This document shows, piece after piece, positions 1-64,000 of a stretch of 64,000 nt of DNA; the stretch's first letter is position 1, and each line of letters opens with the position of its first letter. The translations under genes and the position numbers were made by a program. Where the stretch lies: positions 1,248,001-1,312,000 of the forward strand of contig CAVTBR010000001.1 of the NCBI GenBank assembly GCA_963733055.1. The letters run 5' to 3'. The notes beneath the pieces were generated by a model. That model made no database searches and had not been told where the DNA came from. It worked only from the letters and a program-made list of their open reading frames with translations. Origin of the DNA: Candidatus Bathyarchaeota archaeon. Its GTDB lineage: Archaea > Thermoproteota > Bathyarchaeia > 40CM-2-53-6.

Positions 1-648
1 AGGTACCTTCAAACCGGAGGACGAGTAGGATATGTGTCCGCGATGAGGCCGCCAGAAGCGGTCAAGAAAGATTTAGCGAAATTGGACATCGACGTCTCCG
101 CGGCCATAGCCGAACGGCGTCTTAACGTGGACGATTGGTATACTGCAACTCTCACGGGAGGTCGGATTACCACCGAGCAGGAAAAGACAGGTTTGTTGGA
201 GCCGATTGATGGAGGTACTCGTGTGCGGTCTATAAAAGTCGCTGACTTGAGCGTTGAATGGCTTAGATTGTCAAAGGAAGGTCCACGGCCGTTTGACGTA
301 ATTGAAACTTGGCCGCCGGGGGCCTTGACGATCTTCGACTCTCTTACTGAGGTAACGCGATTTAATGAAGAAAATTCCTACTTGGAATACGCAATTACTC
401 GAGGCTGGACGAATGAGCGTAAAGCGAAAAGAATTCGGATCGGTGGAGTTGCTCGCGGTGTTCAGGCAGAGTCATTCTATAAGCGACTCGAAGGCGCGAG
501 CGATGGAATCATAGACCTCCGAGTGATGGAACGCGATGATGAAGCGAAAAACTTCCTCCGGGTTAGGAGCCTGAAAGGCCAGCCACATGACGCCCGCTGG
601 CATGAGATAGAACTCAAACCAAACGGGGAAACAATGCTGGTCAGCTAG
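1..648 (+). CDS. KaiC/RAD55-like (RecA-fold) single-domain protein, 5'-truncated by window edge
   Basis: Frame open from base 1; 'IFDSL', 'ASDGIIDLRV', 'LRVRSLKGQPHDARWH' match the KaiC-like C-terminal pattern; paralogous to 8393, 11270 and 12043. Confidence 0.75.
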   Translation, partial: RYLQTGGRVGYVSAMRPPEAVKKDLAKLDIDVSAAIAERRLNVDDWYTATLTGGRITTEQEKTGLLEPIDGGTRVRSIKVADLSVEWLRLSKEGPRPFDVIETWPPGALTIFDSLTEVTRFNEENSYLEYAITRGWTNERKAKRIRIGGVARGVQAESFYKRLEGASDGIIDLRVMERDDEAKNFLRVRSLKGQPHDARWHEIELKPNGETMLVS

Positions 649-655
649 GCTCTTG

Positions 656-687
656 GTGTGTGTGCGCACCATTAGACCCACACACAC
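656..687 (+). repeat. Intergenic repeat copy 1: GTGTGTGTGCGCA-CCATTA-GACCCACACACAC (imperfect inverted arms, 6-bp centre)
   Basis: 660-685 is 25/26 identical to 2582-2607. Confidence 0.85.
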
Positions 688-699
688 AAAACTAACTGG

Positions 700-927
700 A
701 TGCTGATCTCACTCGAAAACAAGGATCTGGTGAAACTGCCACCAAAACTTACCTTACTTTGTGCCGAATGCAACGCCCCGTTCGAGAAGATTGGCTGGAT
801 TATTGGGACAAGAGCCGGTATCGGAGGTATCCCCGGCTACGCTTGGTACTACGTCAAGTGTCCCAACTGTGGCAAACGGCACTGGAACAAACTCATTCAC
901 CTGGAAATTGGCAAACGGCCACAATGA
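700..927 (+). CDS. Small zinc-ribbon protein
   Basis: CAEC and CPNC motifs, 75 aa. Confidence 0.65.
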   Translation: MLISLENKDLVKLPPKLTLLCAECNAPFEKIGWIIGTRAGIGGIPGYAWYYVKCPNCGKRHWNKLIHLEIGKRPQ

Positions 928-1160
928 ATGCTGAGAATGCCAAGGTCCTCCGGGTTGAGGACATCTGACACGGTGTCACCGTGAGATAAGAGAGGAAAGA
1001 CCCGCTGGAAGGGTTGAGTGAATTGGTTTCTCGCGATCACGTGATGCATGAATGATTCATTCATTCTGTTTATCACCGGCCGCGACGTTTCGTCGGTCGT
1101 AAGGATGTGTGAGAAGAGTTGTACTCGCAACCGTTGAAAAGAGCTAGGAGAGTGAGTGGA

Positions 1161-2567
1161 ATGTTTGAACGCAGGACTGCGGTTGTGGTTCTTGCCGCCC
1201 TCATCATAGTGGGTCTGCTGATAGGTACAGTGGGCACTTGGATTTACTTTGCGAACCCTGCTTCAAGCAATAACAGCCTCCTCAGTTCAACTTCATTTTC
1301 AATCTCATCCACGGCATCGCAGGAAATTGCATGTTCCAACGTCGCCCAATATGACGAGAGCATACCCCCCGCTTACCAGTCTATGTACACTACGTTGAGC
1401 CAGATTTTGGACGACTTCAACCAGACCGTAAGCGGAACCCCGCCGACGGCAAGCCATGGAGTAATCTATGCTACTGAATTGCTTCCGGCAGATTCGAACA
1501 TAGGCGAAAGGCTCCTCGCGCCGCAGGTGATGCAAGGCGTTGTCAACTTTCTAAACGGAATCCAGAAACTAGGCGTTGAGGGCGTCACAATCGACGTATC
1601 CTACCCGATCCTGGTTCCGTCGTTCCCGAACTACACTCAGTACCTGAATTTCTACGAGAACGTTGTCGAGCAGGTCCGAGCTAGAGGAATGAAGATAGAC
1701 ATAGAGTCGGAGACTCCCCTACTGGTTGGGTACCCTGGTCTCTCACTGGGTTCTGTGAACTACGCGAACCTGAGTTACGACAACTATGTGAGTGAAGATA
1801 GGACAATGATTCAAACAGTGATAAGCGACCTACACCCCGACTACCTGAACATAGGAACCGAAACCGACACGTTACAAATACTCCTCCCCTACTCAGAGAT
1901 CAGCACCCCCCAAGGATGGGGCACGTACATCAATTCCTTACTCACAGGATTGAACAAAGGTAGCACGAAAATTAATGTTGGAATCGGCACCTGGGATCCT
2001 ATCAGCTACCTATATGCTACACTCAACAATTCAGCAATAGATGCCATCGACATCCACATCTACCCAGTCTACGGCAACTATCTTTCAATTCTAACCCAGA
2101 TAGGCCAGCTCTCCCGACAGTACGGCAAACCAATCGTTATCGATGAAATGTGGCTCCACAAGAGCACAATGAATGAAGGCCACAACTTCGCCACGGACGC
2201 GGGAATCTCAGCCCGAAACATGTACGCTTTCTGGGCTCCCCTCGACGAGAAATTCTTGAAGGTCATGGCGACGTACTCGCAAGTCTACAATGTTGCCTTC
2301 ATATCGCCCTTCGAATCCACGTACTTCTTCGCGTACCTGAACTACACCTCTAGCTCGGCCAGCGTGCCATACTATGAAGCGAGACAGGTGTCATCCCGAG
2401 CCGCCGCCTACAACCTCGCAAACGGCCTCATATCTCCCCTAGGCTGCTACTACCAAAGCATGATCAAGAACCTGACACCGCTTAGCATCTCATCTTTCGC
2501 AACCGAGACCATGCTTAGCTCCGCTGTACAATGTGAAGTTCCGTCGATCCGATGCGAAAGACGGTAA
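1161..2567 (+). CDS. Membrane-anchored secreted glycoside hydrolase, clan GH-A-like TIM barrel
   Basis: N-terminal TM and Ser-rich linker; 'LNIGTE', 'DIHIYP', 'KPIVIDE' resemble GH-A acid/base and nucleophile motifs; ATG 1161 chosen over TTG 1119. Confidence 0.6.
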   Translation: MFERRTAVVVLAALIIVGLLIGTVGTWIYFANPASSNNSLLSSTSFSISSTASQEIACSNVAQYDESIPPAYQSMYTTLSQILDDFNQTVSGTPPTASHGVIYATELLPADSNIGERLLAPQVMQGVVNFLNGIQKLGVEGVTIDVSYPILVPSFPNYTQYLNFYENVVEQVRARGMKIDIESETPLLVGYPGLSLGSVNYANLSYDNYVSEDRTMIQTVISDLHPDYLNIGTETDTLQILLPYSEISTPQGWGTYINSLLTGLNKGSTKINVGIGTWDPISYLYATLNNSAIDAIDIHIYPVYGNYLSILTQIGQLSRQYGKPIVIDEMWLHKSTMNEGHNFATDAGISARNMYAFWAPLDEKFLKVMATYSQVYNVAFISPFESTYFFAYLNYTSSSASVPYYEARQVSSRAAAYNLANGLISPLGCYYQSMIKNLTPLSISSFATETMLSSAVQCEVPSIRCERR

Positions 2568-2581
2568 GCTTGCAGGAGGCC

Positions 2582-2607
2582 GTGTGCGCACCATCAGACC
2601 CACACAC
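2582..2607 (+). repeat. Intergenic repeat copy 2: GTGTGCGCA-CCATCA-GACCCACACAC
   Basis: Direct repeat of 660-685. Confidence 0.85.
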
Positions 2608-2623
2608 CTATTCAGTCCTGGAT

Positions 2624-2833
2624 TCAGCGTTCGATCTTGAAACCGATCCTCACGACTGCCTGGAATTGACTCACTTTGTTTTCCTTGATGGTTCCCCTGA
2701 ACTGGGTTGCTTCGAACCATTGCATTTGCTTGACGGTCTTCCCTGCTTCCTCAACGGCATTTCTAACTGCGTTCGCAAAGCTCTCATTTGATTCACCAAT
2801 AACCTCGATAATCTTCCAAACCAAATCGCTCAC
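2624..2833 (-). CDS. Dodecin family flavin-binding protein
   Basis: 'WKIIEVIGES..SFANAVRNAVEEAGKT..WFE..FQAVVRIGFKIE'; GTG start preceded by GGGGAG. Confidence 0.9.
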   Translation of the reverse strand: MSDLVWKIIEVIGESNESFANAVRNAVEEAGKTVKQMQWFEATQFRGTIKENKVSQFQAVVRIGFKIER

Positions 2834-2877
2834 CTCCCCAAACCAAACACTTGCATGATGGTTCAAAACTACTATTT

Positions 2878-2909
2878 GTGTGTGTTTGGTTCGGCTGGCG
2901 CTCACACAC
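2878..2909 (-). repeat. Intergenic repeat copy 3, inverted with divergent centre
   Basis: Reverse complement GTGTGTGAGCGCCAGCCGAACCAAACACACAC is 21/32 identical to copy 1, same length, outer arms conserved. Confidence 0.6.
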
Positions 2910-2997
2910 TAAAGTGAAGAGAGAGAATCCAACCTAACAGCTAATACTGTATTCTCGGAACAGATTTCGAAGAAATCTTAGGAGTGAATTATCCAAA

Positions 2998-3966
2998 ATG
3001 CAGGGCATTCTTTACCTCTCTCGTAAGGACGTTGAGGTTCTTGATTTCAGGATGATAGACGTAATCGCTGCCGTGGAGGAAGCCTTCAAAGAGAGAGGGA
3101 CAGGAGGGGCGGAAATGCCTCCCAAGCCTGGAGTTCACCCTCCTCATGATGCTTTCATCCATGCAATGCCAGCTTACCTTCCGGGTATGTCGGCTGTTGG
3201 AGTGAAATGGGTAAGCGGGTACCCGGAGAACTTCAAACAGGGACTGCCTTACATCTCGGGGTTGATAATTCTGAACGATCCGAAGACGGGTTTGCCGATT
3301 TCTGTGATGGATGCAACGTGGATAACCGCTAAGCGCACCGGAGCAGCCACAGCTTTGGCCGCCAAGTATCTTGCGAGACCAGAATCGAAGATTGTCGGAA
3401 TCATTGGTTGCGGAGTTCAGGGACGGAGCAACCTGGAAGCGCTCGAGGCGCTAATGAAACTTGAAGAGGTCAGAGCCCACGATACTTCATCCGCAAACCT
3501 TCACCGGTACGTCGAAGAGATGACGACGAAATTCAGCATTAAAGTGAAACCGGTTAACAGTCCCCGAGAAGCCGTCGAGGGGTCAGATATTATTGTGACC
3601 GCTGGGCCAATCTTGAAGCACCCAAGTCCAATCATTGAGAAGTCTTGGCTGAAGGCTGGGGTATTCGCATCTCCTGTAGACTTCGATTCTTACTGGAAGC
3701 CTGAAGCTATGCGGACGATGGATAAATTCTACACCGACGATATCCAGCAGCTGGAGTACTATAGATCGACAGGATACTTCCAAAACCTTCCCAGTGTCTA
3801 CGCGGAATTGGGGGAAGTAGTGGCTGGTCGCAAAGCCGGAAGAGAAAGTGCGGACGAGCGGATTATGTCGATGAATCTGGGTGTCGCAATTGAGGACGTT
3901 GCGGTCGCGGCGCAGATTTACCGAGAGGCAAGGAGAAAAGGAGTAGGGAAAGAGCTGTCCCTGTAA
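2998..3966 (+). CDS. Ornithine cyclodeaminase/mu-crystallin family protein (archaeal alanine dehydrogenase-like)
   Basis: 'HAMPAY', 'GVKWVS..PEN', 'ITAKRTGAA', Rossmann 'GCGVQG', 'GVAIEDVA'. Confidence 0.9.
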   Translation: MQGILYLSRKDVEVLDFRMIDVIAAVEEAFKERGTGGAEMPPKPGVHPPHDAFIHAMPAYLPGMSAVGVKWVSGYPENFKQGLPYISGLIILNDPKTGLPISVMDATWITAKRTGAATALAAKYLARPESKIVGIIGCGVQGRSNLEALEALMKLEEVRAHDTSSANLHRYVEEMTTKFSIKVKPVNSPREAVEGSDIIVTAGPILKHPSPIIEKSWLKAGVFASPVDFDSYWKPEAMRTMDKFYTDDIQQLEYYRSTGYFQNLPSVYAELGEVVAGRKAGRESADERIMSMNLGVAIEDVAVAAQIYREARRKGVGKELSL

Positions 3967-3979
3967 TGGTCTTGCGAGT

Positions 3980-4609
3980 TCAACCTACCGTCAATATTGT
4001 CTGTGCAAAGTCTCCCTGGTTCCCCGTGACCTGAACAACATACGAGCCGGGCAGAACATTTCCGACAATGAAACCACCATAAGCGGTCCCGCCTTGGACG
4101 ACGCACGCAGCCGTACCCGGTAGGATTGGGTTCGGAGAAGAGGGACTGGAGAGTTGGCAGGTTGTATCCGTTGGGAGTAGGCCAGTGGCTTGAATCGAGA
4201 CTCTAGATCCGGCCTGAAGGCTAACGGGGTTGCTCATGCCAGACTGGCTGGTGCTTCCACCTACTTGGATAATGGCTTGCGCGAAGTCCCCATCATTTCC
4301 TGTGACTTGAATCACGTACGAGCCGGGTAAGACGTTTCCAACGATGAAACCACCGTCAGGCGCGCCGGTTCCGACTTGAACGACACAAGCTGAGTTAATG
4401 AAGAGTGAGTTTGACGAAGGGCTTGAAACATTGCAAGTCGTATCAGTTGGTAGGAAGCCCGTGCCGCTGAATGACACCTCGTGGTTCGAGCCGCCGCTTA
4501 ACGCGATCACAGGTTCAGATTGAACGGACAGGAGTAGAGTGCTAGCTGCGGAGATCAGAAGGGCACACACTAGGATCGTTCCGATGAGTCTCAACGGTAA
4601 CCCATCCAT
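3980..4609 (-). CDS. Secreted protein with two tandem ~70-aa beta-rich repeats
   Basis: Signal peptide; 'LPTDTTC..SSPSS...ACVVQ...GGFIVGNVLPGSYV.QVTGN.GDFAQ' occurs twice. Confidence 0.7.
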   Translation of the reverse strand: MDGLPLRLIGTILVCALLISAASTLLLSVQSEPVIALSGGSNHEVSFSGTGFLPTDTTCNVSSPSSNSLFINSACVVQVGTGAPDGGFIVGNVLPGSYVIQVTGNDGDFAQAIIQVGGSTSQSGMSNPVSLQAGSRVSIQATGLLPTDTTCQLSSPSSPNPILPGTAACVVQGGTAYGGFIVGNVLPGSYVVQVTGNQGDFAQTILTVG

Positions 4610-4681
4610 TCTCCTATCATGGAATTATTGTTTGTGATAGGGAGGCATAACTGAAATCATGATATGAGCGTCGTCTAGTGA

Positions 4682-5635
4682 TTAGGATGGACGAATGCCT
4701 TCTGTTCTTTTCAGAACGCGGAGTGCGGTAAGAGTGATCCATTTGCTCGGCTTTCCCTCTACTTCCAACGCAAATGGTTTAGGCCGTTTTCTTAAACGAT
4801 AGCTCGCACCAACGCCTAGGTCGGGGTGGATGGCGTCGAGGGCCCATCTCCCGTCAGGCCTGAGCTTGTTCTGTAAGATTTGTAGGGCTGGTTTCAAGCG
4901 TCGGTCGTCTGCGTATCCGAGACCGGTTATGATATCTAAACCGACGAGTAGGTCGTAGTAGTAGTGGACCGGGTAGTGGAACCTGAGCCAAGGCGGGTAG
5001 CTATGCCCCTCTCTGAACAGTTTCCGCTCTAAGTAGAATTCCGCACCTCGCTCAGCAGAGCGTTTGATTCCTCGGGTACGCCGATTCCTAGGCAAGGCTG
5101 CGAAAGCTGCAAGGGCTTCCCAGCAGTCAAGAGTTCCTCTGGACGATTCAAAACAGTGCCACCCTCCGTCTTCTTTTTGATCTTCAACCAGTCTATCAAA
5201 TAATCTTCTCACTCTAGGATCGTCTTCGTATCCAAAACGGGTCAGCATCCGAGCCGTGTTGCCTACAATGCATACTTCATCGTTGAAAATATTCTCCGCG
5301 GAAGGTAATGGAAGCCATTGCTTGAAGAATAAATCGGCAGCCTTTCTGACCCATTTGTTTTCCTTAGTTAACCCCAGATCGGAGAGAATGAGTGCCATCC
5401 AGTTTGTCGCCCTGTACTTGGGCGTGTAGAGATTCTTACCTGACTCCCAGAACCCGCCAGCATTCTGCGCTTTGAGGATTTGATACACCCAGCCGAGTTT
5501 CGAAATATTGGAATGAGTCCTCCGAACTTCGTGGTTGTCTTTTGAATAGTCCAGTAAGTCCAGGAGCGTATAGTATCGGACGGATGGCTGATTAGGTTCC
5601 AACAGCCAATTCAAGACTTCTTGACCCGGTTTCAT
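4682..5635 (-). CDS. Prenyltransferase/squalene-cyclase-repeat (alpha/alpha barrel) protein
   Basis: QW-like motifs 'QNAGGFW', 'QKEDGGWHC', 'PDGRW'; 'YPVHYYYDLL'; paralog at 44432. Confidence 0.75.
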   Translation of the reverse strand: MKPGQEVLNWLLEPNQPSVRYYTLLDLLDYSKDNHEVRRTHSNISKLGWVYQILKAQNAGGFWESGKNLYTPKYRATNWMALILSDLGLTKENKWVRKAADLFFKQWLPLPSAENIFNDEVCIVGNTARMLTRFGYEDDPRVRRLFDRLVEDQKEDGGWHCFESSRGTLDCWEALAAFAALPRNRRTRGIKRSAERGAEFYLERKLFREGHSYPPWLRFHYPVHYYYDLLVGLDIITGLGYADDRRLKPALQILQNKLRPDGRWALDAIHPDLGVGASYRLRKRPKPFALEVEGKPSKWITLTALRVLKRTEGIRPS

Positions 5636-5783
5636 CAGTTAATCAGCTAGAATTCGTTTTGACGATACTTAAGCCGGATGATGACCCGTGATCCCCGTAC
5701 GTGCCTTTATTCTAGGCTATTGGGCGACGCAGCCATTTACTAGAGGTTATTTTCCGGGGCATACAAGAGCCGTCTGAGTAACA

Positions 5784-6338
5784 ATGGCTGTCTGGAACCT
5801 TGTGCTAAGCGGATACCCGGCGTCGGGGAAGTCTGTCCTAGCCAGACGGCTTGTTTCTGAAAACCCGGAATTTGTGCGCCTCAACGTAGACGATTTGAGG
5901 AAGATGTACTTCGGAGCCAGCGAACCCAAGGACGATGAGTTCGTTTACCACACAATAGCCACACTACGCGACTCAATACTTAGGAAACGGCGGAGCGTGG
6001 TGATTGACTCTACCGCCCCCCGAAACTCCACACGACATATGCTTCTTAGCACTAAAGTTTCAGGCGTCACAAGATTATTGGTCGTGATGATTGTCGGAAA
6101 GAACGAATTAGAAGTTCGAAACCGCCAACGTGGGATGGAGGGAGCCGTAGCGGCATGGGATAAGGTCTGGGAGAACCCAGTAGGACACGTGGCTATCGTG
6201 AATTTCAGAAACAACTCCCTAGCCGAATTCGAAACAAGCTACTACATTCTAACCGAGCTCCTAGCCAGTAAGGTTCATCCATTCAAACGCAAATTCCTCA
6301 AACACATCTACCCAAGAATCCTAAGGTCAACGGGTTGA
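5784..6338 (+). CDS. P-loop kinase (AAA_33/polynucleotide-kinase-like)
   Basis: Walker A 'GYPASGKS', 'LNVDDLR', 'VVIDST'. Confidence 0.8.
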   Translation: MAVWNLVLSGYPASGKSVLARRLVSENPEFVRLNVDDLRKMYFGASEPKDDEFVYHTIATLRDSILRKRRSVVIDSTAPRNSTRHMLLSTKVSGVTRLLVVMIVGKNELEVRNRQRGMEGAVAAWDKVWENPVGHVAIVNFRNNSLAEFETSYYILTELLASKVHPFKRKFLKHIYPRILRSTG

Positions 6339-6342
6339 CCTT
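6323..6342. terminator. Perfect hairpin AAGGTCAAC-GG-GTTGACCTT over the stop codon between convergent genes
   Basis: 9-bp perfect inverted repeat; terminator role inferred from position. Confidence 0.35.
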
Positions 6343-6366
6343 GTGTGCGCGTGGAATACCTACAAC
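6343..6366 (+). repeat. Degenerate intergenic repeat copy (GTGTGCGC...ACCTACA)
   Basis: Left arm identical to copies 1 and 2; 4 nt after stop codon. Confidence 0.4.
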
Positions 6367-6389
6367 TGGTTGATGCCCCAGTTTGAGCA

Positions 6390-7100
6390 TTAACCCAATT
6401 TATTTGCTTTCAGGAAAAGCGTGATGGCCGTGACGAAACTTAGAATCTTTGACGTGTCATTGAGCATTATGAACATCAAGTTGGAAGGGTATGAGAAACC
6501 GAAGAAGGCCCACACCGCGAATACAAAGAACATTCCTGCCAGCGAAAAAAGCGTGTATTTTGACACCTGAGTTAACGGCGATAATGTGAGAAGCGAGAAC
6601 GTCGAAATCTCAACGAGAAACAGGGGTAAGAAGAAGAGCAGCCGGTAAAGGGTTGGAGCAGGAGGAATCGGCGGGTATGTTCTGCTCATGACAATTAAGT
6701 CAAATGGGAGTTCAAATATCATCGGCGCCGCCGCCATGCCAACGAAGGCGCTCCCCACCGCAACCTTCACCCCGTGACTTCTACCCAGATACGCGATGAA
6801 CGTGAGCAGCCCAGAAATTTCCGTAACTGGGGTAATCGGGTTTGTAGGTGAAGTACTCAGCAAATGCTGTTGGCTTAATTGCACGGCATAGGTGACGATG
6901 GCAACGAGAAACGTTACCAAAGAAAGAATCCAGATTAGTATCAAGAAACCCCCAGCCGTCTTTCCAGGCCTCGTGATCTTGACTGGAGCAGTCAACCTCC
7001 TTCCAAGATACGTGAGCAAGACTGCAACGGCAAGAAGCATAACGGCCAAGAAGACTGCTTTACTGCCCAGGTATGGGGTCCACGTGCCGTATTGGGTCAA
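6390..7100 (-). CDS. Multi-pass membrane protein, unknown function
   Basis: About 7 hydrophobic segments. Confidence 0.7.
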   Translation of the reverse strand: MTQYGTWTPYLGSKAVFLAVMLLAVAVLLTYLGRRLTAPVKITRPGKTAGGFLILIWILSLVTFLVAIVTYAVQLSQQHLLSTSPTNPITPVTEISGLLTFIAYLGRSHGVKVAVGSAFVGMAAAPMIFELPFDLIVMSRTYPPIPPAPTLYRLLFFLPLFLVEISTFSLLTLSPLTQVSKYTLFSLAGMFFVFAVWAFFGFSYPSNLMFIMLNDTSKILSFVTAITLFLKANKLG

Positions 7101-7334
7101 GACTCGACATCTATCCTCTCAAGCGAGGGATTCCTTTCCGTTGCTATTATGCTGACTTGCCGAAAACCCGATTGACTCATCCGACTGCACTGGCATCACT
7201 CAACGGTCTTTTGCGCAAAACAGGACTTGAACCGCAGGGTGTAGGTCATTAGCAAATGAGTGTACACACTACGGAAATCGTCTCAACATCTTATTAGCAT
7301 CCCAACCCGTTGTCGTTGATGGGTTAGTAGGGGT

Positions 7335-8165
7335 ATGCGGAGCCGTTTCATCTTATTCCTAATGCTTCTAGCACTAGTTTGCCTGGTTCTTTCACCCTCA
7401 CAGGTAGCACACGCGACCACGACCATCACGCATGACAGCTCCGGATCTAATGACTGCGGGTCCTGCTCGACCCTGTCTTGGCCTATGACTGTGGGATCAG
7501 GTGCTAACGGCATCCTTCTTGTAGGCGTATCTTTGGAAGGGAGCTCATGCCACCCATTCCCAATTTGCACCGCTAACACCGTCACATATGGTGCGTCTTC
7601 GTTAACTTTAATCGGCCGGAATTTTGAAGAAAACGCCGTGAGTGAAATATGGTTTCTTCAACCCCCTACCGCGGGTACAGCCACAGTAACGGTCACCGTG
7701 AACGGTACCGCTGATTTCATGGTGGCAGGGTCGGTTTCGTTCTTCGGCGTTTCCGGATTTCATGATTTCACTCCCGGCCAGGGCCAGAGCACGAATCCGT
7801 CAGTAACGGTGAACGCCAACATGGGAGATGTGGTGTTTGATTGCGTCGTAACATTCACGGGCGAGGGCCATTATGGCAGTCTCGTTTGGAATAACCCACA
7901 ATCCCCTCAGTGGGAAATCGGTTTGGGTGGCGAGGTTAGCCAATTTGATGGGGGAGGAAGCTACCAACCCGCCGATCCGACAGTAACCAACGGTTGGCAC
8001 GCGACCACTCCCGGAAACATAGCGGACTGGGTAGACGTGGGGCTTGCACTGAGCCCAGTGAGTGCTCCGCCGATTCCGGAATATCCGCTTGGATTACCGC
8101 TACTCGCAATCTTCCTGATCGTAGGTTACGCAGTGATTCGACGCAACACCGCGCTGAGGAACTAG
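7335..8165 (+). CDS. Cell-surface protein with PEF-CTERM-like sorting signal
   Basis: Signal peptide; Thr/Gly/Val-rich beta domain; C-terminal 'IPEYP' + TM + RR. Confidence 0.75.
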   Translation: MRSRFILFLMLLALVCLVLSPSQVAHATTTITHDSSGSNDCGSCSTLSWPMTVGSGANGILLVGVSLEGSSCHPFPICTANTVTYGASSLTLIGRNFEENAVSEIWFLQPPTAGTATVTVTVNGTADFMVAGSVSFFGVSGFHDFTPGQGQSTNPSVTVNANMGDVVFDCVVTFTGEGHYGSLVWNNPQSPQWEIGLGGEVSQFDGGGSYQPADPTVTNGWHATTPGNIADWVDVGLALSPVSAPPIPEYPLGLPLLAIFLIVGYAVIRRNTALRN

Positions 8166-8270
8166 GAAAGAGAAGTTTCTGCTGGTTATTTCCTGAATAT
8201 TCGAGAGTAGATTTCGCGATTCGAGACCGAGTAGCCAATGGCTTGGTTGCGGGAGGATGCCATTTTGGGG

Positions 8271-8312
8271 ATAGTCCTTCCTGTGTGGGGGTATAGAGGT
8301 GTGGTGCGTGTG
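8271..8312 (-). repeat. Intergenic repeat copy, direct repeat of 9121-9156
   Basis: ATAGTCCTTCCTGTGTggGGGTATAG vs ATAGTCCTTCCTGTGTatGGGTATAG, 24/26 identical. Confidence 0.85.
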
Positions 8313-8392
8313 AGGCAAATGATTAGTCTCTCCTCAAGCTGAAGTTGATAAGGCAGATTTCAGTAAGATTTCCCGCCGAGTCGAAATTCTAG

Positions 8393-9124
8393 TTGCGCGC
8401 CGCCCTATCGATACCGATCCTGAAGCAAATGGTTCCAGGCGGTTTCCAATACGGACAGATTCTCATGGTTGTGTATGAGCCAGACTCGATCTGGTACGAC
8501 ACATCACTGACGATTACCGCTCTAGCGTTGAAGGAAGGAACAAGAGTCGAGTACCATACTTACGAGCACATTCCGGCCGAGGTTAGGTCATCTCTTTCGA
8601 AGCTAGGAGTGGAATTAAAGAAGCTTGAAGGGGAGGACAGACTGAGAATCCATGATAGCTACACCGGCCAAACAGGATTAGGCCAATCTGAAGCACCGAC
8701 AAAAAGCAAGGTTCCGATTCAACCTCTGAAACTCTCTGACTCCAGTATAGAGTTCGCGCAACACATCAAAGCAGGAATACCTGAACGAGACAGGAGACTC
8801 CTGCACATTGATGATAATATGGGCATTCTTCTTCAGTATAACGATGAGAAAACTGTCATCAACTTCGGGCGAACTCGAATGGTGCCCTGGGTACGAGCTC
8901 GTGAGACAACATATCTCGTTTCTATTCTAAGTGGAATCGCATCGGATGCTTTCTACAAACAGATCGGGTCGTTCTTTGACGGAATAATTGACTTCAAAGG
9001 TGAAGAGAAAGAAGGTCAAATCAAGCAATACTGTAGAATTAGAAGCATACGAGGTCAATCTTGCGATTCGCGATGGAGAAGCCTGGGAGTCTTGGATAAC
9101 GGGGAAGTTACACTATCGGTATAG
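8393..9124 (+). CDS. KaiC/RAD55-like protein with degenerate Walker A
   Basis: 'IPILKQMVPGGFQYGQILMVVYEPDS', 'DSY', 'FDGIIDFK', 'IRSIRGQSCDSRW'. Confidence 0.8.
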   Translation: MRAALSIPILKQMVPGGFQYGQILMVVYEPDSIWYDTSLTITALALKEGTRVEYHTYEHIPAEVRSSLSKLGVELKKLEGEDRLRIHDSYTGQTGLGQSEAPTKSKVPIQPLKLSDSSIEFAQHIKAGIPERDRRLLHIDDNMGILLQYNDEKTVINFGRTRMVPWVRARETTYLVSILSGIASDAFYKQIGSFFDGIIDFKGEEKEGQIKQYCRIRSIRGQSCDSRWRSLGVLDNGEVTLSV

Positions 9125-9158
9125 TCCTTCCTGTGTATGGGTATAGTTGTGCGTGCAT
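9121..9158 (-). repeat. Intergenic repeat copy overlapping the stop codon of the KaiC-like gene
   Basis: Reverse complement of 9133-9158 (ATGCACGCACAACTATACCCATACAC) is 19/26 identical to 660-685. Confidence 0.8.
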
Positions 9159-9228
9159 CCACATAATTTCAGTGAGGCGGCGCCAAGATTCCACATATCC
9201 TTAATATTGGTGATAGTCAACTCGACGT

Positions 9229-9642
9229 TTGGCGAGAGTGTTGGACCAAACTATAGTTCATTTTGAAATTCCCGCAAACAACCCCGAGAAGCTTTCTGAG
9301 TTCTACAAGAGCCTCTTCGGGTGGAAGTTTGAGAAGATGCCGATGCCTGGAGGGGCAGGGGGGGATTATTGGACGATTGAAACCAGACCCGGAACGGCCG
9401 GTAACATGGAAGAATCAATGAAAAGACCGGGTATTAATGGCGGGATGATGAAGAAAATGATGCCGAATCACGCGGTAACAAATTATGTGATGGTAGAGTC
9501 GGTAGACGAGTTTAGCAAGAAACTGGAGAAACTCGGCGGCAAGATAATCGTTCCGAAGACGCCGATTCCAGAGATGGGAGCCTTTGCCGTCGGCCTAGAT
9601 CCGGAAGGCAACCCTGTAGGGTTATTCGAGGGCAGCCAATAA
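9229..9642 (+). CDS. VOC/glyoxalase family protein
   Basis: 'IVHFEIPA', 'FYKSLFGW', 'GINGG', 'DPEGNPVGL'. Confidence 0.9.
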   Translation: MARVLDQTIVHFEIPANNPEKLSEFYKSLFGWKFEKMPMPGGAGGDYWTIETRPGTAGNMEESMKRPGINGGMMKKMMPNHAVTNYVMVESVDEFSKKLEKLGGKIIVPKTPIPEMGAFAVGLDPEGNPVGLFEGSQ

Positions 9643-9804
9643 CCGATATTTCTTCAACAGCATTTCCCCCATTACACGGGGGGATCAGCCTCACCTTTTC
9701 TGTTGTAGGCATCAGAATAACTCCGCACGCCTTCTCGGTGGAGAAAGTGCCCATCTGGCCCACGTGCTTAAGTCAACTCGAATGATGGTTAGGTTGGATA
9801 TGCA

Positions 9805-10335
9805 ATGTCAGCGGAGAATAAGCAGGCTATCAAGATCAAACCCAGTCTCGTACCGTTCACCTGGAAAGGCGCATTAGTGATTCTGCTGGGCCTTGTACTC
9901 TCTGTCGGGCTGTTCATTTTCCAATCGCTGATGCCGTTCCTCTTCGGTTTCGGCTTCCTGCTGCCCTTCGTCGGCCTTGGCTTAGTTGGTTTAGGATTCT
10001 TCATGGTCACGATTGGTTTGGTCCGTAGGAACATGTATACATATCAACTGACTGACGCTGACGTAATCATTCAGAAGCAGTTTCTTGGCCGTAGCGTTCG
10101 ACGCATCCCGCTCGCTTCAATAAGTGATGTGGAAGTCTCACAAAGTTTCGTGGGACGCCTTGCGGGGTACGGCAACATTGTTCCCATATCTAAGAGCGGC
10201 TACGGCCTCGTTCGAGGTATGGAGCGAACTGAGAATATCGTTGCCGAGATGACCAACGTCCCGAACCCAGACAAGGTAGCAAACCTAATCATGACTAGAA
10301 CCTCGGCTATGACAAGACTAGCGATCAATCAGTAG
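9805..10335 (+). CDS. Membrane protein with bacterial PH (bPH_2) domain
   Basis: 2 TM segments then 'YQLTD', 'IPLASISDVEVSQSFVGRLAGYGNI'. Confidence 0.8.
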   Translation: MSAENKQAIKIKPSLVPFTWKGALVILLGLVLSVGLFIFQSLMPFLFGFGFLLPFVGLGLVGLGFFMVTIGLVRRNMYTYQLTDADVIIQKQFLGRSVRRIPLASISDVEVSQSFVGRLAGYGNIVPISKSGYGLVRGMERTENIVAEMTNVPNPDKVANLIMTRTSAMTRLAINQ

Positions 10336-10503
10336 TACCACTATACGCACGTGAAGAGAAAGCTAAGTGTTGGATTAGCCACTATGAACTTCGACCCACA
10401 TGCGATGACACTTGCGGTTTTTACGGCAACCTGAAATGAAACTTCACGCGATTATTCTATTACATTTGGATTAAGTAATTTATACGAGCAGCCCAAAGCG
10501 ATC

Positions 10504-10788
10504 ATGATCTTCATGACCGCCGTCGTCGAATTTGACAGTAGAATCCACGACCTGGTTGAACAGGAAAATCAGTGCGAAGTCCTGTTCAACGACATCAAGA
10601 ATGGTAACGGAGACAACTCTCTGCGCTACCTTGCTCTCAGGGATGCCTGTAAAGAATTGAGGAAGGGGATAGTTAGAAGCGCCCTGTCGGCAGGACTAAC
10701 GAGAGAGAGCATCAACATGAAGATCAAGGAAGCAAGAACCCAACCGACACCTGCTCCCTCAAAACAGTCGAAGAAGAATCAGCAGTAG
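10504..10788 (+). CDS. Hypothetical helical protein
   Basis: 94-aa ORF with TATA-like TTTATA upstream. Confidence 0.5.
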   Translation: MIFMTAVVEFDSRIHDLVEQENQCEVLFNDIKNGNGDNSLRYLALRDACKELRKGIVRSALSAGLTRESINMKIKEARTQPTPAPSKQSKKNQQ

Positions 10789-10842
10789 ACACTTGAGCTG
10801 AGATAGAAAAAAGGGACTGCGAACTACACTCGAGACCTAAGC

Positions 10843-11133
10843 CTATCTGGCTTTTTGAAGGCCTTTCTTAACGTCATCGACTGTCATCGCAGGATGGAAC
10901 TCCACTTTCGCACCGATACCTTGGAACAGCGGTTCAGCTAGAACAGGAATCATATCAGCGCTTGCAAAATCCACTACGAATAATGCGGTCCTCTCGCCGC
11001 CTTCTTCGTAGAAGTATACGGCTTCAGGCTTTACCTTAGCTACGTAATTCTCTAAAGCCTTGAATCCGTTCGGATCCTGAAGCATTTTATTTCCCGCTTC
11101 TGTCGGAATCTTCGCACGAATTATGAATCTCGT
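10843..11133 (-). CDS. Small ferredoxin-like-fold protein (DUF3303/GYD-like), probable ACG start
   Basis: 'KPEAVYF..GERTA.FVVD...IPVLAEPLF..GAKVEFHPAM'; frame extends as (ACG)RFIIRAKIPTEAGNK with GAGGTGA 6 nt upstream. Confidence 0.75.
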   Translation of the reverse strand, partial: TRFIIRAKIPTEAGNKMLQDPNGFKALENYVAKVKPEAVYFYEEGGERTALFVVDFASADMIPVLAEPLFQGIGAKVEFHPAMTVDDVKKGLQKAR

Positions 11134-11269
11134 CTTCTCTCACCTCAACCATGGTTACCAAATGTTTCTCGATAATTAGCCTTCCCTCGACGACTCGACC
11201 TACATGGATTGATGGCGATATGGGCATCGTACACACAAAGTACAAATCTAGTGGGACAGAGCCTTTCCT

Positions 11270-11980
11270 GTGTTCTTGTTGCCGAGGATGCCTATAATCG
11301 AAGACTTGACCAAGGGATCTGTTCCCCCCGGATCCAACATTCTCGTTGAATTTGACCCGGCCTCGCAGTGGCTCAACGCCGCGATAACGATCGCGGCAGG
11401 CTGGGGAAAGAGTGGGGGGAGCATAAGTTACATTGCTAACTCCCAACCGCCAGACGACATTCGTTCGCAACTTCGAAGATTGGGCCTTAATGTTGAGGAG
11501 CTCGAAGGGAACGATCGGTTATGGATTACCGACCTATACAGCGCCTCGATTGGGCAGAAATCTAAAGAAAAGTACGGCGTTGATTCGCTGAAGGCCGCGG
11601 ACCTAAGCATTTACATAGGAAGAGAGGCGATGGGTGACTCACCAGCCCCTGAGTTTCTAGTGATATCGGATAACAATTCAATTCTCGATAGATTCAACGC
11701 CGAGAAAAATTGGGTAGAACTCTACTTAACCCGACCCATTCCGATGGCAAAACCGAGACAAATCACTCAAATCATAGGGTTCATGGCCGGCATCCACAGC
11801 CCCTGGGCCTACAAGCAACTCGAAGCCGCGGTTGACGGCGTCATCGATGTCAAGATTGATGACGTAAATGGGGAACGCAAGACATTCATTGGGATCCGAA
11901 ACATGCGGAACGTTGCCTTCGATTCGAGATGGCACGCAATGAAGGCCGGAGAAAACTTCGAAATCACACTCGAGAAGTAG
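11270..11980 (+). CDS. KaiC/RAD55-like protein with degenerate Walker A
   Basis: 'GSVPPGSNILVEFDPASQW', 'LEAAVDGVIDVK', 'IRNMRNVAFDSRW'; exact start uncertain (11270-11288). Confidence 0.8.
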   Translation: MFLLPRMPIIEDLTKGSVPPGSNILVEFDPASQWLNAAITIAAGWGKSGGSISYIANSQPPDDIRSQLRRLGLNVEELEGNDRLWITDLYSASIGQKSKEKYGVDSLKAADLSIYIGREAMGDSPAPEFLVISDNNSILDRFNAEKNWVELYLTRPIPMAKPRQITQIIGFMAGIHSPWAYKQLEAAVDGVIDVKIDDVNGERKTFIGIRNMRNVAFDSRWHAMKAGENFEITLEK

Positions 11981-12042
11981 ACGATCCACCATCGCCATCG
12001 TGTGTATCCTTATGATTCAGTAGAAGTTGAACGAGGAGTTTT

Positions 12043-12777
12043 TCAGTTCTTCTTCTTGGTAGGCTCCAAACTGACCGATAGATCTTCGCCCAAACGAAGA
12101 ATGTGTTTTGACGTGTCCACAGGTGCTCCTTTGAAGGCTCGGGCGCGTAGGATGTTTTCCATTTGGCCTTCGATCTCCTCTGTTCTCAGTTCAAAGACTC
12201 CGTCGGCGCTTGTCATCACTGATGTGTACAAGGCATCAGAATGTATTCCGCGGACAAACCCATCAATTACAATTCTTCCTTTAGTTACAAACCTGGAGAT
12301 CCATGTGCGATAGAACTTTAGGAAACTCTTCTCGTCAGAGGCCTCTACGACCTCGGAAACGTTGTCAAAAAGCCTAACGGTACCCGGCGTCCACTGGTCG
12401 AGAGACTTATTCGAGATTAGGCTAATGTCGGCTATGTTGAGGGACGGGAAGTGGTATTTTTCAGTGGATTGGCGCCCAGTTTTGAAGGTGAACGCGTCCG
12501 AGAGGACCAACCGCTCATCGGTCTCGAAAGCAGTAGCATCTAGACCTCTTGTTCGAAAATTCTCACGAATATCTGTTAATGGTCTTGAGGTGGATATGTA
12601 GAGCACCTCAGTTCCTTTACGAAGCATTTCGACTACCATATTCAAAATGAGCATCAACCATTGTGAATCCGCATCAAACAAGACCACAATCACCTGTCCA
12701 GCTTTCACAGGGCGGCGCAGCAGTTGTCCGATGACGGGCATTTCAACTAGCACCGTACTCTCAGCCTTGACTGTCAA
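12043..12777 (-). CDS. KaiC/RAD55-like protein with degenerate Walker A
   Basis: 'GQVIVVLFDADSQW', 'LFDNVS', 'SADGVFELR', 'RARAFKGAPVD'. Confidence 0.8.
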   Translation of the reverse strand: MTVKAESTVLVEMPVIGQLLRRPVKAGQVIVVLFDADSQWLMLILNMVVEMLRKGTEVLYISTSRPLTDIRENFRTRGLDATAFETDERLVLSDAFTFKTGRQSTEKYHFPSLNIADISLISNKSLDQWTPGTVRLFDNVSEVVEASDEKSFLKFYRTWISRFVTKGRIVIDGFVRGIHSDALYTSVMTSADGVFELRTEEIEGQMENILRARAFKGAPVDTSKHILRLGEDLSVSLEPTKKKN

Positions 12778-12811
12778 AGAAGCTCAACTACCTCGTAAGT
12801 CTGGCATTATT

Positions 12812-13618
12812 TTATTTGGCTAGTGGGGTGTATTGAGTAGAAGGTTTCGCTTTCGAATTTCCTAGAGACTCAGGGCTGTTATAGAGGAAGATCTTGCCAG
12901 CGATTGTCTCTCCTATCTTCGTAGCGTGGCTAGCGGATGGTACGTTGGATTCGGCAATCTCGTTGATCAGCGTGCGGACGTGCCTTGATTTCAGATAGAT
13001 GAGTCTTGCTTGGAAATTGTCTTTCATTACTCCCATTCTTCTGAATTGAGGCTCCACGTAGAGGCCGTGTGACCTTGCTATTTCGCCGACGATGGTCATC
13101 CACGCGATGCCCACGATTCTGTTTGCTATTCTGACTACGAAGCACTTGTCTCCGTTCTTGAGGGCGACTCCGACCCAGCGCCTGTTTGTTTCGGGTTGTG
13201 TAGACGCCATGAAGCGTTCTATTTCTTTCGCATCGTTGGCTATGCTCACATGATGTTTGAATCTGTGGTCTAAGGAAGCCCTGTCGACGTCCAACTGCCA
13301 GATGTTCCAAGCTTCCTTGGGGTGCTCTTCTACCCCGAGCTCTGAGAATATGTAACTGGAAGGCTTCAGCGTGTAGAACTGGTCGAATGCTTCCCTGGAT
13401 CTCGTGAAGATGGTACCTGTAGCCTCGTAGTTATCGTAAATGAACAGGCCATTCTTATCTCCCGCGGAGTTCTGAGAGATGAAAACTTCGCCTCCTGCTT
13501 CAAGAGCCTCTTTGGCCTCGTGACGGAGGATTGGGTCAAAGAACGACAGCCCTTTTGGCAAGCTACTGAGCTGCTCACCTAAGCTCTCTATCTTTGATAC
13601 CTGAACGATACTGGTCAT
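12812..13618 (-). CDS. GNAT family N-acetyltransferase with N-terminal extension
   Basis: 'HGLYVEPQFRRMGV' acetyl-CoA motif A; 'N.PS'. Confidence 0.75.
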   Translation of the reverse strand: MTSIVQVSKIESLGEQLSSLPKGLSFFDPILRHEAKEALEAGGEVFISQNSAGDKNGLFIYDNYEATGTIFTRSREAFDQFYTLKPSSYIFSELGVEEHPKEAWNIWQLDVDRASLDHRFKHHVSIANDAKEIERFMASTQPETNRRWVGVALKNGDKCFVVRIANRIVGIAWMTIVGEIARSHGLYVEPQFRRMGVMKDNFQARLIYLKSRHVRTLINEIAESNVPSASHATKIGETIAGKIFLYNSPESLGNSKAKPSTQYTPLAK

Positions 13619-13631
13619 GAGCCTGTCGCCG

Positions 13632-14957
13632 CTACCAATCCAAGATCGTGAAGTTCTTGGTCAGGCTCTCTTCTCCGAGTATATTGCCTATGACAAGTTC
13701 AAGGCTGTTAGTGCTGCGATGAAGGTCGACAACCTCGTCGTCCTTCAGGGCATCCATAAGGATGTATTCGAACTGGGTCTTGCGGTCAGTAATGTGGCCG
13801 AACCTCCTAGTTCGTTCCCTTTCTATCTGCTCATAGGCATACATGAATTCGTACAGGGTTCTGTATATCTGATGTTCCATGTTCTCTTCGACGTTGAATT
13901 CGAGATTAGCCCTATCGTTCCCGCCGATCGTTATTGTTTGGAGTCCTTCCAAGTCCGCCCAAAAGATGGTGCCGTCGGGCGCCAACACTGCGTCCTTGTC
14001 GAGCCAAACGTCGTAGAAATCCAATCCACTGTACGTACCGTTGCCGTTGTCGCTCATCGATCTAACGAACAGGGTGAGGACTGCGATTCCACTCTTCACG
14101 AAGTTCTTCAAGAAATCCATTGCCTTGTCGTTGTTGTCTATGTTGAAGAAGTCGAAGAGCTCCCCCGTGTCGTCCCCGATAGTCCAATCCGAGTGGAAAT
14201 AGATTCTGATATTGGAAGGGATCAGCCTTGTTTCCTGAACCATCTCTTGCCTGAACCTCCTATACCAGTACACTTGGGTGACTTCGTCTTGGAGTGCCCT
14301 TGGCAACTTGACGATCTTCACCAAGGGGGCGATCCTGAACCCATGAATGGATGTGGTGCTGGCGTCTGACTTTTCGGTTGCTTTCATTGCAATGGACGCG
14401 AATTCAAGTCCCTGGGATCCATAGGGACATCCTCTTGACCATAGCTCACCGGTAAGATACCTTGGAAATTCCATCTCCTCGGCGTTCATGATCCTGCCCC
14501 TTAGGGCGCTGTTCTTGAGAAGGCTGCAGATCTCCGCCTTCTTGAAGAGTTGGCGGCTGAATGGGCTGGTTGTTGATCCTATTCCTTTGACGGAGAAGTA
14601 GAAATCGACGTCGTCGATGGTCACGTAGGGGTCCCTGCTTACGGCACTCCTGTTGTCGTCGATCAGGAGTTCCTTGCTTCCTACAGGATCCGTCACAGTG
14701 AATGGTTTCACGGTATCAGGGATGTATATCCTCTCGAATTCTGGCATTTCGAAACTTTTGAAGTACTTGTTAGTTATCGTCCCTGCTCCGTCGTATGCAC
14801 TTAGATTGATGGGCACTCCTCTGAGCTTGATGCGGCCGGGTTTGGCAATCTCTACGGTCAAAGCTTCTTTCGCCCTTTCGAATGCTATCGCCTGTTTCCT
14901 CCACAGTACGGGCACGTATCGGCTGTTGTTGGGATCAAGGTTCCACAGTATCTGCAA
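13632..14957 (-). CDS. Uncharacterised protein with kinase-like/SelO-like motifs; true start possibly ATA at 14888
   Basis: 'FSVKGIGSTTSPFSR', 'DVWLDKD', 'IFWADLE'; fold assignment is inference. Confidence 0.6.
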   Translation of the reverse strand: MQILWNLDPNNSRYVPVLWRKQAIAFERAKEALTVEIAKPGRIKLRGVPINLSAYDGAGTITNKYFKSFEMPEFERIYIPDTVKPFTVTDPVGSKELLIDDNRSAVSRDPYVTIDDVDFYFSVKGIGSTTSPFSRQLFKKAEICSLLKNSALRGRIMNAEEMEFPRYLTGELWSRGCPYGSQGLEFASIAMKATEKSDASTTSIHGFRIAPLVKIVKLPRALQDEVTQVYWYRRFRQEMVQETRLIPSNIRIYFHSDWTIGDDTGELFDFFNIDNNDKAMDFLKNFVKSGIAVLTLFVRSMSDNGNGTYSGLDFYDVWLDKDAVLAPDGTIFWADLEGLQTITIGGNDRANLEFNVEENMEHQIYRTLYEFMYAYEQIERERTRRFGHITDRKTQFEYILMDALKDDEVVDLHRSTNSLELVIGNILGEESLTKNFTILDW

Positions 14958-15955
14958 TTCACCTTGGCGACATCTCTGATCACAACCTGTTCAGAAGGCC
15001 TTGAGCCTAGGTCAATCTTAGATTCCCATGGCGTCGAAGAGGGAGTAGGCGGAGGCGTGTATGGGGAGTGCTTGGGAAGAGAACCAGCCTTCCCTCTCCT
15101 TCGAATAAATGCGTAGACGGCCAATGCGACGATGAGCAGGATCGCTAGCACAATGTATGGGGATAATGCTGCGAGAGTTGCGCTGATATCGGTTGTAGCG
15201 ACAGTTGTGCTACCGTTGCCATTAGAAGGAGCACTTGCCAGTGCCAAGGCGTAGCTGGTTGAGGTTACGTAAAGATCATCAGTATACGTGAAGCTTGCAG
15301 CTTGTCCTTGATATTGGCCGTTGTCCTGCTCGAGGTAGTTGTAGCCTACGATATATCCGGTGAATGAATCGAAATACGCGTACCAGGTGTACGATGCCGT
15401 GAAGACGCCGTAAGCGTCGTTCCGCTGATGTTCACCTGTCCCGTAGGCTTGAATCGTCTGAACGTATTTGTTGCCTTCAGTGGGTAGTTGCAGGCTGTAG
15501 TTCTCCGACAATACCGTGAATTGGGTATTCAGAACGTAGAAGGTTCCGCCGACCGGAAGTGATGAGTTGATGGCAAACCAGACGTATGTCGGCTTTGAGT
15601 ATCCTGCCTGGTTGTCCGTTCCGTTCAGGTACGTGAAGCTACTCGATGACCACGTGTAGCTGCCGGATGATGAGCTCGAGGTAGAGTTCCCCTGGTTGTT
15701 GCTGAATTGGTAGGAGTAAGTGTAGGAGGCAGAGACGTTGCTTCCACTGGCAGAGTTCATCTGCTCCATTCCAGTTATCTGGTTTTGATCCGTGTACCCT
15801 GAGTACGAGCCTTGACCGTTGTTCACGGTGATCGTTTCAGAGTAGTTCAAGTAGTCACCCTTTCGTGGTGCATATGCTGAAACCGAATGCGCATTCGCTA
15901 CAATTGCGATTGCCAGCAGGAATGATAGCAGTATTACCCCAAAGACCCTAGTCAA
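14885..15955 (-). CDS. Single-pass membrane protein: extracellular Tyr/Ser/Thr-rich domain and cytoplasmic zinc ribbon
   Basis: Signal peptide, TM followed by RRR, C-terminal 'CRYCG...CPYCG'. Confidence 0.8.
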   Translation of the reverse strand: MTRVFGVILLSFLLAIAIVANAHSVSAYAPRKGDYLNYSETITVNNGQGSYSGYTDQNQITGMEQMNSASGSNVSASYTYSYQFSNNQGNSTSSSSSGSYTWSSSSFTYLNGTDNQAGYSKPTYVWFAINSSLPVGGTFYVLNTQFTVLSENYSLQLPTEGNKYVQTIQAYGTGEHQRNDAYGVFTASYTWYAYFDSFTGYIVGYNYLEQDNGQYQGQAASFTYTDDLYVTSTSYALALASAPSNGNGSTTVATTDISATLAALSPYIVLAILLIVALAVYAFIRRRGKAGSLPKHSPYTPPPTPSSTPWESKIDLGSRPSEQVVIRDVAKVNCRYCGTLIPTTADTCPYCGGNRR

Positions 15956-16045
15956 TTGCTCCGGGCCCTCCCCAGTACAGTTCCTTCTTATTCATCAGAA
16001 CCATCGTACCCGATTTTCTCATTGCGCGTGGTTGCCAACAAGAGC

Positions 16046-17644
16046 TCATCCCGCGAATCCTCCAACCCCATGGCTATGAGCTGGATGAAACCCGCCCATT
16101 CCACTGAATGTTGAATGGTAGGATCCATGGGCTATGATTACCGGATAGTACCAGAGAAAGAAGCCCGGATATGGTGCGTACATGAACTGTACTGGAGTTT
16201 CGGCGAGCTTAGCCATGGGGTCGATCTCCTTTACAATCTCATTTCGGACTCCGTGGATCATTCTGACTGCTAAGGCAACCAATTCGGATCGCTCTAACCC
16301 TCTAGCGTATCCTGCGAGCAGAGTGACCGCTTTTTCCATTAAATCGAGGACCTCGTGGGACTCGAAGACTGGGATAGAAGCGAGAATTGCGGCCGCTACT
16401 AACGGATACGCTAGGTAGTTGTGCAACTGCTCTATGATATACTTCAACTTCTCGAATACTTCGTTTTGGTTTAGTTCTCCAATTGCTAGGAAGGCCGATG
16501 CAATCTCGGTATCCTCGGATTCCATGTATCCCCAACCGGTGAACATAGCCCTAAATGACTGGAATTTGGCGCTCAAGTCCGCATAAGAAAGATTCATCAA
16601 TGCTAGTATGGCTGCAGACTCATATGATTGAGATAGCTGATTGAACTGAACAAGTCTTTCGATCGGATAGCTTTCATCATATCTCTTACCTGCCATGATG
16701 GTCGCAGCTACGCCTGCTGATATTTCCTTAGGAACTCCCTGATCCCTTATTTGTTCGTCAAGGCTCCTTAGAGATGATTCGAGACTTTGAAGATCTTGAT
16801 TGGCCGCTGTCATGATCTCAGCTGCCATTAGTTTGTTGGGGGTTGTGGAATCAAAATTCTGAAGACCATTGAAGGCCTGAATGAATCTCTCACCTATTTG
16901 GTTAGTATCACCCTGGAGCTTAGCTAACCCTATTGCTGTGCTCCACAACAATGACGGAGCTTCAACAGTAGGATGTCCTGGATCGGCATTTTCGATTTCT
17001 GTGTGTTGTTGATCTTCTATGTTGGGTACCTTGGGTTTGAGTAGAATAACATAGGAAGTCGCCTTATCAGCAATAGTTCGCAGCTCAGCATAGGTTGCTT
17101 TGATTTCTTTTATGACGTCAGGGAACTCTTGATCGGCAACCCGATAGTTCCTTACGTCCAGGTCGTTCAGTATAAGATTTCCAAGTCCAGTCAGTGACAG
17201 GTACCCGTTGTCATATGGCGTCATCCGGTCGATCGTGGACTTCTTCTGGATAAGCTCGTTAACATTGGCCTCAATCGCAGTTAGTTCGGACTCTTCCTTC
17301 GAAACAACTGCCGTTTCATTCTGAATCCTTCGACTCAACTCGTTCTTCGTTTCCTTCCCTTCAAAGTGGAATAGGAACGAGTGCTCTTTCTGCTCGTCTT
17401 TTTGTAAGGTGGTAGCTGCTTGCTTCTCATCTGCCCTCTCGGCGTTCATTTGAACAGTCAGTTGAGATAGTCTGGCGACATCGTTAACCCCTTTGTCATA
17501 GTCCTCCTTGGTTGTCTCCAAAATGTAGCCGTTGAGGGATAGGTATTGGATGTCAGCCAAGGGAATAGGAGTAAGAGTAGCTGGTCGAAATTCTTCGTGA
17601 TGGTTTATCTGAGATAGGAATGCCCTTACTTCGGCACACTTCAT
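16046..17644 (-). CDS. Coiled-coil plus helical-repeat protein (DUF4003-like), Gly/His-rich tail
   Basis: 532-aa ORF; 'AAILA' helical repeats; tail GGFHPAHSHGVGGFAG. Confidence 0.6.
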   Translation of the reverse strand: MKCAEVRAFLSQINHHEEFRPATLTPIPLADIQYLSLNGYILETTKEDYDKGVNDVARLSQLTVQMNAERADEKQAATTLQKDEQKEHSFLFHFEGKETKNELSRRIQNETAVVSKEESELTAIEANVNELIQKKSTIDRMTPYDNGYLSLTGLGNLILNDLDVRNYRVADQEFPDVIKEIKATYAELRTIADKATSYVILLKPKVPNIEDQQHTEIENADPGHPTVEAPSLLWSTAIGLAKLQGDTNQIGERFIQAFNGLQNFDSTTPNKLMAAEIMTAANQDLQSLESSLRSLDEQIRDQGVPKEISAGVAATIMAGKRYDESYPIERLVQFNQLSQSYESAAILALMNLSYADLSAKFQSFRAMFTGWGYMESEDTEIASAFLAIGELNQNEVFEKLKYIIEQLHNYLAYPLVAAAILASIPVFESHEVLDLMEKAVTLLAGYARGLERSELVALAVRMIHGVRNEIVKEIDPMAKLAETPVQFMYAPYPGFFLWYYPVIIAHGSYHSTFSGMGGFHPAHSHGVGGFAG

Positions 17645-17795
17645 GGTTAGCCTATCGGCACGTCTAAAGTGCTGTGGTTTTTAAGCGATTTGTAAGATCT
17701 CATTCCTGTTTCTAAAGAACCGTGAGTATGTTATCAAAACCCATGCATAACCATAATACTCAACACCTCAAAAGCGAAAGCTGAGGCTGGGCCGA

Positions 17796-18711
17796 ATGCC
17801 GACGGTCGTCTGCAAGCAGTGCGGAGCCAAAGTCAGCGACGAATACACCTTCTGCCAGTATTGCCAAACCCCGATTAACGGAAAACCAGCAAAACCAGAG
17901 ACCGGTACAGGGAAGGGAGTTTGTTCAAATTGTGGCGCAAAGGCACGTCAGGGTCAGAGATTTTGCACGAACTGCGGTCAAGCCATGACGATCGACGTCG
18001 AGGAAGTCTTGAACTCCACGTTCAAAATACTCCGCAAAGCACCTCTCATCGTCGTTCCAACGATCATAGACGTTACCTTTTCCACACTTGGTCTAGCGTG
18101 GATTGGTGGACCGTTCTTTGGGCAAAGCGTATCAGGGGAAAGCCTATCGGTTCTCTTAGCAACACTGTGGACTCCTCTGCCTAAACTCCTGGCATTATTC
18201 GTCGTTGGGATATTCCTCTTCCCAATCGTAACAGGGATGTATCCCTCCATGGTCGAAGATGCGTATGATCGAAGAAAGCTTAGATTAGCTCGCACTCTTC
18301 GCAAATCGGTTAGGAAATACCCCTCAGTATTTGCGTCGAACATACTTGTTGGTGCGTTGATTATGCTTGGGTTGTTACTATTCGTGGTTCCCGCGGTTCA
18401 TTGTGGGTGCTTGGTACTATTATGTTGTACCCGCGATCATTCTTGAAGATCGTGGGACGTTAAGCGGTATGTCGGCTAGCAAGAAGTTTGCGCGTAATAA
18501 GAAATGGGCGACGTTCATCATGTTTCTGATTGTCTCGGGAATATCCGTTCTCGGGTCTTATGTTCGCGGAGGGGGGGCGATCTCAAACACTACTGGTATG
18601 GCGCTCTTCATTGTGACCGAATTAGTCTTCGGAGTATTCGCTGGGGTATTGGGGGCGATCATGCCAACGTATACTTACCTATCTTACGCCATGCGACGGT
18701 CAATGAAATGA
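17796..18711 (+). pseudogene. Double-zinc-ribbon membrane protein split by a +1 frameshift
   Basis: ORFs 17796-18446 and 18367-18711 join as ...LFVVPG-FIVGAWYYYVVPAIILEDRG if the C at about 18394 is removed. Confidence 0.7.
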
Positions 18712-18762
18712 GATATTGATCGAGAACGTAAACGACTCATCTGTGTGATTGGAAGCTTCTCG

Positions 18763-19257
18763 CTAACTCAGACTAAGTTTCATTTCCCACATGCGCCTGA
18801 ACCCTCGTCGGAGATATACTCGTCTACCCATAGGGCTTGCATGAAGCATAATCGCGGCATACCCATTCCTTTTCGCCCATTTGACCGCCTCGTCCACGAT
18901 CCCAGAAGCTAAACCACGTCCACGCCATTCAGGTTCCGTATACATGGAGAGAAGAAAGGGTTGAACCAAATGTTTTACACCCGGCCGCGAAACGGTCGGC
19001 CTCAACCACACAATTCCACCCGCCACTATACCGCTCCGTTTCGTTTCTGCGACCCATCCCACAACCCTACCAGTCTTCAACCTTGACCGCACCCAACGAC
19101 GATAGAGTCGACTTTCCTCGTCGAGTTTCGCCCTGCTCTTTTCACCCATATCAGCCCACATACCTCGGCGTTGATGCACGAGTACGTTGAGATCTCGGAG
19201 GGATGCACGCCGAAGTTTGACTCGGCCTTTTGGTGGTCTGTGGGTTTTTGGGTTCAC
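18763..19257 (-). CDS. GNAT family N-acetyltransferase
   Basis: 'MYTEPEWRGRGLA', 'LHASPMGRRVY.RRGF'. Confidence 0.9.
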   Translation of the reverse strand: MNPKTHRPPKGRVKLRRASLRDLNVLVHQRRGMWADMGEKSRAKLDEESRLYRRWVRSRLKTGRVVGWVAETKRSGIVAGGIVWLRPTVSRPGVKHLVQPFLLSMYTEPEWRGRGLASGIVDEAVKWAKRNGYAAIMLHASPMGRRVYLRRGFRRMWEMKLSLS

Positions 19258-19423
19258 TTTGGGTTCGAACCTACGCTAAGGATGCAGATCAACTTCAGTT
19301 TTATGACGTTAGATGACTCGGCACCTTCGCTGATAGGCTCCATCCTGACGGTAGCCTCCGTAACCTGTAGCGCTGTAAAGATAACATTATATAATACCGG
19401 ATAGCTCAGTAACGTGAAGGCAG

Positions 19424-19558
19424 ATGGAAAGAAAAACGACCAGCATAAAGGTAAATCCCGAGGTGTGGAAAGAAACCAAGAAGCTGGCCATAGATCGTGG
19501 TCTAGAAGTATCGGAATTGGTCGAACAGGCGCTCAAGAAGGAGTTGCAGAGAAAATGA
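19424..19558 (+). CDS. Ribbon-helix-helix DNA-binding microprotein, 44 aa (not in ORF track)
   Basis: MERKTTSIKVNPEVWKETKKLAIDRGLEVSELVEQALKKELQRK; TTATATA box upstream. Confidence 0.8.
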   Translation: MERKTTSIKVNPEVWKETKKLAIDRGLEVSELVEQALKKELQRK

Positions 19559-19656
19559 CTTTTCCAGAAGCCAAGAGGAGAGTTCGAAAGGCTATCGATT
19601 CATTTCATGAATCGTCACAGCACCACCACAAGTCGCACGATTAGGCGCTGAAAGTA

Positions 19657-19857
19657 TCATTCGACAGCTATCCGCCCCATGAAAGAGATTGCGCCTGCAA
19701 GACCTGCGGTGAGAACCGCGCCACTCAGATCAGTCTTGACAGCCCCTAGACCCAACGCGCTCAGGATTGCGCTGAGCGATATCAGGGAAGTCCAGACCGC
19801 GGCTATGGCCCCGTCAATTACGGCCACCCTGTAATTGGGATTCCTCCGTCTGGGCAA
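19657..19857 (-). CDS. Small 2-TM membrane protein, holin-like
   Basis: 66 aa; basic N-terminus and two Gly/Ala-rich TMs. Confidence 0.5.
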   Translation of the reverse strand: MPRRRNPNYRVAVIDGAIAAVWTSLISLSAILSALGLGAVKTDLSGAVLTAGLAGAISFMGRIAVE

Positions 19858-19873
19858 CTTTGAATTGGCCTAC

Positions 19874-20116
19874 CTAGGATTCCCGTCGTCGACGCATCAA
19901 GCCGAGAACCAATAGCAGGGCGCCTATAGCAAATTCGAGAACCGCCGCATCGATCCCCGTTCCTTTGATCTTGAAGCCCTCTGGAGTTGCTTCTACGATC
20001 ATCGAAAACGGTTTCAGAATTATCTCCACAGATTGTGAGGGAAGGAAGATAGCCGCGATTATCAGAATAACTCCGATAACTATCAAAGCAACAGTAAGCG
20101 GGTCTTCATCAGCCAA
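19874..20116 (-). CDS. Small 2-TM membrane protein
   Basis: 80 aa; TM-loop-TM-RRRR. Confidence 0.55.
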   Translation of the reverse strand: MADEDPLTVALIVIGVILIIAAIFLPSQSVEIILKPFSMIVEATPEGFKIKGTGIDAAVLEFAIGALLLVLGLMRRRRES

Positions 20117-20375
20117 TCCACATCAAATCCAGAAGCACCTATTCACGTATTTAGCTGCATATGTTACCGATTTTGCGCTCAGAGACGGTCTAATCTGACT
20201 TTGGCTTCTAGTTCGCTGTTTGTTATGTCGTAATTCCGTCATTTCATATGACTTTACTGTTTTGGTGTGCTTAGGATGGGTGCGGGAAGAGGGAATGGAT
20301 CAATGTGTGTATGACGTTACCGCTGCGGCTCTGTAACTTGACTGGGGCGTTTCCCGGGGTGAGAATGTCTGGCCG

Positions 20376-20891
20376 CTAAACTGCCGGAACTGGAACTGCG
20401 AGCGTCTCTTGCTTGACCACGCACGCTACTGGGAGTTTCGTGGTTCCGACTTTGAGTGCGCGTTTTGCGGTTTCGAGAGCATTGCTATTCACGTAAATGT
20501 CCAATATGGATTGGCCTGCCGTGATTCTGGCGGCTCGGCCGCTTGGTTTACCAAAGGACCGACGCATGCCCTCCTGCAGCCTGTCGGCGCCTGCGGTTGC
20601 GATCATGCGGTTCTCTCGCAAGATGCAGTGCGGGTAAACCTTCAGATGAATCTTGTACCCCGTCTCGCCCAATGCATCGAAGAGCACTTTGTTGGCGGCG
20701 ACACGTGCAGCTTCAAGCGCATTGTGTCTAATTTGGACCGGCGCTTGAGCGATAAGTGAGAATCTGTATTCGAATTTGGCTTTGAGATCGCCGCTCATGA
20801 ACCTTGAGATCTTTGAAGGGGGAGTTCCGTGAATGTACTTCAGCCTCGTGTACGGTTGGCCTTTTGTGACCCTGTAGTTTCTACCCTTCAT
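20376..20891 (-). CDS. rpl10e: 50S ribosomal protein L10e (uL16)
   Basis: 'QIRHNALEAARVAANK', 'ILREN..ATAGADRLQEGMRRSFGKP'. Confidence 0.97.
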   Translation of the reverse strand: MKGRNYRVTKGQPYTRLKYIHGTPPSKISRFMSGDLKAKFEYRFSLIAQAPVQIRHNALEAARVAANKVLFDALGETGYKIHLKVYPHCILRENRMIATAGADRLQEGMRRSFGKPSGRAARITAGQSILDIYVNSNALETAKRALKVGTTKLPVACVVKQETLAVPVPAV

Positions 20892-20944
20892 GACCCTTAC
20901 CTTCTCTGAGAGTTTAGCGAGATTGCTTTGGCTGTTACTTAAGC

Positions 20945-21640
20945 TTACGTGAGCTTAGCCGATGCCTTTCTGAACACGCCGAGAAGAAGCGTCGCTTCCC
21001 TTCGAGTCATGAAAGAGCGAGAGACAATGTTACGAAAAGACCGCTGGGACAAAGGCTGCTTGTGCCTCTGCACATCGCTTCGACTTACCAAGCGACCAAA
21101 CTCTAGTAGCAATCTAGCTTTCATTGCCTTGGTCGCCAATATTGGTGCTCGTCTGGCGGTCCGTGTTCTGAAGAGTTCATAGAAAATGATTGACGCGGCT
21201 GAAGCGATGTTTAGAACATTGTACTTGCGGTTCGCGGGTATCGTCACGATAAAATCGCAAGCCCTTAGCTCTTTGTTACTCAGCCCAGAGCTTTCTCGGC
21301 CAAAGAGGATTCCAACATTACCCTTGAACGCCTCGACTCGTTGCGCGAGGTCGAAGGGTGTGACGGGGATTCGTGCAAGGTTTGAGCTGCTGGTTGCGGG
21401 TATGGCGCTTGTTCCGACCACGAGGTCTAAGCCTCTTAGTCCCTGTTTCAGCTTCTTGACTTTCTTTGCTCGGGTGAGCACGTCGTAGCCGTGCATCGCG
21501 AACGCTCTCGCTTCCACCGTCAGCGGCGTCTTCGAGTTCACTATGTACAAGTCGGAGAGATTGAAATTCTTCATCGACCGCGCCACAGCGCCAATATTCC
21601 CCGCACTCTCAGGCTCAACCAAAACGACTCTCACATTCAT
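20945..21640 (-). CDS. trmJ: tRNA 2'-O-methyltransferase, TrmJ/LasT SPOUT family
   Basis: 'VLVEPESAGNIGAVARSMKNF', 'FGRESSGLSN', 'YNVLNIASA'. Confidence 0.9.
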   Translation of the reverse strand: MNVRVVLVEPESAGNIGAVARSMKNFNLSDLYIVNSKTPLTVEARAFAMHGYDVLTRAKKVKKLKQGLRGLDLVVGTSAIPATSSSNLARIPVTPFDLAQRVEAFKGNVGILFGRESSGLSNKELRACDFIVTIPANRKYNVLNIASAASIIFYELFRTRTARRAPILATKAMKARLLLEFGRLVSRSDVQRHKQPLSQRSFRNIVSRSFMTRREATLLLGVFRKASAKLT

Positions 21641-21659
21641 CCAAACCAGATCCGAATCA

Positions 21660-22472
21660 TCATTTGACAGCCTCTGCGATTATGTTGGATAACGTAATGA
21701 ATTCGGTTGGGGTGAGTTCGTAGACCCTCTTCTCCGTGAACCCCACTTCAGAAAGAACCCTCTCCTTGATCGTAGGGGATTTGGCGGCTAGGTATCTGGA
21801 TAGGACGCCACGTAATTTCCGGCGGCGTTGAGTGAACAAATCCCGGACGAGGTACTCGAACGTTTTAGAGTCCAGTACTGGTATGGGGGGCGGGCTTGGC
21901 TTGATTGTTACTAAGGCGGAATCAACCCTAGGCTTCGGGTAGAAAGAAGATGCCGGGACTTGGGTTACGTATTCGGCTCGGGCCTTAGTTTGTAGCATAA
22001 CCGAGAGCCTCCCATACTCCCGCGAGCCATTCGGCGCGGTCAACCTCTTGACAAAATCCTCTTGCAACAGCAAGCTTGCCAATTCGAACCCACTGCCCAG
22101 GATGTGGAGCGTGAGCTTCGATGAGATATTGTAAGGCGGGCTCGAAACGACCTTGGCGCCGGACGGGATTTGAATCTCGAGCGCATCGCCCTGAATTACT
22201 TCGACATTCGGACTCTTCGCGAACTTTTCCGCCAGAAATGTCGCCAGAGTTCGATCTTTCTCGATGGCGACCAGATGACCGGCACGGGATGCTAGAATTG
22301 CGGTGAGGAAGCCGAGGCCTGAGCCCACCTCGACAACCGTATCCTTGTCCGATAACTCAGCTTTGTCAATGAGTATGTCGCGAATTTGTTTGTCTAGAAG
22401 AAAGTGTTGACCAAACCGTTTCAGCGGAGGTATGCCTAGCTCATCGAGTTCGCGACGGACCCAACCCAACAC
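21660..22472 (-). CDS. rsmA: 16S rRNA adenine dimethyltransferase KsgA/Dim1
   Basis: 'KRFGQHFL', 'EVGSGLG', 'SSPPYNISS', 'YGRLSV', 'FYPKPRVDS'. Confidence 0.95.
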   Translation of the reverse strand: MLGWVRRELDELGIPPLKRFGQHFLLDKQIRDILIDKAELSDKDTVVEVGSGLGFLTAILASRAGHLVAIEKDRTLATFLAEKFAKSPNVEVIQGDALEIQIPSGAKVVSSPPYNISSKLTLHILGSGFELASLLLQEDFVKRLTAPNGSREYGRLSVMLQTKARAEYVTQVPASSFYPKPRVDSALVTIKPSPPPIPVLDSKTFEYLVRDLFTQRRRKLRGVLSRYLAAKSPTIKERVLSEVGFTEKRVYELTPTEFITLSNIIAEAVK

Positions 22473-22514
22473 CGAATCCCTGCATTCTCAGAGAGTTGAT
22501 TCAGATTTGAGGTA

Positions 22515-23615
22515 TTAGGCGGTTAGGAATTTTGAGATATCTGTTTGTCCGGTTGGCTTCGTCAATTCTGAGACCCTGACGCCCACTCTTCGGAGTACTG
22601 CGGTAGGCGTGGATTGCATGAATTCCTCAATCAACTGCTTTGACGCGGTGCCGATTATTGAGGCGTCGGAGGTTGAGGTTTCTAGGGTTCTGGATTTGCT
22701 GTGCATGCTCAGATCGGTGAGTATGGCTATGATTGCGACGGATTTGCAGCTCATCCCGTTTGCTTTCGTCTTCTCCGCCACGCTGTTCACTAACTCTGTC
22801 AGGAGAGGAAGGATTTCCTCTGGTTTTCGCGTGTTCTGTTTGAGCGTGGCGATGCGACTGAATTGAGTTGGCTGCTCCCGCTCCTTAACCGGTTCATCAT
22901 CTTCTCCCCGCGAGGCTTGGTACAGGTAGCTTCCGAGGCTTTTTCCGAATATTTCCACGAGAACGGTGGGAGAGAGCGCCGAGAGTTCAGCTACCGTCGA
23001 AACGTTCAGTTGAGTCAATCTTTCTTCGGCTTTCACTCCAACGCCTGGAATCCTACCTACCGGCAACGGAGAAAGAAAGTCTTTGACCTCTCCGGGATTC
23101 ACGACCGTGAGCCCGTCCGGTTTCGTTTGATCCGAAGCTATCTTCGCCACCACCTTGTTCGGTGCAACCCCAACCGAACATGTGATGTGTTCTTCAGTTA
23201 GCAATTCATTCTTTATTTCGCGAGCCATCTCGCGAGCTGAATCGTAATTTAGCTGCGTTCTGTCTGAGATATCTAGGAAAGCTTCGTCTATGCTCATCTT
23301 TTCGTGAGCGTCGCCGTGGGCTCGAAGAATATCCATAACTCTTCCGGAGACTTGTTCATAGTAGGGGCGGTTCATTGGAAGGAAAGCGGAGTCTACGGAT
23401 TCTAACAATTTCTTGGCGCGTACGATTGGGATGCCGGCTTTCACACCGTATTTTCTAGCCAGATAGTTGGAGGTGGCGACCGCGCCGCTTTCCTCTGTTC
23501 GTCCGGAGTATACGCATACGACGACGGGCTTTCCTCGAATCGCCGGGTTGGCGTTCTCTTCGCATTGGGCGTAGAAGTAGTCGAGGTCGACGTGCATGAC
23601 TACCCTAGGTTGCAA
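22515..23615 (-). CDS. dinB: DNA polymerase IV (Y family, DinB/Dpo4)
   Basis: 'HVDLDYFYAQ', 'SIDEAFLD', 'AKIASD..KPDG'. Confidence 0.95.
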   Translation of the reverse strand: MQPRVVMHVDLDYFYAQCEENANPAIRGKPVVVCVYSGRTEESGAVATSNYLARKYGVKAGIPIVRAKKLLESVDSAFLPMNRPYYEQVSGRVMDILRAHGDAHEKMSIDEAFLDISDRTQLNYDSAREMAREIKNELLTEEHITCSVGVAPNKVVAKIASDQTKPDGLTVVNPGEVKDFLSPLPVGRIPGVGVKAEERLTQLNVSTVAELSALSPTVLVEIFGKSLGSYLYQASRGEDDEPVKEREQPTQFSRIATLKQNTRKPEEILPLLTELVNSVAEKTKANGMSCKSVAIIAILTDLSMHSKSRTLETSTSDASIIGTASKQLIEEFMQSTPTAVLRRVGVRVSELTKPTGQTDISKFLTA

Positions 23616-23627
23616 GGGGGAGGATCT

Positions 23628-24278
23628 CTAAAGGGCTCGGGAGAAGATCCGGTACTTTTCTCCGCCGCCCAGCTCATCGAGTATTCGCTTCGCTATGACC
23701 TTGATCGGATCGCCCACGCTTGTGCGGTCTTTGAGGTCTTTGAAGCTGGCGAACGGTTTCTTTTCCCGAGCGTTGATTATCTGCCACATCGACTTCTTAC
23801 CAATCCCGGGCAACAGCTCTAGGGCGTGCATGCGCGGTGTGATAGCTTGGGAATTGTTGAAGAACGCCACGAACCGCTGCTCTTGGTTTGTGATTAGTTC
23901 TTCGAGTACCGAGAGTACTTCGGCTTTGGCGTTGGCTGTGAGGTCGTTGAACCCGATTCTTCCGATGATTCGATTAATCTTCTCACGCCGGTCCTTCCCA
24001 ATGTAAACGCGCTCGTGCAGGTTAACCTGCGTGCCAGCGCGAACTTCCGCTTCGAGCAGGGTGAAGTAGGTTTCACCCACAACCTGGACTGTGGGGAGTG
24101 CTAGGTGTCTCGGCTTGTCTGCGGCCGGCCTGCCATATTGTAAGTAGTCTAGGACGTAGGCGTACTCTTCGTACAGCCTGGGAGGAAGTCCGGCTTCAGA
24201 TGGGCCGCTTGACCTGTATCTTGAGGCGCTTGAACTCATGCCTCCGCCGTACTCTGAGCTTCTTGTACTCTCACTCAT
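23628..24278 (-). CDS. DUF655 family nucleic-acid-binding protein
   Basis: 'EEYAYVLDY', 'GETYFTLLE', 'RMHALELLPGIGKK'; conserved neighbour of rpoF and rsmA. Confidence 0.9.
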   Translation of the reverse strand: MSESTRSSEYGGGMSSSASRYRSSGPSEAGLPPRLYEEYAYVLDYLQYGRPAADKPRHLALPTVQVVGETYFTLLEAEVRAGTQVNLHERVYIGKDRREKINRIIGRIGFNDLTANAKAEVLSVLEELITNQEQRFVAFFNNSQAITPRMHALELLPGIGKKSMWQIINAREKKPFASFKDLKDRTSVGDPIKVIAKRILDELGGGEKYRIFSRAL

Positions 24279-24499
24279 CTTTCATGTCTCCAGAAGTAGA
24301 CGCGTTTTTTCGCGTTTTATGGGAGCCAGCAGAGGGTTGGCCTATGTGCCTTCTCAGTCGTGGTGATTCGCGAAGGGTGGCCTAGTGCGGGCAAGGTTTA
24401 GCATATCCACCTAAAATGGTGTTTTCGGGGGGAAAAAAGCTTCCTGTCCCACCCCCTAACAGGGGTCAGTTGCTTAATCTTCGCTGTATCTATTCACGA

Positions 24500-24520
24500 G
24501 TGTCATACACGGTATGACAC
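24500..24520. repeat. Palindrome GTGTCATAC-ACG-GTATGACAC
   Basis: Perfect 9-bp arms; resembles the palindromes at 29.0-29.4 kb. Confidence 0.6.
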
Positions 24521-24722
24521 CAAACTGCTCGTTAGCCCAATCTTCCCTGTCTCCAACCCGTTGCTGGATAAGGCGAAAGTTTTGTGCGATGCGGTATTTT
24601 GTTTCAAGATTGAAAAAAGCGTGACAAAATACTTGCATGATTCTTGAGAGACATCGTTACCCTCCAAATAATCGGAACCTGTAAATTCTAAGGATTTGTA
24701 GTGGGCGCGAGGATGCATTAAG

Positions 24723-25148
24723 ATGCCCGACCAGACCGAACCCACTTTCTTCGCCTACCACGTGCTTATGGATACCCTGATCTCAAGCCTGTACGAGCGT
24801 TTGGCGGGTGTAACATCGAAACGTGTTGCGGACCAATTCATGATGACTACAGCGACCAGAGTAGCGGAGAAGCTCGTTGGAGACTCGCCCGACCCCGTTG
24901 AGGCAATGCGTGCAATCCTCCTATCGAACGATTGTCAGGTTGATAAGACCAAAACTGATGACTCGACGGACTGGAATGTCATATGCCCGTTCGCCCAAAC
25001 CGTACATCCTAAGATACCCAGCGACACAATCTGCCCGCTCGCCCTACTATTCTTGGGCGCGGTTCAGCTAAAAGAAACGCAATCAGAGCTGGTCGTAAAC
25101 AGCCTTACCGCAGAAGGTAGCAAGTTCACGATCAAACACAAAACCTAG
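24723..25148 (+). CDS. V4R/methanogen-output-domain-like small ligand-binding protein
   Basis: 'ICPF....P....ICP' Cys pair typical of V4R/MetOD-like domains. Confidence 0.55.
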   Translation: MPDQTEPTFFAYHVLMDTLISSLYERLAGVTSKRVADQFMMTTATRVAEKLVGDSPDPVEAMRAILLSNDCQVDKTKTDDSTDWNVICPFAQTVHPKIPSDTICPLALLFLGAVQLKETQSELVVNSLTAEGSKFTIKHKT

Positions 25149-25193
25149 CATGAACACTAGGTTTCTCGGCGAGCGCAGGGTGACGGAGACTTA

Positions 25194-25209
25194 GTTACCG
25201 TTCGGTAAC
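25194..25209. terminator. Hairpin GTTACCG-TT-CGGTAAC between convergent genes
   Basis: 7-bp perfect inverted repeat abutting the rpoF stop codon. Confidence 0.3.
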
Positions 25210-25545
25210 CTAGTCTTCCCGATATCCCTTGACGAGTTTGAGAATATCCTCTAACTGAGTAGCGCTGATTATTCTGCCCTTGACGGTGAGTATTGTGCGA
25301 AGTTCTTCCACGTACTGCGGCATCGTGTTAACGATCTGAATAGCGTCCTTCCGATCCAGCTGAAACTTCTCACCCAACTCCCGAACCAGCTTCTCCGCCT
25401 TTGGGGCTGGGACTTTGGCAAACTTGGAAGCGTAGTCGAGCGTGCGCCTTTGGAACTCCCCGAGCTCGTCTTCCTTCGCCTTTTCCAATGTCTTCCTAGC
25501 TTCAGCCGTGGTAGTGGGTTTTGAATCGATAATTTTTCTTGGCAT
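25210..25545 (-). CDS. rpoF: DNA-directed RNA polymerase subunit Rpo4/F
   Basis: 'FQRRTLDYASKF', 'AIQIVNTMP..VEELRTIL'; follows rpl21e. Confidence 0.92.
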   Translation of the reverse strand: MPRKIIDSKPTTTAEARKTLEKAKEDELGEFQRRTLDYASKFAKVPAPKAEKLVRELGEKFQLDRKDAIQIVNTMPQYVEELRTILTVKGRIISATQLEDILKLVKGYRED

Positions 25546-25555
25546 GGGGGTTCAC

Positions 25556-25849
25556 TTAGCGTAGGGGTGTTATGTGTTCTGGGCGGGCGATGATCTGCTT
25601 GGTCTGCTTCCCCATCTCAACATGAACAACGTACGACTTGCCCCGTTTCTCATGAATCACACCAACCCTACCGTGGTACCGCCTATGCGGCATACCTTTG
25701 TGAACGGAAGAATCCAGCATAATCGTCACCTTCTCCCCCGGCTCGTACACCCTCAAGATTCTGCTCAGCCCGAGCTTTCCTCTCTCGCGAGGATGCTTAT
25801 GGAAAAGGGACCTTGTCCTTGACCGGTAACCCTTCGAACGCCTAACCAT
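25556..25849 (-). CDS. rpl21e: 50S ribosomal protein L21e
   Basis: 'SKGYRSRTR', 'HKGMPHRRYHGRVG', 'IARPEHI'. Confidence 0.97.
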   Translation of the reverse strand: MVRRSKGYRSRTRSLFHKHPRERGKLGLSRILRVYEPGEKVTIMLDSSVHKGMPHRRYHGRVGVIHEKRGKSYVVHVEMGKQTKQIIARPEHITPLR

Positions 25850-26034
25850 ACGGCATAACCTTGAATTTTGTTAGCAAATTACCCGCGGCTAATTAACTTA
25901 CGGGAGCTGAATCTGTGGAGGCTCTCACCGAAGGTCGGTAGTAACTAATTTCTCAACGCAATAAACAGGGATAACATGTTCTAGACATCTTTCTTGTCGT
26001 TGCACTCATCAGGTGAGTCAAGGGATAATCCTCG

Positions 26035-27003
26035 TTAGCGTGTGATGATTACCTTTCTCTTTAGCGGAACCGCATTCGACTCACCTGGTAACTTACCGGG
26101 TATTAATAGTTCGTAGACTCCCGGGAGAGTAGGAAGGCCTTCTGCTTTCCATAGCCAGGTATGACTATTTTCAGGTTTGACGACTATTGCTTCCTTGAGG
26201 TCCGGAGTGGACTTGTTCAAATCCTCCCGCTTAGGGTCCTGACATCGGATTTTCCACAAAAATTCTCCCGGCACGAATGTAATACATTCTTTGTCATCCA
26301 AGTTGGTAACTGTGATCGTTACCCACTCATCCTCCTTGCACTCAAGTGGATAAATGGTCCAATCTACTGGAACGCTCTTCTGACCGTGAATAATACTATG
26401 ACTAAAAGTGAGCCTTATCTTACCTATCAGATACAGGATCGCGATTGTGATTGCGACAGACAGGAAGAGAACTCTCGTTCGTAGCATCGCGAGACTTGGG
26501 ACAAGTATCGAAATTTGAAAAGTTGGGATTACAACAAAATACCCGACAGTCCCTGCCGTTATTGCGAAAAAGGCATAGGCGGCCGTTACATACCAGGAGA
26601 AATGATCACTACGTGCTCTGTCTGAAATGATTTCTGTCAGTTCCAAGTTCAGCCGTCTTTCAATAACAAGACCTCTAGTCACAGCGGCTCTCTCAAAGAG
26701 GTCATAGTTCCTTTCAATCAATCGCAATGCAACGATGAGACAAAGAGTGACCATAATCACCATCAGTTTAATGGGTGTTGGAAGGGGCGTAGTGCTAGAA
26801 CTGGAGAATTTTGAGGAATCAGGTAACAAAAGAGACTGTGCAGTCAAGAGAGCCGTTATGAAGGTAAAGCCGAGCTTTCGTAAGTCTTGTATTCGATCAT
26901 CAAATTTCTCAAGAAGAGTTCTAATCGTATCCCACTCATCTAGAGTGTTGTCGTCTTTGGAAGGCTTACTGGCTGCTGTCGGTTGGGTCAACTGTTGTTT
27001 CAA
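26035..27003 (-). CDS. Hypothetical 4-TM membrane protein with C-terminal beta domain
   Basis: 322-aa ORF inserted between srp54 and rpl21e. Confidence 0.6.
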   Translation of the reverse strand: MKQQLTQPTAASKPSKDDNTLDEWDTIRTLLEKFDDRIQDLRKLGFTFITALLTAQSLLLPDSSKFSSSSTTPLPTPIKLMVIMVTLCLIVALRLIERNYDLFERAAVTRGLVIERRLNLELTEIISDRARSDHFSWYVTAAYAFFAITAGTVGYFVVIPTFQISILVPSLAMLRTRVLFLSVAITIAILYLIGKIRLTFSHSIIHGQKSVPVDWTIYPLECKEDEWVTITVTNLDDKECITFVPGEFLWKIRCQDPKREDLNKSTPDLKEAIVVKPENSHTWLWKAEGLPTLPGVYELLIPGKLPGESNAVPLKRKVIITR

Positions 27004-27039
27004 TCAAGTACTGAGGGAAAGGCACTAAAAAATCAAGTG

Positions 27040-28380
27040 TTATCTTGTTGGGAAGGGCAGTTTGCCTCCTCTTCCTAGGGCTCCGCCCCTACGTTTCATG
27101 GTTTTCATCATTTTTTTCATCATGTGATATTGGTTGATCATTTCCTTCACATCTCTATCAGTTGTTCCTGAGCCTCGGGCAATTCTTCTGGCTCTGGATG
27201 AGTCGATGAGTTTGGGGTCTTCAATCTCATCCCTGGTCATCGACTGTATAATCACCTTCCACGCGTCTAGTCTCTTTTCGGCGGTTTCCATCGCGTCATC
27301 AGGGATGTTCATCCCTCCAGGTACCATCCCCACCAGTTTCTTCAGCGGCCCCATCTTCCTAACCGCCACCATTTGCTCGTACATGTCTTTCAAGGTGAAC
27401 TTTCCCTCCAGAAAGGCCCTAGCTTTCTTCTGGGGAATCTCGACCTGTGCCTCTCGTACCTTCTCGACTAGGGATTTGATGTCGCCCATGCCGAGGAGTC
27501 GGCCGACGAAGGTGGCGGGTATGAATTGTTCTATGTCGTCGATCTTCTCACCGGTCCCAATGAATTTGATCTTCGCATGCGTCGCCGCAACCGCCGACAA
27601 GGCGCCTCCTCCCTTCGCCGTCCCATCCAACTTCGTCACCAAGATCGACCCAATCCTAGTGCTGTCGTTGAACGCCGCAGCCTGCGACGTCGCGGCTTGC
27701 CCAATCGAAGCGTCTATGGCTAAGATGATTTCATCAGGTTGAATTTGCTTCGCCAGGTCCCTCATTTCGCTCATGAGTTCCGCCTCGTCCTTGTGCCTCC
27801 CCGCCGTATCGACGATGATCAAGTCATACTTCTCGCCCGCAAACTGCTCCATCCCCTTCCGAACAATCTTCAAAGGATCCTTCGAACCCGGTTCCCCGTA
27901 CACTGGGACGGTAACCCTGTCCGCGAGCTGCTTCAACTGCTCAAACGCCCCCGGCCGATACGTATCAGCGCAGATGATCGCCGGTCGTAAACCACGCTTC
28001 TGGTAAAACCGAGCCAGTTTAACTGACGCGGTCGTCTTCCCGGTTCCTTGAATCCCAACGAGCATAACCACCTGTCGCTTACCCAGCTCGATAACCAGTT
28101 TCGCAGGTTCCTCCCCAAGGAATCGCGTCAGTTCCTCATACAGCACCTTCACAACGTGATCGTGGCGGGAAATTCCCGGAGGTAGCTTCTCTTCCAGCGA
28201 TCGCTTCTCGACTGCCTGGGAGATTTGCAGAACGAGGTTTACGTTGACGTCGGATTGAAGCAGTGCTCGTTGAAGGTCGCGTACGAGTTCCTTGACGGCT
28301 TTCTCGTCGACCACGGCCAGCCTGAGCAGTTTCTTAACCGCGTCCCTAAGCGATCTACCCAGACCTTCAGGCGCACTCAT
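27040..28380 (-). CDS. srp54: Signal recognition particle 54 kDa protein
   Basis: 'GIQGTGKTT', 'DTAGR', 'TKLDGTAKGGGALS', Met-rich M domain. Confidence 0.97.
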   Translation of the reverse strand: MSAPEGLGRSLRDAVKKLLRLAVVDEKAVKELVRDLQRALLQSDVNVNLVLQISQAVEKRSLEEKLPPGISRHDHVVKVLYEELTRFLGEEPAKLVIELGKRQVVMLVGIQGTGKTTASVKLARFYQKRGLRPAIICADTYRPGAFEQLKQLADRVTVPVYGEPGSKDPLKIVRKGMEQFAGEKYDLIIVDTAGRHKDEAELMSEMRDLAKQIQPDEIILAIDASIGQAATSQAAAFNDSTRIGSILVTKLDGTAKGGGALSAVAATHAKIKFIGTGEKIDDIEQFIPATFVGRLLGMGDIKSLVEKVREAQVEIPQKKARAFLEGKFTLKDMYEQMVAVRKMGPLKKLVGMVPGGMNIPDDAMETAEKRLDAWKVIIQSMTRDEIEDPKLIDSSRARRIARGSGTTDRDVKEMINQYHMMKKMMKTMKRRGGALGRGGKLPFPTR

Positions 28381-28870
28381 TCAAAACCCGCTCTCGAATC
28401 AAGTTCATGCGTTGTTACCCGTAACCTAAAAGTTCTCTCGGCCCGGCTGATACTCGGTTTAAGAAGACGGGTGGAATGTGTAGAGCTAAGATTTTCCCTG
28501 CCGTGCCCCAATGACTGGTTTGCATTAGAGATCTGTTAGAGGTGAGTTGTGATTGAGCAAGGAAACTTGGGTTGCGTATCCGCCATATTACGTCGCGCCA
28601 CAGTTCTACGCGTACTACACACCCACCCCGGTCGCGTTTGCCGCGGTCCGGCCTAAAGCATACGGCCCATACGGACCCTACACATACGGCCCCTACTAGA
28701 CCCACCGAACACGTTACGACCGCGCAGCGTAGCGCGAGCCGTCCGGCGGGAGAAGATCACCTAAAATTTTCTTATCTAGGTTTTCCATATCAGCTGAAAG
28801 TTCTGCCGACTCCAACTACGAAGAACCATTATGTGCCTTGACGCAGCCTTCAGCACATCGATGACGGAGA

Positions 28871-29430
28871 TACGAAAACGGCACCTTTTTCCCGGAAAGC
28901 GGTGCCGCTTTCAACGGTTTCCATTCACACATGGGTACGGAAAAACGGGGAAAGATTGTATGGGACGGGATCCACCTTTGACTAAGGGGTGTGGTCCACC
29001 CTACGTCAGACCCATTCCTACGGGAAACGAGGGTGTAGCACACGGTGTGCTACGCCGTGATTTTCGCCTGAGAAACGCCCTGAAAACAGGGGTGTAAGTC
29101 ACAGTGACTTACACCATGATTTCGGCAGGAGGGGGGGTTTCTGCTGGTGAAACGCGCACCGATCGAAGCAAGCAGGGAACGAACTGGGACACAGTTCGGC
29201 GGAACTGTGGCGCAGTTGAACCATCAAGTGAGAGTACGGGGAAAAACGAGGGTGAAGGTCACCTGATTTTCCCGCAGAGACACCTCGAAAACACAGCGGT
29301 GGACACAGTGTGGGACACCTTCTTCTTCCTCCCGTGTAGCACATCATGTGCTACACCCTGATTTTTCTCTCATTTGTCCTTGGCCGGAAACGCCCTTTTC
29401 CAGAAAAGTGATCCCGGAAAAGGTGTCTGG
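28871..29430. repeat. Array of palindromes/hairpins in the 1.14-kb non-coding region
   Basis: Palindromes at 28879-28907, 29032-29056, 29091-29115, 29182-29217, 29251-29263, 29334-29356; shared GAAAAC leader and TGATTT trailer on several. Confidence 0.8.
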
Positions 29431-29520
29431 CGTATGCGCTCATGCCATCAGTATAAGTGACGAACAATGGTTAACTCTAATACAGAATGCCTCGAAAAGA
29501 GAAGCCCGAAGATAACATAA

Positions 29521-30165
29521 ATGCCTCTCATTTCTTGCAAAAAATGCGGTTCGAAAGTAAGCGACCAGTATAGCTATTGTACCAACTGCCAATCCCCGCT
29601 TAACGCAGCTCCTGAAAGCAAGCGAGAATTAACGCACAGACCGCCTGGTGATACTCGTCAAGGAGCGCTAGTTGGAGCGCTTGTCGGCCTCATTTACGGA
29701 ATTGTCGGCGCAACCACCGCCTATTTCATTTTTCTTCCCATGATATGGCCCGTTCTTACTTCGCGCTTGACGCAATCGTCTCAGGCTCTAGCAATTCTCC
29801 CAATGATATGGAACATCGTCATGGTGATAGTCATTGTCGGTCTACCGATCATAAGCGTAATCATTGGAGCGGTACTCGGTTTCCTGTTTGTTGTCTTTCA
29901 GAAAAAACTTCCCGGCAGCACGATTATTCGTAAGTCGGTCGCCTTCTCTTTGATTCTGCTAGCGATTGATTTCCTCATAGGAATATCGAGTTTCTTTGTT
30001 CCCAATAGGACGGGTACCCTCAGCGAGGTCGCTGTAGCTAAATTATATTCGCTACGGTTGGTGTCTTACGGGGAGATTCTGGTTGAGTTCCCACTTCTAG
30101 GTTACCTTTTCGGCTACCTTCTATCACGAAGACTCGCACACCAGAAGAAGACCCCTGAAGCGTAA
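29521..30165 (+). CDS. Zinc-ribbon multi-pass membrane protein
   Basis: 'CKKCG...CTNCQ' followed by about 4 TMs; N-terminus homologous to 17796. Confidence 0.75.
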   Translation: MPLISCKKCGSKVSDQYSYCTNCQSPLNAAPESKRELTHRPPGDTRQGALVGALVGLIYGIVGATTAYFIFLPMIWPVLTSRLTQSSQALAILPMIWNIVMVIVIVGLPIISVIIGAVLGFLFVVFQKKLPGSTIIRKSVAFSLILLAIDFLIGISSFFVPNRTGTLSEVAVAKLYSLRLVSYGEILVEFPLLGYLFGYLLSRRLAHQKKTPEA

Positions 30166-30267
30166 AACGGGCACGAGATAGAACTGTGTTACGTCATCTT
30201 CTTGCGAACCGTTTAATTAGCGGCCAGAAGTTGCTTTCGAGTGTCTTTTGTCGGAAGGGGTTCATTG

Positions 30268-31029
30268 ATGCCTGATAACCTGTCTGCGAATGGCGGGTTA
30301 AGAATCATCGAAACCGGCACGGTCCCGAAAGGCGCAGTTCTCATTAACGGTCTACCAGACGTAGGCCTTGTAGGGCTACTGGCCGCGTCCCACATAATCA
30401 GTGATCTGAAGCTTAGGGAAGTGGGCGCGGTAGAATCAGACCTCCTCCCTCCCATGATCGTGCTTCACGGAGGGTTACCCAAAGCACCGTTCCGCATCTT
30501 CGCGGGAAATGGACTAGTCGTCATCATATCTGAAACCGTAATCCCAAGCCCCCTCATTCGCCCCCTCGCCAACGGCCTCGTCGACTGGGCTCACAGCAAA
30601 AATGCGAAACTAATGCTCTCGTTAGGCGGCATGGCTGTTGCTAATCGTCAGGACATAGACGTACCCAAAGTATTCGCCGCCCTCTCCGCCAAAGACTTGG
30701 AGCCTCAACTGCACGGATCCGCCGAGGTCCTAGAGGAAGGGTACATCGTCGGGGCCTATGGCCTTCTCCTTCGGAAGTGTGCCGAAACCAACCTACCCGC
30801 CATCACCCTACTCACCCAATCCCATTACAACTACCCCGACCCCGAAGCCGCAGGAGCAGCCCTCGCCGCCGTTAACAAGATTCTAGACTTGAAGGTGGAC
30901 GTTTCAGAGCTTCTGAAGAACGGAGAGGAGCTTCGCTTGCGGAGTAAGGATATGATGCATCGGACGCACGAGGAGATGAATAAGATGAACAAGTCCCACG
31001 AATACGACCTACCCCCACTCTACGGGTAA
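30268..31029 (+). CDS. Proteasome assembly chaperone family protein (PAC2/PbaA-like)
   Basis: 'GLPDVGLVG', 'PFRIF', 'YPDPEAA', C-terminal HbYX 'LYG'. Confidence 0.9.
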   Translation: MPDNLSANGGLRIIETGTVPKGAVLINGLPDVGLVGLLAASHIISDLKLREVGAVESDLLPPMIVLHGGLPKAPFRIFAGNGLVVIISETVIPSPLIRPLANGLVDWAHSKNAKLMLSLGGMAVANRQDIDVPKVFAALSAKDLEPQLHGSAEVLEEGYIVGAYGLLLRKCAETNLPAITLLTQSHYNYPDPEAAGAALAAVNKILDLKVDVSELLKNGEELRLRSKDMMHRTHEEMNKMNKSHEYDLPPLYG

Positions 31030-31035
31030 GCTTCC

Positions 31036-31398
31036 ATGAGTACAGAAACCAGAGTCAACACCTCCCCGCCTCACGGCTCGGGATGGAACACCGCAACGTC
31101 CGCCATCCAACCATTATACAACCTATTCGTAGCCGCCGAAGAAGTCGTCCTAACCGTCGACCTCCCCTACGCCAACCAAAAGTCCGTGAAACTAAAACTA
31201 CCCACCAAAGACTCCATCGAACTGTTCGCCGCGACAACGAAAAGAATCACGTTCCATGACCTCGGGGCAAAACACAGGCACGGAGAATTCACCTCCTATC
31301 ACGCAATCATCCGCATGCCCGTCCCAGTAAACGAGAAACGAGCCACAAAGAAATTCAAACGAGGCCTACTAGAAGTACATCTCCCTAGAACGAAATGA
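31036..31398 (+). CDS. Small heat-shock (Hsp20/alpha-crystallin)-like protein
   Basis: 'TVDLP', 'IRMPVPV', 'FKRGLLEVHLPR'. Confidence 0.7.
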   Translation: MSTETRVNTSPPHGSGWNTATSAIQPLYNLFVAAEEVVLTVDLPYANQKSVKLKLPTKDSIELFAATTKRITFHDLGAKHRHGEFTSYHAIIRMPVPVNEKRATKKFKRGLLEVHLPRTK

Positions 31399-31520
31399 GC
31401 AACTGCATCGCAGTTCGCCGCAGCTGCAATGCAGTTCGCGTCAATCTTACTCCGATTCGTTCCGAAGTCTTGGCCTGTGCACTTCTAGTAGAAGCATGTT
31501 CTTGGGCCGAGGTCGGGTGT

Positions 31521-31916
31521 CTAGACCCATCGGGTACGCAATTCCTTCATCTTAACGAAGTGTGAGTCGTTAGAGACGCAGCTTGCCTTCAGTTGCAGTG
31601 CCGTTGCCGCGATTACGGCGTCAGCCATTGGGACGCGATATCTCTTCCACAAGAGAGCTGCTTCTTTGGCGATCTTCCAGTCAAGATTTGCAATCGTGAA
31701 GTCACGCTTCAGGAGTTCAGTCCGAAGGTCGGCAGTTGCACGGTCCTCCGACTCTAAGCTTAGTTTGTAGAGTTCATAAACGGTAACGCTGGAGACATAC
31801 TTGGACAAGTTGGTGGTAAGTTCTCTTCGAATCCTCGATGCCTCATCGTCGTCACTAGGGTAATAGATTGCGGCAATGAACCGCGTGTCATAGAGGACGC
31901 GTTTTCTACCGCTCAT
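31521..31916 (-). CDS. vapC: VapC/PIN-domain toxin
   Basis: 'LYDT', 'SSVTVYEL', 'MADAVIAATA', 'SNDSHF'. Confidence 0.9.
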   Translation of the reverse strand: MSGRKRVLYDTRFIAAIYYPSDDDEASRIRRELTTNLSKYVSSVTVYELYKLSLESEDRATADLRTELLKRDFTIANLDWKIAKEAALLWKRYRVPMADAVIAATALQLKASCVSNDSHFVKMKELRTRWV

Positions 31917-32130
31917 TTTCCGCTCTCATTTTGTCTAGCCGTGCGAAGATGTCGCGTTGTGATGCCTTCCCAGTGCCAACTAGGTCGATTGTCGAGATCA
32001 TTTTCTTTATCAACAATCCTTCACCGGTATCCTCAATTTCCAAGGTCGTACCTTCTTCAATCCTGTATTTCTTCCTGAACTCCGCCGGGATGGTGGTTTG
32101 ACCCCTTCTGGTTACACTCACGGTTGCCAT
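31906..32130 (-). CDS. vapB: AbrB/MazE/SpoVT-family antitoxin
   Basis: 'VTRRGQTTIPAEFRKKYRIEEG'; overlaps the toxin gene. Confidence 0.9.
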   Translation of the reverse strand: MATVSVTRRGQTTIPAEFRKKYRIEEGTTLEIEDTGEGLLIKKMISTIDLVGTGKASQRDIFARLDKMRAENER

Positions 32131-32149
32131 AGGAACATCCAAATTCCTA
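32130..32149. promoter_or_regulatory. Putative toxin-antitoxin autoregulatory operator TAGGAA-N8-TTCCTA
   Basis: Inverted repeat at the antitoxin start, just downstream of a TATA-like TTTAATA on the minus strand. Confidence 0.4.
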
Positions 32150-32329
32150 CTCCTCAGAATCCTATTAAACGTTATTCACCCCTCAGCGTTACCCTCAAAC
32201 ATCTGACGCGTTCTCGTTTTGGTCTTATTATTAGGTCGGTTAAGCATGTGTACATTAGGTAATCGCGTTGGCGAAACAGATTGCAGCCAAGCTGGCGTTA
32301 GTGCCGGGTAAGCGGCAGGTGGTTGTGCG

Positions 32330-32542
32330 GTGAGACGTCGCGTAGCCGAGATTCACGCGATAGCAAAACCCAGCTCTGGGAAACTAAAGGATGAGCTGTT
32401 CCGCTACATGAAGGAACGCGGCGGACTCATCTGGCCAGACGAAGCCGCAACCGAACTCAGGTATTCAGTTCTAGACGTACTTGAAGCCCTACGCAAGTTG
32501 GAGAAGGAAGGCCGAGCAGTAGAATCGCAAGACCTCCACTGA
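32330..32542 (+). CDS. Small winged-helix protein
   Basis: 'YMKERGGLIWPDEAATELRYS...VLEALRKLEKEG'. Confidence 0.6.
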   Translation: MRRRVAEIHAIAKPSSGKLKDELFRYMKERGGLIWPDEAATELRYSVLDVLEALRKLEKEGRAVESQDLH

Positions 32543-32688
32543 GGCCTAGTTCATGACATCTCCAAAACAGAACTGTGGCAAATGCTGAAGAGAAAATGGG
32601 CAGTCCATTTCCCAAGAGCGACTTGCGTAGATTGCGCAAATTGTTATATACAAACGAAGCCGTTCCTGATTAAGCAGTGATAGTTGTA

Positions 32689-32829
32689 ATGTGTTATTTA
32701 CCGTATTTCGGAGCCTATTGTTATGCGGCACCTATCTGGTACACGTACCCGGCTGTCTACTACGTGGCTTACCCGTACTACTACAGCTACCCTCCGGTCT
32801 ATCCAGCACGAGTCTGCTATTGTTACTGA
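32689..32829 (+). CDS. Tyr/Pro/Cys-rich microprotein, 46 aa (not in ORF track)
   Basis: MCYLPYFGAYCYAAPIWYTYPAVYYVAYPYYYSYPPVYPARVCYCY; TTATATA at 32644. Confidence 0.65.
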   Translation: MCYLPYFGAYCYAAPIWYTYPAVYYVAYPYYYSYPPVYPARVCYCY

Positions 32830-32944
32830 GACAATCAAACGTAATATCCGGCAGAGAGAAGGGCTTTCAAACGGGACCTGTTCGAGGCCCATATAGCTAG
32901 AGTGAAATGAATAGGATTCCAATAGCTCAGAGAGCTTTCGGCTG

Positions 32945-33160
32945 CTACGGTCTCGACTTGTTCGTTGCCTTGGCGACGATCAGTGGCGCGTCTTTCTTGA
33001 GGTGTCGCTTCGCTTGGAAGATTTCGACACCGATGATCTCTCCGTCATTCGAGAGGTCTATTACAACATTCCTTGAAACCTCCACGCTCTTCCAATACTT
33101 TCCATTTGCCACTTGTATGCCCAGAACATCTTCCTCGTTATCGTACCAGATCTCGCTCAT
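32945..33160 (-). CDS. DUF2283 family putative antitoxin
   Basis: 'YDNEEDVLGI', 'DLSNDGEIIGVEI..AK'. Confidence 0.85.
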   Translation of the reverse strand: MSEIWYDNEEDVLGIQVANGKYWKSVEVSRNVVIDLSNDGEIIGVEIFQAKRHLKKDAPLIVAKATNKSRP

Positions 33161-33167
33161 GGCTAAA

Positions 33168-33407
33168 TCAATCCAACCAGTAGGCCGTTATTATCCTATA
33201 CCTTTTTCGCCCTAAAATTTTGTAAACAATCTTCAATCTTCTTCCAGATGGAGAAACTCTACCCACGGAATTGAGAACACCAACCCATTGTGAATCTCTC
33301 ATTTTCCTACCACGAATGATTACCGTGAGAAGCATATCGTCAGAAATATCCGGCCTATACTTCCTCTTGTGTCTCCAATGATTCGAGGACTCATGTGCGC
33401 TTCCCAA
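33168..33407 (-). CDS. DUF4258/BrnT-like putative toxin
   Basis: 'RLKIVYK....IITAYW' directly upstream of DUF2283; TTG start at 33407 inferred. Confidence 0.65.
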   Translation of the reverse strand: MGSAHESSNHWRHKRKYRPDISDDMLLTVIIRGRKMRDSQWVGVLNSVGRVSPSGRRLKIVYKILGRKRYRIITAYWLD

Positions 33408-33585
33408 CTCGGACCTCTTCCTTGTACGCCTCTGTTCGAGATAAGAGAATGCTCTCCGGGAGGATGTTCTCGATGAAACCCACTTCGGACTGTCGCTTGA
33501 TTCCCCTGAAATGATTCGATGTTTATCGTTTATTCCACCAGGTGGAACAAGGCTCAAGTCTTGCGAAACCAATTACCAAGATTCG

Positions 33586-33789
33586 ATGAAAATGAAAGTC
33601 TCATTGCCCACGAGCTCTGCCGAAATCAGGGGTAGAGGCAAACAATTCAAAGGAAAACTTCGGGTACATGTAGGTAAGTTGAGAAACGACAGGTTTGCGC
33701 AACTCAAAGGTGAGGTTGAGCAAGCTGAAGGAAGAGTCGGAATGAAACTAGGAAGACTCGTGAGAAAAGCCAAGATGAGAATAAGCTAA
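33586..33789 (+). CDS. CsbD-like stress protein
   Basis: 'IRGRGKQFKGK.....GKLRND....KGEVEQAEG'. Confidence 0.6.
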   Translation: MKMKVSLPTSSAEIRGRGKQFKGKLRVHVGKLRNDRFAQLKGEVEQAEGRVGMKLGRLVRKAKMRIS

Positions 33790-33918
33790 GCTCGATGAGC
33801 TTCGAATTATGCGTCAGGGCTTAGACTCATTCGCTTACTTGTGACTGAGGGTTCAGTCTATTAGTCAACTTAGCCCCCTCGGACCTAGACGCCGGAGGAT
33901 AGGCGTCGAAGAATCCGA

Positions 33919-35376
33919 GTGAAGGTTGTGGGCATGAAGAAAACGGAAAGCGTCGCGAGCACATTTCACGCTCGGCTGATTCTCGCTCTCATCATCGCGG
34001 CCGGATTCCTGGATGTCGTTGATTTCTCCATAGTCCAAGTTGCACTACCCACAATACGAACTGAACTCGCGATCTCCTTCGCCGAGAGCCAATGGGTCAT
34101 CGGAGCTTACGGGCTCACGTTGGCGGGGTTCCTGATGCTGAGCGGACGAGCGGGAGACGTGTACGGCCAGAAGAAGCTATTCATCTTCGGAATCGTCCTG
34201 TTCACGGCCTCCTCGTTCATCGGAGGCATAGCTCCGTCCTTCCTACTCCTAGTCGCTGCCAGAGGAGTCCAAGGCATTGGGGCCGCTATCTCAACTGCAA
34301 CGGCCTTGTCTATTCTCGTGGCTACCTTTGCTGAGGGAAGAGAGAGGAATCGTGCTATCGGCGTTTTCGTTGCCGTTCTTTCAGCCGGCTTCGCCGCGGG
34401 ATCAATTTCCGGAGGCGTCTTAGTCGCTGCGTTTGGGTGGAGGTCGGTTCTGTTCGTGAACGTTCCGATTGGTATTGGGGCGGCTGTTCTATCTCAGAAG
34501 TTTCTGATGAATAACCCTGGTCGAGCGTTGGACCGGCATTTGGATTTGCCGGGCGCGCTGTCGGTGACGGGCGGGCAAATTCTGCTCGTATATGCATTAA
34601 CGAATGCTGCCGTTGACGGCTTCACATCTCTCCAAACTCTCTTGCCCCTTGGCGTGTCGGTTCTAGTACTGGCTTTGTTCCTGGCGATTGAGTATCGATC
34701 CAAGTCGCCGTTGATGCCTTTAGGTTTCCTTCGCCGAGGCACAGTGCTAACCGCAAATGTGCTTGCTCTAATACTCACGGCATCAGCTGGAGGACTCACT
34801 TTCCTACTGACCACCTATCTTCAACAAGTCTCGGGATATTCACCATTATACGCAGGCCTCGATTTCCTTCCACCCGCGCTAATCTTCTTCTTAGCAGGAG
34901 GTTGGGGCTCGTCGTGGTTGGTGGATCGGGTTGGGCTGAAACCGGTTTTGGTGGGGTCCATGGCCCTCGTCACATTGGGCACTGCTCTGCTCACTCAGAT
35001 TTCCGTCTCTAGCGGTTATCTCGGGATACTGCCCGGGCTGCTCGTCTGGGCGTTTGGGGCAAGCATTGGATTTCCAGCGTTGAACATTGCTGCACTCGCC
35101 GGGACGGAGCCCGGGGAAGAAGGCCTTGCGTCAGGGATCATAAACACCTCACAGCGTATCGGCCTCCCGCTAGGATTGGCCATGCTGGTAAGTATCGCAT
35201 CCGCCACAGACCCAGCGGCCGGGCCATTGAATCTAGCAACGTCGCTACCCGGGATCGTCACCGGGTTTCAATATGCCTTCTTGGCTTCGACAATACTGAG
35301 TGGAATTGGGCTAATAATTGCCCTTCTCATCAAGAGCTCAATGACAACAAAGCTGTCTGTAACTTACGCCATCTAA
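33919..35376 (+). CDS. MFS DHA2 (14-TM) drug efflux transporter
   Basis: 'DFSIVQVALPTI', 'GRAGDVYGQKK', 'WRSVLFVNVPIG'. Confidence 0.92.
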   Translation: MKVVGMKKTESVASTFHARLILALIIAAGFLDVVDFSIVQVALPTIRTELAISFAESQWVIGAYGLTLAGFLMLSGRAGDVYGQKKLFIFGIVLFTASSFIGGIAPSFLLLVAARGVQGIGAAISTATALSILVATFAEGRERNRAIGVFVAVLSAGFAAGSISGGVLVAAFGWRSVLFVNVPIGIGAAVLSQKFLMNNPGRALDRHLDLPGALSVTGGQILLVYALTNAAVDGFTSLQTLLPLGVSVLVLALFLAIEYRSKSPLMPLGFLRRGTVLTANVLALILTASAGGLTFLLTTYLQQVSGYSPLYAGLDFLPPALIFFLAGGWGSSWLVDRVGLKPVLVGSMALVTLGTALLTQISVSSGYLGILPGLLVWAFGASIGFPALNIAALAGTEPGEEGLASGIINTSQRIGLPLGLAMLVSIASATDPAAGPLNLATSLPGIVTGFQYAFLASTILSGIGLIIALLIKSSMTTKLSVTYAI

Positions 35377-35399
35377 GCCGCAATAAGCCACGAGTCTCC

Positions 35400-36113
35400 T
35401 TAGGGTCTATCCAAGGCCTGCATTACCAACTTCGCGACCTCATTTCCGGAATGTTGTTGCTGGCCCGTAATGAGATTTCCATCGCAGACCGCGTGTGGCT
35501 GAAAGGCTGGTTTCGTAACGAAATTGGCGCCGAGTTTCCGGGCTTCATCTTCAATGCGAAAGGGCATGACCTTCTTTCCAACAACCTTGTCCGCATAATC
35601 CTCCTCACTATTCGCGAACCCAGTCATAGTCTTCCCTCGAATGAGCGCCTGCCCATCCGGTAATTTCGTATCTAGCAACAGGCTTGTACCGTGACAGAGT
35701 GCTGAGCTCACTTTGTTGGCGTTGTAAAACTCCATGAATAGCGTGGCCAACGCTGGGTCTTTGCGGAAAGTGAACATGGGCGACTGCCCGCCGCAAACAA
35801 TGATTGCATTGAAATCGGCGCTGTTCAAGTTCGAGATCGAAGGCGTGTGCTCAAGAAGTGCCATGAATTCAGGCCGCTGTATGTAGCTGAGTGACAACGT
35901 GTCGTCTTTCGAATAGCCGGATGCATCTCGCGGATCGCTTAAGGAATCAAACTCGACCTTGCCTCCCTTTGGGCTGGCGATAGTGACTGTATAGCCCGCC
36001 TTGGTCAACGCATCGTAGGGATGAATCAACTCAGACGCCCAGAATCCAACAGGCCAGCCGAGAGTGGTGGAGACTGTCGGATTGGCCACAATCATCAGAA
36101 CTTTCTTACTCAA
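35400..36113 (-). CDS. DJ-1/PfpI (Hsp31-like) class I glutamine amidotransferase-like protein
   Basis: 'GFWASELIHPY', 'ALCHG', 'DGNLITGQQ'. Confidence 0.9.
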   Translation of the reverse strand: MSKKVLMIVANPTVSTTLGWPVGFWASELIHPYDALTKAGYTVTIASPKGGKVEFDSLSDPRDASGYSKDDTLSLSYIQRPEFMALLEHTPSISNLNSADFNAIIVCGGQSPMFTFRKDPALATLFMEFYNANKVSSALCHGTSLLLDTKLPDGQALIRGKTMTGFANSEEDYADKVVGKKVMPFRIEDEARKLGANFVTKPAFQPHAVCDGNLITGQQQHSGNEVAKLVMQALDRP

Positions 36114-36207
36114 AGGCTCACACCGTTCGTCTTGGCAGGTCATTCATATATTATGACTAGCTTCTTGGATTCCGATTCCCGCCCTGAAGAGGAGCCGGTG
36201 ATGGGTT

Positions 36208-37137
36208 CTAATTTTTCGTTCGGTCGAGGGCTGCCGCCGTAAGTAGGGGAAACAGAACGGTGGAGTCTCCGACCACGGTAACGAGCTTTTTCGGGCTTTT
36301 GATCTTACCCCAGCTTATCGCTTCCTCAAGGGGTGCACCACTGAACCCGCCACCATCCGCTCGATCGAGAGTGATCTGTATCGCGGCGTCTACGCCGCCC
36401 CTATAGGTGTTGGCGATTAGCGCCTGGTGTTTCGGCATGCCTCCTCCCAGAATTATCACGCCAACCTTCCTCCTTTCGTACGTCATGTCAACGAGTTTTG
36501 AAAAGTCTCTGAAGGGGTTGACGACGAGTGTGTGGAGTCGGCTGTAGGTCCAGAGGTGGAGGCCGAGCATTGAATCGAAGATGCCGGGACAAAAGATCGG
36601 CGCTCCACGAGCCTGAGCGGTATGGAGAAGCGAGTTCCTATCCCGAATCTGTTCTCCGAATTCCCATAACAGTTCGTAGCTTCCGATGTTCTTCCGTTTC
36701 GCTTCGGGGATGCGGTTCAGCATCCGGTAGGTAGCTTTCTCGAGGGCTTCGATTCCCTCTTGAGTCACTAACAGGTCGTAGATTCTTGATAGGCCGCGTT
36801 TGCGAAGTTTCGTATCGTCCGCTGTTTCGGATCCCACGATATGCCTATGTCCCAACGCTTCGAGAAAATCATGCGTAACGTTTGCACCGGTCGGAACAAC
36901 CGCATTGACATACTCACCGTCCACCAGATCTCTGATTACTGTTCTAAGGCCGCCCGGGATCAGTGGTCCGGCTACGGAGAGAATGATTGTGTAGTTTCTG
37001 TCTTGAAACATTTCACTGAGTATTCTCGCGGCTTTGCCGAACCTTCCCATGCCAAGAACTTTCACGGCCTCCATTCGTTCGGCTATGTTGGAGACCGTCA
37101 TTCGTTTCTTGATTTTGATCTGGGACACTAACGGCAT
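36208..37137 (-). CDS. dys: Deoxyhypusine synthase
   Basis: 'TGANVTHD', 'ILGGGMPKH', 'SGAPLEEAISWGK'; downstream of aIF5A. Confidence 0.93.
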   Translation of the reverse strand: MPLVSQIKIKKRMTVSNIAERMEAVKVLGMGRFGKAARILSEMFQDRNYTIILSVAGPLIPGGLRTVIRDLVDGEYVNAVVPTGANVTHDFLEALGHRHIVGSETADDTKLRKRGLSRIYDLLVTQEGIEALEKATYRMLNRIPEAKRKNIGSYELLWEFGEQIRDRNSLLHTAQARGAPIFCPGIFDSMLGLHLWTYSRLHTLVVNPFRDFSKLVDMTYERRKVGVIILGGGMPKHQALIANTYRGGVDAAIQITLDRADGGGFSGAPLEEAISWGKIKSPKKLVTVVGDSTVLFPLLTAAALDRTKN

Positions 37138-37175
37138 GGCAGGGGCACCGCGGGATAGGGGTTGGTGGAGGGGGA

Positions 37176-37571
37176 TTAACCCTTGGTTCGCATTATCTTG
37201 TTCTGGCCCATCATTTGCCAATACTCAACCTCAACGCCTGGCGCCAACTTAGACTTGATCTCCTCATCCTCAGGCGCGGGGGTCTCGAAGGTTTCGTAGC
37301 TTTCCATATCCATCACCTGCACATTATTACCCACTAAAGCTAAGATTTGTCCCGTTTTCTTTTCGATCATGGGAACCTCCGCGCGGCCGTCCACGCCGCC
37401 GATCAGATTCTTCTTCGTTCCAGTTGTTACGCTGATGGCTACAATTCTAGCCTTAGCGGCCCCATGCTTTCCCGGCTTTGACTTTTCGAACTCCACTATC
37501 TTGCAAGGTTCCCCATCGATAATCACGTAATGCCCGATCTTCAGGGACCCAATGTCAACTGGTTTGCTCAG
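37176..37571 (-). CDS. eif5a: Translation factor aIF5A, CTG start
   Basis: Hypusine motif '[10 protein letters not shown]'; frame extends as (CTG)[22 protein letters not shown]. Confidence 0.95.
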
Positions 37572-37701
37572 TGTTCTTCGCCCGTAAGCCTAAACTCGAA
37601 AGCAGTTTAGGTCCAGTCTTCGTCTAAAAGGTTAACTCGTCCCGATTCTCCGGGCAAACTAGACAGTGGCCTTTGGCGGATTAGCGATTGATAGGTCGAA
37701 C

Positions 37702-38280
37702 TTAGTCTTTGATGGAAACTGTTGCCCAGCGATTTAGGAAACCCTCGCCGTTTTCACTAATTCTGAAACTCTCCAGCATTCGCCCCCATTCTTCCTTGGT
37801 GACCGCCTTTGGATCTGTCTTCCTGTACAATTTGGTGACACTGAGGTAGGCTAGTCCTTCGGGCTTCAGAATACGCTTGATCTCCCCGATTGCACCTGCA
37901 TGGTCTACCATGCAACAAAGAACGCCGTTTGCGAACACAAAGTCAACCGACCGATCAGGTATCGCTCCCAAGCTGGCGGCAGAAGTGGTATGCGCCTCGA
38001 TGATGTTTCCAAGCCCCTGAGCGTCTGATTTCGCTTTCAGCATCTTGATTGATTTCGGATCCGAATCCGCTGCGTATACTTTCCCTGTTGATCCGACCAG
38101 TTCGGCTATTGGGATGGTGAAGTAACCCGGTCCGCAGCCGACATCCGCGACAACACTTCCCGCTGAGAGGAATCTTGATACTTTCTTCTTCGGAGGAGAG
38201 AACCGACGCCGTAGAAAATTATCCATGACAAATGTGGGAAGATGCCTATCATTCGTTTTGCAACATGCGGCTTGCATCAC
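37702..38280 (-). CDS. Class I SAM-dependent methyltransferase
   Basis: 'VADVGCGPG', 'SVDFVF', 'RILKPEG'. Confidence 0.9.
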   Translation of the reverse strand: MMQAACCKTNDRHLPTFVMDNFLRRRFSPPKKKVSRFLSAGSVVADVGCGPGYFTIPIAELVGSTGKVYAADSDPKSIKMLKAKSDAQGLGNIIEAHTTSAASLGAIPDRSVDFVFANGVLCCMVDHAGAIGEIKRILKPEGLAYLSVTKLYRKTDPKAVTKEEWGRMLESFRISENGEGFLNRWATVSIKD

Positions 38281-38405
38281 TAGATTCCAGACCCTCCTCC
38301 CGTTATCCTATCGCTTAGAATACATCCGGTATCCAAGATTCACACCAATTTAGACTAGACGGGAATCCGGTCTGTTACCTCTCCCTCTGGGCACTTTACC
38401 ATCCA

Positions 38406-38639
38406 GTGCCCAATAGGGTAAGGTCCGAAGACTTGACCGCTCCTAGGATCGGTGGATTGTTCATGTCTGTCAACGATTGTAGGTACTGCAACAATTGTGG
38501 CGGCAAATGGATTCGGATTACTGTGCTCCACAAGCGTACGTTCATTTTCAAACGTTGCCCACACTGCCAGAAAGATGTGGGGCGGAAGACGGGGCAACTG
38601 ACTCTACTCGACTTGCAACATCATGGCGAAAATCCATAA
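38406..38639 (+). CDS. Small Cys-rich zinc-finger protein
   Basis: 'CRYCNNC...CPHC'. Confidence 0.4.
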   Translation: MPNRVRSEDLTAPRIGGLFMSVNDCRYCNNCGGKWIRITVLHKRTFIFKRCPHCQKDVGRKTGQLTLLDLQHHGENP

Positions 38640-38995
38640 TCAAGTGTAACTTCTTCGTTCTGTTCAATATCGCGTATTGCAACTAGAATCGCCATATCGC
38701 CGTCCCAAACGATTTTGCTATTCGGATTGCTCGAGTGATTGATGAAAGATTCTGGATAATCTCCTCCGAAGCCTACGAGGTATACGTGTGGTCTAACGTA
38801 CAGGTAGTATTTCGCTGAGGCGTCATTCGGTAATTCGTGAGTATACGGTCCATCCCAAATCGCAATTTGAGAATCCTTCTCAATTCGGCGAGAGGCAAAG
38901 GCTCCGAACCCTTCGATTTTTGATAGAGCCTTATACAACGGAACTTGCGACAATATACTCGATAACCCGATGCTCAGTCTGCATGACCGCAGCAT
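38621..38995 (-). CDS. Minimal SET-domain lysine methyltransferase
   Basis: 'GFGAFA', 'FINHSSNPN', 'AIRDI..NEEVTLDYG'. Confidence 0.85.
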   Translation of the reverse strand: MLRSCRLSIGLSSILSQVPLYKALSKIEGFGAFASRRIEKDSQIAIWDGPYTHELPNDASAKYYLYVRPHVYLVGFGGDYPESFINHSSNPNSKIVWDGDMAILVAIRDIEQNEEVTLDYGFSP

Positions 38996-39064
38996 TATCT
39001 GGGAAAGAACCTTCGATCAGTTTTCCGAAGAAGAGGTTGCTAATTGAATGGCGATGGGCGCGGG

Positions 39065-39373
39065 TTAAACTACTTGTTTCTTCGACCGCTTGACCACCAA
39101 GAATACGAGCGCAACAAAAACACCTAGAAGAATTGACTCAATTGGAAAGCCCGGGATATTCGTCAAACCCCCTGCTGAGGACGACAGAGATGACAGCACG
39201 CTTGAGACCTGCGTGACTACGTTAGTCTGTGTTTGAAGCGCGTAACTCGTAGTCACCGGATTCGCTGTGAGTTGTGTAGTGTTGGCTGTCTGGGTAGGGC
39301 TAGGCGACGCGTACAATGCTGTCGAGAATGCAACTGACAACAAAACGACGCAGATTAACAGCTTTCCAAACAA
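39065..39373 (-). CDS. Small Ser/Thr-rich surface protein with PGF-CTERM-like signal
   Basis: Signal peptide, S/T linker, 'IPGFP' + TM + KRSKK. Confidence 0.7.
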   Translation of the reverse strand: MFGKLLICVVLLSVAFSTALYASPSPTQTANTTQLTANPVTTSYALQTQTNVVTQVSSVLSSLSSSAGGLTNIPGFPIESILLGVFVALVFLVVKRSKKQVV

Positions 39374-39538
39374 GAATCCTTACACATAATTCGGGATACC
39401 GTCTGCGATATAAAAGACCTTGTTGAGGACTCTAAACGACCAGGTTCTCGGGGTAAAGCAAAGTTGACCGCGGCTGTGAAGGATTCGTTGCGCTAAATCA
39501 TAATACGCGTAGACTGTTCTTGTACGCTTTGCTAGTAC

Positions 39539-41185
39539 TTGACGGAACGGTTCGAAATGCGCTCGCAACTAATGATTCGGTCAATTGCTTGGGTGAAGCG
39601 ATGTGTTCGATTGCTGAGGCCTTATTCGAAAATTATCGTAGTGGGATTGTTACTGCGTCTTCTGCTCATGCCGTTTGCGATCCAAGGGGATATTGTATTT
39701 CATACTTGGATTGCCAACTTCATTATCCATGGGCATCTGAACGTATACAATTACTACTTTCAACGATTTCAATCAGTCAACTATCCGCCAGGTGTTATCA
39801 TTACGCCGTTCCCGCCGTTGTTCTACGTTCTCGATGGAGCCTATCTCTTCATTTTGGAAAAGCTTGGAGTCTTCAGCTTTCTAGGCGTTTGGACCACTTG
39901 GAATATTCCCAGCGCAATCTCAGAGACTCTAAGCAACCCGGCATACAGTATAGGCAGCGGAGCGTACAACACGCAGAACAGAGTCTTCTTCTTCCTAAAG
40001 CTACCTTACTTGTTATTCGACATTTTTGGGCTCGTAGCACTTTTGGGTGTCTTAGAAAAAAAAGACCGTGCGGCTGGGGCTGCGGCGTGGATGCTCAACC
40101 CCTTCATACTGTATATCACATACGGCTGGGGTCAAACTGACATCTTGGCCGCCTCATTTACCGTGGCTGCCCTCTATTTCGCGAAGATGATGATGGCGAC
40201 TAAACGGGCCAAGTTTGGGATTCTTGCTTGTCTTTCATTGGGGTTTGCGGCTTCATTCAAGCCTTTCGCCTTGGCTCTTCTTCCGATCTTCTCGCTTTTC
40301 GCATCAAAGAACACGAAGACATCTTGGTTCCAGTATTTTGCTGCCGGATTATCGCCATTCATTCTCGCGATCCCGTTTATCTCACGGCCCTTCCTTCAGA
40401 TGATTTTTGCCTACGGTGGGTACTTTACCGCACGCAACTTCAACCTACCCTGGGGCTCGCAGTTCACGATTTATGTCGCATTCGCCGTCTACCTCGCTTT
40501 GATCTACTATCTCCTTGTCGTGGAGGATTTCGGTTTCGATAACCTGCTCACAGCATGTTTGATTGTATTCTCAGCGTTGTATGGTCTAACGGTTTGGCTT
40601 CCTAACTGGATCCTATGGGGGATACCGTTCGTATTGCTTGCGCTTTTGCGACGGCCAAAACTATTCGGAGTCTACCTGCTGACGACCATATTCTATTTCG
40701 TGTTTGTTCAAGCTTGGGGTAACGCTCTCTGGTTGCGCTTGTTCTTCCCATTGACAGATAGGACGATAGTATCTGGTCCACTTGGAATGTTTCCCAATCT
40801 GTGGGAGGTTCTTCCGAACTACTTCACTCTCCTTGTTGGGTTGGCATATACTGGGATTGGCACTAGCATGGTCTTCATCACTTACTACACAGCAAAATAT
40901 GGGCAAGCGACGAAGCGCGGAGGGATTCGCCCAATCCAGTGGAGCATTGTGTTGCTCATTCCGATCTTGATGGGTGGTCTAAGCCTTTTCCTTGACCGGG
41001 CCCGACTCGTAGGGCAAAACATCACGGGCACCTTTTTGTCAAAGGTATTTCGCGACCCTGTCTTCTTTGGTTTCTACTTCGCACTCATCGGCTTATGTTT
41101 GGTCTGGCTCGTAATCAACATTCTACGCAAGCCTAAACCGGAATACACGCCCAACTCGGAACACGTGATCTGTGAAGCTTCATGA
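39539..41185 (+). CDS. GT-C fold membrane glycosyltransferase (GT87/ALG-like)
   Basis: Multi-TM; 'QGDI', 'PFPP', 'LKLPYLLFD', 'WMLNP', 'WGQTD', 'FKP'. Confidence 0.8.
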   Translation: MTERFEMRSQLMIRSIAWVKRCVRLLRPYSKIIVVGLLLRLLLMPFAIQGDIVFHTWIANFIIHGHLNVYNYYFQRFQSVNYPPGVIITPFPPLFYVLDGAYLFILEKLGVFSFLGVWTTWNIPSAISETLSNPAYSIGSGAYNTQNRVFFFLKLPYLLFDIFGLVALLGVLEKKDRAAGAAAWMLNPFILYITYGWGQTDILAASFTVAALYFAKMMMATKRAKFGILACLSLGFAASFKPFALALLPIFSLFASKNTKTSWFQYFAAGLSPFILAIPFISRPFLQMIFAYGGYFTARNFNLPWGSQFTIYVAFAVYLALIYYLLVVEDFGFDNLLTACLIVFSALYGLTVWLPNWILWGIPFVLLALLRRPKLFGVYLLTTIFYFVFVQAWGNALWLRLFFPLTDRTIVSGPLGMFPNLWEVLPNYFTLLVGLAYTGIGTSMVFITYYTAKYGQATKRGGIRPIQWSIVLLIPILMGGLSLFLDRARLVGQNITGTFLSKVFRDPVFFGFYFALIGLCLVWLVINILRKPKPEYTPNSEHVICEAS

Positions 41186-41228
41186 ATTCGTTCTCGCAAC
41201 TCATTCACGTTAATTCGGCTCAGGGAGA

Positions 41229-42236
41229 TTGATCATGAAACTATCGGTCATCATCAGTCCTTGGCGGCGTGAGGAGAGTGTCATACGAGTGATACACCGT
41301 GGCGCTCAACAGAGTCTTCAAAGAGAGGATTATGAGATGATAATTGTCGACAGGACCCCTGAGGGGTTCTACCGTGAGGCGGTTGAGATTCTCAAGGCCT
41401 CATCAAAAGTCAGTCTAGATTATTGCTTGCTAAACGACATGAGTAGAGCCCGAGCTAACAACACCGGTCTACGACGGGCTTCGAATGAAGTAACCCTCTT
41501 CTTAGCAGATGATTTCGTTCCCTCCTTCAATCTATTTGAGGAGCACCTCGCTTTTCACAGAGCCTCTCCTGCGGCTTCAACGGCGGTCAGTGGAGTGATG
41601 AGGTGGGATCCAGGCTTGCCCTTCACAGATCTGAGAAGGTGGGTGGAACTCAACATAACCACCGTGCCCCAACTGCTCCAAAATGAGCATCTTCACCCTC
41701 TTAACACGAGCTGCGCTAACTTCTCCGTGAAGAAGAGGTTCCTAGAGGAGAACGGCCTTTTCGATGAGGATTACCATGAGGAGGGTTATGATGACATAGA
41801 CCTTATCGTCCGACTAAACGCGGCAGGACTTACAGTAACCCTCGATCGTGAATTGATAACTTATCATGATGACCCGCTCGACTTACGAGAGCTGGCAAGG
41901 CGTTGGCGTTGCGTCGGACGGGGTGCAAGAGTCTTTGACATTAAACATCCAAACCTACGCCCGAACACGGAGCCACAAGACGCGACACAGCCAATTCCGA
42001 CGCTCTTTCTACAATGCGCCATTAGCGGTTCCTTATCGACGGTAACCAGACTTCGCGCCATGAGAGAATATCATTATCTGAAGCGACTCGAGCTCGCGTT
42101 CAAAAGAGGATACAACGATCCAATTGATGTTCACACACCTCAGCGACCACCCAGTCAAGGAGAGGCTCAGATTGGAAAATCATCCAAAGAAATGCTGCAC
42201 TCAGTAGTCGAAGAGAGTCGAAAAACACATCTCTAA
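41229..42236 (+). CDS. Glycosyltransferase family 2
   Basis: 'LSVII', 'FLADD', 'GLFDEDY...YDDIDL'. Confidence 0.85.
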   Translation: MIMKLSVIISPWRREESVIRVIHRGAQQSLQREDYEMIIVDRTPEGFYREAVEILKASSKVSLDYCLLNDMSRARANNTGLRRASNEVTLFLADDFVPSFNLFEEHLAFHRASPAASTAVSGVMRWDPGLPFTDLRRWVELNITTVPQLLQNEHLHPLNTSCANFSVKKRFLEENGLFDEDYHEEGYDDIDLIVRLNAAGLTVTLDRELITYHDDPLDLRELARRWRCVGRGARVFDIKHPNLRPNTEPQDATQPIPTLFLQCAISGSLSTVTRLRAMREYHYLKRLELAFKRGYNDPIDVHTPQRPPSQGEAQIGKSSKEMLHSVVEESRKTHL

Positions 42237-42299
42237 TCTGTAGGGCTGCTCGATTGTTCAAGCGAACCCCAACCGTTTCTCCTATAGGAATCTAGTTCG

Positions 42300-44309
42300 A
42301 TGGCGACGCTGAGCGCTCGCGATGAAGCAGAGCCGTGGATAAGTAGTATGACCAAATCCGAAGCAGATGCTTCCATCAGCGAGCTAGAGCTCAGATACCG
42401 AAATTTCCCGAAAGCTTTCCTGTTTTTTTCAAGCATTATTTTGGCTGTCTTCTTAGCGGTCGCTCTTCCCAGAAGGGTGGTAACCAACTTCGTGAGATCT
42501 CAAGCTTCGAGAATTGACCAGCTAACTCCACTCAACACTCCCCTCGGGGTGATTAGAAGGATGGTCGGCAACTGCCTTCTTCAAATCATGATCAAAGGCA
42601 CAAGAGGATTTCTCAAGGAGGCCACCGGTAGGCTGCTGCGGAAGGACTTACTTATCGAGACAATGACGACTATGGACGATGAATACCGGGTATGGCTTAA
42701 GCGTCACGCCTTCACACCGTCAAGGCTCAGGATGTTAGAGAACGACACATTGAGCCTCAGACGGTTACCGAGAATCTCCATCATAATGCCAGTCTACAAG
42801 ACTAATATTGCAATCCTACGACGAGCTATCAATTCTGTTCTTAGCCAAGTCTATCCGCACTGGCAGCTATGCATAGTCGACGATGGATCCCACAGTCCCA
42901 AGCTCAAGAAGATACTCTCAGCTTATGCTTCCAAGGACCGACGCATAACCTTGAGCGAGTTGGAAAAGAATAACGGCATCGCCGCTGCTTCCAATCACGC
43001 TCTCCACATGGCCACGGGAGAATTCGTGGGGCTCCTAGATCATGATGATGAATTGACACCTGACGCATGTCTAGAAGTCGTGAGGGCCTTAAACAACGGT
43101 CCCGACATCGACTTACTATATAGCGACGAGGACAAGCTAGATGAGTCTGGGAAGAGGGTTGAAGCATTCTTCAAGCCTGACTGGTCTCCTGACCTGATTC
43201 TTTCAGAGAACTACGTAAGCCACTTCTCAGTCTTCAGAAAAGTTGTGGTTGAGAGGATAGGAGGTTTCAGGAATGGGTTTGAAGGAAGCCAAGACTATGA
43301 TCTAATTCTTCGGGTGGCAGAAACGACGAATAGGATTCACCATGTGCCAAAACCGCTATACAGTTGGAGGAAGTTTCCGGGTTCCGCGGCTCACTCGCCA
43401 GATTCAAAACCTTACGCGTATAAATCAGCCAAGAGAGCGTTGCGCTCAGCTCTGGTAGCTCAAGGCATTGCCGCCGAAGTCACCGATGGTCGTCTCCTTG
43501 GTCAATATAGAGTCTCGTATCGGATTCATGGGAATCCATCCGTAAGCGTGATAGTGCTGGCGAGTGATGGCGGGTCATTGTATCGTTGCGTACGTAGCAT
43601 CAGGTCGAAATCAACCTACCCGCACCTTGACGTCGTCGTTTTACTCAACCACCGAGCCGAAGGGAACGAACAGGAAACCCTACGGAAGCTGGGATGCAGG
43701 ATAGTGGAATCCGATCGTGGCATCAGTTATTCGAGCATAAATGAAGTTGTCAAGACCCACGCGCTTGGCGATCACCTAGTCTTCTTGAGTGGCCGCATAG
43801 AGGTAGTCGCTCGTAACTGGGTTGAAAGCATGCTGCAACACAGTCAACGCGAAGAGGTGGGAGCAGTGGGCGGAAGACTGGTTCTTCCTAACGGCAACGT
43901 TCTCTTAGGCTTCTCAGGCTCAGGCGAGCACGCGTTTCGCATGGTTACCGCCGACTGGCCAGGCTACTTCGGGCTACAGGATGTTGTTCGTAATTGTTCT
44001 GCGGTTACGCTGCACTGCATGATGACAAAGAAGACCGTCTTTGAACATCTCCAGGGCTTCGACTCAGCTTTCAAAAGGGAACTAGCAGATGTTGACTTTT
44101 GCTTTAGAGCTAGAAAGAACGGTCTTAACATCGTCTACGAGCCCGACTCAGAAGTAAATTATCGATCGCCACCGGCTTCAATCACGTCCAGCTATTGTGA
44201 GTCAGATCACAAACGCTTCAGCAGGCGGTGGCATGGTCTTCTACGGCACGGAGACCCATATTACAACCCCAACTTGGATCCTAACCGACTCTACCACATT
44301 GCACGTTAA
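42300..44309 (+). CDS. Two-domain glycosyltransferase family 2
   Basis: 'ISIIMPVY', 'VDDGS', 'LDHDDEL', 'YSDEDK', 'KPDWSPD', 'GDPYYNPNL'; start uncertain. Confidence 0.9.
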   Translation: MATLSARDEAEPWISSMTKSEADASISELELRYRNFPKAFLFFSSIILAVFLAVALPRRVVTNFVRSQASRIDQLTPLNTPLGVIRRMVGNCLLQIMIKGTRGFLKEATGRLLRKDLLIETMTTMDDEYRVWLKRHAFTPSRLRMLENDTLSLRRLPRISIIMPVYKTNIAILRRAINSVLSQVYPHWQLCIVDDGSHSPKLKKILSAYASKDRRITLSELEKNNGIAAASNHALHMATGEFVGLLDHDDELTPDACLEVVRALNNGPDIDLLYSDEDKLDESGKRVEAFFKPDWSPDLILSENYVSHFSVFRKVVVERIGGFRNGFEGSQDYDLILRVAETTNRIHHVPKPLYSWRKFPGSAAHSPDSKPYAYKSAKRALRSALVAQGIAAEVTDGRLLGQYRVSYRIHGNPSVSVIVLASDGGSLYRCVRSIRSKSTYPHLDVVVLLNHRAEGNEQETLRKLGCRIVESDRGISYSSINEVVKTHALGDHLVFLSGRIEVVARNWVESMLQHSQREEVGAVGGRLVLPNGNVLLGFSGSGEHAFRMVTADWPGYFGLQDVVRNCSAVTLHCMMTKKTVFEHLQGFDSAFKRELADVDFCFRARKNGLNIVYEPDSEVNYRSPPASITSSYCESDHKRFSRRWHGLLRHGDPYYNPNLDPNRLYHIAR

Positions 44310-44431
44310 GCCATGTTCCGCAGTCAATTGGGAAACTTTCTCGGTTCGGTGAAATGAATTGAATAAGAAAGTTTTGAAAGGCGTTGGGTTCGACCAAGTT
44401 TTTCGTTAATGCATACCTGATTTGGGTCTAA

Positions 44432-45394
44432 CTATTGGCCAGCGTCCGTTAATCCGACATTCTGTAGCACCCGCATCGCTGCCAACGTGGACCAACGGCT
44501 CGGCACGATGGGGGGCTCGACCTCGAGTCTAACAGTTTCAGCCATCATCTTCGCATAGATCGGCTTGTAGGGTGGGTCACCTTCAGGGTCGACATCGGGG
44601 TGAGTGGCATCGAGTGCCCAACGACCGTCCACGGATCTTTTAGAAAGGAGCAAGTCGAGTGCGGGTTTGAGGCGCGCGTCCTTCGGGTCGCCTAGGGTTG
44701 TGGCCAGCTCAAGGCCTTGGAGGAAATCGTAGTAGTAATGTCTAGGGAAGTGGATGCGGCGCCAAGGCTCGTACCCCGCGTCGACGCCGAGATGTTGTTC
44801 GAGGAAAAATACAACGCCACGATTGATAGCATGTTCAACGTCAGTCGAGCGCTGTGACGAGGGGATCGTGCCTAGTGCGGCGAGCGGCTCCCATGAGTCG
44901 ACCGTGCTACCGGGCTCATCTTCGGGGAAGCAGTTCCAACCACCATCCGCGCGCTGATGCGCGAGGAGCCACTCGACACCTTTCTTCACGCGTGGGTCGC
45001 CGCCACGGTCGAAGTGCGTAGCTGTACGCACCATGTTTCCGGTGACACAGAGGTGGCTGTCGCTTCGTCCGAAACCTCCATCGGGTTTTGCGAAGGTTGC
45101 GAGGCATGCGTCCAGGGTTTTCGTGATGCGCTCATCGTTACTAGGCGCATTCATTTGGGCGAGGGCTATGAGTCGATGATAGGGCGCGCCGTACTTGGGC
45201 TCCCAAAGGTCGGTAGCGTTAGAGGTAACGGTCAAGCCGTTGAGGATTCTAGCAATTGAGCCATGGATGAGAGATTCTTTCTGTGCCGCCATCACTGCAG
45301 GGTCGTCGCGTGCGCGGCCGTCGAAATACATCAGAGCCTGTGCTCGCACACCAGGTTCAGTTGCATCTACGAGCCAGGCTGTGGTTGCATCCAT
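44432..45394 (-). CDS. Prenyltransferase/squalene-cyclase-repeat protein, paralog of 4682
   Basis: 'QRADGGWNC', 'FPRHYYYDFL', 'DGRWALDATHPD'. Confidence 0.75.
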   Translation of the reverse strand: MDATTAWLVDATEPGVRAQALMYFDGRARDDPAVMAAQKESLIHGSIARILNGLTVTSNATDLWEPKYGAPYHRLIALAQMNAPSNDERITKTLDACLATFAKPDGGFGRSDSHLCVTGNMVRTATHFDRGGDPRVKKGVEWLLAHQRADGGWNCFPEDEPGSTVDSWEPLAALGTIPSSQRSTDVEHAINRGVVFFLEQHLGVDAGYEPWRRIHFPRHYYYDFLQGLELATTLGDPKDARLKPALDLLLSKRSVDGRWALDATHPDVDPEGDPPYKPIYAKMMAETVRLEVEPPIVPSRWSTLAAMRVLQNVGLTDAGQ

Positions 45395-45528
45395 GCGGCT
45401 TCAGGGTTGGAGATGCCTGGAGGTTCTTTCAAAGTTTTTGAAATTTCAAGAACACATATTATGAGAGATTCATCAGATTGATGGTGCAACAACTAGGCGG
45501 GCAGTTGTCCAATAGGAGGCGAGGTTAG

Positions 45529-47289
45529 ATTCAGAATAAGATCGTAGAGAACAAACGTCCACGTACTAAGCTCCCTCTATTCCAAGGGTTACTGCCTTTA
45601 GGCAAAGCCGAGATCCCGAAGGACATTCTTGCAGGAGTTACGCTGGCCACTCTCGCTATCCCCGAGGTTATGGGGTACGCGAGAATCGCAGGCACTCCGA
45701 TAATTACCGGTCTCTTTACGATACTTGTTCCGATGGCCTTGTACGCCCTGTTCGGGTCGTCGCGTCACTTGGTGGTCGGGGCGGATTCTGCAACTGCCGC
45801 TGTTTTGGCCGCGGGCTTGGTTGGCATCGCCACGATTGGTTCTCCTGAATACTTGGCCTACGCGGGGTTGCTGGCGTTGATGGTTGGGATTATGCTGATT
45901 GGCGCGCGTTTGGTAAGGTTGGGGTTTCTCGCGGATTTTCTCTCACGAACCGTGTTAGTCGGTTTCCTCGCGGGTGTTGGGGTTCAGGTCGCCATTAGGC
46001 AGATTCCTGATATGCTCGGAATCCCTCCTCACGGTACTGGACCAGTACAGGAACTAGTCACTGATCTCGCGCAGCTATCCAAGCTGAATGCATACGCGTT
46101 AGCAATCTCCCTTGCCGTATTGGTAATGATACTTACCATCCGGAGAATTTCGAGAAAGATTCCGATCGCTTTGATCGCAGTAATTGGCCTAATCGTTGCG
46201 AGCTATACCCTCAACTTAGCCTCCTACGGCGTTGATATGGTTGGGCGAATTCCCGGTGGTCTACCTCAGGTAGGTTTTCCGAATGCACCGATAAGTTGGA
46301 ACATACTTCAACAACTCTTTCCCGCCGCCCTTGCGATGTTCATAATAGTCGTGACCCAAAGTGCGGCCACGTCCCAGGCCTACGCCACTCGTTACAATGA
46401 ACAGTTCGACGAGAACGCCGACCTGATCGGGCTGGCCGTCGCCAACATAGGCGCTGGACTATCTGGAACATTCGTAGTGAATGGCAGCCCAACCAAAACC
46501 GAGATGGTTGACAGCGCCGGCGGTCGCAGCCAACTTGCGCAGCTCACAACAGTTGGCATCGTCGTGGCTGTTCTACTCTTCATAACCGCCCCGCTCTCAT
46601 ACATGCCAATCGCCGTTCTCGCTGCCATCGTTTTCATCATAGCCGCTGAATTGGTTAACGTTAAGGAAATGCGGGAGATCTTCGTGCAGCGCCCAAGTGA
46701 ATTCTGGGTGGCGGTTGCAACTGCCGCAACTGTTGTCCTCGTCGGTGTCGAGCAAGGAATACTCCTCGCAATCGCATTATCCCTCCTCGACCACACCCGG
46801 AGAGGGTATAGGCCTAGCAATAGCTTACTCTCAATTGACGACCGCGAGCACTGGCGATGGGTTCCTACTACGTCGCCCGTCCAATTCCTTCCAGGCGTTA
46901 TTGTGTACCGATTCAACCATAGCATGTACTACGCAAATTGCCAAGGCTTCAAAGAAGAGGTCCTCCGATTAGTGACGGACGCAAATCCACAGGTCTCTTG
47001 TTTCTGCTTGGATGGGTCCGCGATGGATGATGTTGACTTTTCCGCGGCTGCGGCGTTGCGTGAGGTCTACGGAATGTTGAAACAAAGAAGAATCACCCTC
47101 GTCTTGGTCGAGATTCAGGAGAAGGTTTGGACCGAGTTTGGCCGGTACAAGATCACGGAATTGATTGGAAAAGAAAATTCATTCAAGACGATCTACGATT
47201 TTGCGGGCTCCTTCAAGCAGCGAGGAGGTGCCGTCGACAAACCTAATTACGGAACAGAGAATCAATCTTCCAAACCTAGCTTACCCTAG
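45529..47289 (+). CDS. SulP/SLC26 anion transporter with STAS domain; start upstream of first ATG, probably ATT
   Basis: 'DILAGVTLATLAIPEVMGYA' lies mostly upstream of ATG 45670; 'FGSSRHLVVG'; STAS 'DVDFSA'. Confidence 0.9.
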   Translation: MQNKIVENKRPRTKLPLFQGLLPLGKAEIPKDILAGVTLATLAIPEVMGYARIAGTPIITGLFTILVPMALYALFGSSRHLVVGADSATAAVLAAGLVGIATIGSPEYLAYAGLLALMVGIMLIGARLVRLGFLADFLSRTVLVGFLAGVGVQVAIRQIPDMLGIPPHGTGPVQELVTDLAQLSKLNAYALAISLAVLVMILTIRRISRKIPIALIAVIGLIVASYTLNLASYGVDMVGRIPGGLPQVGFPNAPISWNILQQLFPAALAMFIIVVTQSAATSQAYATRYNEQFDENADLIGLAVANIGAGLSGTFVVNGSPTKTEMVDSAGGRSQLAQLTTVGIVVAVLLFITAPLSYMPIAVLAAIVFIIAAELVNVKEMREIFVQRPSEFWVAVATAATVVLVGVEQGILLAIALSLLDHTRRGYRPSNSLLSIDDREHWRWVPTTSPVQFLPGVIVYRFNHSMYYANCQGFKEEVLRLVTDANPQVSCFCLDGSAMDDVDFSAAAALREVYGMLKQRRITLVLVEIQEKVWTEFGRYKITELIGKENSFKTIYDFAGSFKQRGGAVDKPNYGTENQSSKPSLP

Positions 47290-48356
47290 GATCCTTTGCG
47301 CCAATCCTCGTAATCCTCGTGAACTGCCTCGGTCATCTTGACCATTGCTGAATGTAACCAATCATGTTTTCTTCTCGCGAGATCTTGCCGTATATCATTT
47401 ACCGCAGACTTGCTTCCTAAGTGAATGTTTGCAGTTTCAAATCCCATCGCCCCCAGAAGGTGTTCTTCACCAACTCTCTTGGGCAATTCAGTAAGTTCGA
47501 TTCTCGAACAATCTGGGGCAAGCCGGCGAACGAGCCAGCGTCCTCTTACTCGTACGAGTGGATCCGCGGCCCGGCTCGCGGAGTCGAGAATTTCTCCGTA
47601 GAGAATCCTCTTTGAGCCTTTTTGGTCATTGGCCCAAACGAATGCTGACGGAGCCAAAGCTTTCGCTTCACGAGCTATTCGGCCTCCTTCCCACTTGGCA
47701 AGGGCAACAAATCGCTCGCCACCAAGGCTTCCAACTCCTGCCACACGGTGCACGGTCCGGTACGGGTCTTCCGGAAGTAAGCTCTGGAGTGCCTTCCTAG
47801 CGCTCTTGGGAACGTCGCGCACATTAGCTAACTTATCCAGTTTGGCCCAGAAGCGAAAGGCATTTCGAAGCTCCCCCATTGCTGCCTCTCGCAGCCACCT
47901 ATGATGTTCTTCAAGAACGAACGGCACTCCGCCCGCCTTCAAGCCTGCTGTATAACCACCGAGGATTGCCCTGGAGGCACGTGCATTGCTGAGCTTGAGA
48001 TGGCCGGCTTTGATGGCAAGGTTCGCGCTGACCGCCAAGCGGACCAAATCATTGGCATATGACATGAAGTGGGTTTCATCGAAGTCGTTGACTCCCCATA
48101 TCAAACGGCCTTCGCCGTCGCGCCAAGTTCCAAAGTTTTCAACGTGCAGATCGCCCACCGCGAGCACGATCGGCGCTCTCGCTAACTCGGGACAAACGGC
48201 GGGCCAGATTTGAGCCCAACGATAGAAAGTAGCGCGTAGGAATGTGAAGGGGTGTTCCGTCATCAGGACATGCTTTAGGTCCAAATCCGCTTGGACGATA
48301 GGGATTCGTTTCCCAAGCCAATTCTCAAATTTCCTAGTAGCCTTAGAAATCTTCAT
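47286..48356 (-). CDS. DUF2252 family kinase-like protein
   Basis: 'PFTFLRATF', 'GDLHVENFG', 'VNDFDE', 'GVGSLG'. Confidence 0.88.
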   Translation of the reverse strand: MKISKATRKFENWLGKRIPIVQADLDLKHVLMTEHPFTFLRATFYRWAQIWPAVCPELARAPIVLAVGDLHVENFGTWRDGEGRLIWGVNDFDETHFMSYANDLVRLAVSANLAIKAGHLKLSNARASRAILGGYTAGLKAGGVPFVLEEHHRWLREAAMGELRNAFRFWAKLDKLANVRDVPKSARKALQSLLPEDPYRTVHRVAGVGSLGGERFVALAKWEGGRIAREAKALAPSAFVWANDQKGSKRILYGEILDSASRAADPLVRVRGRWLVRRLAPDCSRIELTELPKRVGEEHLLGAMGFETANIHLGSKSAVNDIRQDLARRKHDWLHSAMVKMTEAVHEDYEDWRKGS

Positions 48357-48456
48357 CCCGCATTCATCGCCAACACTATTACGTATCTGTAAACTAGGTG
48401 AATTCCTTAATTATCCTAGCAATAAGTACCCAGTTTCGTCGGTCGGTAGAAGAAAA

Positions 48457-49299
48457 TTGGCTTTCACGGTCGCCCTCGTCTCACGCTTAGATGAACCACG
48501 GGCACTCGAGATCGCAGCGGATCTGGCACGTCAGTTGAGGAAGCGTCGCATTTCGGTGATTGCCGAATCGGAATTGGCTAAGAGAGGCCGGCTGGGCGGC
48601 GGGAAAGATCTAAGCGACCTCAAGGCTGACTTGATGGTTACTGTGGGAGGTGACGGAACCGTTCTGAAGACTGCCATGACGATTCCCGACAAGGAGACGC
48701 CCATCCTAGCTGTGAACATGGGACGGCGAGGCTACCTCACCGAAGTTGAACCCAACAAGGCAGTCTGGGCCGTTCAACAATTCAGTAAAGGCAAGTATCG
48801 GCTTGAGAAACGCGCCAAACTGGCGATTGACATGAACGGTATGAATGTGGTTGATGCGCTTAACGAGCTCGTTGTATCCTCGGGAAGCCCATCCAAGATG
48901 CTTGAACTCATGCTGGGGGTTGATTCTCAACCCCTGTTACAATTCAGAGGAGACGGCGTAATTGTCTCAACTGCAACCGGTTCAACTGCCTACGCGATGT
49001 CAGCCGGTGGGCCTATCGTCGATTCATCCGTCGACGCCTTCGTGATCACCTTCATCTGTCCGCTCGACCTGGTAAGACCAACAGTCTTGTCAATGGAGAG
49101 AAAACTGTCGGTTCAGATGGTTGATCCGAAGTTGAAAGCCCTAGTTGTGGCTGATGGCCGCTTCCAGAGGGAGCTTACGCGCGACGTGAAATTGACCCTC
49201 ACGAAATCGAAGCACTACACAGCTTTCGTTCGACTGGGTCAGGAAACCCCAATGGGAAGTCTAACGCGCCTGCACGAAATGGAGCGCACAAGTTCCTGA
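48457..49299 (+). CDS. nadK: NAD kinase
   Basis: 'GGDGT', 'ALNE', 'DGVIVSTATGSTAYAMSAGGP'; TTG start inferred. Confidence 0.93.
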   Translation: MAFTVALVSRLDEPRALEIAADLARQLRKRRISVIAESELAKRGRLGGGKDLSDLKADLMVTVGGDGTVLKTAMTIPDKETPILAVNMGRRGYLTEVEPNKAVWAVQQFSKGKYRLEKRAKLAIDMNGMNVVDALNELVVSSGSPSKMLELMLGVDSQPLLQFRGDGVIVSTATGSTAYAMSAGGPIVDSSVDAFVITFICPLDLVRPTVLSMERKLSVQMVDPKLKALVVADGRFQRELTRDVKLTLTKSKHYTAFVRLGQETPMGSLTRLHEMERTSS

Positions 49300-49823
49300 A
49301 AGTTCTCGTTCTGGATACGTCCGCCCTCATCATGGGACTCGATCCGCTCGGCCTAGAATTCGATAGTTATTCAGTGCCTGAGGTTGCTGAGGAACTCCGC
49401 CAGCAGACCGGACCATCGTACAGGTTAACGGTATCAAGCTCTTCAGGGAAAATGAAAATCAAAGCCCCCACCTCTACTTCCCTAACCGAAGTCTTCGCCA
49501 GAGCAACAAAGCTCGGCGACAAAGTTGTCCTCTCCAAGACAGATACAAGCATCCTTGCCTTGGCCCTGGACCTCAGCAAGGAGGGCTTGGCCCCCGTAAT
49601 TGTGAGCGACGATTACGCCGTTCAGAACGTTGCGGAATCTCTCAGCCTAGCCTACCAGTCATTAGCTACCATTGGTATTCGCCAGAAATTCAACTGGGTT
49701 CTCTATTGCCCAGCCTGCTACAGAAAATATCCAACTGGCGATACCGAGGTCTGCTTGGTCTGCGGCACGAGACTGAAACGGAAACCGCTCACGAAAGAGC
49801 CGACCAAGCAGCGAAGCAGCTAA
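49296..49823 (+). CDS. nob1: Nob1 rRNA-processing PIN endonuclease with zinc ribbon, CTG start
   Basis: (CTG)KVLVLDTSALIMG, 'LSKTD', 'SDDYAVQNVA', 'CPAC...CLVCG'. Confidence 0.9.
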   Translation: MKVLVLDTSALIMGLDPLGLEFDSYSVPEVAEELRQQTGPSYRLTVSSSSGKMKIKAPTSTSLTEVFARATKLGDKVVLSKTDTSILALALDLSKEGLAPVIVSDDYAVQNVAESLSLAYQSLATIGIRQKFNWVLYCPACYRKYPTGDTEVCLVCGTRLKRKPLTKEPTKQRSS

Positions 49824-49827
49824 CGGT

Positions 49828-50835
49828 TTAGGACTCCTGCTGTGGTTGCATTTTCGGGTTTATTCTCCGAGCGTAGTCAAATAGATACAACTGCGCGTAA
49901 CCCGCCCACTCTCGATAACGCTCACGCAGAAATCTAGCAGTCTTTAACCTGCTGACCTTTCTACCGCGGAAGTATAACTTCGTAACAACTCTGTGAATCC
50001 ACACGTCCACTGGCGCGGCCTCAAGACTCCCAGCCCCATAGAGTAGAAAACAGTCGGCAACCTTTGGGCCAACGCCCGGGAGTTCAAGAAGGGAGGTCAT
50101 CGCATCTTCATAGGTCTGCTTCGTTAACTCGGTCAAATCGAGTTCACCGTTAACCACCATTCGCGAAACCTGCACAACAGGCTTGGCTCGATACCCCATC
50201 GACGTTTTTGATCTGAGCGTCCTCGGATTCAACTTAGCAAGCACTTCTACTTCTGGGAAGAGAAACGATGAAGAACCGTCCGGGAAGCTTACTCGCGGAC
50301 CAAAGTATTGCATCATAAGGCGAGCCGTCCGATTCCATAACCTTACAGAATTATTCTGTGAGAGAATTGAACAGATCAAGGCCTCATAGAGATCTGCGCC
50401 ACGCATCAAACGTAGGCCCCGTAGTTTCTTGAAGGTTGAAGACAACGGTTCATTTTCATCGGCGAATTTCTGGTAGAACGAGGTCACATCATCTTTCAGG
50501 CCGAGAACGTGTTCGAGATGTTTCTTCAAATCCTCAACGATTCTATCGTCCCAAGAAGTTGCCATCGCTTGAACCTTCAGAACGAAGGCGTCCACGTCAC
50601 CGGATTGGTTCACAGTGTACTTCACTGGGATGCCGTTCAGGACTTCAACATCAGTGAAGGATGTGCCTTCCTTGAGCCACTCTGGTTCACAAGTTTGCGC
50701 GCTGAGCTCGGTCTCCGCAAGGTTCAGGGGACCATTGATTTCGCCGGATGGAATCTCAAATGAGTACGCTGGGGGAAGCATTGCGGAGCGGCCACTCGTG
50801 TCATTTGCGCCCTTTGGGGCATTGAGCCGCTGCAA
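49828..50835 (-). CDS. HhH-GPD DNA glycosylase, OGG1-like
   Basis: 'ICSILSQNN', 'GYRAK', 'LPGVGPKVADC', 'PVDVW', 'AGYAQLYLF'. Confidence 0.88.
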   Translation of the reverse strand: MQRLNAPKGANDTSGRSAMLPPAYSFEIPSGEINGPLNLAETELSAQTCEPEWLKEGTSFTDVEVLNGIPVKYTVNQSGDVDAFVLKVQAMATSWDDRIVEDLKKHLEHVLGLKDDVTSFYQKFADENEPLSSTFKKLRGLRLMRGADLYEALICSILSQNNSVRLWNRTARLMMQYFGPRVSFPDGSSSFLFPEVEVLAKLNPRTLRSKTSMGYRAKPVVQVSRMVVNGELDLTELTKQTYEDAMTSLLELPGVGPKVADCFLLYGAGSLEAAPVDVWIHRVVTKLYFRGRKVSRLKTARFLRERYREWAGYAQLYLFDYARRINPKMQPQQES

Positions 50836-50897
50836 GCGAACCTACGTCTTATAAGAGATCGTAAAATCATAAGAATCATCGGGTTGTAGGTTGTCGA

Positions 50898-51509
50898 ATG
50901 ATTCCGCATGAATTAGTGAAGAAGGCTCAGGAGCTTAAGTCGAAAGGTCTCTCAAACTATGACATAGCCGATGAATTGAAAGTTCAACCGGATACGGTCG
51001 TCTGGTTGCTACTCAAGGGGAAGGAACGAGCGGCGATACATCCCCCCCACGATGTATTTGTCGACTGGAGTTCTCTCGCATCGCACGCGAAACGTATGTC
51101 GGCGGTCGCCGAGGCATTGGCTAATTTGGCGAAGGAATCCGTTCGTGCATCGGAGTTCAGTGAGCCGGATGTGGTTGCCGCGATTGAGGGGAGCGGGATG
51201 GTTTTGGGTGTCGAAATCGCAAAAGAGCTCGATAAGCCATTCGCAGTTGTGAGACCGCACCGAGTTGCTCAAAGAAAACTCCCGGGCCTGGTTAATCCCT
51301 CATTTCACAGTGTTGCGGGAAAGAAAGTTCTGATTGCGGATGCCGTGTTGCGAGCGGGTGAAACTCACAAGGCGGCCATCCAAACCCTGCGGAAGGCTAA
51401 GGCGAAACCCGTGGGCATTCTCGTTTTGGTAAATAAGAGCGGAAAGACCAGGATCGAGGGAGTTCCGTTGAAGTCCTTGCTGCAAATCCTACCCGTCACT
51501 ATGCCTTGA
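50898..51509 (+). CDS. gfcR: HTH plus PRTase-fold regulator (GfcR/orotate PRTase-like)
   Basis: 'IADELKVQPDTVVWLL', 'DVFVDWS', degenerate PRPP motif 'ADAVLRAG'. Confidence 0.75.
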   Translation: MIPHELVKKAQELKSKGLSNYDIADELKVQPDTVVWLLLKGKERAAIHPPHDVFVDWSSLASHAKRMSAVAEALANLAKESVRASEFSEPDVVAAIEGSGMVLGVEIAKELDKPFAVVRPHRVAQRKLPGLVNPSFHSVAGKKVLIADAVLRAGETHKAAIQTLRKAKAKPVGILVLVNKSGKTRIEGVPLKSLLQILPVTMP

Positions 51510-51581
51510 ATCTTCGTCGCTCGCGTTTCAGACAATTATTCGGAAGGCACCGATTGAGGGCTTTCCGAGTTAGATCTTCGC

Positions 51582-52010
51582 GTGACCCCGCCGAACTTCG
51601 CTAAGTGGATGATCCTGTTACTGGCAGTGCACCTACTAGTCCCTAGCATCCATTACTTTGGGTCAAACCCAAGCCTAGTACTGTCATGGTTCGCGTTCGA
51701 TTGGTATGCGGGGCAGGGATGGATAGTGTTCATCCAATACGCCTTCGTCGGAGTCCCTGCCTTCGTCTTCATAGGGCTTGCAGCCATACTGCCGATACTC
51801 CTGCTAGGTGTACTCATTCTTCGGTCTAAGATAGGTCGCCGAGACCACGCGATAGCATGTTTAGTCTTGGGAAGTCTGCTGTTAGCGATTTACCTCAACG
51901 GTTGGTTCTTCTACACGTGGCCAATCCCGTATCAGCCAGTCCAAACCGTCTCGATAGCGCTTGTAACCCTTCTCGCGTTCAAGTACTGGCGGCGATCTCT
52001 ACCGGGTTAG
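51582..52010 (+). CDS. Hypothetical membrane protein
   Basis: 4 hydrophobic segments. Confidence 0.6.
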   Translation: MTPPNFAKWMILLLAVHLLVPSIHYFGSNPSLVLSWFAFDWYAGQGWIVFIQYAFVGVPAFVFIGLAAILPILLLGVLILRSKIGRRDHAIACLVLGSLLLAIYLNGWFFYTWPIPYQPVQTVSIALVTLLAFKYWRRSLPG

Positions 52011-52136
52011 TTTTCTGCCGAACCTCATCAGGCTTCTGCCAACGCTCCGGCGAGCGGCACGTGCGCCCTTCTTCAATTTCTTTTGTGTCTTTGAAGTCCT
52101 GCTACCCTTTCTTCTCTTCCGTCTGCGTCTGGCCAT
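51999..52136 (-). CDS. Highly basic protamine-like microprotein, 45 aa (not in ORF track)
   Basis: MARRRRKRRKGSRTSKTQKKLKKGARAARRSVGRSLMRFGRKLTR; TATA-like TTAATTA upstream. Confidence 0.65.
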   Translation of the reverse strand: MARRRRKRRKGSRTSKTQKKLKKGARAARRSVGRSLMRFGRKLTR

Positions 52137-52150
52137 AGCAAATACCCGGA

Positions 52151-52169
52151 TAGAACATGTCACGTTCTA
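52151..52169. promoter_or_regulatory. Palindrome TAGAACATG-T-CACGTTCTA between TATA box and basic-peptide start
   Basis: 9-1-9 inverted repeat with one mismatch. Confidence 0.45.
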
Positions 52170-52213
52170 GTAATTAACAGCTACCAGATGGGGTGTGCGT
52201 TCGGGCTAATTCT

Positions 52214-54865
52214 TCATCGAAAGATACGGGTCTCAATTAGTTGTAAGAGTTTTCGAGATGTGAGTACGGCCGCGAGTAGTAGGGTTGAGAGGGCTGTTGT
52301 TGCGCTCGCCACTATCATGAGCGGAGAGGAGGTTGCGAGCTCAGCAATAGCAACCGCAGAGAGTGACACCACTAAAATTATCCCAAGAACCCTCTGGGCG
52401 TTCTTCGAGTTTCTCCTCAGCTTCGGAGCGTATCTAAACAGCAATGCCAGCGGCAACGCGAGATATGCGACACCGATTAGCGAGCTGACGAGTAGGCCTG
52501 AGAGGACGCCTGCAATTTCTTGGTGGGCAGGTAGCACGCTGAAAGGTAGCGCGCCGAACCTGAGAATTGCAATTAGCGGGTAGAGGAATAACCTCATGCC
52601 GTATTGGAATGTTGGGTGTTGGGTTATGGATTGTGCGACGGTTGGGCTGAACGAATAGTACCAGGCGTTGAAGGCGATCATGAAGTTCCACCCAACGAAT
52701 GTGTTCATGATTTGTCGGTCTCGGAAACTTCTGAGGAATTGAACGTCGGGAGCCATCGTAGATCCGTAGGTGGCCGTGGCGATGAGGCATGTCGGTGCGG
52801 GTGGACTCGTTGATGTTGAGCTTGAGCTGGAGCTCGTGCTCGTTGTTACTGCAGAACCTGAGATTTGCACTGTGATTGGCGTTTTGTGAATAAGCGCTCC
52901 GCTGCTTCCTATCAAGTCGAGTGTGTATGTTCCAGTTGAGGCTCCGGGTGATGCGGTTACTGTTAGTGTTGATGTGGCAACGGTGTTTGGTTGGGGTGTT
53001 ATGGGGCTTGGTAGGTTGAAGCTTACTCCGGCGGGGCCTGGAAGAAGCCAAGAAGCCGACAACGCCACTGTAGAGCTGAACCCACTCTGTGAAAGGACGG
53101 CGATTACCGAGGTTCCGGTTGCTCCTTGACCGATTGAGATCGCGTTAGGCCCAGCTACTACTGTGAAGTCTGATGTCTCCGCTTCGTTAACCGTTACCGT
53201 AATGCTAGTCGTGTGAGATAACGATCCACCGGTTCCAATTATCGGAACTGTATATGTTCCTGTCCCGACGGTTCCCGCCGCTGTAATCGTTACTTGAGTG
53301 GTTGTCCGCCCAGCGACCGGTGGTGTTAGGGGGTTTGTTGCGAAGCTAACACTCAACCCGCTCGCGGCTGAGGCTGAAAGGGTTACCGGTGACGAGAACG
53401 TTCCGGAAGATTGTATGGTGAGGGTTGAGCTTGCGGCCGAGCCTTGGATCATTGTCAGAGTTGTTGGTGAAAGGGAGAGGCTGAAGTCGCCCGCGCCTGT
53501 GAGGATCTGTACCCCAATGTTCGTGCTAGTACTCAGCGAGCCGCTGGTACCCACCAGGCTCAACAGGTAGTTGCCGACGGACGCGCTCGACGAGGCTGTC
53601 AGAGTAAGTGTTCCAGATGCTGCACCGTTCGGGGGCGGCGTCAACGTCCCAGGCCCTGTAACGGTGATACCTGTCGGAGTCGGACCGACCCAAGATGCAT
53701 ATGTGTTAACAGGCGACGAGAAACCGTTGACCGAGGACACACCCATCTTAACCGACCCAGACCCAGCTTGAGAAAGCGCGATTGATCCCGAAGAGGATGA
53801 AAGCGAGAAGCCTGGCTGTGCCGCTTGGGAAATTGTTATCGTGAATGTTGTGCCGTGGCTTAGGCTACCGCTTGTACCCAATACCTGGAAATTGAACGTT
53901 CCAGCGCCTGCTGAGGCTGCGACATTGATGGACATTGTCGAACTTCCAGGAGCGATGGGGTTCGGGGAGAAACCGACCTGAACACCTGAAGGCACGCCGT
54001 TACTCGTGGAAAGACCGACAGGTGCGGAAAACCCGCCAATCGCGCTCACGATCACGGTAGCGGTCGTAGAACCGCCCTGCTGTATATTGATGCTCGATGG
54101 GTTAACGGTTATCGTGAAGTCCTGGGGAGAAGACACTTGGAGGTTCAGTTGGGTGGAGTGTTGGATTATGTAGCTGCTGCTTCCGGACCCACTTATCGTA
54201 AGCGGGTAAGATCCAGCTTGGACGGAGTTCGCTACAGAGATGCTCACTGAAGAATCCGCTGAACCGCCAGCAGGTGGGGTGGGGGTGCTGGGGGAGAAAC
54301 TGACACTGACTCCCGACGGCTGGCCGCTTGACGAAAGGGTTACTGGGCCGGCGAAACCGTTGATCGAGGTTATGGTGACGGTGGCTGTTCCCATGCCACC
54401 CGCTTGAGCGGTAACAGACTGCGGAGAGACTGAAATTCCGAAATCTCCTGGCACGATTATAGCCGTGACCTGTAGGCTGAAATCGTAATTCTTAACGTCA
54501 GAACCGCTTGAGCCAACCAACGTCATTTGATAAGTGGAAGCGGGCACGCTGGGGTCGACGCTCACGTAGGCCGTGCTGGAGTCGCCACCGCCCGGAGGAG
54601 GTGTCACCGGGTTATTACTGAAATTAATTGAAACTCCAATCGGCGCCCCGGAGAAGGATAGGGAAACGGGTGCGCTGAAGTTGTTTATCGAAGTCACCGT
54701 GATCTCAACTGTGCCGGAATCGCCTTGCGCGACACTTAGGGTCGTGGGGGAGTAGTTCATGGTGAATGTGTCAAGCAGCTGCGCTTTCACTGCAACGTGA
54801 GGCGTGGTTGACAAGACAAGTAACAGGCCGATTATGAGGAGGAAACTTTTCGTGAGCTTGCTCAT
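52214..54865 (-). CDS. Large surface protein with about 6 Ig-like repeats and CFI-box-CTERM domain
   Basis: Signal peptide; repeats 'DF.ISVSP.S....QG...T.T.T'; 'CLIATATYGS..AP.VQFLR.FRD' and C-terminal TMs. Confidence 0.85.
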   Translation of the reverse strand: MSKLTKSFLLIIGLLLVLSTTPHVAVKAQLLDTFTMNYSPTTLSVAQGDSGTVEITVTSINNFSAPVSLSFSGAPIGVSINFSNNPVTPPPGGGDSSTAYVSVDPSVPASTYQMTLVGSSGSDVKNYDFSLQVTAIIVPGDFGISVSPQSVTAQAGGMGTATVTITSINGFAGPVTLSSSGQPSGVSVSFSPSTPTPPAGGSADSSVSISVANSVQAGSYPLTISGSGSSSYIIQHSTQLNLQVSSPQDFTITVNPSSINIQQGGSTTATVIVSAIGGFSAPVGLSTSNGVPSGVQVGFSPNPIAPGSSTMSINVAASAGAGTFNFQVLGTSGSLSHGTTFTITISQAAQPGFSLSSSSGSIALSQAGSGSVKMGVSSVNGFSSPVNTYASWVGPTPTGITVTGPGTLTPPPNGAASGTLTLTASSSASVGNYLLSLVGTSGSLSTSTNIGVQILTGAGDFSLSLSPTTLTMIQGSAASSTLTIQSSGTFSSPVTLSASAASGLSVSFATNPLTPPVAGRTTTQVTITAAGTVGTGTYTVPIIGTGGSLSHTTSITVTVNEAETSDFTVVAGPNAISIGQGATGTSVIAVLSQSGFSSTVALSASWLLPGPAGVSFNLPSPITPQPNTVATSTLTVTASPGASTGTYTLDLIGSSGALIHKTPITVQISGSAVTTSTSSSSSSTSTSPPAPTCLIATATYGSTMAPDVQFLRSFRDRQIMNTFVGWNFMIAFNAWYYSFSPTVAQSITQHPTFQYGMRLFLYPLIAILRFGALPFSVLPAHQEIAGVLSGLLVSSLIGVAYLALPLALLFRYAPKLRRNSKNAQRVLGIILVVSLSAVAIAELATSSPLMIVASATTALSTLLLAAVLTSRKLLQLIETRIFR

Positions 54866-54931
54866 ATCAAACCGCTTTACGCCATCATTACCGCAAAGCT
54901 CAGTATATGACCATTGTCATATTACATCTAT

Positions 54932-56140
54932 TCATCGCATGAATTTCGCAATGAAATATCCAATCTCGTCCACGTCTGGGCGAAACCGCTGACAGCGAGT
55001 AGCAGTGCCTCCAATCTTCCCCAAACCCCTCGAACCCAAGAAAGGCGTCTGATCCACCGCCTCCAGCCCACACTCTTCTTCAGCGAACTCAGCGACTTCC
55101 TCGCATTCTTTCGCGGTGAAGGTGCAAACGCTATACACAACCACCCCACCACGCTTCACAACACGACTCGCCGCCCTAACGAATTGCTTCTGGTATGCGG
55201 CCAGATCGTCTACTCTTTCCCGCTTAGTGTGATCGTAGATTTTCGGCCTGAGACCCAGGGCGCTGCACGGAGGATCAATCAGTACTCGATCGGGTTTCAA
55301 ATCAGCGAAGTCTGCGTCGACATACCTGGAGTCATGGATCGCGAGAGTAACGTTCGAGCAGCCCAGCTTCGTCATCGTGCTGCGGGTTTGCGCTATCTTG
55401 TCGGCGTTTCTGTCCAAGCCAACTACCTTTCCGGACCCTTCCGTTAACTGGCTCAGGTGAGACAACTTCCCGCCCGGAGCACAGTTCATGTCCAAAATGG
55501 TCTCCCCCTTCTGTGGGTCGAGAACATGAGCCGTAATCATCGCAGCGAGTGATTGTGGATAGAGTAAGCCCTCGGAAAATTCAGGTAACTCCCTTATCTG
55601 AGGAGACTTGTACCGTCGATTCTCGACCTTGACAGCTAGCCCTTTCTTGAATGTGAGAATGTCAGTCGTGTTCATCGCTGCCGTCCCATTCCCGAGAATG
55701 TCCCCAAGCTCGGAGACGACGGTGACGTGATCTCCGGTGTGTATGGACGGGCAATTCTTGACTCCTGGCGCGTAGACGTTTGCTCCTTGCAGGACAGATT
55801 CCGCTGTGAATTTGTCAACCACTATCCGCAGTTTGGTTGAAGAAACCTCAAACGGCCCCTCAACTTGCATCCCCAAAGCTTCGGGTAGGACGGGGTGTGC
55901 GTGAACTTTGAGGCCTCTGGCCTCGAGCTTCTTTCGTAGTTCTGTGGGCGATATTTTGTGAGTGTTGCATCTGACATAGTACGTGTTGACGGGTTTTGAG
56001 AGGGCCTCAAGTACCGCAGGCGTATCAGATCCGTACACTTCTTCTGACAGATCTACCACGTCAGAGGAGAATCTGTTTAGAGAGGTGACAGCTAGTTTGG
56101 TCAATTTGATCCTAACGAATGGTTTTGGAATAATGCACAC
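54932..56140 (-). CDS. RsmB/NSUN6-like RNA m5C methyltransferase with PUA domain
   Basis: 'SVLQGANVYAPGV', 'DMNCAPGGK', 'DPPCSALG', 'YSVCT'. Confidence 0.9.
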   Translation of the reverse strand: MCIIPKPFVRIKLTKLAVTSLNRFSSDVVDLSEEVYGSDTPAVLEALSKPVNTYYVRCNTHKISPTELRKKLEARGLKVHAHPVLPEALGMQVEGPFEVSSTKLRIVVDKFTAESVLQGANVYAPGVKNCPSIHTGDHVTVVSELGDILGNGTAAMNTTDILTFKKGLAVKVENRRYKSPQIRELPEFSEGLLYPQSLAAMITAHVLDPQKGETILDMNCAPGGKLSHLSQLTEGSGKVVGLDRNADKIAQTRSTMTKLGCSNVTLAIHDSRYVDADFADLKPDRVLIDPPCSALGLRPKIYDHTKRERVDDLAAYQKQFVRAASRVVKRGGVVVYSVCTFTAKECEEVAEFAEEECGLEAVDQTPFLGSRGLGKIGGTATRCQRFRPDVDEIGYFIAKFMR

Positions 56141-56159
56141 TTGCAGTAGATCGAATTAG

Positions 56160-56441
56160 ATGTTCCTGAGCCCGGAAAGTCAGATTTATGATGTAATGCA
56201 GAATTCGCCAAAGAGGAACAAAGATATACACGGGCATGCGAATCCTGAATCAGTCCACGCAGAGGCCGCGCTTGACTTGAATGAACAGCAAAGGGTAGCC
56301 TTCATCAACGTTGTAGGGCTCGCTTCGCTTGCAACATTTACTGGGCTTGTTTACCTCCGCACCCAAGAACCGTTGATCCTAATTGTTGGCGGGTTGATAT
56401 CGGTCGTAGGCGTACTGGGCATGATGACAGGCAAAACCTGA
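56160..56441 (+). CDS. Small 2-TM membrane protein
   Basis: Two C-terminal TMs; start uncertain. Confidence 0.45.
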   Translation: MFLSPESQIYDVMQNSPKRNKDIHGHANPESVHAEAALDLNEQQRVAFINVVGLASLATFTGLVYLRTQEPLILIVGGLISVVGVLGMMTGKT

Positions 56442-56471
56442 GTTCCCATTCGCGACTCCGGAGTTTCTAGT

Positions 56472-56891
56472 ATGGTTCAGCTATATCCCGAAGCAACAGT
56501 CGGCGCTTTGATCGTCAACGAGAAGGGTGAAGTTCTACTAGTTCACTCCAAGAAATGGGGCGAGAAATACACCGTACCCGGAGGGCATATCGAGCTCGGT
56601 GAGCAGGCGGAGGACGCGATCGTCAGGGAGGTGAAGGAGGAAACGGGCTTGGATTCGGAGGTTGTTGAGTTGCTGATCCTGCAACAAGCAATCTATCCTA
56701 AAGACTTCCACAAGCATGAACACTACATTTTCATGGACTACGTGTGTAAAGCAAAGAGTTCGGACGTGAAACTGGACGGGCGAGAGCTCCAAAGCTACGT
56801 CTGGGTTAAGCCTGAGGATGCCGTCAAATTAGACCTGGAGCAGTACACCCGAAACTTTATTCTCAAATATCTTGAAAAATTCGGAAGTTAA
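56472..56891 (+). CDS. Nudix hydrolase
   Basis: Nudix box 'GGHIELGEQAEDAIVREVKEETGL'. Confidence 0.93.
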   Translation: MVQLYPEATVGALIVNEKGEVLLVHSKKWGEKYTVPGGHIELGEQAEDAIVREVKEETGLDSEVVELLILQQAIYPKDFHKHEHYIFMDYVCKAKSSDVKLDGRELQSYVWVKPEDAVKLDLEQYTRNFILKYLEKFGS

Positions 56892-57388
56892 TTAGCCTCC
56901 GCGTTTACGCCGAGCGTTTTCAAAAGTCTAGCGTGGTCTTTCCTCGTGATCCATTCAACGTAAAGATATTCCGCGATCTCGTCTTCAGGCATGCCAATTT
57001 TACGCCCTTCCTCGACGCAGCAACGGTAGGCCTCAATCTCCGTCGGCCTGTCTACGTAACTGTAAGCGTCATCGAACAGATTCTTCCCTTGAAAGAATTG
57101 CTTTACGTGAACCAATTCATGAATCACGTCGAGGTACAAGTGCCTGGCATCTCCGGTTCTCAAATACTCCAAACCCACGACTAAGCTGCCGTCTTCATCG
57201 TTAACGTACATGTACCCGTCTTCGTCTGTCAACGTCACCTGGGTTTCCTTTAAGATTCGCCCCAACACGGCAGTGTTGCCAACACAGTTCTTCAGGGGTT
57301 CAACACCCTCGAGGCCAGCGAAGATTTCCTGAAGTCTATACCTTCCTTCTGGGAGGGCTCTGTTAACGCTGAAGCGCAGTTCAGTCAA
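56888..57388 (-). CDS. Putative zincin-type metallopeptidase
   Basis: 'HELVH..Q' and 'PTEIEAY'. Confidence 0.65.
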   Translation of the reverse strand: MTELRFSVNRALPEGRYRLQEIFAGLEGVEPLKNCVGNTAVLGRILKETQVTLTDEDGYMYVNDEDGSLVVGLEYLRTGDARHLYLDVIHELVHVKQFFQGKNLFDDAYSYVDRPTEIEAYRCCVEEGRKIGMPEDEIAEYLYVEWITRKDHARLLKTLGVNAEAN

Positions 57389-57430
57389 CCCCGTTCTTCC
57401 AAAACCTGAAGGTATCCAATCTACATGAGT

Positions 57431-58504
57431 TTACATAATTACTGGCATGAACCGTTCTTCGTTAACCGACTTACTCAGACGGCCAACGATCGGAATCTCA
57501 TTCCCACAATAATTGCAACGGTTCTGATCGTCAAGGTTCCAGCTCGATATGTCGAAACCCATGCGTTCGACAACGATATGCCCGCACTCGGGGCAGTAGG
57601 TGTGCTCAAGAGGGTGTCCTGGAACGTTGCCTAAGTACACGTAATTCAAACCAACCTGCTTCGCAATTTCATGGTGCTTCTCTAAAGTCTCGATGGGAGT
57701 TGGGGGGAGGTTCATCATCTTATAGTCAGGGTGGAATCTGAGGAAGTGGATCGGCGTGTCGGGGCCTAAGTTGTCGTATACCCATGAAGAAAATTTCTTT
57801 GCTGCCCCCAAGTCGTCTCCAACCTCCGGAACGATGAGGTCTGTAATCTCAATGTGCACTTTCGTCTTATCTCGAATGTCGAGTAGGGTCTGAAATATCG
57901 GTTCGGAGTTCGCTATGCCAATGTACTTGCGGACGAACGCGGTCTCTCCGCTGCCTTTGAAATCGACCGTGATGCAGTCAAGGAAGTCTGGCATCAACGA
58001 AACCGTCTCGGGAGTATCGTACCCGTTCGACACGAAAATATTGATCAAGCCCGCCTTCCTCGCCTGGACACCAATGTCGTGGGCGAACTCCATGAAGATC
58101 GTTGGTTGGTTGTAGGTATACGCCAAGCCTTGGCAGCGGTAACGTTTAGTCATCTCCACCACTTTCTCCGGCGTCACATCCAGCCCCTCAATCTTACGCC
58201 GCTGACTAATGTCCGAGTTCTGGCAGTATGAGCAGAGCCAGTTACAACCCGTGGTTGCGACTGAGAATATCTTTGTTCCTGGCATGTAGTGGGTTACGGG
58301 TTTCTTTTCTATCGGGTCGATGTGGCCTGCGATAATCTTCCCGTAAACGTAGAGCCACAACTTACCGTTCAGATTGCCCCGGATTCCACAGAGCCCGACC
58401 TTTCCTTCCGGAATATTGCAGTACCGAGCGCAGGCGGTGCATCTGACCCTGCCGCCAGGAACTTGTTGGTATAGAGTGGCCTCTTTACCCGTCAAGGCAG
58501 CCAC
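57431..58504 (-). CDS. amrS: AmmeMemoRadiSam system radical SAM enzyme
   Basis: 'CTACARYC', 'DPIEKKP', CxxxCxxC 'CNWLCSYC', 'RFHPDY', 'YVYLGNVPG'. Confidence 0.92.
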   Translation of the reverse strand: MAALTGKEATLYQQVPGGRVRCTACARYCNIPEGKVGLCGIRGNLNGKLWLYVYGKIIAGHIDPIEKKPVTHYMPGTKIFSVATTGCNWLCSYCQNSDISQRRKIEGLDVTPEKVVEMTKRYRCQGLAYTYNQPTIFMEFAHDIGVQARKAGLINIFVSNGYDTPETVSLMPDFLDCITVDFKGSGETAFVRKYIGIANSEPIFQTLLDIRDKTKVHIEITDLIVPEVGDDLGAAKKFSSWVYDNLGPDTPIHFLRFHPDYKMMNLPPTPIETLEKHHEIAKQVGLNYVYLGNVPGHPLEHTYCPECGHIVVERMGFDISSWNLDDQNRCNYCGNEIPIVGRLSKSVNEERFMPVIM

Positions 58505-58698
58505 CGCAAGGACTGATGTTTGGCCGATTTGAAAACCATCTGAACGATTCTCACTGAAACTATGGCAATGGCCGTGGAATAAACTGTTCTCTTAACATTG
58601 AGAACAAGTCTGTAGCCGCCGCTAGATCCGCAGACCATATCGTTCAAGCTATGGATAATTTGGATGCAAGGACGTGAATGAAGATCACGTCGACCCAC

Positions 58699-60135
58699 TT
58701 ATACGGGCTGAACTCTCAGAAGGTCTGTGGTTCCTCCCGGTGATGAGGGGTCTCCGCAGACAACCACGATCTTGTCTCCTTCTCTCGCCATTCCGCTATT
58801 CCTAGCTGCGGCCTTCGCGGCCGTGAATATTTCAGCCGTGGTATCGAATTTCTTCACCCGGTATGCGTACACACCCCAAAGCAATGAAAGCCTATTCATG
58901 ACTGGGACATTGTGTGTGAGTGCGATTATCGGCACGGATGAACGGTATTTTGAGACCCGGTGCGCGGTCAGGCCAGTTCTGGTGTTTGCGACGATGCAAC
59001 CTGCCTTTAGTGCAAAGGCTACTTCGCATGCCGAGAAGCTGATTGATTCCTGAATGATCGGCCTTACGCTAGGTCGCCGTGCGTCTAAGAGCGTTCCGTA
59101 GGCTAGGTTCTTCTCCGTCTCGGCAGCTACTCTCTTCATTACATTAACTGCTTCAACCGGATACTTGCCCACAGCGGTTTCCTCAGAGAGCATCACGGCG
59201 TCTGTACCGTCGAATATGGCGTTGGCGATATCTGTTACCTCTGCGCGCGTGGGGGTGGGGTTGTTTACCATCGATTCGAGCATCTGAGTAGCAGTAATGA
59301 CCGGTTTTCCTGCAGCGTTCGACTTTCTGATAATCTCTTTCTGAAGGATTGGAATGTCTTCTACATTCATCTCTACACCCAGATCGCCTCGGGCAACCAT
59401 GACACCATCCGCATGCCTCACAATATTTTCCATATTCTCTACCGCCATCCTAGTTTCGATCTTCGCGATTATCCAAGCGTTCGAATTCGCTGCCTTCACG
59501 AGCCGTTTGCCCCGGAGAAGGTCCTTGCTTGAAGTCACGAATGATATCCCAACAAAATCCACGCCCTTCGACAAGGCGAACTTGAGAAGGTCAACGTCTC
59601 TCTTCGTCAACGCTCCAGGCTTCAACCCTTTGTCCGGTAGGTTAACTCCCTTCCCCGACGAGAGCGCCCCGCCCGTAACGATTCGGCAGACCGCCGAATC
59701 CCCTCGCGAAGAAATGACCTCCAGCCTTACGGTCCCGTCCTCAAGGAAAACTCGATCGCCTTTCCTCAAATGTTTGAGAATTGAGGGGTGGCTTATGGAA
59801 ACGATTCTCTGGTTTCCTATGACGTGACGAGCTGTAAGAATCAGTTGCGAGCCGCTTTTCAGATCAACTGGTTCAGGTGAGACTCGGCCAACTCTGATCT
59901 TTGGGCCAGGCAGATCGGCGAGAATTCCTATAGCTGCCTTCCTCTCGCGTGCTAGAGTCCGAATTAGTCTAATTTGCGCAGCGTGTTCTTGGACTGTTCC
60001 ATGGGAAAAGTTGAGCCTCGCAACATTCATTCCAGCATCAATCAATCTGCGAAGTACATCTCTTGATGAAGTCGCGGGACCGATTGTGCAAACAATCTTT
60101 GTCTTGGTCTTCTGTGAAGCCATCGGGGTGTTCAT
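58699..60135 (-). CDS. pyk: Pyruvate kinase
   Basis: 'KIVCTIGPA', 'RLNFSHG', 'MVARGDLGVE', 'ATQMLESM', 'DAVMLS'. Confidence 0.97.
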   Translation of the reverse strand: MNTPMASQKTKTKIVCTIGPATSSRDVLRRLIDAGMNVARLNFSHGTVQEHAAQIRLIRTLARERKAAIGILADLPGPKIRVGRVSPEPVDLKSGSQLILTARHVIGNQRIVSISHPSILKHLRKGDRVFLEDGTVRLEVISSRGDSAVCRIVTGGALSSGKGVNLPDKGLKPGALTKRDVDLLKFALSKGVDFVGISFVTSSKDLLRGKRLVKAANSNAWIIAKIETRMAVENMENIVRHADGVMVARGDLGVEMNVEDIPILQKEIIRKSNAAGKPVITATQMLESMVNNPTPTRAEVTDIANAIFDGTDAVMLSEETAVGKYPVEAVNVMKRVAAETEKNLAYGTLLDARRPSVRPIIQESISFSACEVAFALKAGCIVANTRTGLTAHRVSKYRSSVPIIALTHNVPVMNRLSLLWGVYAYRVKKFDTTAEIFTAAKAAARNSGMAREGDKIVVVCGDPSSPGGTTDLLRVQPV

Positions 60136-60201
60136 CTTCTAGGCCCCCTAACAGGCCTCAACTCTATCAATATATTGAGCGCCAAAACTAACGCGGAAGC
60201 G

Positions 60202-61485
60202 ATGGCAAACTTGGCGTCTCCCATACTATTTGTAGTCTTAGATGGCGTCGGTGACAGGCCCACGCCGGAATACGAGAATAAGACCCCACTGGAAGCCGCA
60301 CTGACACCAAACCTAGACAAGCTCACAGCCAAAGGAAAGACTGGAATAGTCTACACAGTCAAACGAGGCGTGGCCCCGGAAAGTGATGCGGGGGTTTTTT
60401 CACTCCTCAGCTACGACCCCACACGTTTGGAGTTATCCAGGGGCGTTGTAGAAGCAATCGGGTCTGGTATCGAATTCAACCCCGGCGACTTGGCGCTGAG
60501 GTGCAACTTCGCAACGGCTCGGGGCGGCCAAATTGTGGATCGGAGGGCAGGAAGGAATGTTTCAGCAGGGGAGGCCGCTCAACTTGTTGAAGCGGTTAAT
60601 CAGAATGAGAAGTTGAGGAGCCTTATCGACTTCGAACTTAAGGCGACGATTGGACACCGATGTGCTCTTGTCTTCCGAGGCAAAGGCCCACGCCTGTCAG
60701 CTGCCATCTCGAACCTCGACCCCGCGTACGAGCGTCGTGGAAAAATAACCATCGCCAAAACAGACGTCAAACTCCCGACTCCAATTCCCATTTGCGTCCC
60801 ACTCAACAAGACCACAGTAGCCCGCCGCACGGCGGACATGCTGAACCAGTTTGCCGCTCAAGTCAATTCGGTGCTGGAAAACCATACAGTGAATGGTAAT
60901 CGAATAGCCCGGGGTGATCAACCCGCCAACTTTCTGCTGATGAGAGACGCTGGAACGAAGACTCCCAAGGTTAGGACTTTCATCCAGAAATTTGGATTCA
61001 GAGGCGTTGCCGTGGCCGACATGCCTGTTGAACTAGGTATTGCAAAAGTCATCGGGATCGACACCCGAATCTTTCCGCCTGACAGATCACGCGAAGGATA
61101 CTCAGAGCGTGGCGTGGAAGCGTTGCGACTCATGAGGGAATACGATTTCGTCTACGTTCACCTGAAAGGTCCTGATGAACCTGGCCACGACGGGGACTTT
61201 GAAGGAAAGAAGAAAGCTATCGAAGACATTGATGCGGCTTTCTTTTCGAGGCTTGGAGATTTAAGTTCAAACTTTCTTTGTGTGACTGCGGATCATTCAA
61301 CTCCCTGCCTTGCGAAAGGCCACACAGACGACCCCGTTCCCTTGCTTGTCTCCGGGCCGGGGGTCCGGGGGGATGGATCGATGCGATTCACTGAGGCTTA
61401 TGCCATGAAAGGGAAATTGGGGACGATAAAGCATGGTTACGAGATCATGGGAATACTGCGGAAGTTGGTTACATCAAGCGTTTAG
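60202..61485 (+). CDS. apgM: 2,3-bisphosphoglycerate-independent phosphoglycerate mutase (archaeal type)
   Basis: 'LDGVGD', 'TPLEAA.TPNLD', 'PESD', '[12 protein letters not shown]', 'TADHSTP'. Confidence 0.95.
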
Positions 61486-62120
61486 CTGGCCGGCGCGTTC
61501 GGCGCTAGGAATGACCATTGATCTAAGTCCTTGAGTATCTCTTTGAGGATCTCTGTGGCCCTTCCCTCGTCCAATGTTAGCAGAAACTTTCCTAAATGTT
61601 TGCACATGTTCTTGGAGGCAACGTTGTTGCTCCAGTCTTGGCAGTCGTGGAAAATTGTGTGATTGGTGAGGTCAATTCGAATTGAGTAATCCTTGACCTT
61701 GCCCTCGATCATCTTCGAGTTCTCTTGCGATATGGTGACGAGCGAATCGTCGATTTCCCTGGCACGTTGAAGCCTAGGAGCCCCCAAGAATAATCTCAAG
61801 AGCTGTTCCAGTGAGCGTTCCTCGTTCCCGGCTGACGCAGCGGGAGAAGGGCGTTTGCGTCGTACCGCGGTCCCGGTTTTCGTGCCTAGTTTCTGTAGAG
61901 CTTGGTCGATTCGTGAATCGATGTACTGTTGCTCTTCGGGTGAGTACTTGTTCCGGTTAGAGAGGTCGTCAAAATAACGGCGTGCTGCCCGTGCATGCCA
62001 AGAAGTATGTAGCGGGTACCGCCAATTCTCTGGATCGGCGTACATTGCCTGGTCCTTCGGGTAACCTGCTGGGGGGCCGTCACGTCCGAATGGCTTCCTT
62101 TCAGGCTTCTTTCCCGACAA
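61482..62120 (-). CDS. Protein with short N-terminal helical domain and C-terminal SWIM-like zinc finger
   Basis: 'YADPENWRYPL..ARAARRYF'; 'HDCQDW....MCKH'. Confidence 0.65.
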   Translation of the reverse strand: MSGKKPERKPFGRDGPPAGYPKDQAMYADPENWRYPLHTSWHARAARRYFDDLSNRNKYSPEEQQYIDSRIDQALQKLGTKTGTAVRRKRPSPAASAGNEERSLEQLLRLFLGAPRLQRAREIDDSLVTISQENSKMIEGKVKDYSIRIDLTNHTIFHDCQDWSNNVASKNMCKHLGKFLLTLDEGRATEILKEILKDLDQWSFLAPNAPAS

Positions 62121-62241
62121 GCGTCTAATCTCCCAATCAATACGTAGTCTGGAGTACGTGGCCTATAGAGCAATTATAATACATGCCAAGAATCTTTCTG
62201 CGAATAGGCTCATTCTGGTGTACGATACATAAAAGTCGAAA

Positions 62242-62916
62242 GTGCTTACCATGAGCCATGAATTTTTCACAGCACCCGAAATGTACCTAAAAACAATCTA
62301 CAACCTAGAAACCAAAACAGGAGCGGCACGGACTGGAGACATCGCCAAAGTACTCAAGATAACCCCAGGCAGCGTAACAAACACCCTAGAAGTTCTCGAA
62401 GGCAAAGGCCTAGTGGAAAGGGAACCATACAAGGGCGTCAAACTGACAGAAAACGGACGGAAAATGGCGCTGTCCGTATTCAGGCGTCATAGGCTTGCGG
62501 AGCGATTGCTCATCGACGTCCTGCATCTTGGTTGGACCGAGTCGCATGATGAAGCATGCAGGTTAGAGCATTCCATAAGCGAACAGCTCGCCAACTCAAT
62601 CCAAAAGACCCTTGGAGATCCACAAACCTGCCCTCACGGCAACCCAATCCCAGACGAAAGAGGAGCCATAGCTCCCATCAAGAGCGAAGCCCTCTCAAAT
62701 CTTCAAACCGGCCAAAACGCGGTAGTAGCACAGATTCCTGACGAAAGCAGTGAGCTGCTCCACTACCTCGCCACCTTGGGAATGTTCCCTGGCGTGAAGA
62801 TTTCAGTTGAAGAGAAGGCGCCATTTGAAGGACCGATGATGGTGAAAGTAGGAGACAACTCCTACCCACTCAGCCTAGACGTCGCCTCCGGAATCTTCGT
62901 GACTAGGGACAAGTAA
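62242..62916 (+). CDS. DtxR/MntR family metal-dependent repressor with FeoA domain
   Basis: 'YLKTIY', 'RRHRLAERLL', 'ACRLEH', 'CPHGNPIP'. Confidence 0.93.
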   Translation: MLTMSHEFFTAPEMYLKTIYNLETKTGAARTGDIAKVLKITPGSVTNTLEVLEGKGLVEREPYKGVKLTENGRKMALSVFRRHRLAERLLIDVLHLGWTESHDEACRLEHSISEQLANSIQKTLGDPQTCPHGNPIPDERGAIAPIKSEALSNLQTGQNAVVAQIPDESSELLHYLATLGMFPGVKISVEEKAPFEGPMMVKVGDNSYPLSLDVASGIFVTRDK

Positions 62917-62923
62917 ACAAGGC

Positions 62924-63937
62924 TCACACCGAAGCCCCAACGCCGCCGAGGACTACCGACGACAGGCCAGTGTAAACCCTATCTCCCATCAAGCCTCCCC
63001 CCAAACTTCCCAAAACCAAAACAAAGACTGGAAACTGAAAGCCAAACGACCAAGGGAACAAGTAAAGTGTGAAAGGGTAGTAGGTCGCCCAGAAAAACAC
63101 GCCAAATACTAGAGATGAAAAGATCATCGTCCGCCGGAAGAGAACGATCGGAGCTAACACATAGAAGATCAACTCGAACAATGCGATCGGAAGAAGTCCC
63201 CAGGGTATGTACAAAGAAGATCCGACATAGACCACTAGAAGGAGATAGGTCACAGCATTGAAAGCAAGTCCGATGGCGATGCCTGACCCGAGATCCGGCA
63301 TTACTCTCTTCACGGGGATGAGGACGAATGTAGCGATAAACGCGAGCAAAAACGCCATCAACCAGTTCACAGGGAATGAGCGAAACGCTCCTCCGAGGTA
63401 AACGAAAGAGCCAGAAGCTGCAATCCATATCGCGGAGAAACTCAACAAAACGAACAGAGCGACCGTCCGTCGCCTTGCAGCCGACACAATTACCAAGCCA
63501 TGATTAACCATCCCATGCTCAATCACCAACCCAATCACCATGCCAAGGTTCACAGTCAACATCCCAACTATGAGGAGAGCATGCGCGGGAGCGATTCTAG
63601 GTTCGTTCAGGAAGACCCGATGAACAAGTTCATTCCAAATACCCGCTATGATCTCGATCAAGCAACCGAGCCCCGCGAGCTTCAGCCCTGCGACGTTCGC
63701 AAATCGGATCGGGTTGAGCGAAACGTAAGGTTGTTTCGAAGAGTATCGGAGACCTCGCCAAACTCCGATTATCGTTATCGCGATTGCCGCGTAGAGTGTC
63801 AGGTGTGCTGGGTTCCACCAAGGGTCCACGTTTCCAAACAGAATGTGCGAGAATACATCCCACCATCCCGCCAATACCTGAATAACTGCACCGAAACTCG
63901 CGATTAGATAGCTCGATTGACGAGATGCATAAGCCAA
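62924..63937 (-). CDS. Multi-pass membrane protein with repeated W-D/E..H...H motifs
   Basis: 'WWDVFSH...PAHL' and 'WNELVH...PAHA' repeats; possibly metal-binding. Confidence 0.65.
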   Translation of the reverse strand: MAYASRQSSYLIASFGAVIQVLAGWWDVFSHILFGNVDPWWNPAHLTLYAAIAITIIGVWRGLRYSSKQPYVSLNPIRFANVAGLKLAGLGCLIEIIAGIWNELVHRVFLNEPRIAPAHALLIVGMLTVNLGMVIGLVIEHGMVNHGLVIVSAARRRTVALFVLLSFSAIWIAASGSFVYLGGAFRSFPVNWLMAFLLAFIATFVLIPVKRVMPDLGSGIAIGLAFNAVTYLLLVVYVGSSLYIPWGLLPIALFELIFYVLAPIVLFRRTMIFSSLVFGVFFWATYYPFTLYLFPWSFGFQFPVFVLVLGSLGGGLMGDRVYTGLSSVVLGGVGASV

Positions 63938-64000
63938 CTCATCCTATCCTCGCATTAGAGGAGCCGTAGATCCTCCTTAACGGTGGTCAGAACCACGTGT

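Follow-up and report, generated by a model that had tools for sequence, protein, structure and literature searches.

What is the short repeat that punctuates a mosaic of accessory genes in this uncultured soil archaeon, and what placed it there? The 64,000-nucleotide stretch analyzed here (the window, to which coordinates without a contig name refer) carries copies that a preliminary description read as dif/lox-shaped sites of a tyrosine recombinase encoded elsewhere. We retain the repeats as joints of an accessory mosaic and depart from the tyrosine-recombinase reading. On balance, it is most likely that each copy is the seam of neighboring insertions, either casposon-type (Cas1-driven) or gene-sized and non-autonomous, and the repeat would mark chromosomal seams where single accessory genes were slotted in successively. 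The seams were most likely made by a transposase of the Cas1 type, an enzyme related to the CRISPR spacer integrase and no longer encoded here. The window copies, and the module between the first two, are as follows.

656 to 687, plus strand: full junction 1, with left tip GTGTGTGTG, 14-nt center CGCACCATTAGACC and right tip CACACACAC (nhmmer E = 4.7e-10)
700 to 2567, plus strand: module between junctions 1 and 2, with a Zn-ribbon ORF (700-927) and a 482-aa ORF (1119-2567)
2582 to 2607, plus strand: full junction 2, with tip GTGTG, center CGCACCATCAGACC and tip CACACAC (nhmmer E = 2.3e-06)
2878 to 2909, minus strand: degenerate junction, tips retained and center changed (weak alone, nhmmer E = 0.65)
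6343 to 6366, plus strand: degenerate junction, 5 nt past the stop of an AAA_33 kinase gene, orthologous to a copy in the relative G019
8261 to 8312, minus strand: variant junction with a CTATA-type center and a 5-nt insertion, left member of a pair of 41-nt direct repeats
9111 to 9158, minus strand: variant junction with a CTATA center, right member of the same pair
10336 to 10355, plus strand: half junction with center and right tip, without left tip, 1 nt past the stop of a bPH_2 gene
11215 to 11255, minus strand: junction-tip remnant upstream of a KaiC-like gene (11270-11980)

Scanned over the window at up to 3 mismatches, GTGTGCGCACCATYAGACCCACAC matched only 660-683 and 2582-2605, both with 0 mismatches (0.00 expected, from 100 shuffles). 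The dispersed repeat is thus real, with two strong copies (656-687 and 2582-2607) and five that are degenerate, yet family members. As originally described, the repeats bound one- or two-gene units, every window copy is intergenic in the ORF map, and five begin 1 to 15 nt past stop codons (648, 2567, 6338, 9124 and 10335); junction 1 begins 8 nt past the stop of a KaiC-like gene. The center of junction 2 is 1 nt off that of junction 1, in identical orientation. Copy 2878-2909, whose center resembles the CGCACCAGCCGACC variant at C2:201790, lies between a dodecin gene (2624-2905, minus strand) and an ornithine cyclodeaminase-family gene (2998-3966). The direct repeats at 8261-8301 and 9111-9151 (41 nt, 80% identical), to which copies 8283-8312 and 9133-9158 belong, flank a KaiC-like gene (8393-9124), and the half copy at 10336-10350 reads GTACCACTATACGCACGTG versus GCACCACTATACCCACACG (15/19, by eye). 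Of note, an extra degenerate copy lies just left of the window (C1:1247689-1247715).

Genome-wide, we found 34 good copies, nearly all intergenic and concentrated in a few islands. Twenty-seven have a neighbor within 3 kb, a degree of clustering that none of 2000 random placements attained, and the genome scan gave zero copies on the 776-kb contig C3; the even spread without synteny breaks that the preliminary description had named as the mark of a REP-like, terminator or regulatory element is not what we observe. The repeat is present in 20 of 22 congeneric Bathyarchaeia genomes. Its anatomy is not best described by the 11-6-11 or 13-8-13 geometry first proposed: the inverted part consists only of GTGTGTG / CACACAC, 7 to 9 nt per side, and the best-conserved block is the asymmetric GCGCACCA (information profile, 70 copies). 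In ungapped alignment the center is 14 nt long and starts with CGCA in 30 of the 34 copies. The palindrome is prolonged in a subset (~14/52 copies, counted by eye), as ATTTGAACCG-TCGTCGT-AAAA-GTGTGTG ... CACACAC-TTTT-ACGACGA-CGGTTCAAAT. Some copies are preceded by a T-loop-like "leader"; the 34 divide into 20 full sites, 4 with leader, center and right tip, 8 with the left tip alone (two of them in fact full but offset by 1 nt) and 2 with the right tip alone. Near-equal centers (at most 1 of 8 nt different) occur in 13 of 54 adjacent pairs versus 11% of all pairs, a value reached by 12 of 5000 permutations. Centers are identical in four adjacent pairs: two around a KaiC-like gene (C1:812913/814586 in this genome, and G019:C10), the G019:C40 pair (L016) and the inverted G019:C7 pair (L056). 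Adjacent copies are inverted relative to each other in 21 of the 54 pairs.

Between related genomes, presence/absence, relocation and inversion breakpoints are located in or at the repeat. This applies to gene presence/absence and relocation between this genome (G000) and G019, the close relative used for synteny comparison, so the proposal that an accessory mosaic was put together at these sites stands. The Zn-ribbon ORF and the right part of junction 1 (665-927) lie elsewhere in G019, behind a leader-type site, and the 482-aa gene is syntenic in G019:C2. At the position of junction 2, G019 has a single decayed copy (16/24 identical), and our genome additionally carries the dodecin and OCD genes (about 2608-3960). 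Copy 6343-6366 is orthologous to the repeat at G019:C18:20885-20904, directly after the same kinase gene. A 4-kb block (6390-10335) that is absent from the G019 locus is bordered on the left by this copy and on the right by the half junction, and G019 homology resumes about 40 nt beyond the latter. The G019 ortholog of the KaiC-like gene 11270-11980 (83% amino acid identity) resides in another island, where it is flanked on both sides by full junctions whose centers are identical. A 216-aa cassette is 93% identical between the two genomes exactly from repeat to repeat, the outside DNA being unrelated. Where G019 has one hybrid copy, G000 carries 3.7 kb of DNA with 5 genes and 4 additional copies, and the same joint is found in peat metagenome contigs (3701>7412 and 3706>7433 on L017).

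The repeat is further connected to a tRNA gene. The 14-nt CGCA block overlaps the 3' end of tRNA-Arg and opens with the last 7 nt of tRNA-Arg(UCU), CGC-A-CCA. In five of six genomes, sequence resembling nnAGACCCACAC comes directly after GGCCGCACCA, the 3' end of tRNA-Arg(TCT), and beyond about 14 nt everything varies from genome to genome. G021 has a plain oligo-T trailer instead, which looks like an empty site.

A casposon-type insertion would account for these features as follows. A full copy would comprise a left element end tip (...GTGTGTG), a 14-bp target-site duplication, CGCACCAnnAGACC, and a right element end tip (CACACAC...), an arrangement that fits the anatomy better than dif/lox does. 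The original target would be the tRNA-Arg(UCU) 3' end, with the upstream T-loop serving as leader, and portable pseudo-tRNA copies of this leader would stand at the head of arrays elsewhere. As each insertion would regenerate the target on both flanks, tandem stacking of elements would build up arrays of one- or two-gene cassettes with the repeat between them. Recombination among the many short repeats would subsequently have deleted, moved and inverted cassettes. The three site classes are those expected for insertion into a leader-flanked target. We infer Cas1 as the maker of the joints, the one-by-one movement of single genes and this order of events.

Casposase-like Cas1 genes lie inside such arrays in relatives. 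Cas1 ORFs of 401 to 412 aa occur in 12 of 22 congeners and match Pfam Cas_Cas1 at E values of 1e-49 to 1e-61. For one of them the best solved relative is 6opm_A (E 4.3e-69, residues 36-403; next-best Cas1 entry, 4.5e-21), which we take as the Methanosarcina mazei casposase, given that PMC6977970 mentions this code twice. With distances worked out by hand in five relatives, 7 of 22 Cas1 matches have a strict repeat copy within 5 kb (expected at most 8%), against 0 of 21 tyrosine integrase matches. Two Cas1-bearing units (L187 and L191) are enclosed by inverted repeats of 46 and 55 nt that contain the repeat. The two 14-nt centers of each unit are inverted to one another, which counts against a casposon because a simple target duplication must be direct; the only explanations we see are a later flip or a center that is part of those ends. 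Also counting against it are the 21 inverted adjacent pairs and the fact that most cassettes have only 7- to 9-nt tips, without long terminal repeats. The L187 inner arm, searched in G000 with blastn-short, gave few convincing matches, with 4 of 67 HSPs near a repeat copy. The preliminary description placed the enzyme elsewhere; in fact, this genome has 0 Cas1 matches, so that its copies would be mobilized in trans, if at all, or are fossils. Weighing against the casposon reading as well, no Cas1 was found either in the motif-rich relatives G011, G013, G018, G019 and G021, and across the genus Cas1 count does not track repeat count, most of the 11 Cas1 matches of G017 being far from strict copies. 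No family B polymerase domain was detected among 13 Cas1-neighboring ORFs scanned (6 of 7 fetched loci), so these units are not canonical self-synthesizing casposons, and the copies here, with neither Cas1 nor a polymerase gene seen, are non-autonomous or fossil.

Core-type attachment sites of a tyrosine recombinase (dif/lox/pdif-like) are an unlikely alternative, in which circular one-gene, one-site modules would enter a resident site derived from a tRNA-Arg attB and be excised or inverted by site-by-site recombination, through an Xer-like integrase of resident or visiting elements. Six Xer-like integrases are encoded in this genome, which also contains several classical elements with tRNA 3'-end direct repeats; one of these elements, 978 bp long (C2:200883-201887), lacks an integrase, has a KaiC-like gene as its sole gene and is accompanied by repeat copies on both sides. 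Two crossovers were mapped in or beside the variable center, with a TTGAT center common to the partners. Leader-type, full and left-only sites and identical flanking cores are predicted by this model too, which counts against the casposon reading. However, the arms coincide at just 7 of 11 positions around an asymmetric conserved block, no XerA equivalog was found (the six integrases score 45-69 bits versus a cut-off of 220), and none of the six lies inside the repeat islands. Neither G011 (27 strict copies) nor G018 (18) yielded a match to the integrase family (one member as query, E<=1e-10), and the classical elements use 24- to 50-nt tRNA repeats ending at CCA that do not include the repeat. 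Furthermore, we know of no tyrosine-recombinase site with inverted arms of up to about 45 nt, a 14-nt center and a CGCA start.

More doubtful still is a REP/BIME-like or regulatory/terminator palindrome accumulating in dispensable DNA, with rearrangements by homologous or microhomology-mediated recombination of dispersed 30-nt repeats, without a dedicated enzyme. The intergenic copies in both orientations, often directly past stops, and the AAAA...TTTT flanks of many, like a two-way hairpin with T-run, would suit it, as would a G000 junction in which a half repeat is joined at microhomology (TATCGAT / CATTGAT) and which looks illegitimate rather than site-specific, and the decay of the orthologous copy in G019, which indicates that single copies are without strong constraint. 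Yet this genome has no Y1/RAYT transposase, core regions are spared, the genes on either side of a copy can be convergent, divergent or tandem, the hairpin is weak (z -0.2 to -3.4, 14- to 16-nt loop) with the "loop" as the best-conserved part, no compensatory changes appear (0-2 double versus 12-28 one-sided changes per pair, n = 70), no Rfam match was obtained, and the tRNA-like leader class, the CGCA center and the Cas1 neighborhood are left unexplained. Copies are thus supported as DNA joints, not RNA or regulatory elements.

Returning to casposons, the relevant passages of Krupovic et al. 2016 (PMC4779613), Beguin et al. 2016 (PMC5137440) and Hickman et al. 2020 (PMC6977970) describe family-2 elements of M. 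mazei and Aciduliprofundum boonei, including their occurrence as tandem arrays and as solo terminal repeats. In M. mazei, 14-bp duplications with an invariant 5'-CGCA overlap the last 4 bp of the tRNA gene (PMC4779613, PMC6977970), and the A. boonei casposase depends both on the duplicated segment and on 18 bp of upstream sequence with a T-loop (PMC5137440). As far as these passages go, our repeat shares the CGCA-starting duplicated target of 14 bp overlapping a tRNA 3' end, the T-loop leader upstream, tandem stacking with one shared duplication between elements, persisting enzyme-less remnants, a congener Cas1 of about 400 aa closest to 6opm and, at one locus, a HEAT-repeat protein gene beside Cas1. 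It differs in its target (tRNA-Arg, not tRNA-Leu or tRNA-Pro) and in the 3' part of the duplicated block, which is not AT-rich. Unlike in family 2, a polymerase gene was not observed next to Cas1 at 7 loci, neighboring joints mostly enclose a lone cargo gene (0.4-1.7 kb) with 7- to 9-nt end tips, dozens of joints per genome occupy several islands, the leader is copied away from the tRNA gene, and this genome lacks Cas1 altogether.

Other cassette systems offer partial likenesses. According to the parts of Ghaly et al. 2022 (PMC9668308) used here, integron cassette arrays and CALINs, archaeal ones included, also set single accessory genes between conserved imperfect palindromes, with content varying among close relatives, cassettes recurring in other arrays and the integrase often not nearby. 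However, our repeat has neither RYYYAAC/GTTRRRY boxes nor structure-maintaining covariation, the sites are about 30 nt rather than 57-141 nt, genes and sites occur in both orientations, and there is no IntI. Like pdif modules of Xer/dif type (11-6-11; excerpted from PMC8371274), short inverted-end sites bracket small gene modules in both orientations and the enzyme is encoded elsewhere; unlike them, the center is 14 nt, copies are many per chromosome and no link to integrase genes is apparent. Finally, duplication of a leader-proximal target at each Cas1-type integration would, by analogy with CRISPR arrays, give alternating repeat and insert units, whereas cas2 and effector genes are absent here, whole genes (0.4-4 kb) form the inserts, and a repeat consists of 14 nt together with element tips.

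The repeat reported in the preliminary description is real, with two strong copies in the window, at 656-687 (junction 1) and 2582-2607 (junction 2). Their core, GTGTGCGCACCATYAGACCCACAC, occupies 660-683 and 2582-2605, and these are the only window matches at up to three mismatches, none being expected from 100 shuffles. We accept the five other copies described there as degenerate members of the family: that at 6343-6366 because the close comparison genome, G019, has an orthologous repeat copy behind the same kinase gene; those at 8283-8312 and 9133-9158 because they have the common CTATA centre and lie within a pair of 41-nt direct repeats around a KaiC-like gene; that at 10336-10350 because it has the centre and the right arm; and that at 2878-2909 because both arms are kept. 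In the whole genome under study (G000; 2.88 Mb in three contigs, C1 to C3), a profile built from its best copies gave 59 matches at E<10 and 34 at E<=0.01. By a crude ORF map, 31 of these 34 good copies are intergenic.

Comparison with G019, whose flanking genes are 80-95% identical to those of G000 at the amino acid level, places breakpoints at the repeat. The 20 kb to the left of the window are collinear with G019:C2 except for one 2-kb indel without the repeat, and collinearity ends at the repeat region. A KaiC-like gene, junction 1 and a Zn-ribbon ORF (about -302 to 1043 in window coordinates) are extra in G000, as are the dodecin and OCD genes (about 2608-3960) immediately after junction 2, where G019 has one decayed copy. 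The genes of window positions 2000-20000 are scattered over many G019 contigs, and three genes that adjoin in G019:C18 are spread across 13 kb in G000. Outside the window, the island at C1:531-539 kb has the same conserved flanks as G019:C10:9.6-17.7 kb and a different set of single genes, with the repeat between each gene, and C1:812-815 kb and G019:C1:63-71 kb have wholly different contents between conserved flanks and are bounded by orthologous repeat copies. In nucleotide alignments, a cassette encoding 216 aa is 93% identical exactly from repeat to repeat and unrelated beyond. One joint in G019 is a hybrid, its left side and centre matching the G000 copy at 536910 and its right flank the copy at 533197; the 3.7 kb between these two copies in G000 hold five genes and four further copies. 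Peat metagenome contigs matching locus L017 carry the same joint (3701>7412 and 3706>7433 on L017), as well as joints to the opposite strand at the borders of two further copies, but they may derive from G019-like populations and are thus not independent support. A "go back" joint on L017 (3113>2116), considered as a sign of circular excision, was explained by two look-alike repeat copies. The metagenome run nearest G000 (X1) contained short contigs only, at a depth of 2-4. An automatic census placed 13 of 87 homology-block ends inside a repeat match; since it blends true breaks with ordinary intergenic divergence, at loci chosen for their repeats, we relied on the curated cases. Because of the G019 breakpoints, and because the genes around isolated copies lack DNA homologs in five relatives, the accessory gene mosaic proposed in the preliminary description, with its breakpoints at the repeats, is confirmed.

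The copies are strongly clustered. Contigs C1 and C2 have 23 and 11 good copies, respectively, and C3 (776 kb) has none; 27 of the 34 have a neighbor less than 3 kb away, a number reached in 0 of 2000 trials of random intergenic placement (mean 2.1, maximum 10). Within islands, successive copies are 0.4-1.7 kb apart, which amounts to roughly one in each intergenic gap, and the flanking genes may be convergent, divergent or tandem. An even spread without synteny breaks, the pattern that would have spoken for a different kind of element, is thus not what we observed: the copies form islands, and breaks fall at them. Among relatives, 20 of 22 congeneric genomes carry the repeat pattern (up to two mismatches), as do two genomes from other genera of the order, and the reversed pattern gave no match in the same set of genomes. 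Exact matches among 185,579 species genomes (at least 113 stretches, for a pattern of 19 fixed bases with about four chance matches expected) come nearly all from Bathyarchaeia MAGs among the 80 listed. Five exceptions, the loci L076, L113, L090, L100 and L080, have their exact matches on short contigs, two of which come from one MAG; the labels of the MAGs are Acidoferrum, Methylomirabilota, Terriglobia and "uncultured bacterium". Mis-binning of Bathyarchaeia contigs is a likelier explanation than copies in bacteria. A viral or plasmid carrier was set aside upon finding no exact match in IMG/VR viral contigs, which is weak evidence given that a single pattern was searched.

The anatomy of the repeat links it to the 3' end of a tRNA gene. 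Twenty of the 34 good copies are full, with inverted terminal tips GTGTGTG and CACACAC around 14 nt; eight have the left tip only (two of them being full copies offset by 1 nt) and two the right tip only. In the remaining four, a T-loop-like GTTCAAAT replaces the left tip and is followed by 5 + 7 nt, the exact tRNA spacing before A-CCA. The 14-nt centre starts with CGCA in 30 of 34 copies and includes a variable stretch of 5-6 nt, and conservation peaks at the asymmetric GCGCACCA. A subset of copies has longer arms, with a palindrome that reaches about 45 nt on each side (ATTTGAACCG-TCGTCGT-AAAA-tip ... tip-TTTT-ACGACGA-CGGTTCAAAT). The real tRNA-Arg(TCT) gene at C1:343231-343392 ends in GGCCGCACCA; its trailer is nnAGACCCACAC-like in five of six genomes, with complete divergence between genomes beyond it, and is plain oligo-T in the sixth, G021. 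In the leader-type copies, GTTCAAAT still stands at the tRNA distance from CGCACCA. Insertion at a tRNA 3' end with an upstream T-loop leader is a casposon feature that the repeat shares. Judged by eye, their T-stems no longer pair and they have no D-arm, and they are not functional split or mini tRNA genes. The variable part of the centre is shared between neighbors at a rate above chance: 13 of 54 adjacent pairs differ by at most one position, versus 11% overall (12 of 5000 permutations). Junctions 1 and 2 are such a pair, in direct orientation and with a single nucleotide of difference between their centres; around several single cassettes, the centres are direct and identical. Of the adjacent pairs, 21 of 54 are inverted, including a pair on G019:C7 with identical centres in opposite orientation.

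These features recall those of casposons. Passages in two reports (PMC4779613, PMC6977970) describe the family-2 casposons of M. mazei as flanked by 14-bp duplications with an invariant 5'-CGCA overlapping the last 4 bp of tRNA-Leu, as arranged in tandem with a shared duplication between neighbors and as leaving solo terminal repeats, and a passage in a third states that the A. boonei casposase requires the duplicated segment together with 18 bp upstream that hold the T-loop (PMC5137440). The centre of our repeat is 14 nt long, starts with CGCA, overlaps the end of tRNA-Arg and has a T-loop upstream. Terminal inverted repeats, another casposon trait, are present as the tips of full copies, the longer arms of the subset and the ends of two Cas1 units. 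The mechanism that we find best supported, and to which we give moderate credence, is insertion by a Cas1 casposase at a leader and target derived from tRNA-Arg, followed by deletion, relocation and inversion mediated by the repeats. The target would consist of the T-loop-like leader and CGCACCATTAGACC. Recombination between the flanking inverted arms could flip the 14-nt centre and may thereby account for inverted centres such as those of the G019:C7 pair.

Searches for Cas1 gave no match in G000, nor in G019; under this mechanism, the G000 copies would be non-autonomous or fossil. In contrast to these two genomes, 12 of 22 congeners contain Cas1, in ORFs of 401-412 aa and with up to 11 matches in one genome. 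The Cas1 of one congener is closest to PDB entry 6opm_A (E 4.3e-69; best other Cas1 entry, 4.5e-21), which we take to be the M. mazei casposase, the code occurring in a passage of PMC6977970. In five relatives, 7 of 22 Cas1 matches have a strict repeat copy no more than 5 kb away, by distances worked out by hand, as compared to at most 8% expected from 102 copies in 12.9 Mb. Seven Cas1 loci (L187 to L193) were fetched, three of which had been picked for a nearby repeat; at two of the remaining four, a repeat match at E<=0.01 was found within 3.5 kb. The 2.8-kb Cas1 unit of L187 and the 9-kb unit of L191 are bounded by inverted repeats of 46 and 55 nt, respectively, that contain the repeat. No direct target duplication was found around the Cas1 units, the centres being inverted in L187 and L191 and the ends undefined in L188, L189, L190, L192 and L193. 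No family B polymerase domain was found in 13 non-Cas1 ORFs among the immediate neighbors at six of the seven loci; domains present in neighboring ORFs include AIPR, NT5C, PAS/GAF, DNA methylase, ParB_N, TIR and HEAT. A blastn-short search of G000 with the inner arm of L187 returned mostly noise, and inspection of the 22 congeners by eye showed no relation between the number of repeats and that of Cas1 or integrase matches. Casposase insertion fits poorly with the inverted centres of L187 and L191, the inverted orientation of 21 of 54 adjacent pairs, the lack of a polymerase gene beside Cas1, the short tips of most cassettes and the several repeat-rich genomes, G000 included, that have no Cas1.

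Several observations concern the Cas1 loci themselves. Genes adjoining Cas1 at L188:11657-13345, L191:10396-11160 and L193:9873-11879 encode an AIPR abortive-infection protein, a TIR-domain protein, a DNA methylase and ParB_N, a defence-like and plasmid-like cargo that travels with the casposase. At L191:8054-8354 (G015:C3), about 0.8 kb upstream of the Cas1 gene, a 45-nt unit occurs five times head to tail. In G017, a relative's genome that is 73% complete, most of the eleven Cas1 matches are far from strict repeat copies. This points to a second casposon family, with different ends and targets, that has expanded recently, and the genus thus probably hosts several families.

The main rival is a tyrosine integrase acting at att sites, which also predicts the same classes of site and identical flanking cores. 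No link of the repeat to resident integrases was found. The six PF00589 genes of G000 belong to one Xer-like integrase family and lie outside the islands, within classical elements flanked by tRNA 3'-end repeats:

C1:1423416-1428528, element with tRNA 3'-end direct repeats and an Xer-like integrase
C3:150470-154850, the same kind of element
C3:503170/527886/546744, the same kind of element
C2:330438/409288, the same kind of element

One member of this integrase family, used as a query at E<=1e-10, found no match in the repeat-rich genomes G011 and G018, and in the five relatives none of 21 integrase matches is within 5 kb of a strict copy. On C3, two classical elements stand in tandem. The integrase at C2:409288 resembles the "suicidal" SSV type, the 5' end of its ORF being overlapped by the tRNA-like repeat.

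The more specific proposal of dif/lox-type sites, by which the preliminary description explained the mosaic, is unlikely. With 7 of 11 positions in agreement, the arms fall short of inverted 11-13-bp arms around a 6-8-bp spacer, and the Xer-like integrases score 45-69 bits against a XerA cut-off of 220. What stands of that proposal is that the joints built the accessory mosaic and that the enzyme is encoded elsewhere; the assignment to dif/lox sites does not, given these arms, the missing XerA and the 0 of 21 linked integrases. Integron attC sites were also rejected: the tips have no RYYYAAC/GTTRRRY boxes (consensus as given in the preliminary description), the inner TTTGAAC and GTTCAAA each differ from these boxes at two of seven positions, the hairpins are weak (z -0.2 to -3.4, 14-16-nt loop) and the stems show no compensatory change. 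REP/BIME elements moved by a RAYT are contradicted by the absence of PF01797 (Y1 transposase) matches in G000, by the clustering in islands, by the copy-free C3 and by the isolated copies, whose flanking genes are without DNA homologs in the five relatives. RAYT/IS200 enzymes and serine recombinases are both absent from G000. An RNA element was dismissed, as Rfam returned no family in window 1-13000 at E<=1 besides a chance miRNA match and seven stem pairs in 70 copies showed 0-2 compensated versus 12-28 one-sided changes; the supposed loop, GCGCACCA, is moreover the best-conserved part.

Returning to casposase insertion, the joint has implications beyond G000. In a widespread archaeal genus of soil and peat, the hypervariable islands are defined by this kind of joint, which combines a tRNA-type leader with a putative 14-bp duplication starting with CGCA and separates dozens of single-gene cassettes. 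To our knowledge, known casposons are rare, large and polymerase-carrying. A literature search found no paper tying casposons to Bathyarchaeia, although the supplementary tables of casposon papers may list such elements, and nothing relevant to non-autonomous or cassette casposons was among the best 10 literature matches. Casposons are thought to be ancestral to the CRISPR adaptation machinery. If Cas1 made these joints, it would be a general gene-stacking integrase, and the islands would be natural repeat/insert arrays that resemble a step between transposon and CRISPR locus. We raise, as a speculation that we consider rather improbable, that a casposon lineage of Bathyarchaeia, devoid of a polymerase, has become a system for gene capture. 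A few master copies in the population would provide the Cas1, which would insert short-tipped, gene-sized DNA next to a portable tRNA-like leader. Each insertion would duplicate the 14-bp CGCA target and thus yield leader-headed arrays of repeat, gene, repeat, gene. Such a system would be a living, gene-scale counterpart of the CRISPR array and a functional analogue of the integron built on Cas1. For annotation, the repeat can serve to flag the accessory genome of these MAGs, and it probably causes contig breaks.

The commonest neighbor of the repeat in G000 is a degenerate KaiC-like family without Walker A, with 23 close paralogues, of which 13 have a repeat match within 400 nt. The proteins, of about 240 aa, have a weak KaiC/RecA-like Pfam match, carry GSNILVEFDP in place of GxxGxGKT and gave no sequence match in the PDB. 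The paralogues in the window, and one element elsewhere that contains a member of the family, are as follows:

1-648, KaiC-like paralogue
8393-9124, KaiC-like paralogue
11270-11980, KaiC-like paralogue
12043-12777, KaiC-like paralogue
C2:200883-201887 (locus L025), 978-bp integrase-less insertion with 27-nt direct repeats of a tRNA-Ser 3' end

The L025 element contains a KaiC-like gene only, which has a repeat copy on either side, so that two kinds of joint are nested. Although G000 is rated 96% complete, only 13 of its tRNA genes were over the Rfam cut-off, and ARAGORN detected 7 when introns were disallowed and 33 when they were permitted, some of the introns being implausibly long; many tRNA genes of G000 seem to be intron-rich or otherwise atypical. 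Finally, a 209-aa ORF in the window (3980-4609, minus strand) contains an internal 105-nt duplication (3979-4083 and 4255-4359, 71% identical), and its weak transthyretin/CarboxypepD_reg-like matches give it the look of a two-repeat secreted or surface protein.

Follow-up and report, generated by a model that had tools for sequence, protein, structure and literature searches.

The palindromes in the gene-free spacer beside the SRP54 gene of a Bathyarchaeota genome are units of a lineage-specific, modular, non-coding and mobile family of dyad-repeat cassettes, and alignments indicate that these units share sequence with the linker DNA of a terminase-associated, ribbon-helix-helix-like (RHH-like) gene family. 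The anatomy of the units, their copy number, their insertion polymorphism, their restriction to two sister species and their identity with gene linkers are direct observations. Our preferred reading, to which we assign a probability of roughly 45%, is that the cassettes carry pac-like or operator-like predicted recognition sites for RHH-like/coiled-coil proteins.

The window, a stretch of 64,000 nt that corresponds to contig 1, 1248001-1312000, comes from the 96%-complete, three-contig genome of a peat-soil archaeon (2.88 Mb, G000); positions without a contig number are counted from its first nucleotide. The spacer extends over 28381-29520 (1140 nt), from the start of SRP54 to the next ORF of at least 100 aa, in agreement with an earlier note on this DNA, which had described the region as free of genes. 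On its left lies the SRP54 gene (27040-28380, minus strand; Pfam SRP54, SRP_SPB and SRP54_N, E 1.9e-70) and on its right a zinc-ribbon membrane ORF (29521-30165, plus strand), so that the two diverge across the spacer, and none of the six ORFs of 75-96 aa tested within it (0/6) matched Pfam. GC content around the spacer is 0.51. A lineage-specific insertion at 28437-28793 (plus strand), missing from the orthologous spacer of the closest relative (G019) by blastn, is bordered by 11-nt direct repeats (28426-28436 and 28794-28804) and contains CATACGGCCC-type repeats at 28659-28696. The zinc-ribbon membrane ORF is likewise missing at this locus in G019, where a PAC2 gene is directly next.

The palindrome array of this spacer is real and lies far above chance. 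Direct reading and a repeat search recover three palindromes where they had been reported, each followed by N-TGATTT: the first at 29032-29056 (12-nt arms and a 1-nt centre, with one T:G mismatch, so that 11 of 12 positions pair), the second at 29091-29115 (12/12) and the third at 29334-29356 (11/11). The shortened unit GGTGAAGGTCACC (29251-29263) retains its AAAAACGAGG and TGATTTTCC flanks, and the leader TACG(G)n(A)nCG recurs as described, at 28871, 28936 (given earlier as 28937), 29019 and 29235, which makes four occurrences in the 1140-nt spacer versus 46 in the 2.88-Mb genome on both strands. The further hairpins are also present, at 28874-28912 (19-nt arms, 84%), 29182-29217 (16-nt arms, 88%) and 29394-29423 (CCTTTTCC/GGAAAAGG), and T-runs lie downstream of each hairpin. 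Perfect palindromes with arms of at least 11 nt and a spacer of at most 3 nt appeared in none of 300 mononucleotide shuffles of the spacer, and genome-wide they occupy nine loci, six of which belong to this element family. The covariation proposed for the three palindromes needs one correction: the window holds two independent stems, not three, because palindromes 1 and 3 are one sequence family, which differ in one compensated innermost pair (C:G to T:A).

Three designations are used for the units: type A has one or two GTG-N5-CAC 11-mers between GAAAAC..GG and CC-N-TGATTTT flanks, type B has two AACTG-N5-CAGTT 15-mers, and type I2 is a 39-nt palindrome. From left to right, the spacer contains the hairpin I2 (28874-28912, minus strand, antisense relative to the module; repeat search and blastn) and a single A-type unit, GGGG-GTGTGGTCCAC-CC (28986-29001, plus strand), which is conserved in the orthologous G019 spacer (85.7% over 35 nt). 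These are followed by a module of about 250 nt (29017-29275), present in three genome copies, whose parts are all on the plus strand: A1 (29032-29056), the palindrome with one T:G mismatch, flanked 5' by GGGAAACGAG and 3' by GTGATTTTC; A2 (29091-29115), a perfect palindrome with 12-nt arms that is also found in the orthologous G019 spacer; S2 (29124-29175), a G-run and a GTG..CAC stem conserved in diverged copies; B (29176-29234), the pair of 15-mers that makes up the hairpin 29182-29217, with a tail; and A3 (29241-29273), a single 11-mer with both flanks. A partial second module copy extends over 29296-29430 on the plus strand (nhmmer, contig 1 1277327-1277407, E 2.9e-5) and consists of a fourth, degenerate unit at 29296-29327 (repeat family D1), the palindrome 29334-29356 with TGATTTTT, GAAACGCCCT at 29387 and then the hairpin 29394-29423. 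With unit spacings of 59, 204 and 38 nt and identities between units of 63-84%, the array is not CRISPR, as had been argued before.

Searching the genome with the module by blastn identified copies at contig 3 398572-398816 (91% over 246 nt) and contig 2 236479-236723 (88% over 252 nt). The three copies have unrelated flanks, and homology ends sharply on both sides. One of the other sites has an NAD(P)HX-dehydratase-like and a PhzF-like gene as neighbours, the other a SAM synthetase and an HTH-CBS gene; all four names come from reading translations rather than from family searches. A profile search (nhmmer) added about ten diverged partial copies, bringing the total to about a dozen loci, with pieces on contig 1 at 296, 540, 631, 634, 716 and 1079 kb, on contig 2 at 65 and 97 kb and on contig 3 at 748 kb; it also showed the partial second copy directly downstream of both the contig 1 and the contig 3 modules. 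Copies of the I2 hairpin were found by blastn at contig 1 148337, contig 1 807086 and contig 2 8275, and the full-unit pattern gave 12 matches at 8 sites, all in 5 loci of the genome. The contexts of the diverged copies have no neighbour gene in common and include housekeeping genes and a few ParE/PIN genes.

The module copies differ by indels of 1, 2, 7 and 11-13 nt and therefore share no reading frame. The whole module as a decayed gene was rejected on this basis, the inter-copy indels not being multiples of three, and the resemblance to coding DNA is limited to the B and I2 parts of the region. In the contig 3 copy, A3 has become a fresh 12-nt tandem duplication of the unit that is single in contigs 1 and 2. 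The module ends are, by eye, imperfect inverted repeats of about 13-14 nt, and neither a longer element nor an autonomous partner with the same ends was found in the genome by blastn and nhmmer of the module.

The cassette family is limited to two sister species, that of G000 and its closest relative G019. When the module was compared by blastn with 61 genomes (G000 and 60 relatives), four matched, G000 included, and among the relatives the one substantial match was in G019 (72% over 167 nt). The pattern of the module linkers was found in G019 in a species collection, in five metagenome contigs and in none of the contigs of a viral collection. Sites of the strict double unit GGTG-N5-CAC-N-GTG-N5-CACC number five in G000, six in G019, one in G022 and two in G025 and are missing from the other 55 of 59 family genomes, with a reversed control giving zero everywhere, and a covariance model of the unit matched 3 of 23 genus genomes (16 matches in G000, 13 in G019, one in G022).

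The history of the SRP54 locus indicates rapid turnover. In 18 of the 21 relatives from the genus, an ORF of at least 100 aa starts no more than 139 nt upstream of SRP54, with a spacer of about 60-140 nt; of the 22 genus genomes examined, only four have an expanded spacer, namely G000 (1140 nt), G019 (1114 nt), G012 (1066 nt) and G013 (423 nt). SRP54 of G019 is 97% identical to that of G000, and the DNA beside it 93%; the spacer of G019 aligns with the window in three short patches, which are A2, the unit 28986-29001 and a 70-nt stretch. It is nevertheless full of GTG-N5-CAC units, with other interiors and in both inverted and direct order. The array loci are common to the two genomes, whereas their unit content has been almost wholly replaced. 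Related units also occur in both genomes at a PhzF-upstream and an AhpC-downstream locus, and an I2-like element is present in the orthologous spacer of G013. At the metK locus, the G019 spacer is about 120 nt long and the module site is empty, while G000 carries a 558-nt insert with the module between 21-nt imperfect direct repeats (contig 2 236418-236438 and 236997-237017), the non-module part of which occurs nowhere else in the genome. As in a MITE, several non-coding copies occupy unrelated sites, one of which is empty in the relative. The module borders, for their part, show no fixed-length target duplication, and the 21-nt and 11-nt repeats flank larger, different inserts.

A chromosomal replication origin with ORB-like repeats or an integron-like attC array would account for a long gene-free region with dyad repeats, for the G-run beside a GTTTC/GAAAC dyad and for three copies in a three-contig genome; the earlier note had listed an origin and attC-like sites among its suggestions, while seeing no clear ORB consensus. 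We nevertheless consider both highly improbable. Cdc6_C matched only at contig 1 779319-779597 and contig 3 415388-415651, which places the Orc1/Cdc6 genes (contig 1 779 kb, contig 3 415 kb) 498 kb and 16.6 kb from the modules rather than adjacent, with none on contig 2. Cumulative GC skew, weak overall, does not reach an extremum at contig 1 1277 kb, part of the G-run dyad is missing from the contig 2 copy, and the spacer is short in 18 of 21 relatives, as given above. Regarding attC, the genome has six tyrosine recombinases, the nearest of which are 98-150 kb from the modules, which leaves the modules with no integrase closer than 98 kb, and cassette ORFs are absent as well.

The preferred reading, that of predicted protein recognition sites, originates from the diverged copy at contig 1 296 kb. 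This copy falls inside an ORF of 179 aa (296060-296596, minus strand), which lies directly upstream of a 477-aa large terminase gene (TerL) and overlaps its start. The 477-aa gene is identified by Pfam Terminase_6N (E 5e-19) and by the PHROG terminase large subunit (E 3e-40). The search supports the 179-aa ORF as part of a real family: it returned nine proteins, the query and eight homologues, with 23 invariant columns. Of 59 family genomes, 9 carry a member, as do 11 of 401 class genomes. A stand-alone paralogue is found in G000 itself (contig 1 147926-148501). Adjacency to TerL is seen in G000 and in G014, where the terminase gene is split, and two other homologues sit among host genes. None of the nine ORFs neighbouring the terminase pair of G000 is another virion gene, and we therefore refer to a terminase cassette and not to a provirus.

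The predicted build of the 179-aa family is an RHH-like N-terminus followed by a coiled-coil C-terminus. The calls for the RHH fold are sub-threshold, with a NikA-like match at E 0.03 (14.9 bits, cut-off 27) in three of nine members, RHH_4 at E 0.026 in three of nine and RHH_1 at E 0.003 in one of nine; no Pfam RHH family reached its curated cut-off among the nine members. Atlas leads for an RHH-type N-terminus score 0.85-0.88, and the secondary structure fits strand-helix-helix, while an AlphaFold2 model on the nine-sequence alignment was poor (pLDDT 50). Both this build and a position directly upstream of the large terminase gene are usual for a small terminase, and the 179-aa gene may encode one. 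No PHROG or Pfam family identifies it as such, none of four RHH-like/coiled-coil proteins (0/4) had a PHROGs family, and no relative of the 179-aa protein was confirmed in the viral contig collection (11 pattern matches, 0 confirmed).

The units of the array recur in the linker DNA of these genes. Hairpin I2 (28874-28912) shares 38 of 39 nt (97.4%, E 4e-15) with the linker of the stand-alone paralogue (contig 1 147926-148501), in opposite orientations in the window and the gene, and unit B is identical at 27 of 30 nt (90%, E 5e-5) to the linker DNA of the 179-aa gene, where it is homologous to codons ~49-71; tblastn recovered the same gene-linker stretches. The earlier note had named a match to a decayed coding gene as evidence against its proposal, and this came about in part: two of the hairpins, 28874-28912 and 29182-29217, correspond to coding sequence in real genes. 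Conservation in the protein alignment is lowest at codons ~49-70, between the two domains; the 179-aa gene encodes this stretch with the DNA of unit B and the paralogue with that of hairpin I2. In the linker, six of seven full-length homologues have a hairpin or dyad with a z-score of -4.1 or below, or five of six distinct ones because G018 and G021 are nearly identical in the linker; the best hairpin of the seventh lies elsewhere.

Type A units have a weaker counterpart in the genes. The G014 and G018 genes carry in their linkers a pair of GTG-N5-CAC 11-mers 22 nt apart, preceded by CGAGGG or CAGGGG, like A1/A3 and A2, respectively. A spacing of 22 nt places the two 11-mers in different reading frames, and the pair is therefore a DNA-level feature that a peptide repeat does not explain. 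Among other linkers, that of one homologue has a single 11-mer and that of a second an I2-type direct repeat, and a B-type pair is found in a pseudogene piece. With at most one mismatch allowed, the four 11-mers from the genes have 2, 5, 3 and 8 matches among those of the arrays, against a mean of 1.0 for 200 random GTG-N5-CAC words; when module copies are counted only once, the excess over the control is modest. What ties A units to gene linkers is the 11-mers and short flanks, and the GAAAAC and TGATTTT flanks of the array units were not seen in the genes.

The same matches might be read as neutral debris, in which a decayed terminase-helper gene and fragments of viral DNA were captured at break-prone intergenic sites, reshuffled by slippage or template switching and left with no present function. 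The diverged copies at contig 1 716478-716633 and 1079682-1079849 do look like pieces of a pseudogene, 35-56 residues long and with two or three in-frame stops in the first, and the varying extent of homology among copies, the direct repeats of different length (11 and 21 nt), which suit microhomology-mediated capture, and the expansion of the spacer in so few of the genus genomes would all be expected of such debris. We regard it as an unlikely explanation, as the part kept is always the dyad piece and not a random part of the gene, and as the module borders are sharp and common to three unrelated loci. Moreover, I2 is 38/39 identical to the gene copy even though an I2-like element was already in the G013 spacer, which points to constraint or conversion.

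Whether the units are recognised as hairpins or as duplex DNA is a question on which the evidence points both ways. The earlier note had seen selection on structure plus a directional flank rather than on interior sequence; a dyad or hairpin core with directional flanks is indeed present, in keeping with the higher plus-strand scores of the covariance model, whereas selection on structure and not on sequence is weakened, because pure direct repeats occur beside pure palindromes. Of the 20 distinct matches to a relaxed double-unit pattern (about three of them spurious), three families are pure palindromes with folding energies of -11.6 to -13.8 kcal/mol and two or three are pure direct repeats (-3.5 to -4.7 kcal/mol), while the remaining ones consist of self-symmetric 11-mers, for which the direct and the inverted reading both hold. 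Direct-repeat units are about as common as palindromic units, and pure direct repeats cannot form a long hairpin. What stays constant among the units is their GTG..CAC ends, a spacing of 11-12 nt, the base of the stem and the directional flanks. Among the palindromic units, a set chosen for being palindromes, pairing holds in 98% of cells and both sides have changed in 5 of 11 stem pairs, and the relative carries units with different, still complementary stems. These double changes, like the variable stem length on a constant stem base, would suit recognition of a duplex as much as of a hairpin. Palindrome-correcting mutation by template switching could yield such covariation without selection.

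A multi-stem non-coding RNA gene family, or cis-RNA elements, on the plus strand would also use these stems. Folding of the module is much stronger than that of shuffled sequences (z -6.5 on the plus and -5.3 on the minus strand), the covariance model gives 59-69 bits on the plus strand versus 37-44 on the minus strand for the same six loci, the T:G mismatch of A1, present in two of three copies, would be a U-G wobble on the plus strand only, and the T-runs after each hairpin fit as well. On balance, however, an RNA is improbable. For the six module sequences, RNAalifold found compensatory changes in 2 of 45 pairs and a covariation term of +1.11, which amounts to no net covariation; the stems are broken in direct-repeat units; the A-C mismatches of another copy would, by eye, suit the opposite strand; and no TATA-like box was seen by eye within the module, whose flanks are unrelated in the three copies. 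Rfam 15 produced no match at gathering score in the 64-kb window, and over 28300-29600 only three chance-level matches (E 2.2-7.3), leaving the earlier suggestion of an ncRNA with no known family. Public sequencing runs matching the locus comprised one soil DNA run (0.12 share of words) and no RNA run. K-turn or C/D-box flanks, considered by eye, were rejected, the GA of the 5' flank not being kept in A2 and in the G019 units.

Some of the same features would suit a selfish, hairpin-forming, non-autonomous element of the REPIN, BOX or MITE kind, for which an enzyme would recognise single-stranded hairpins and a directional flank, and the copies within genes would have invaded a linker that tolerates them. 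The units vary in the length and sequence of their stems but not in the stem base GGGTG/CACCC or in the flanks, and the pairing of the selected palindromic set, the three near-identical module copies with their insertion polymorphism, the by-eye inverted repeats at the module ends and the share of the genome's long perfect palindromes that belongs to the family (6/9) all agree with such an element. We consider this unlikely nonetheless. Neither a Y1 (IS200/RAYT) transposase nor TnpB was found in the 96%-complete genome: searches with PF01797 and PF07282 gave zero matches each, in a setting in which the PF01797 control search was positive in 6 of 14 genomes, and this speaks against the HUH (IS200/REP-type) substrate proposed earlier. 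IS200/IS605 ends and PATE were rejected as candidates on the same finding. The absence of a fixed-length target duplication at the module ends, a copy number of about a dozen loci rather than tens to hundreds and the weak folding of the direct-repeat units further disagree with it, as does the linker dyad, whose fixed position in six of seven homologous genes (five of six distinct) is unlike random invasions.

Known repeat families provide similar parallels and differences. REP elements are described with a conserved GTAG or CGTC tag at one end of the palindrome (PMC3733652). Like REP/BIME and REPIN-RAYT elements, the cassettes are clustered short extragenic palindromes with long-hairpin doublets, compensatory changes and a directional end tag; unlike these, they have no Y1 transposase and no common GTAG/CGTC tag (GTAG appears only in A1/A5, A2 has GTAA and A3 has none), they occupy about a dozen loci, direct-repeat units are common among them, and their host is an archaeon. 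REP and REPIN-RAYT elements reach copy numbers of tens to hundreds. BOX elements of Streptococcus pneumoniae form a non-coding, intergenic, highly folded module of different short boxes in fixed order and variable number, and the cassettes resemble them in this build, without any sequence relation, at low copy and with units in the coding DNA of a virus-type gene. Rickettsia palindromic elements place the same palindrome in spacers and in frame in coding regions, and enterobacterial RU elements and yeast mitochondrial GC clusters have likewise been described as palindromes in spacers and in genes. In contrast to these in-gene palindromes, the in-gene site reported here has one fixed position in one gene family, in six of seven homologues (five of six distinct), which suggests a built-in cis element rather than random invasion.

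Returning to the reading that we prefer, the units would be candidate DNA recognition sites, pac-like or operator-like, for proteins of the 179-aa family. Because units of the same kinds occur inside the terminase-helper gene, they look like copied protein-docking sites. Each candidate site would pair two neighbouring subsites, spaced 11-12 bp and usable in either direct or inverted order; the perfect palindromes would be the inverted-duplication subset of the units and the direct duplications the other subset. Copies of the sites would have entered a small number of intergenic hot spots and spread there as the ~250-nt cassette. Binding of the sites by the proteins, and any benefit or cost to the host, are what we infer from this arrangement.

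RHH proteins such as omega of pSM19035, ParR/ParG, CopG and Arc/Mnt bind cooperatively as dimers to subsites about one helical turn apart, and the subsites of omega work in direct or inverted order. Both orders of the unit occur here, as in omega arrays. RHH iteron and operator arrays are contiguous repeats of a single sequence beside a regulated operon, unlike the present units, which differ from one another, are spaced by conserved linkers and are scattered; the comparison is also subject to the fold of the 179-aa protein being a sub-threshold call. Regarding packaging sites, one account places the 22-bp pac site of P22 within the TerS gene (PMC9611059), and another describes host pseudo-pac sites that initiate generalized transduction (PMC10996546). 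As with pac and pseudo-pac sites of P22, SPP1 and their relatives, a short putative cis site lies here inside a gene beside the TerL gene, with look-alikes in the host chromosome. Unlike pac, the sites come as pairs of dyads and vary from one gene variant to the next, their host copies are clustered in arrays, have gained A-run and T-run flanks and travel as a cassette, and the gene belongs to no recognised TerS family, the role of the site being a prediction. The pseudo-pac sites of P22 are chance look-alikes and not organised arrays.

In a further variant, which we find quite unlikely, the host itself would keep the arrays as pac-like predicted sites of several terminase-helper variants, the genes of some of which are absent here. 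They might then act as decoys that divert viral packaging, or as chromosomal starts from which an orphan terminase pair packages and transfers host DNA, with the fast gain and loss of units resembling an immune memory without CRISPR.

On the plainest reading, these arrays would be a modular palindromic mobile repeat in an archaeon without the usual transposase partners; a literature check, which was not thorough, found no earlier description of them. They also show how a repeat family can yield covarying palindromes as its subset of inverted duplications, which calls for caution in structure-based inference. If the predicted-site reading is true, this would be a rare case of cis sites of a viral gene copied into organised arrays of the host, with possible roles in decoy defence or gene transfer. 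Bathyarchaeia are a very abundant, uncultured group of sediment and peat, and, if the units are shared docking sites, they would provide a handle on DNA recognition for packaging by the tailed viruses of Bathyarchaeia.

A further composite array is found at locus L095 of the same genome, where a perfect palindrome of 26 nt (contig 1, 806944-806969) is followed directly downstream by two single A-type units, built on the GTG-N5-CAC 11-mer, and by a copy of I2, the 39-nt hairpin unit. Genes for a ParE toxin and for an amino-acid permease flank or adjoin this array.

Other perfect palindromes lie outside the window, on contig 3. One of 22 nt at 412717 is located approximately 2.7 kb from an Orc1/Cdc6 gene (415388-415651), one of two such genes, and may be a candidate origin element. 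Two identical 24-nt palindromes, at 753315 and 756109, are separated by 2.8 kb and possibly correspond to the ends of a mobile element.

At locus L037 (contig 1, 294673-296596), an intact large terminase gene is preceded by its 179-aa partner, a putative RHH-like/coiled-coil protein. The pair is surrounded by host genes (CopD-like and an adenine glycosylase fragment) and no other recognisable virion genes were found within 7 kb of it; L037 therefore looks like an orphan terminase pair. In the genus relative G013, the matches to SRP54, metK, and PhzF carry in-frame TAG or TGA stops (loci L043, L065, and L067), which could reflect poor assembly, pseudogenes, or recoding.

Within the window, three CATACGGCCC-type repeats (28659-28696), tandem-like and spaced by 9 and 15 nt, occur in the 357-nt lineage-specific insert and show no relation to the palindrome units of the spacer. 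The minus strand also carries an ORF of 131 aa (31521-31916) that, judging from its sequence, looks like a putative PIN-domain (VapC-like) toxin. Two zinc-ribbon membrane ORFs, of 216 aa (17796-18446) and 214 aa (29521-30165), are paralogous, with an N-terminal CxxC..CxxC start common to both. The second of these has no counterpart at the orthologous locus in G019, the closest relative, suggesting that this ORF may have been acquired together with the expansion of the spacer.
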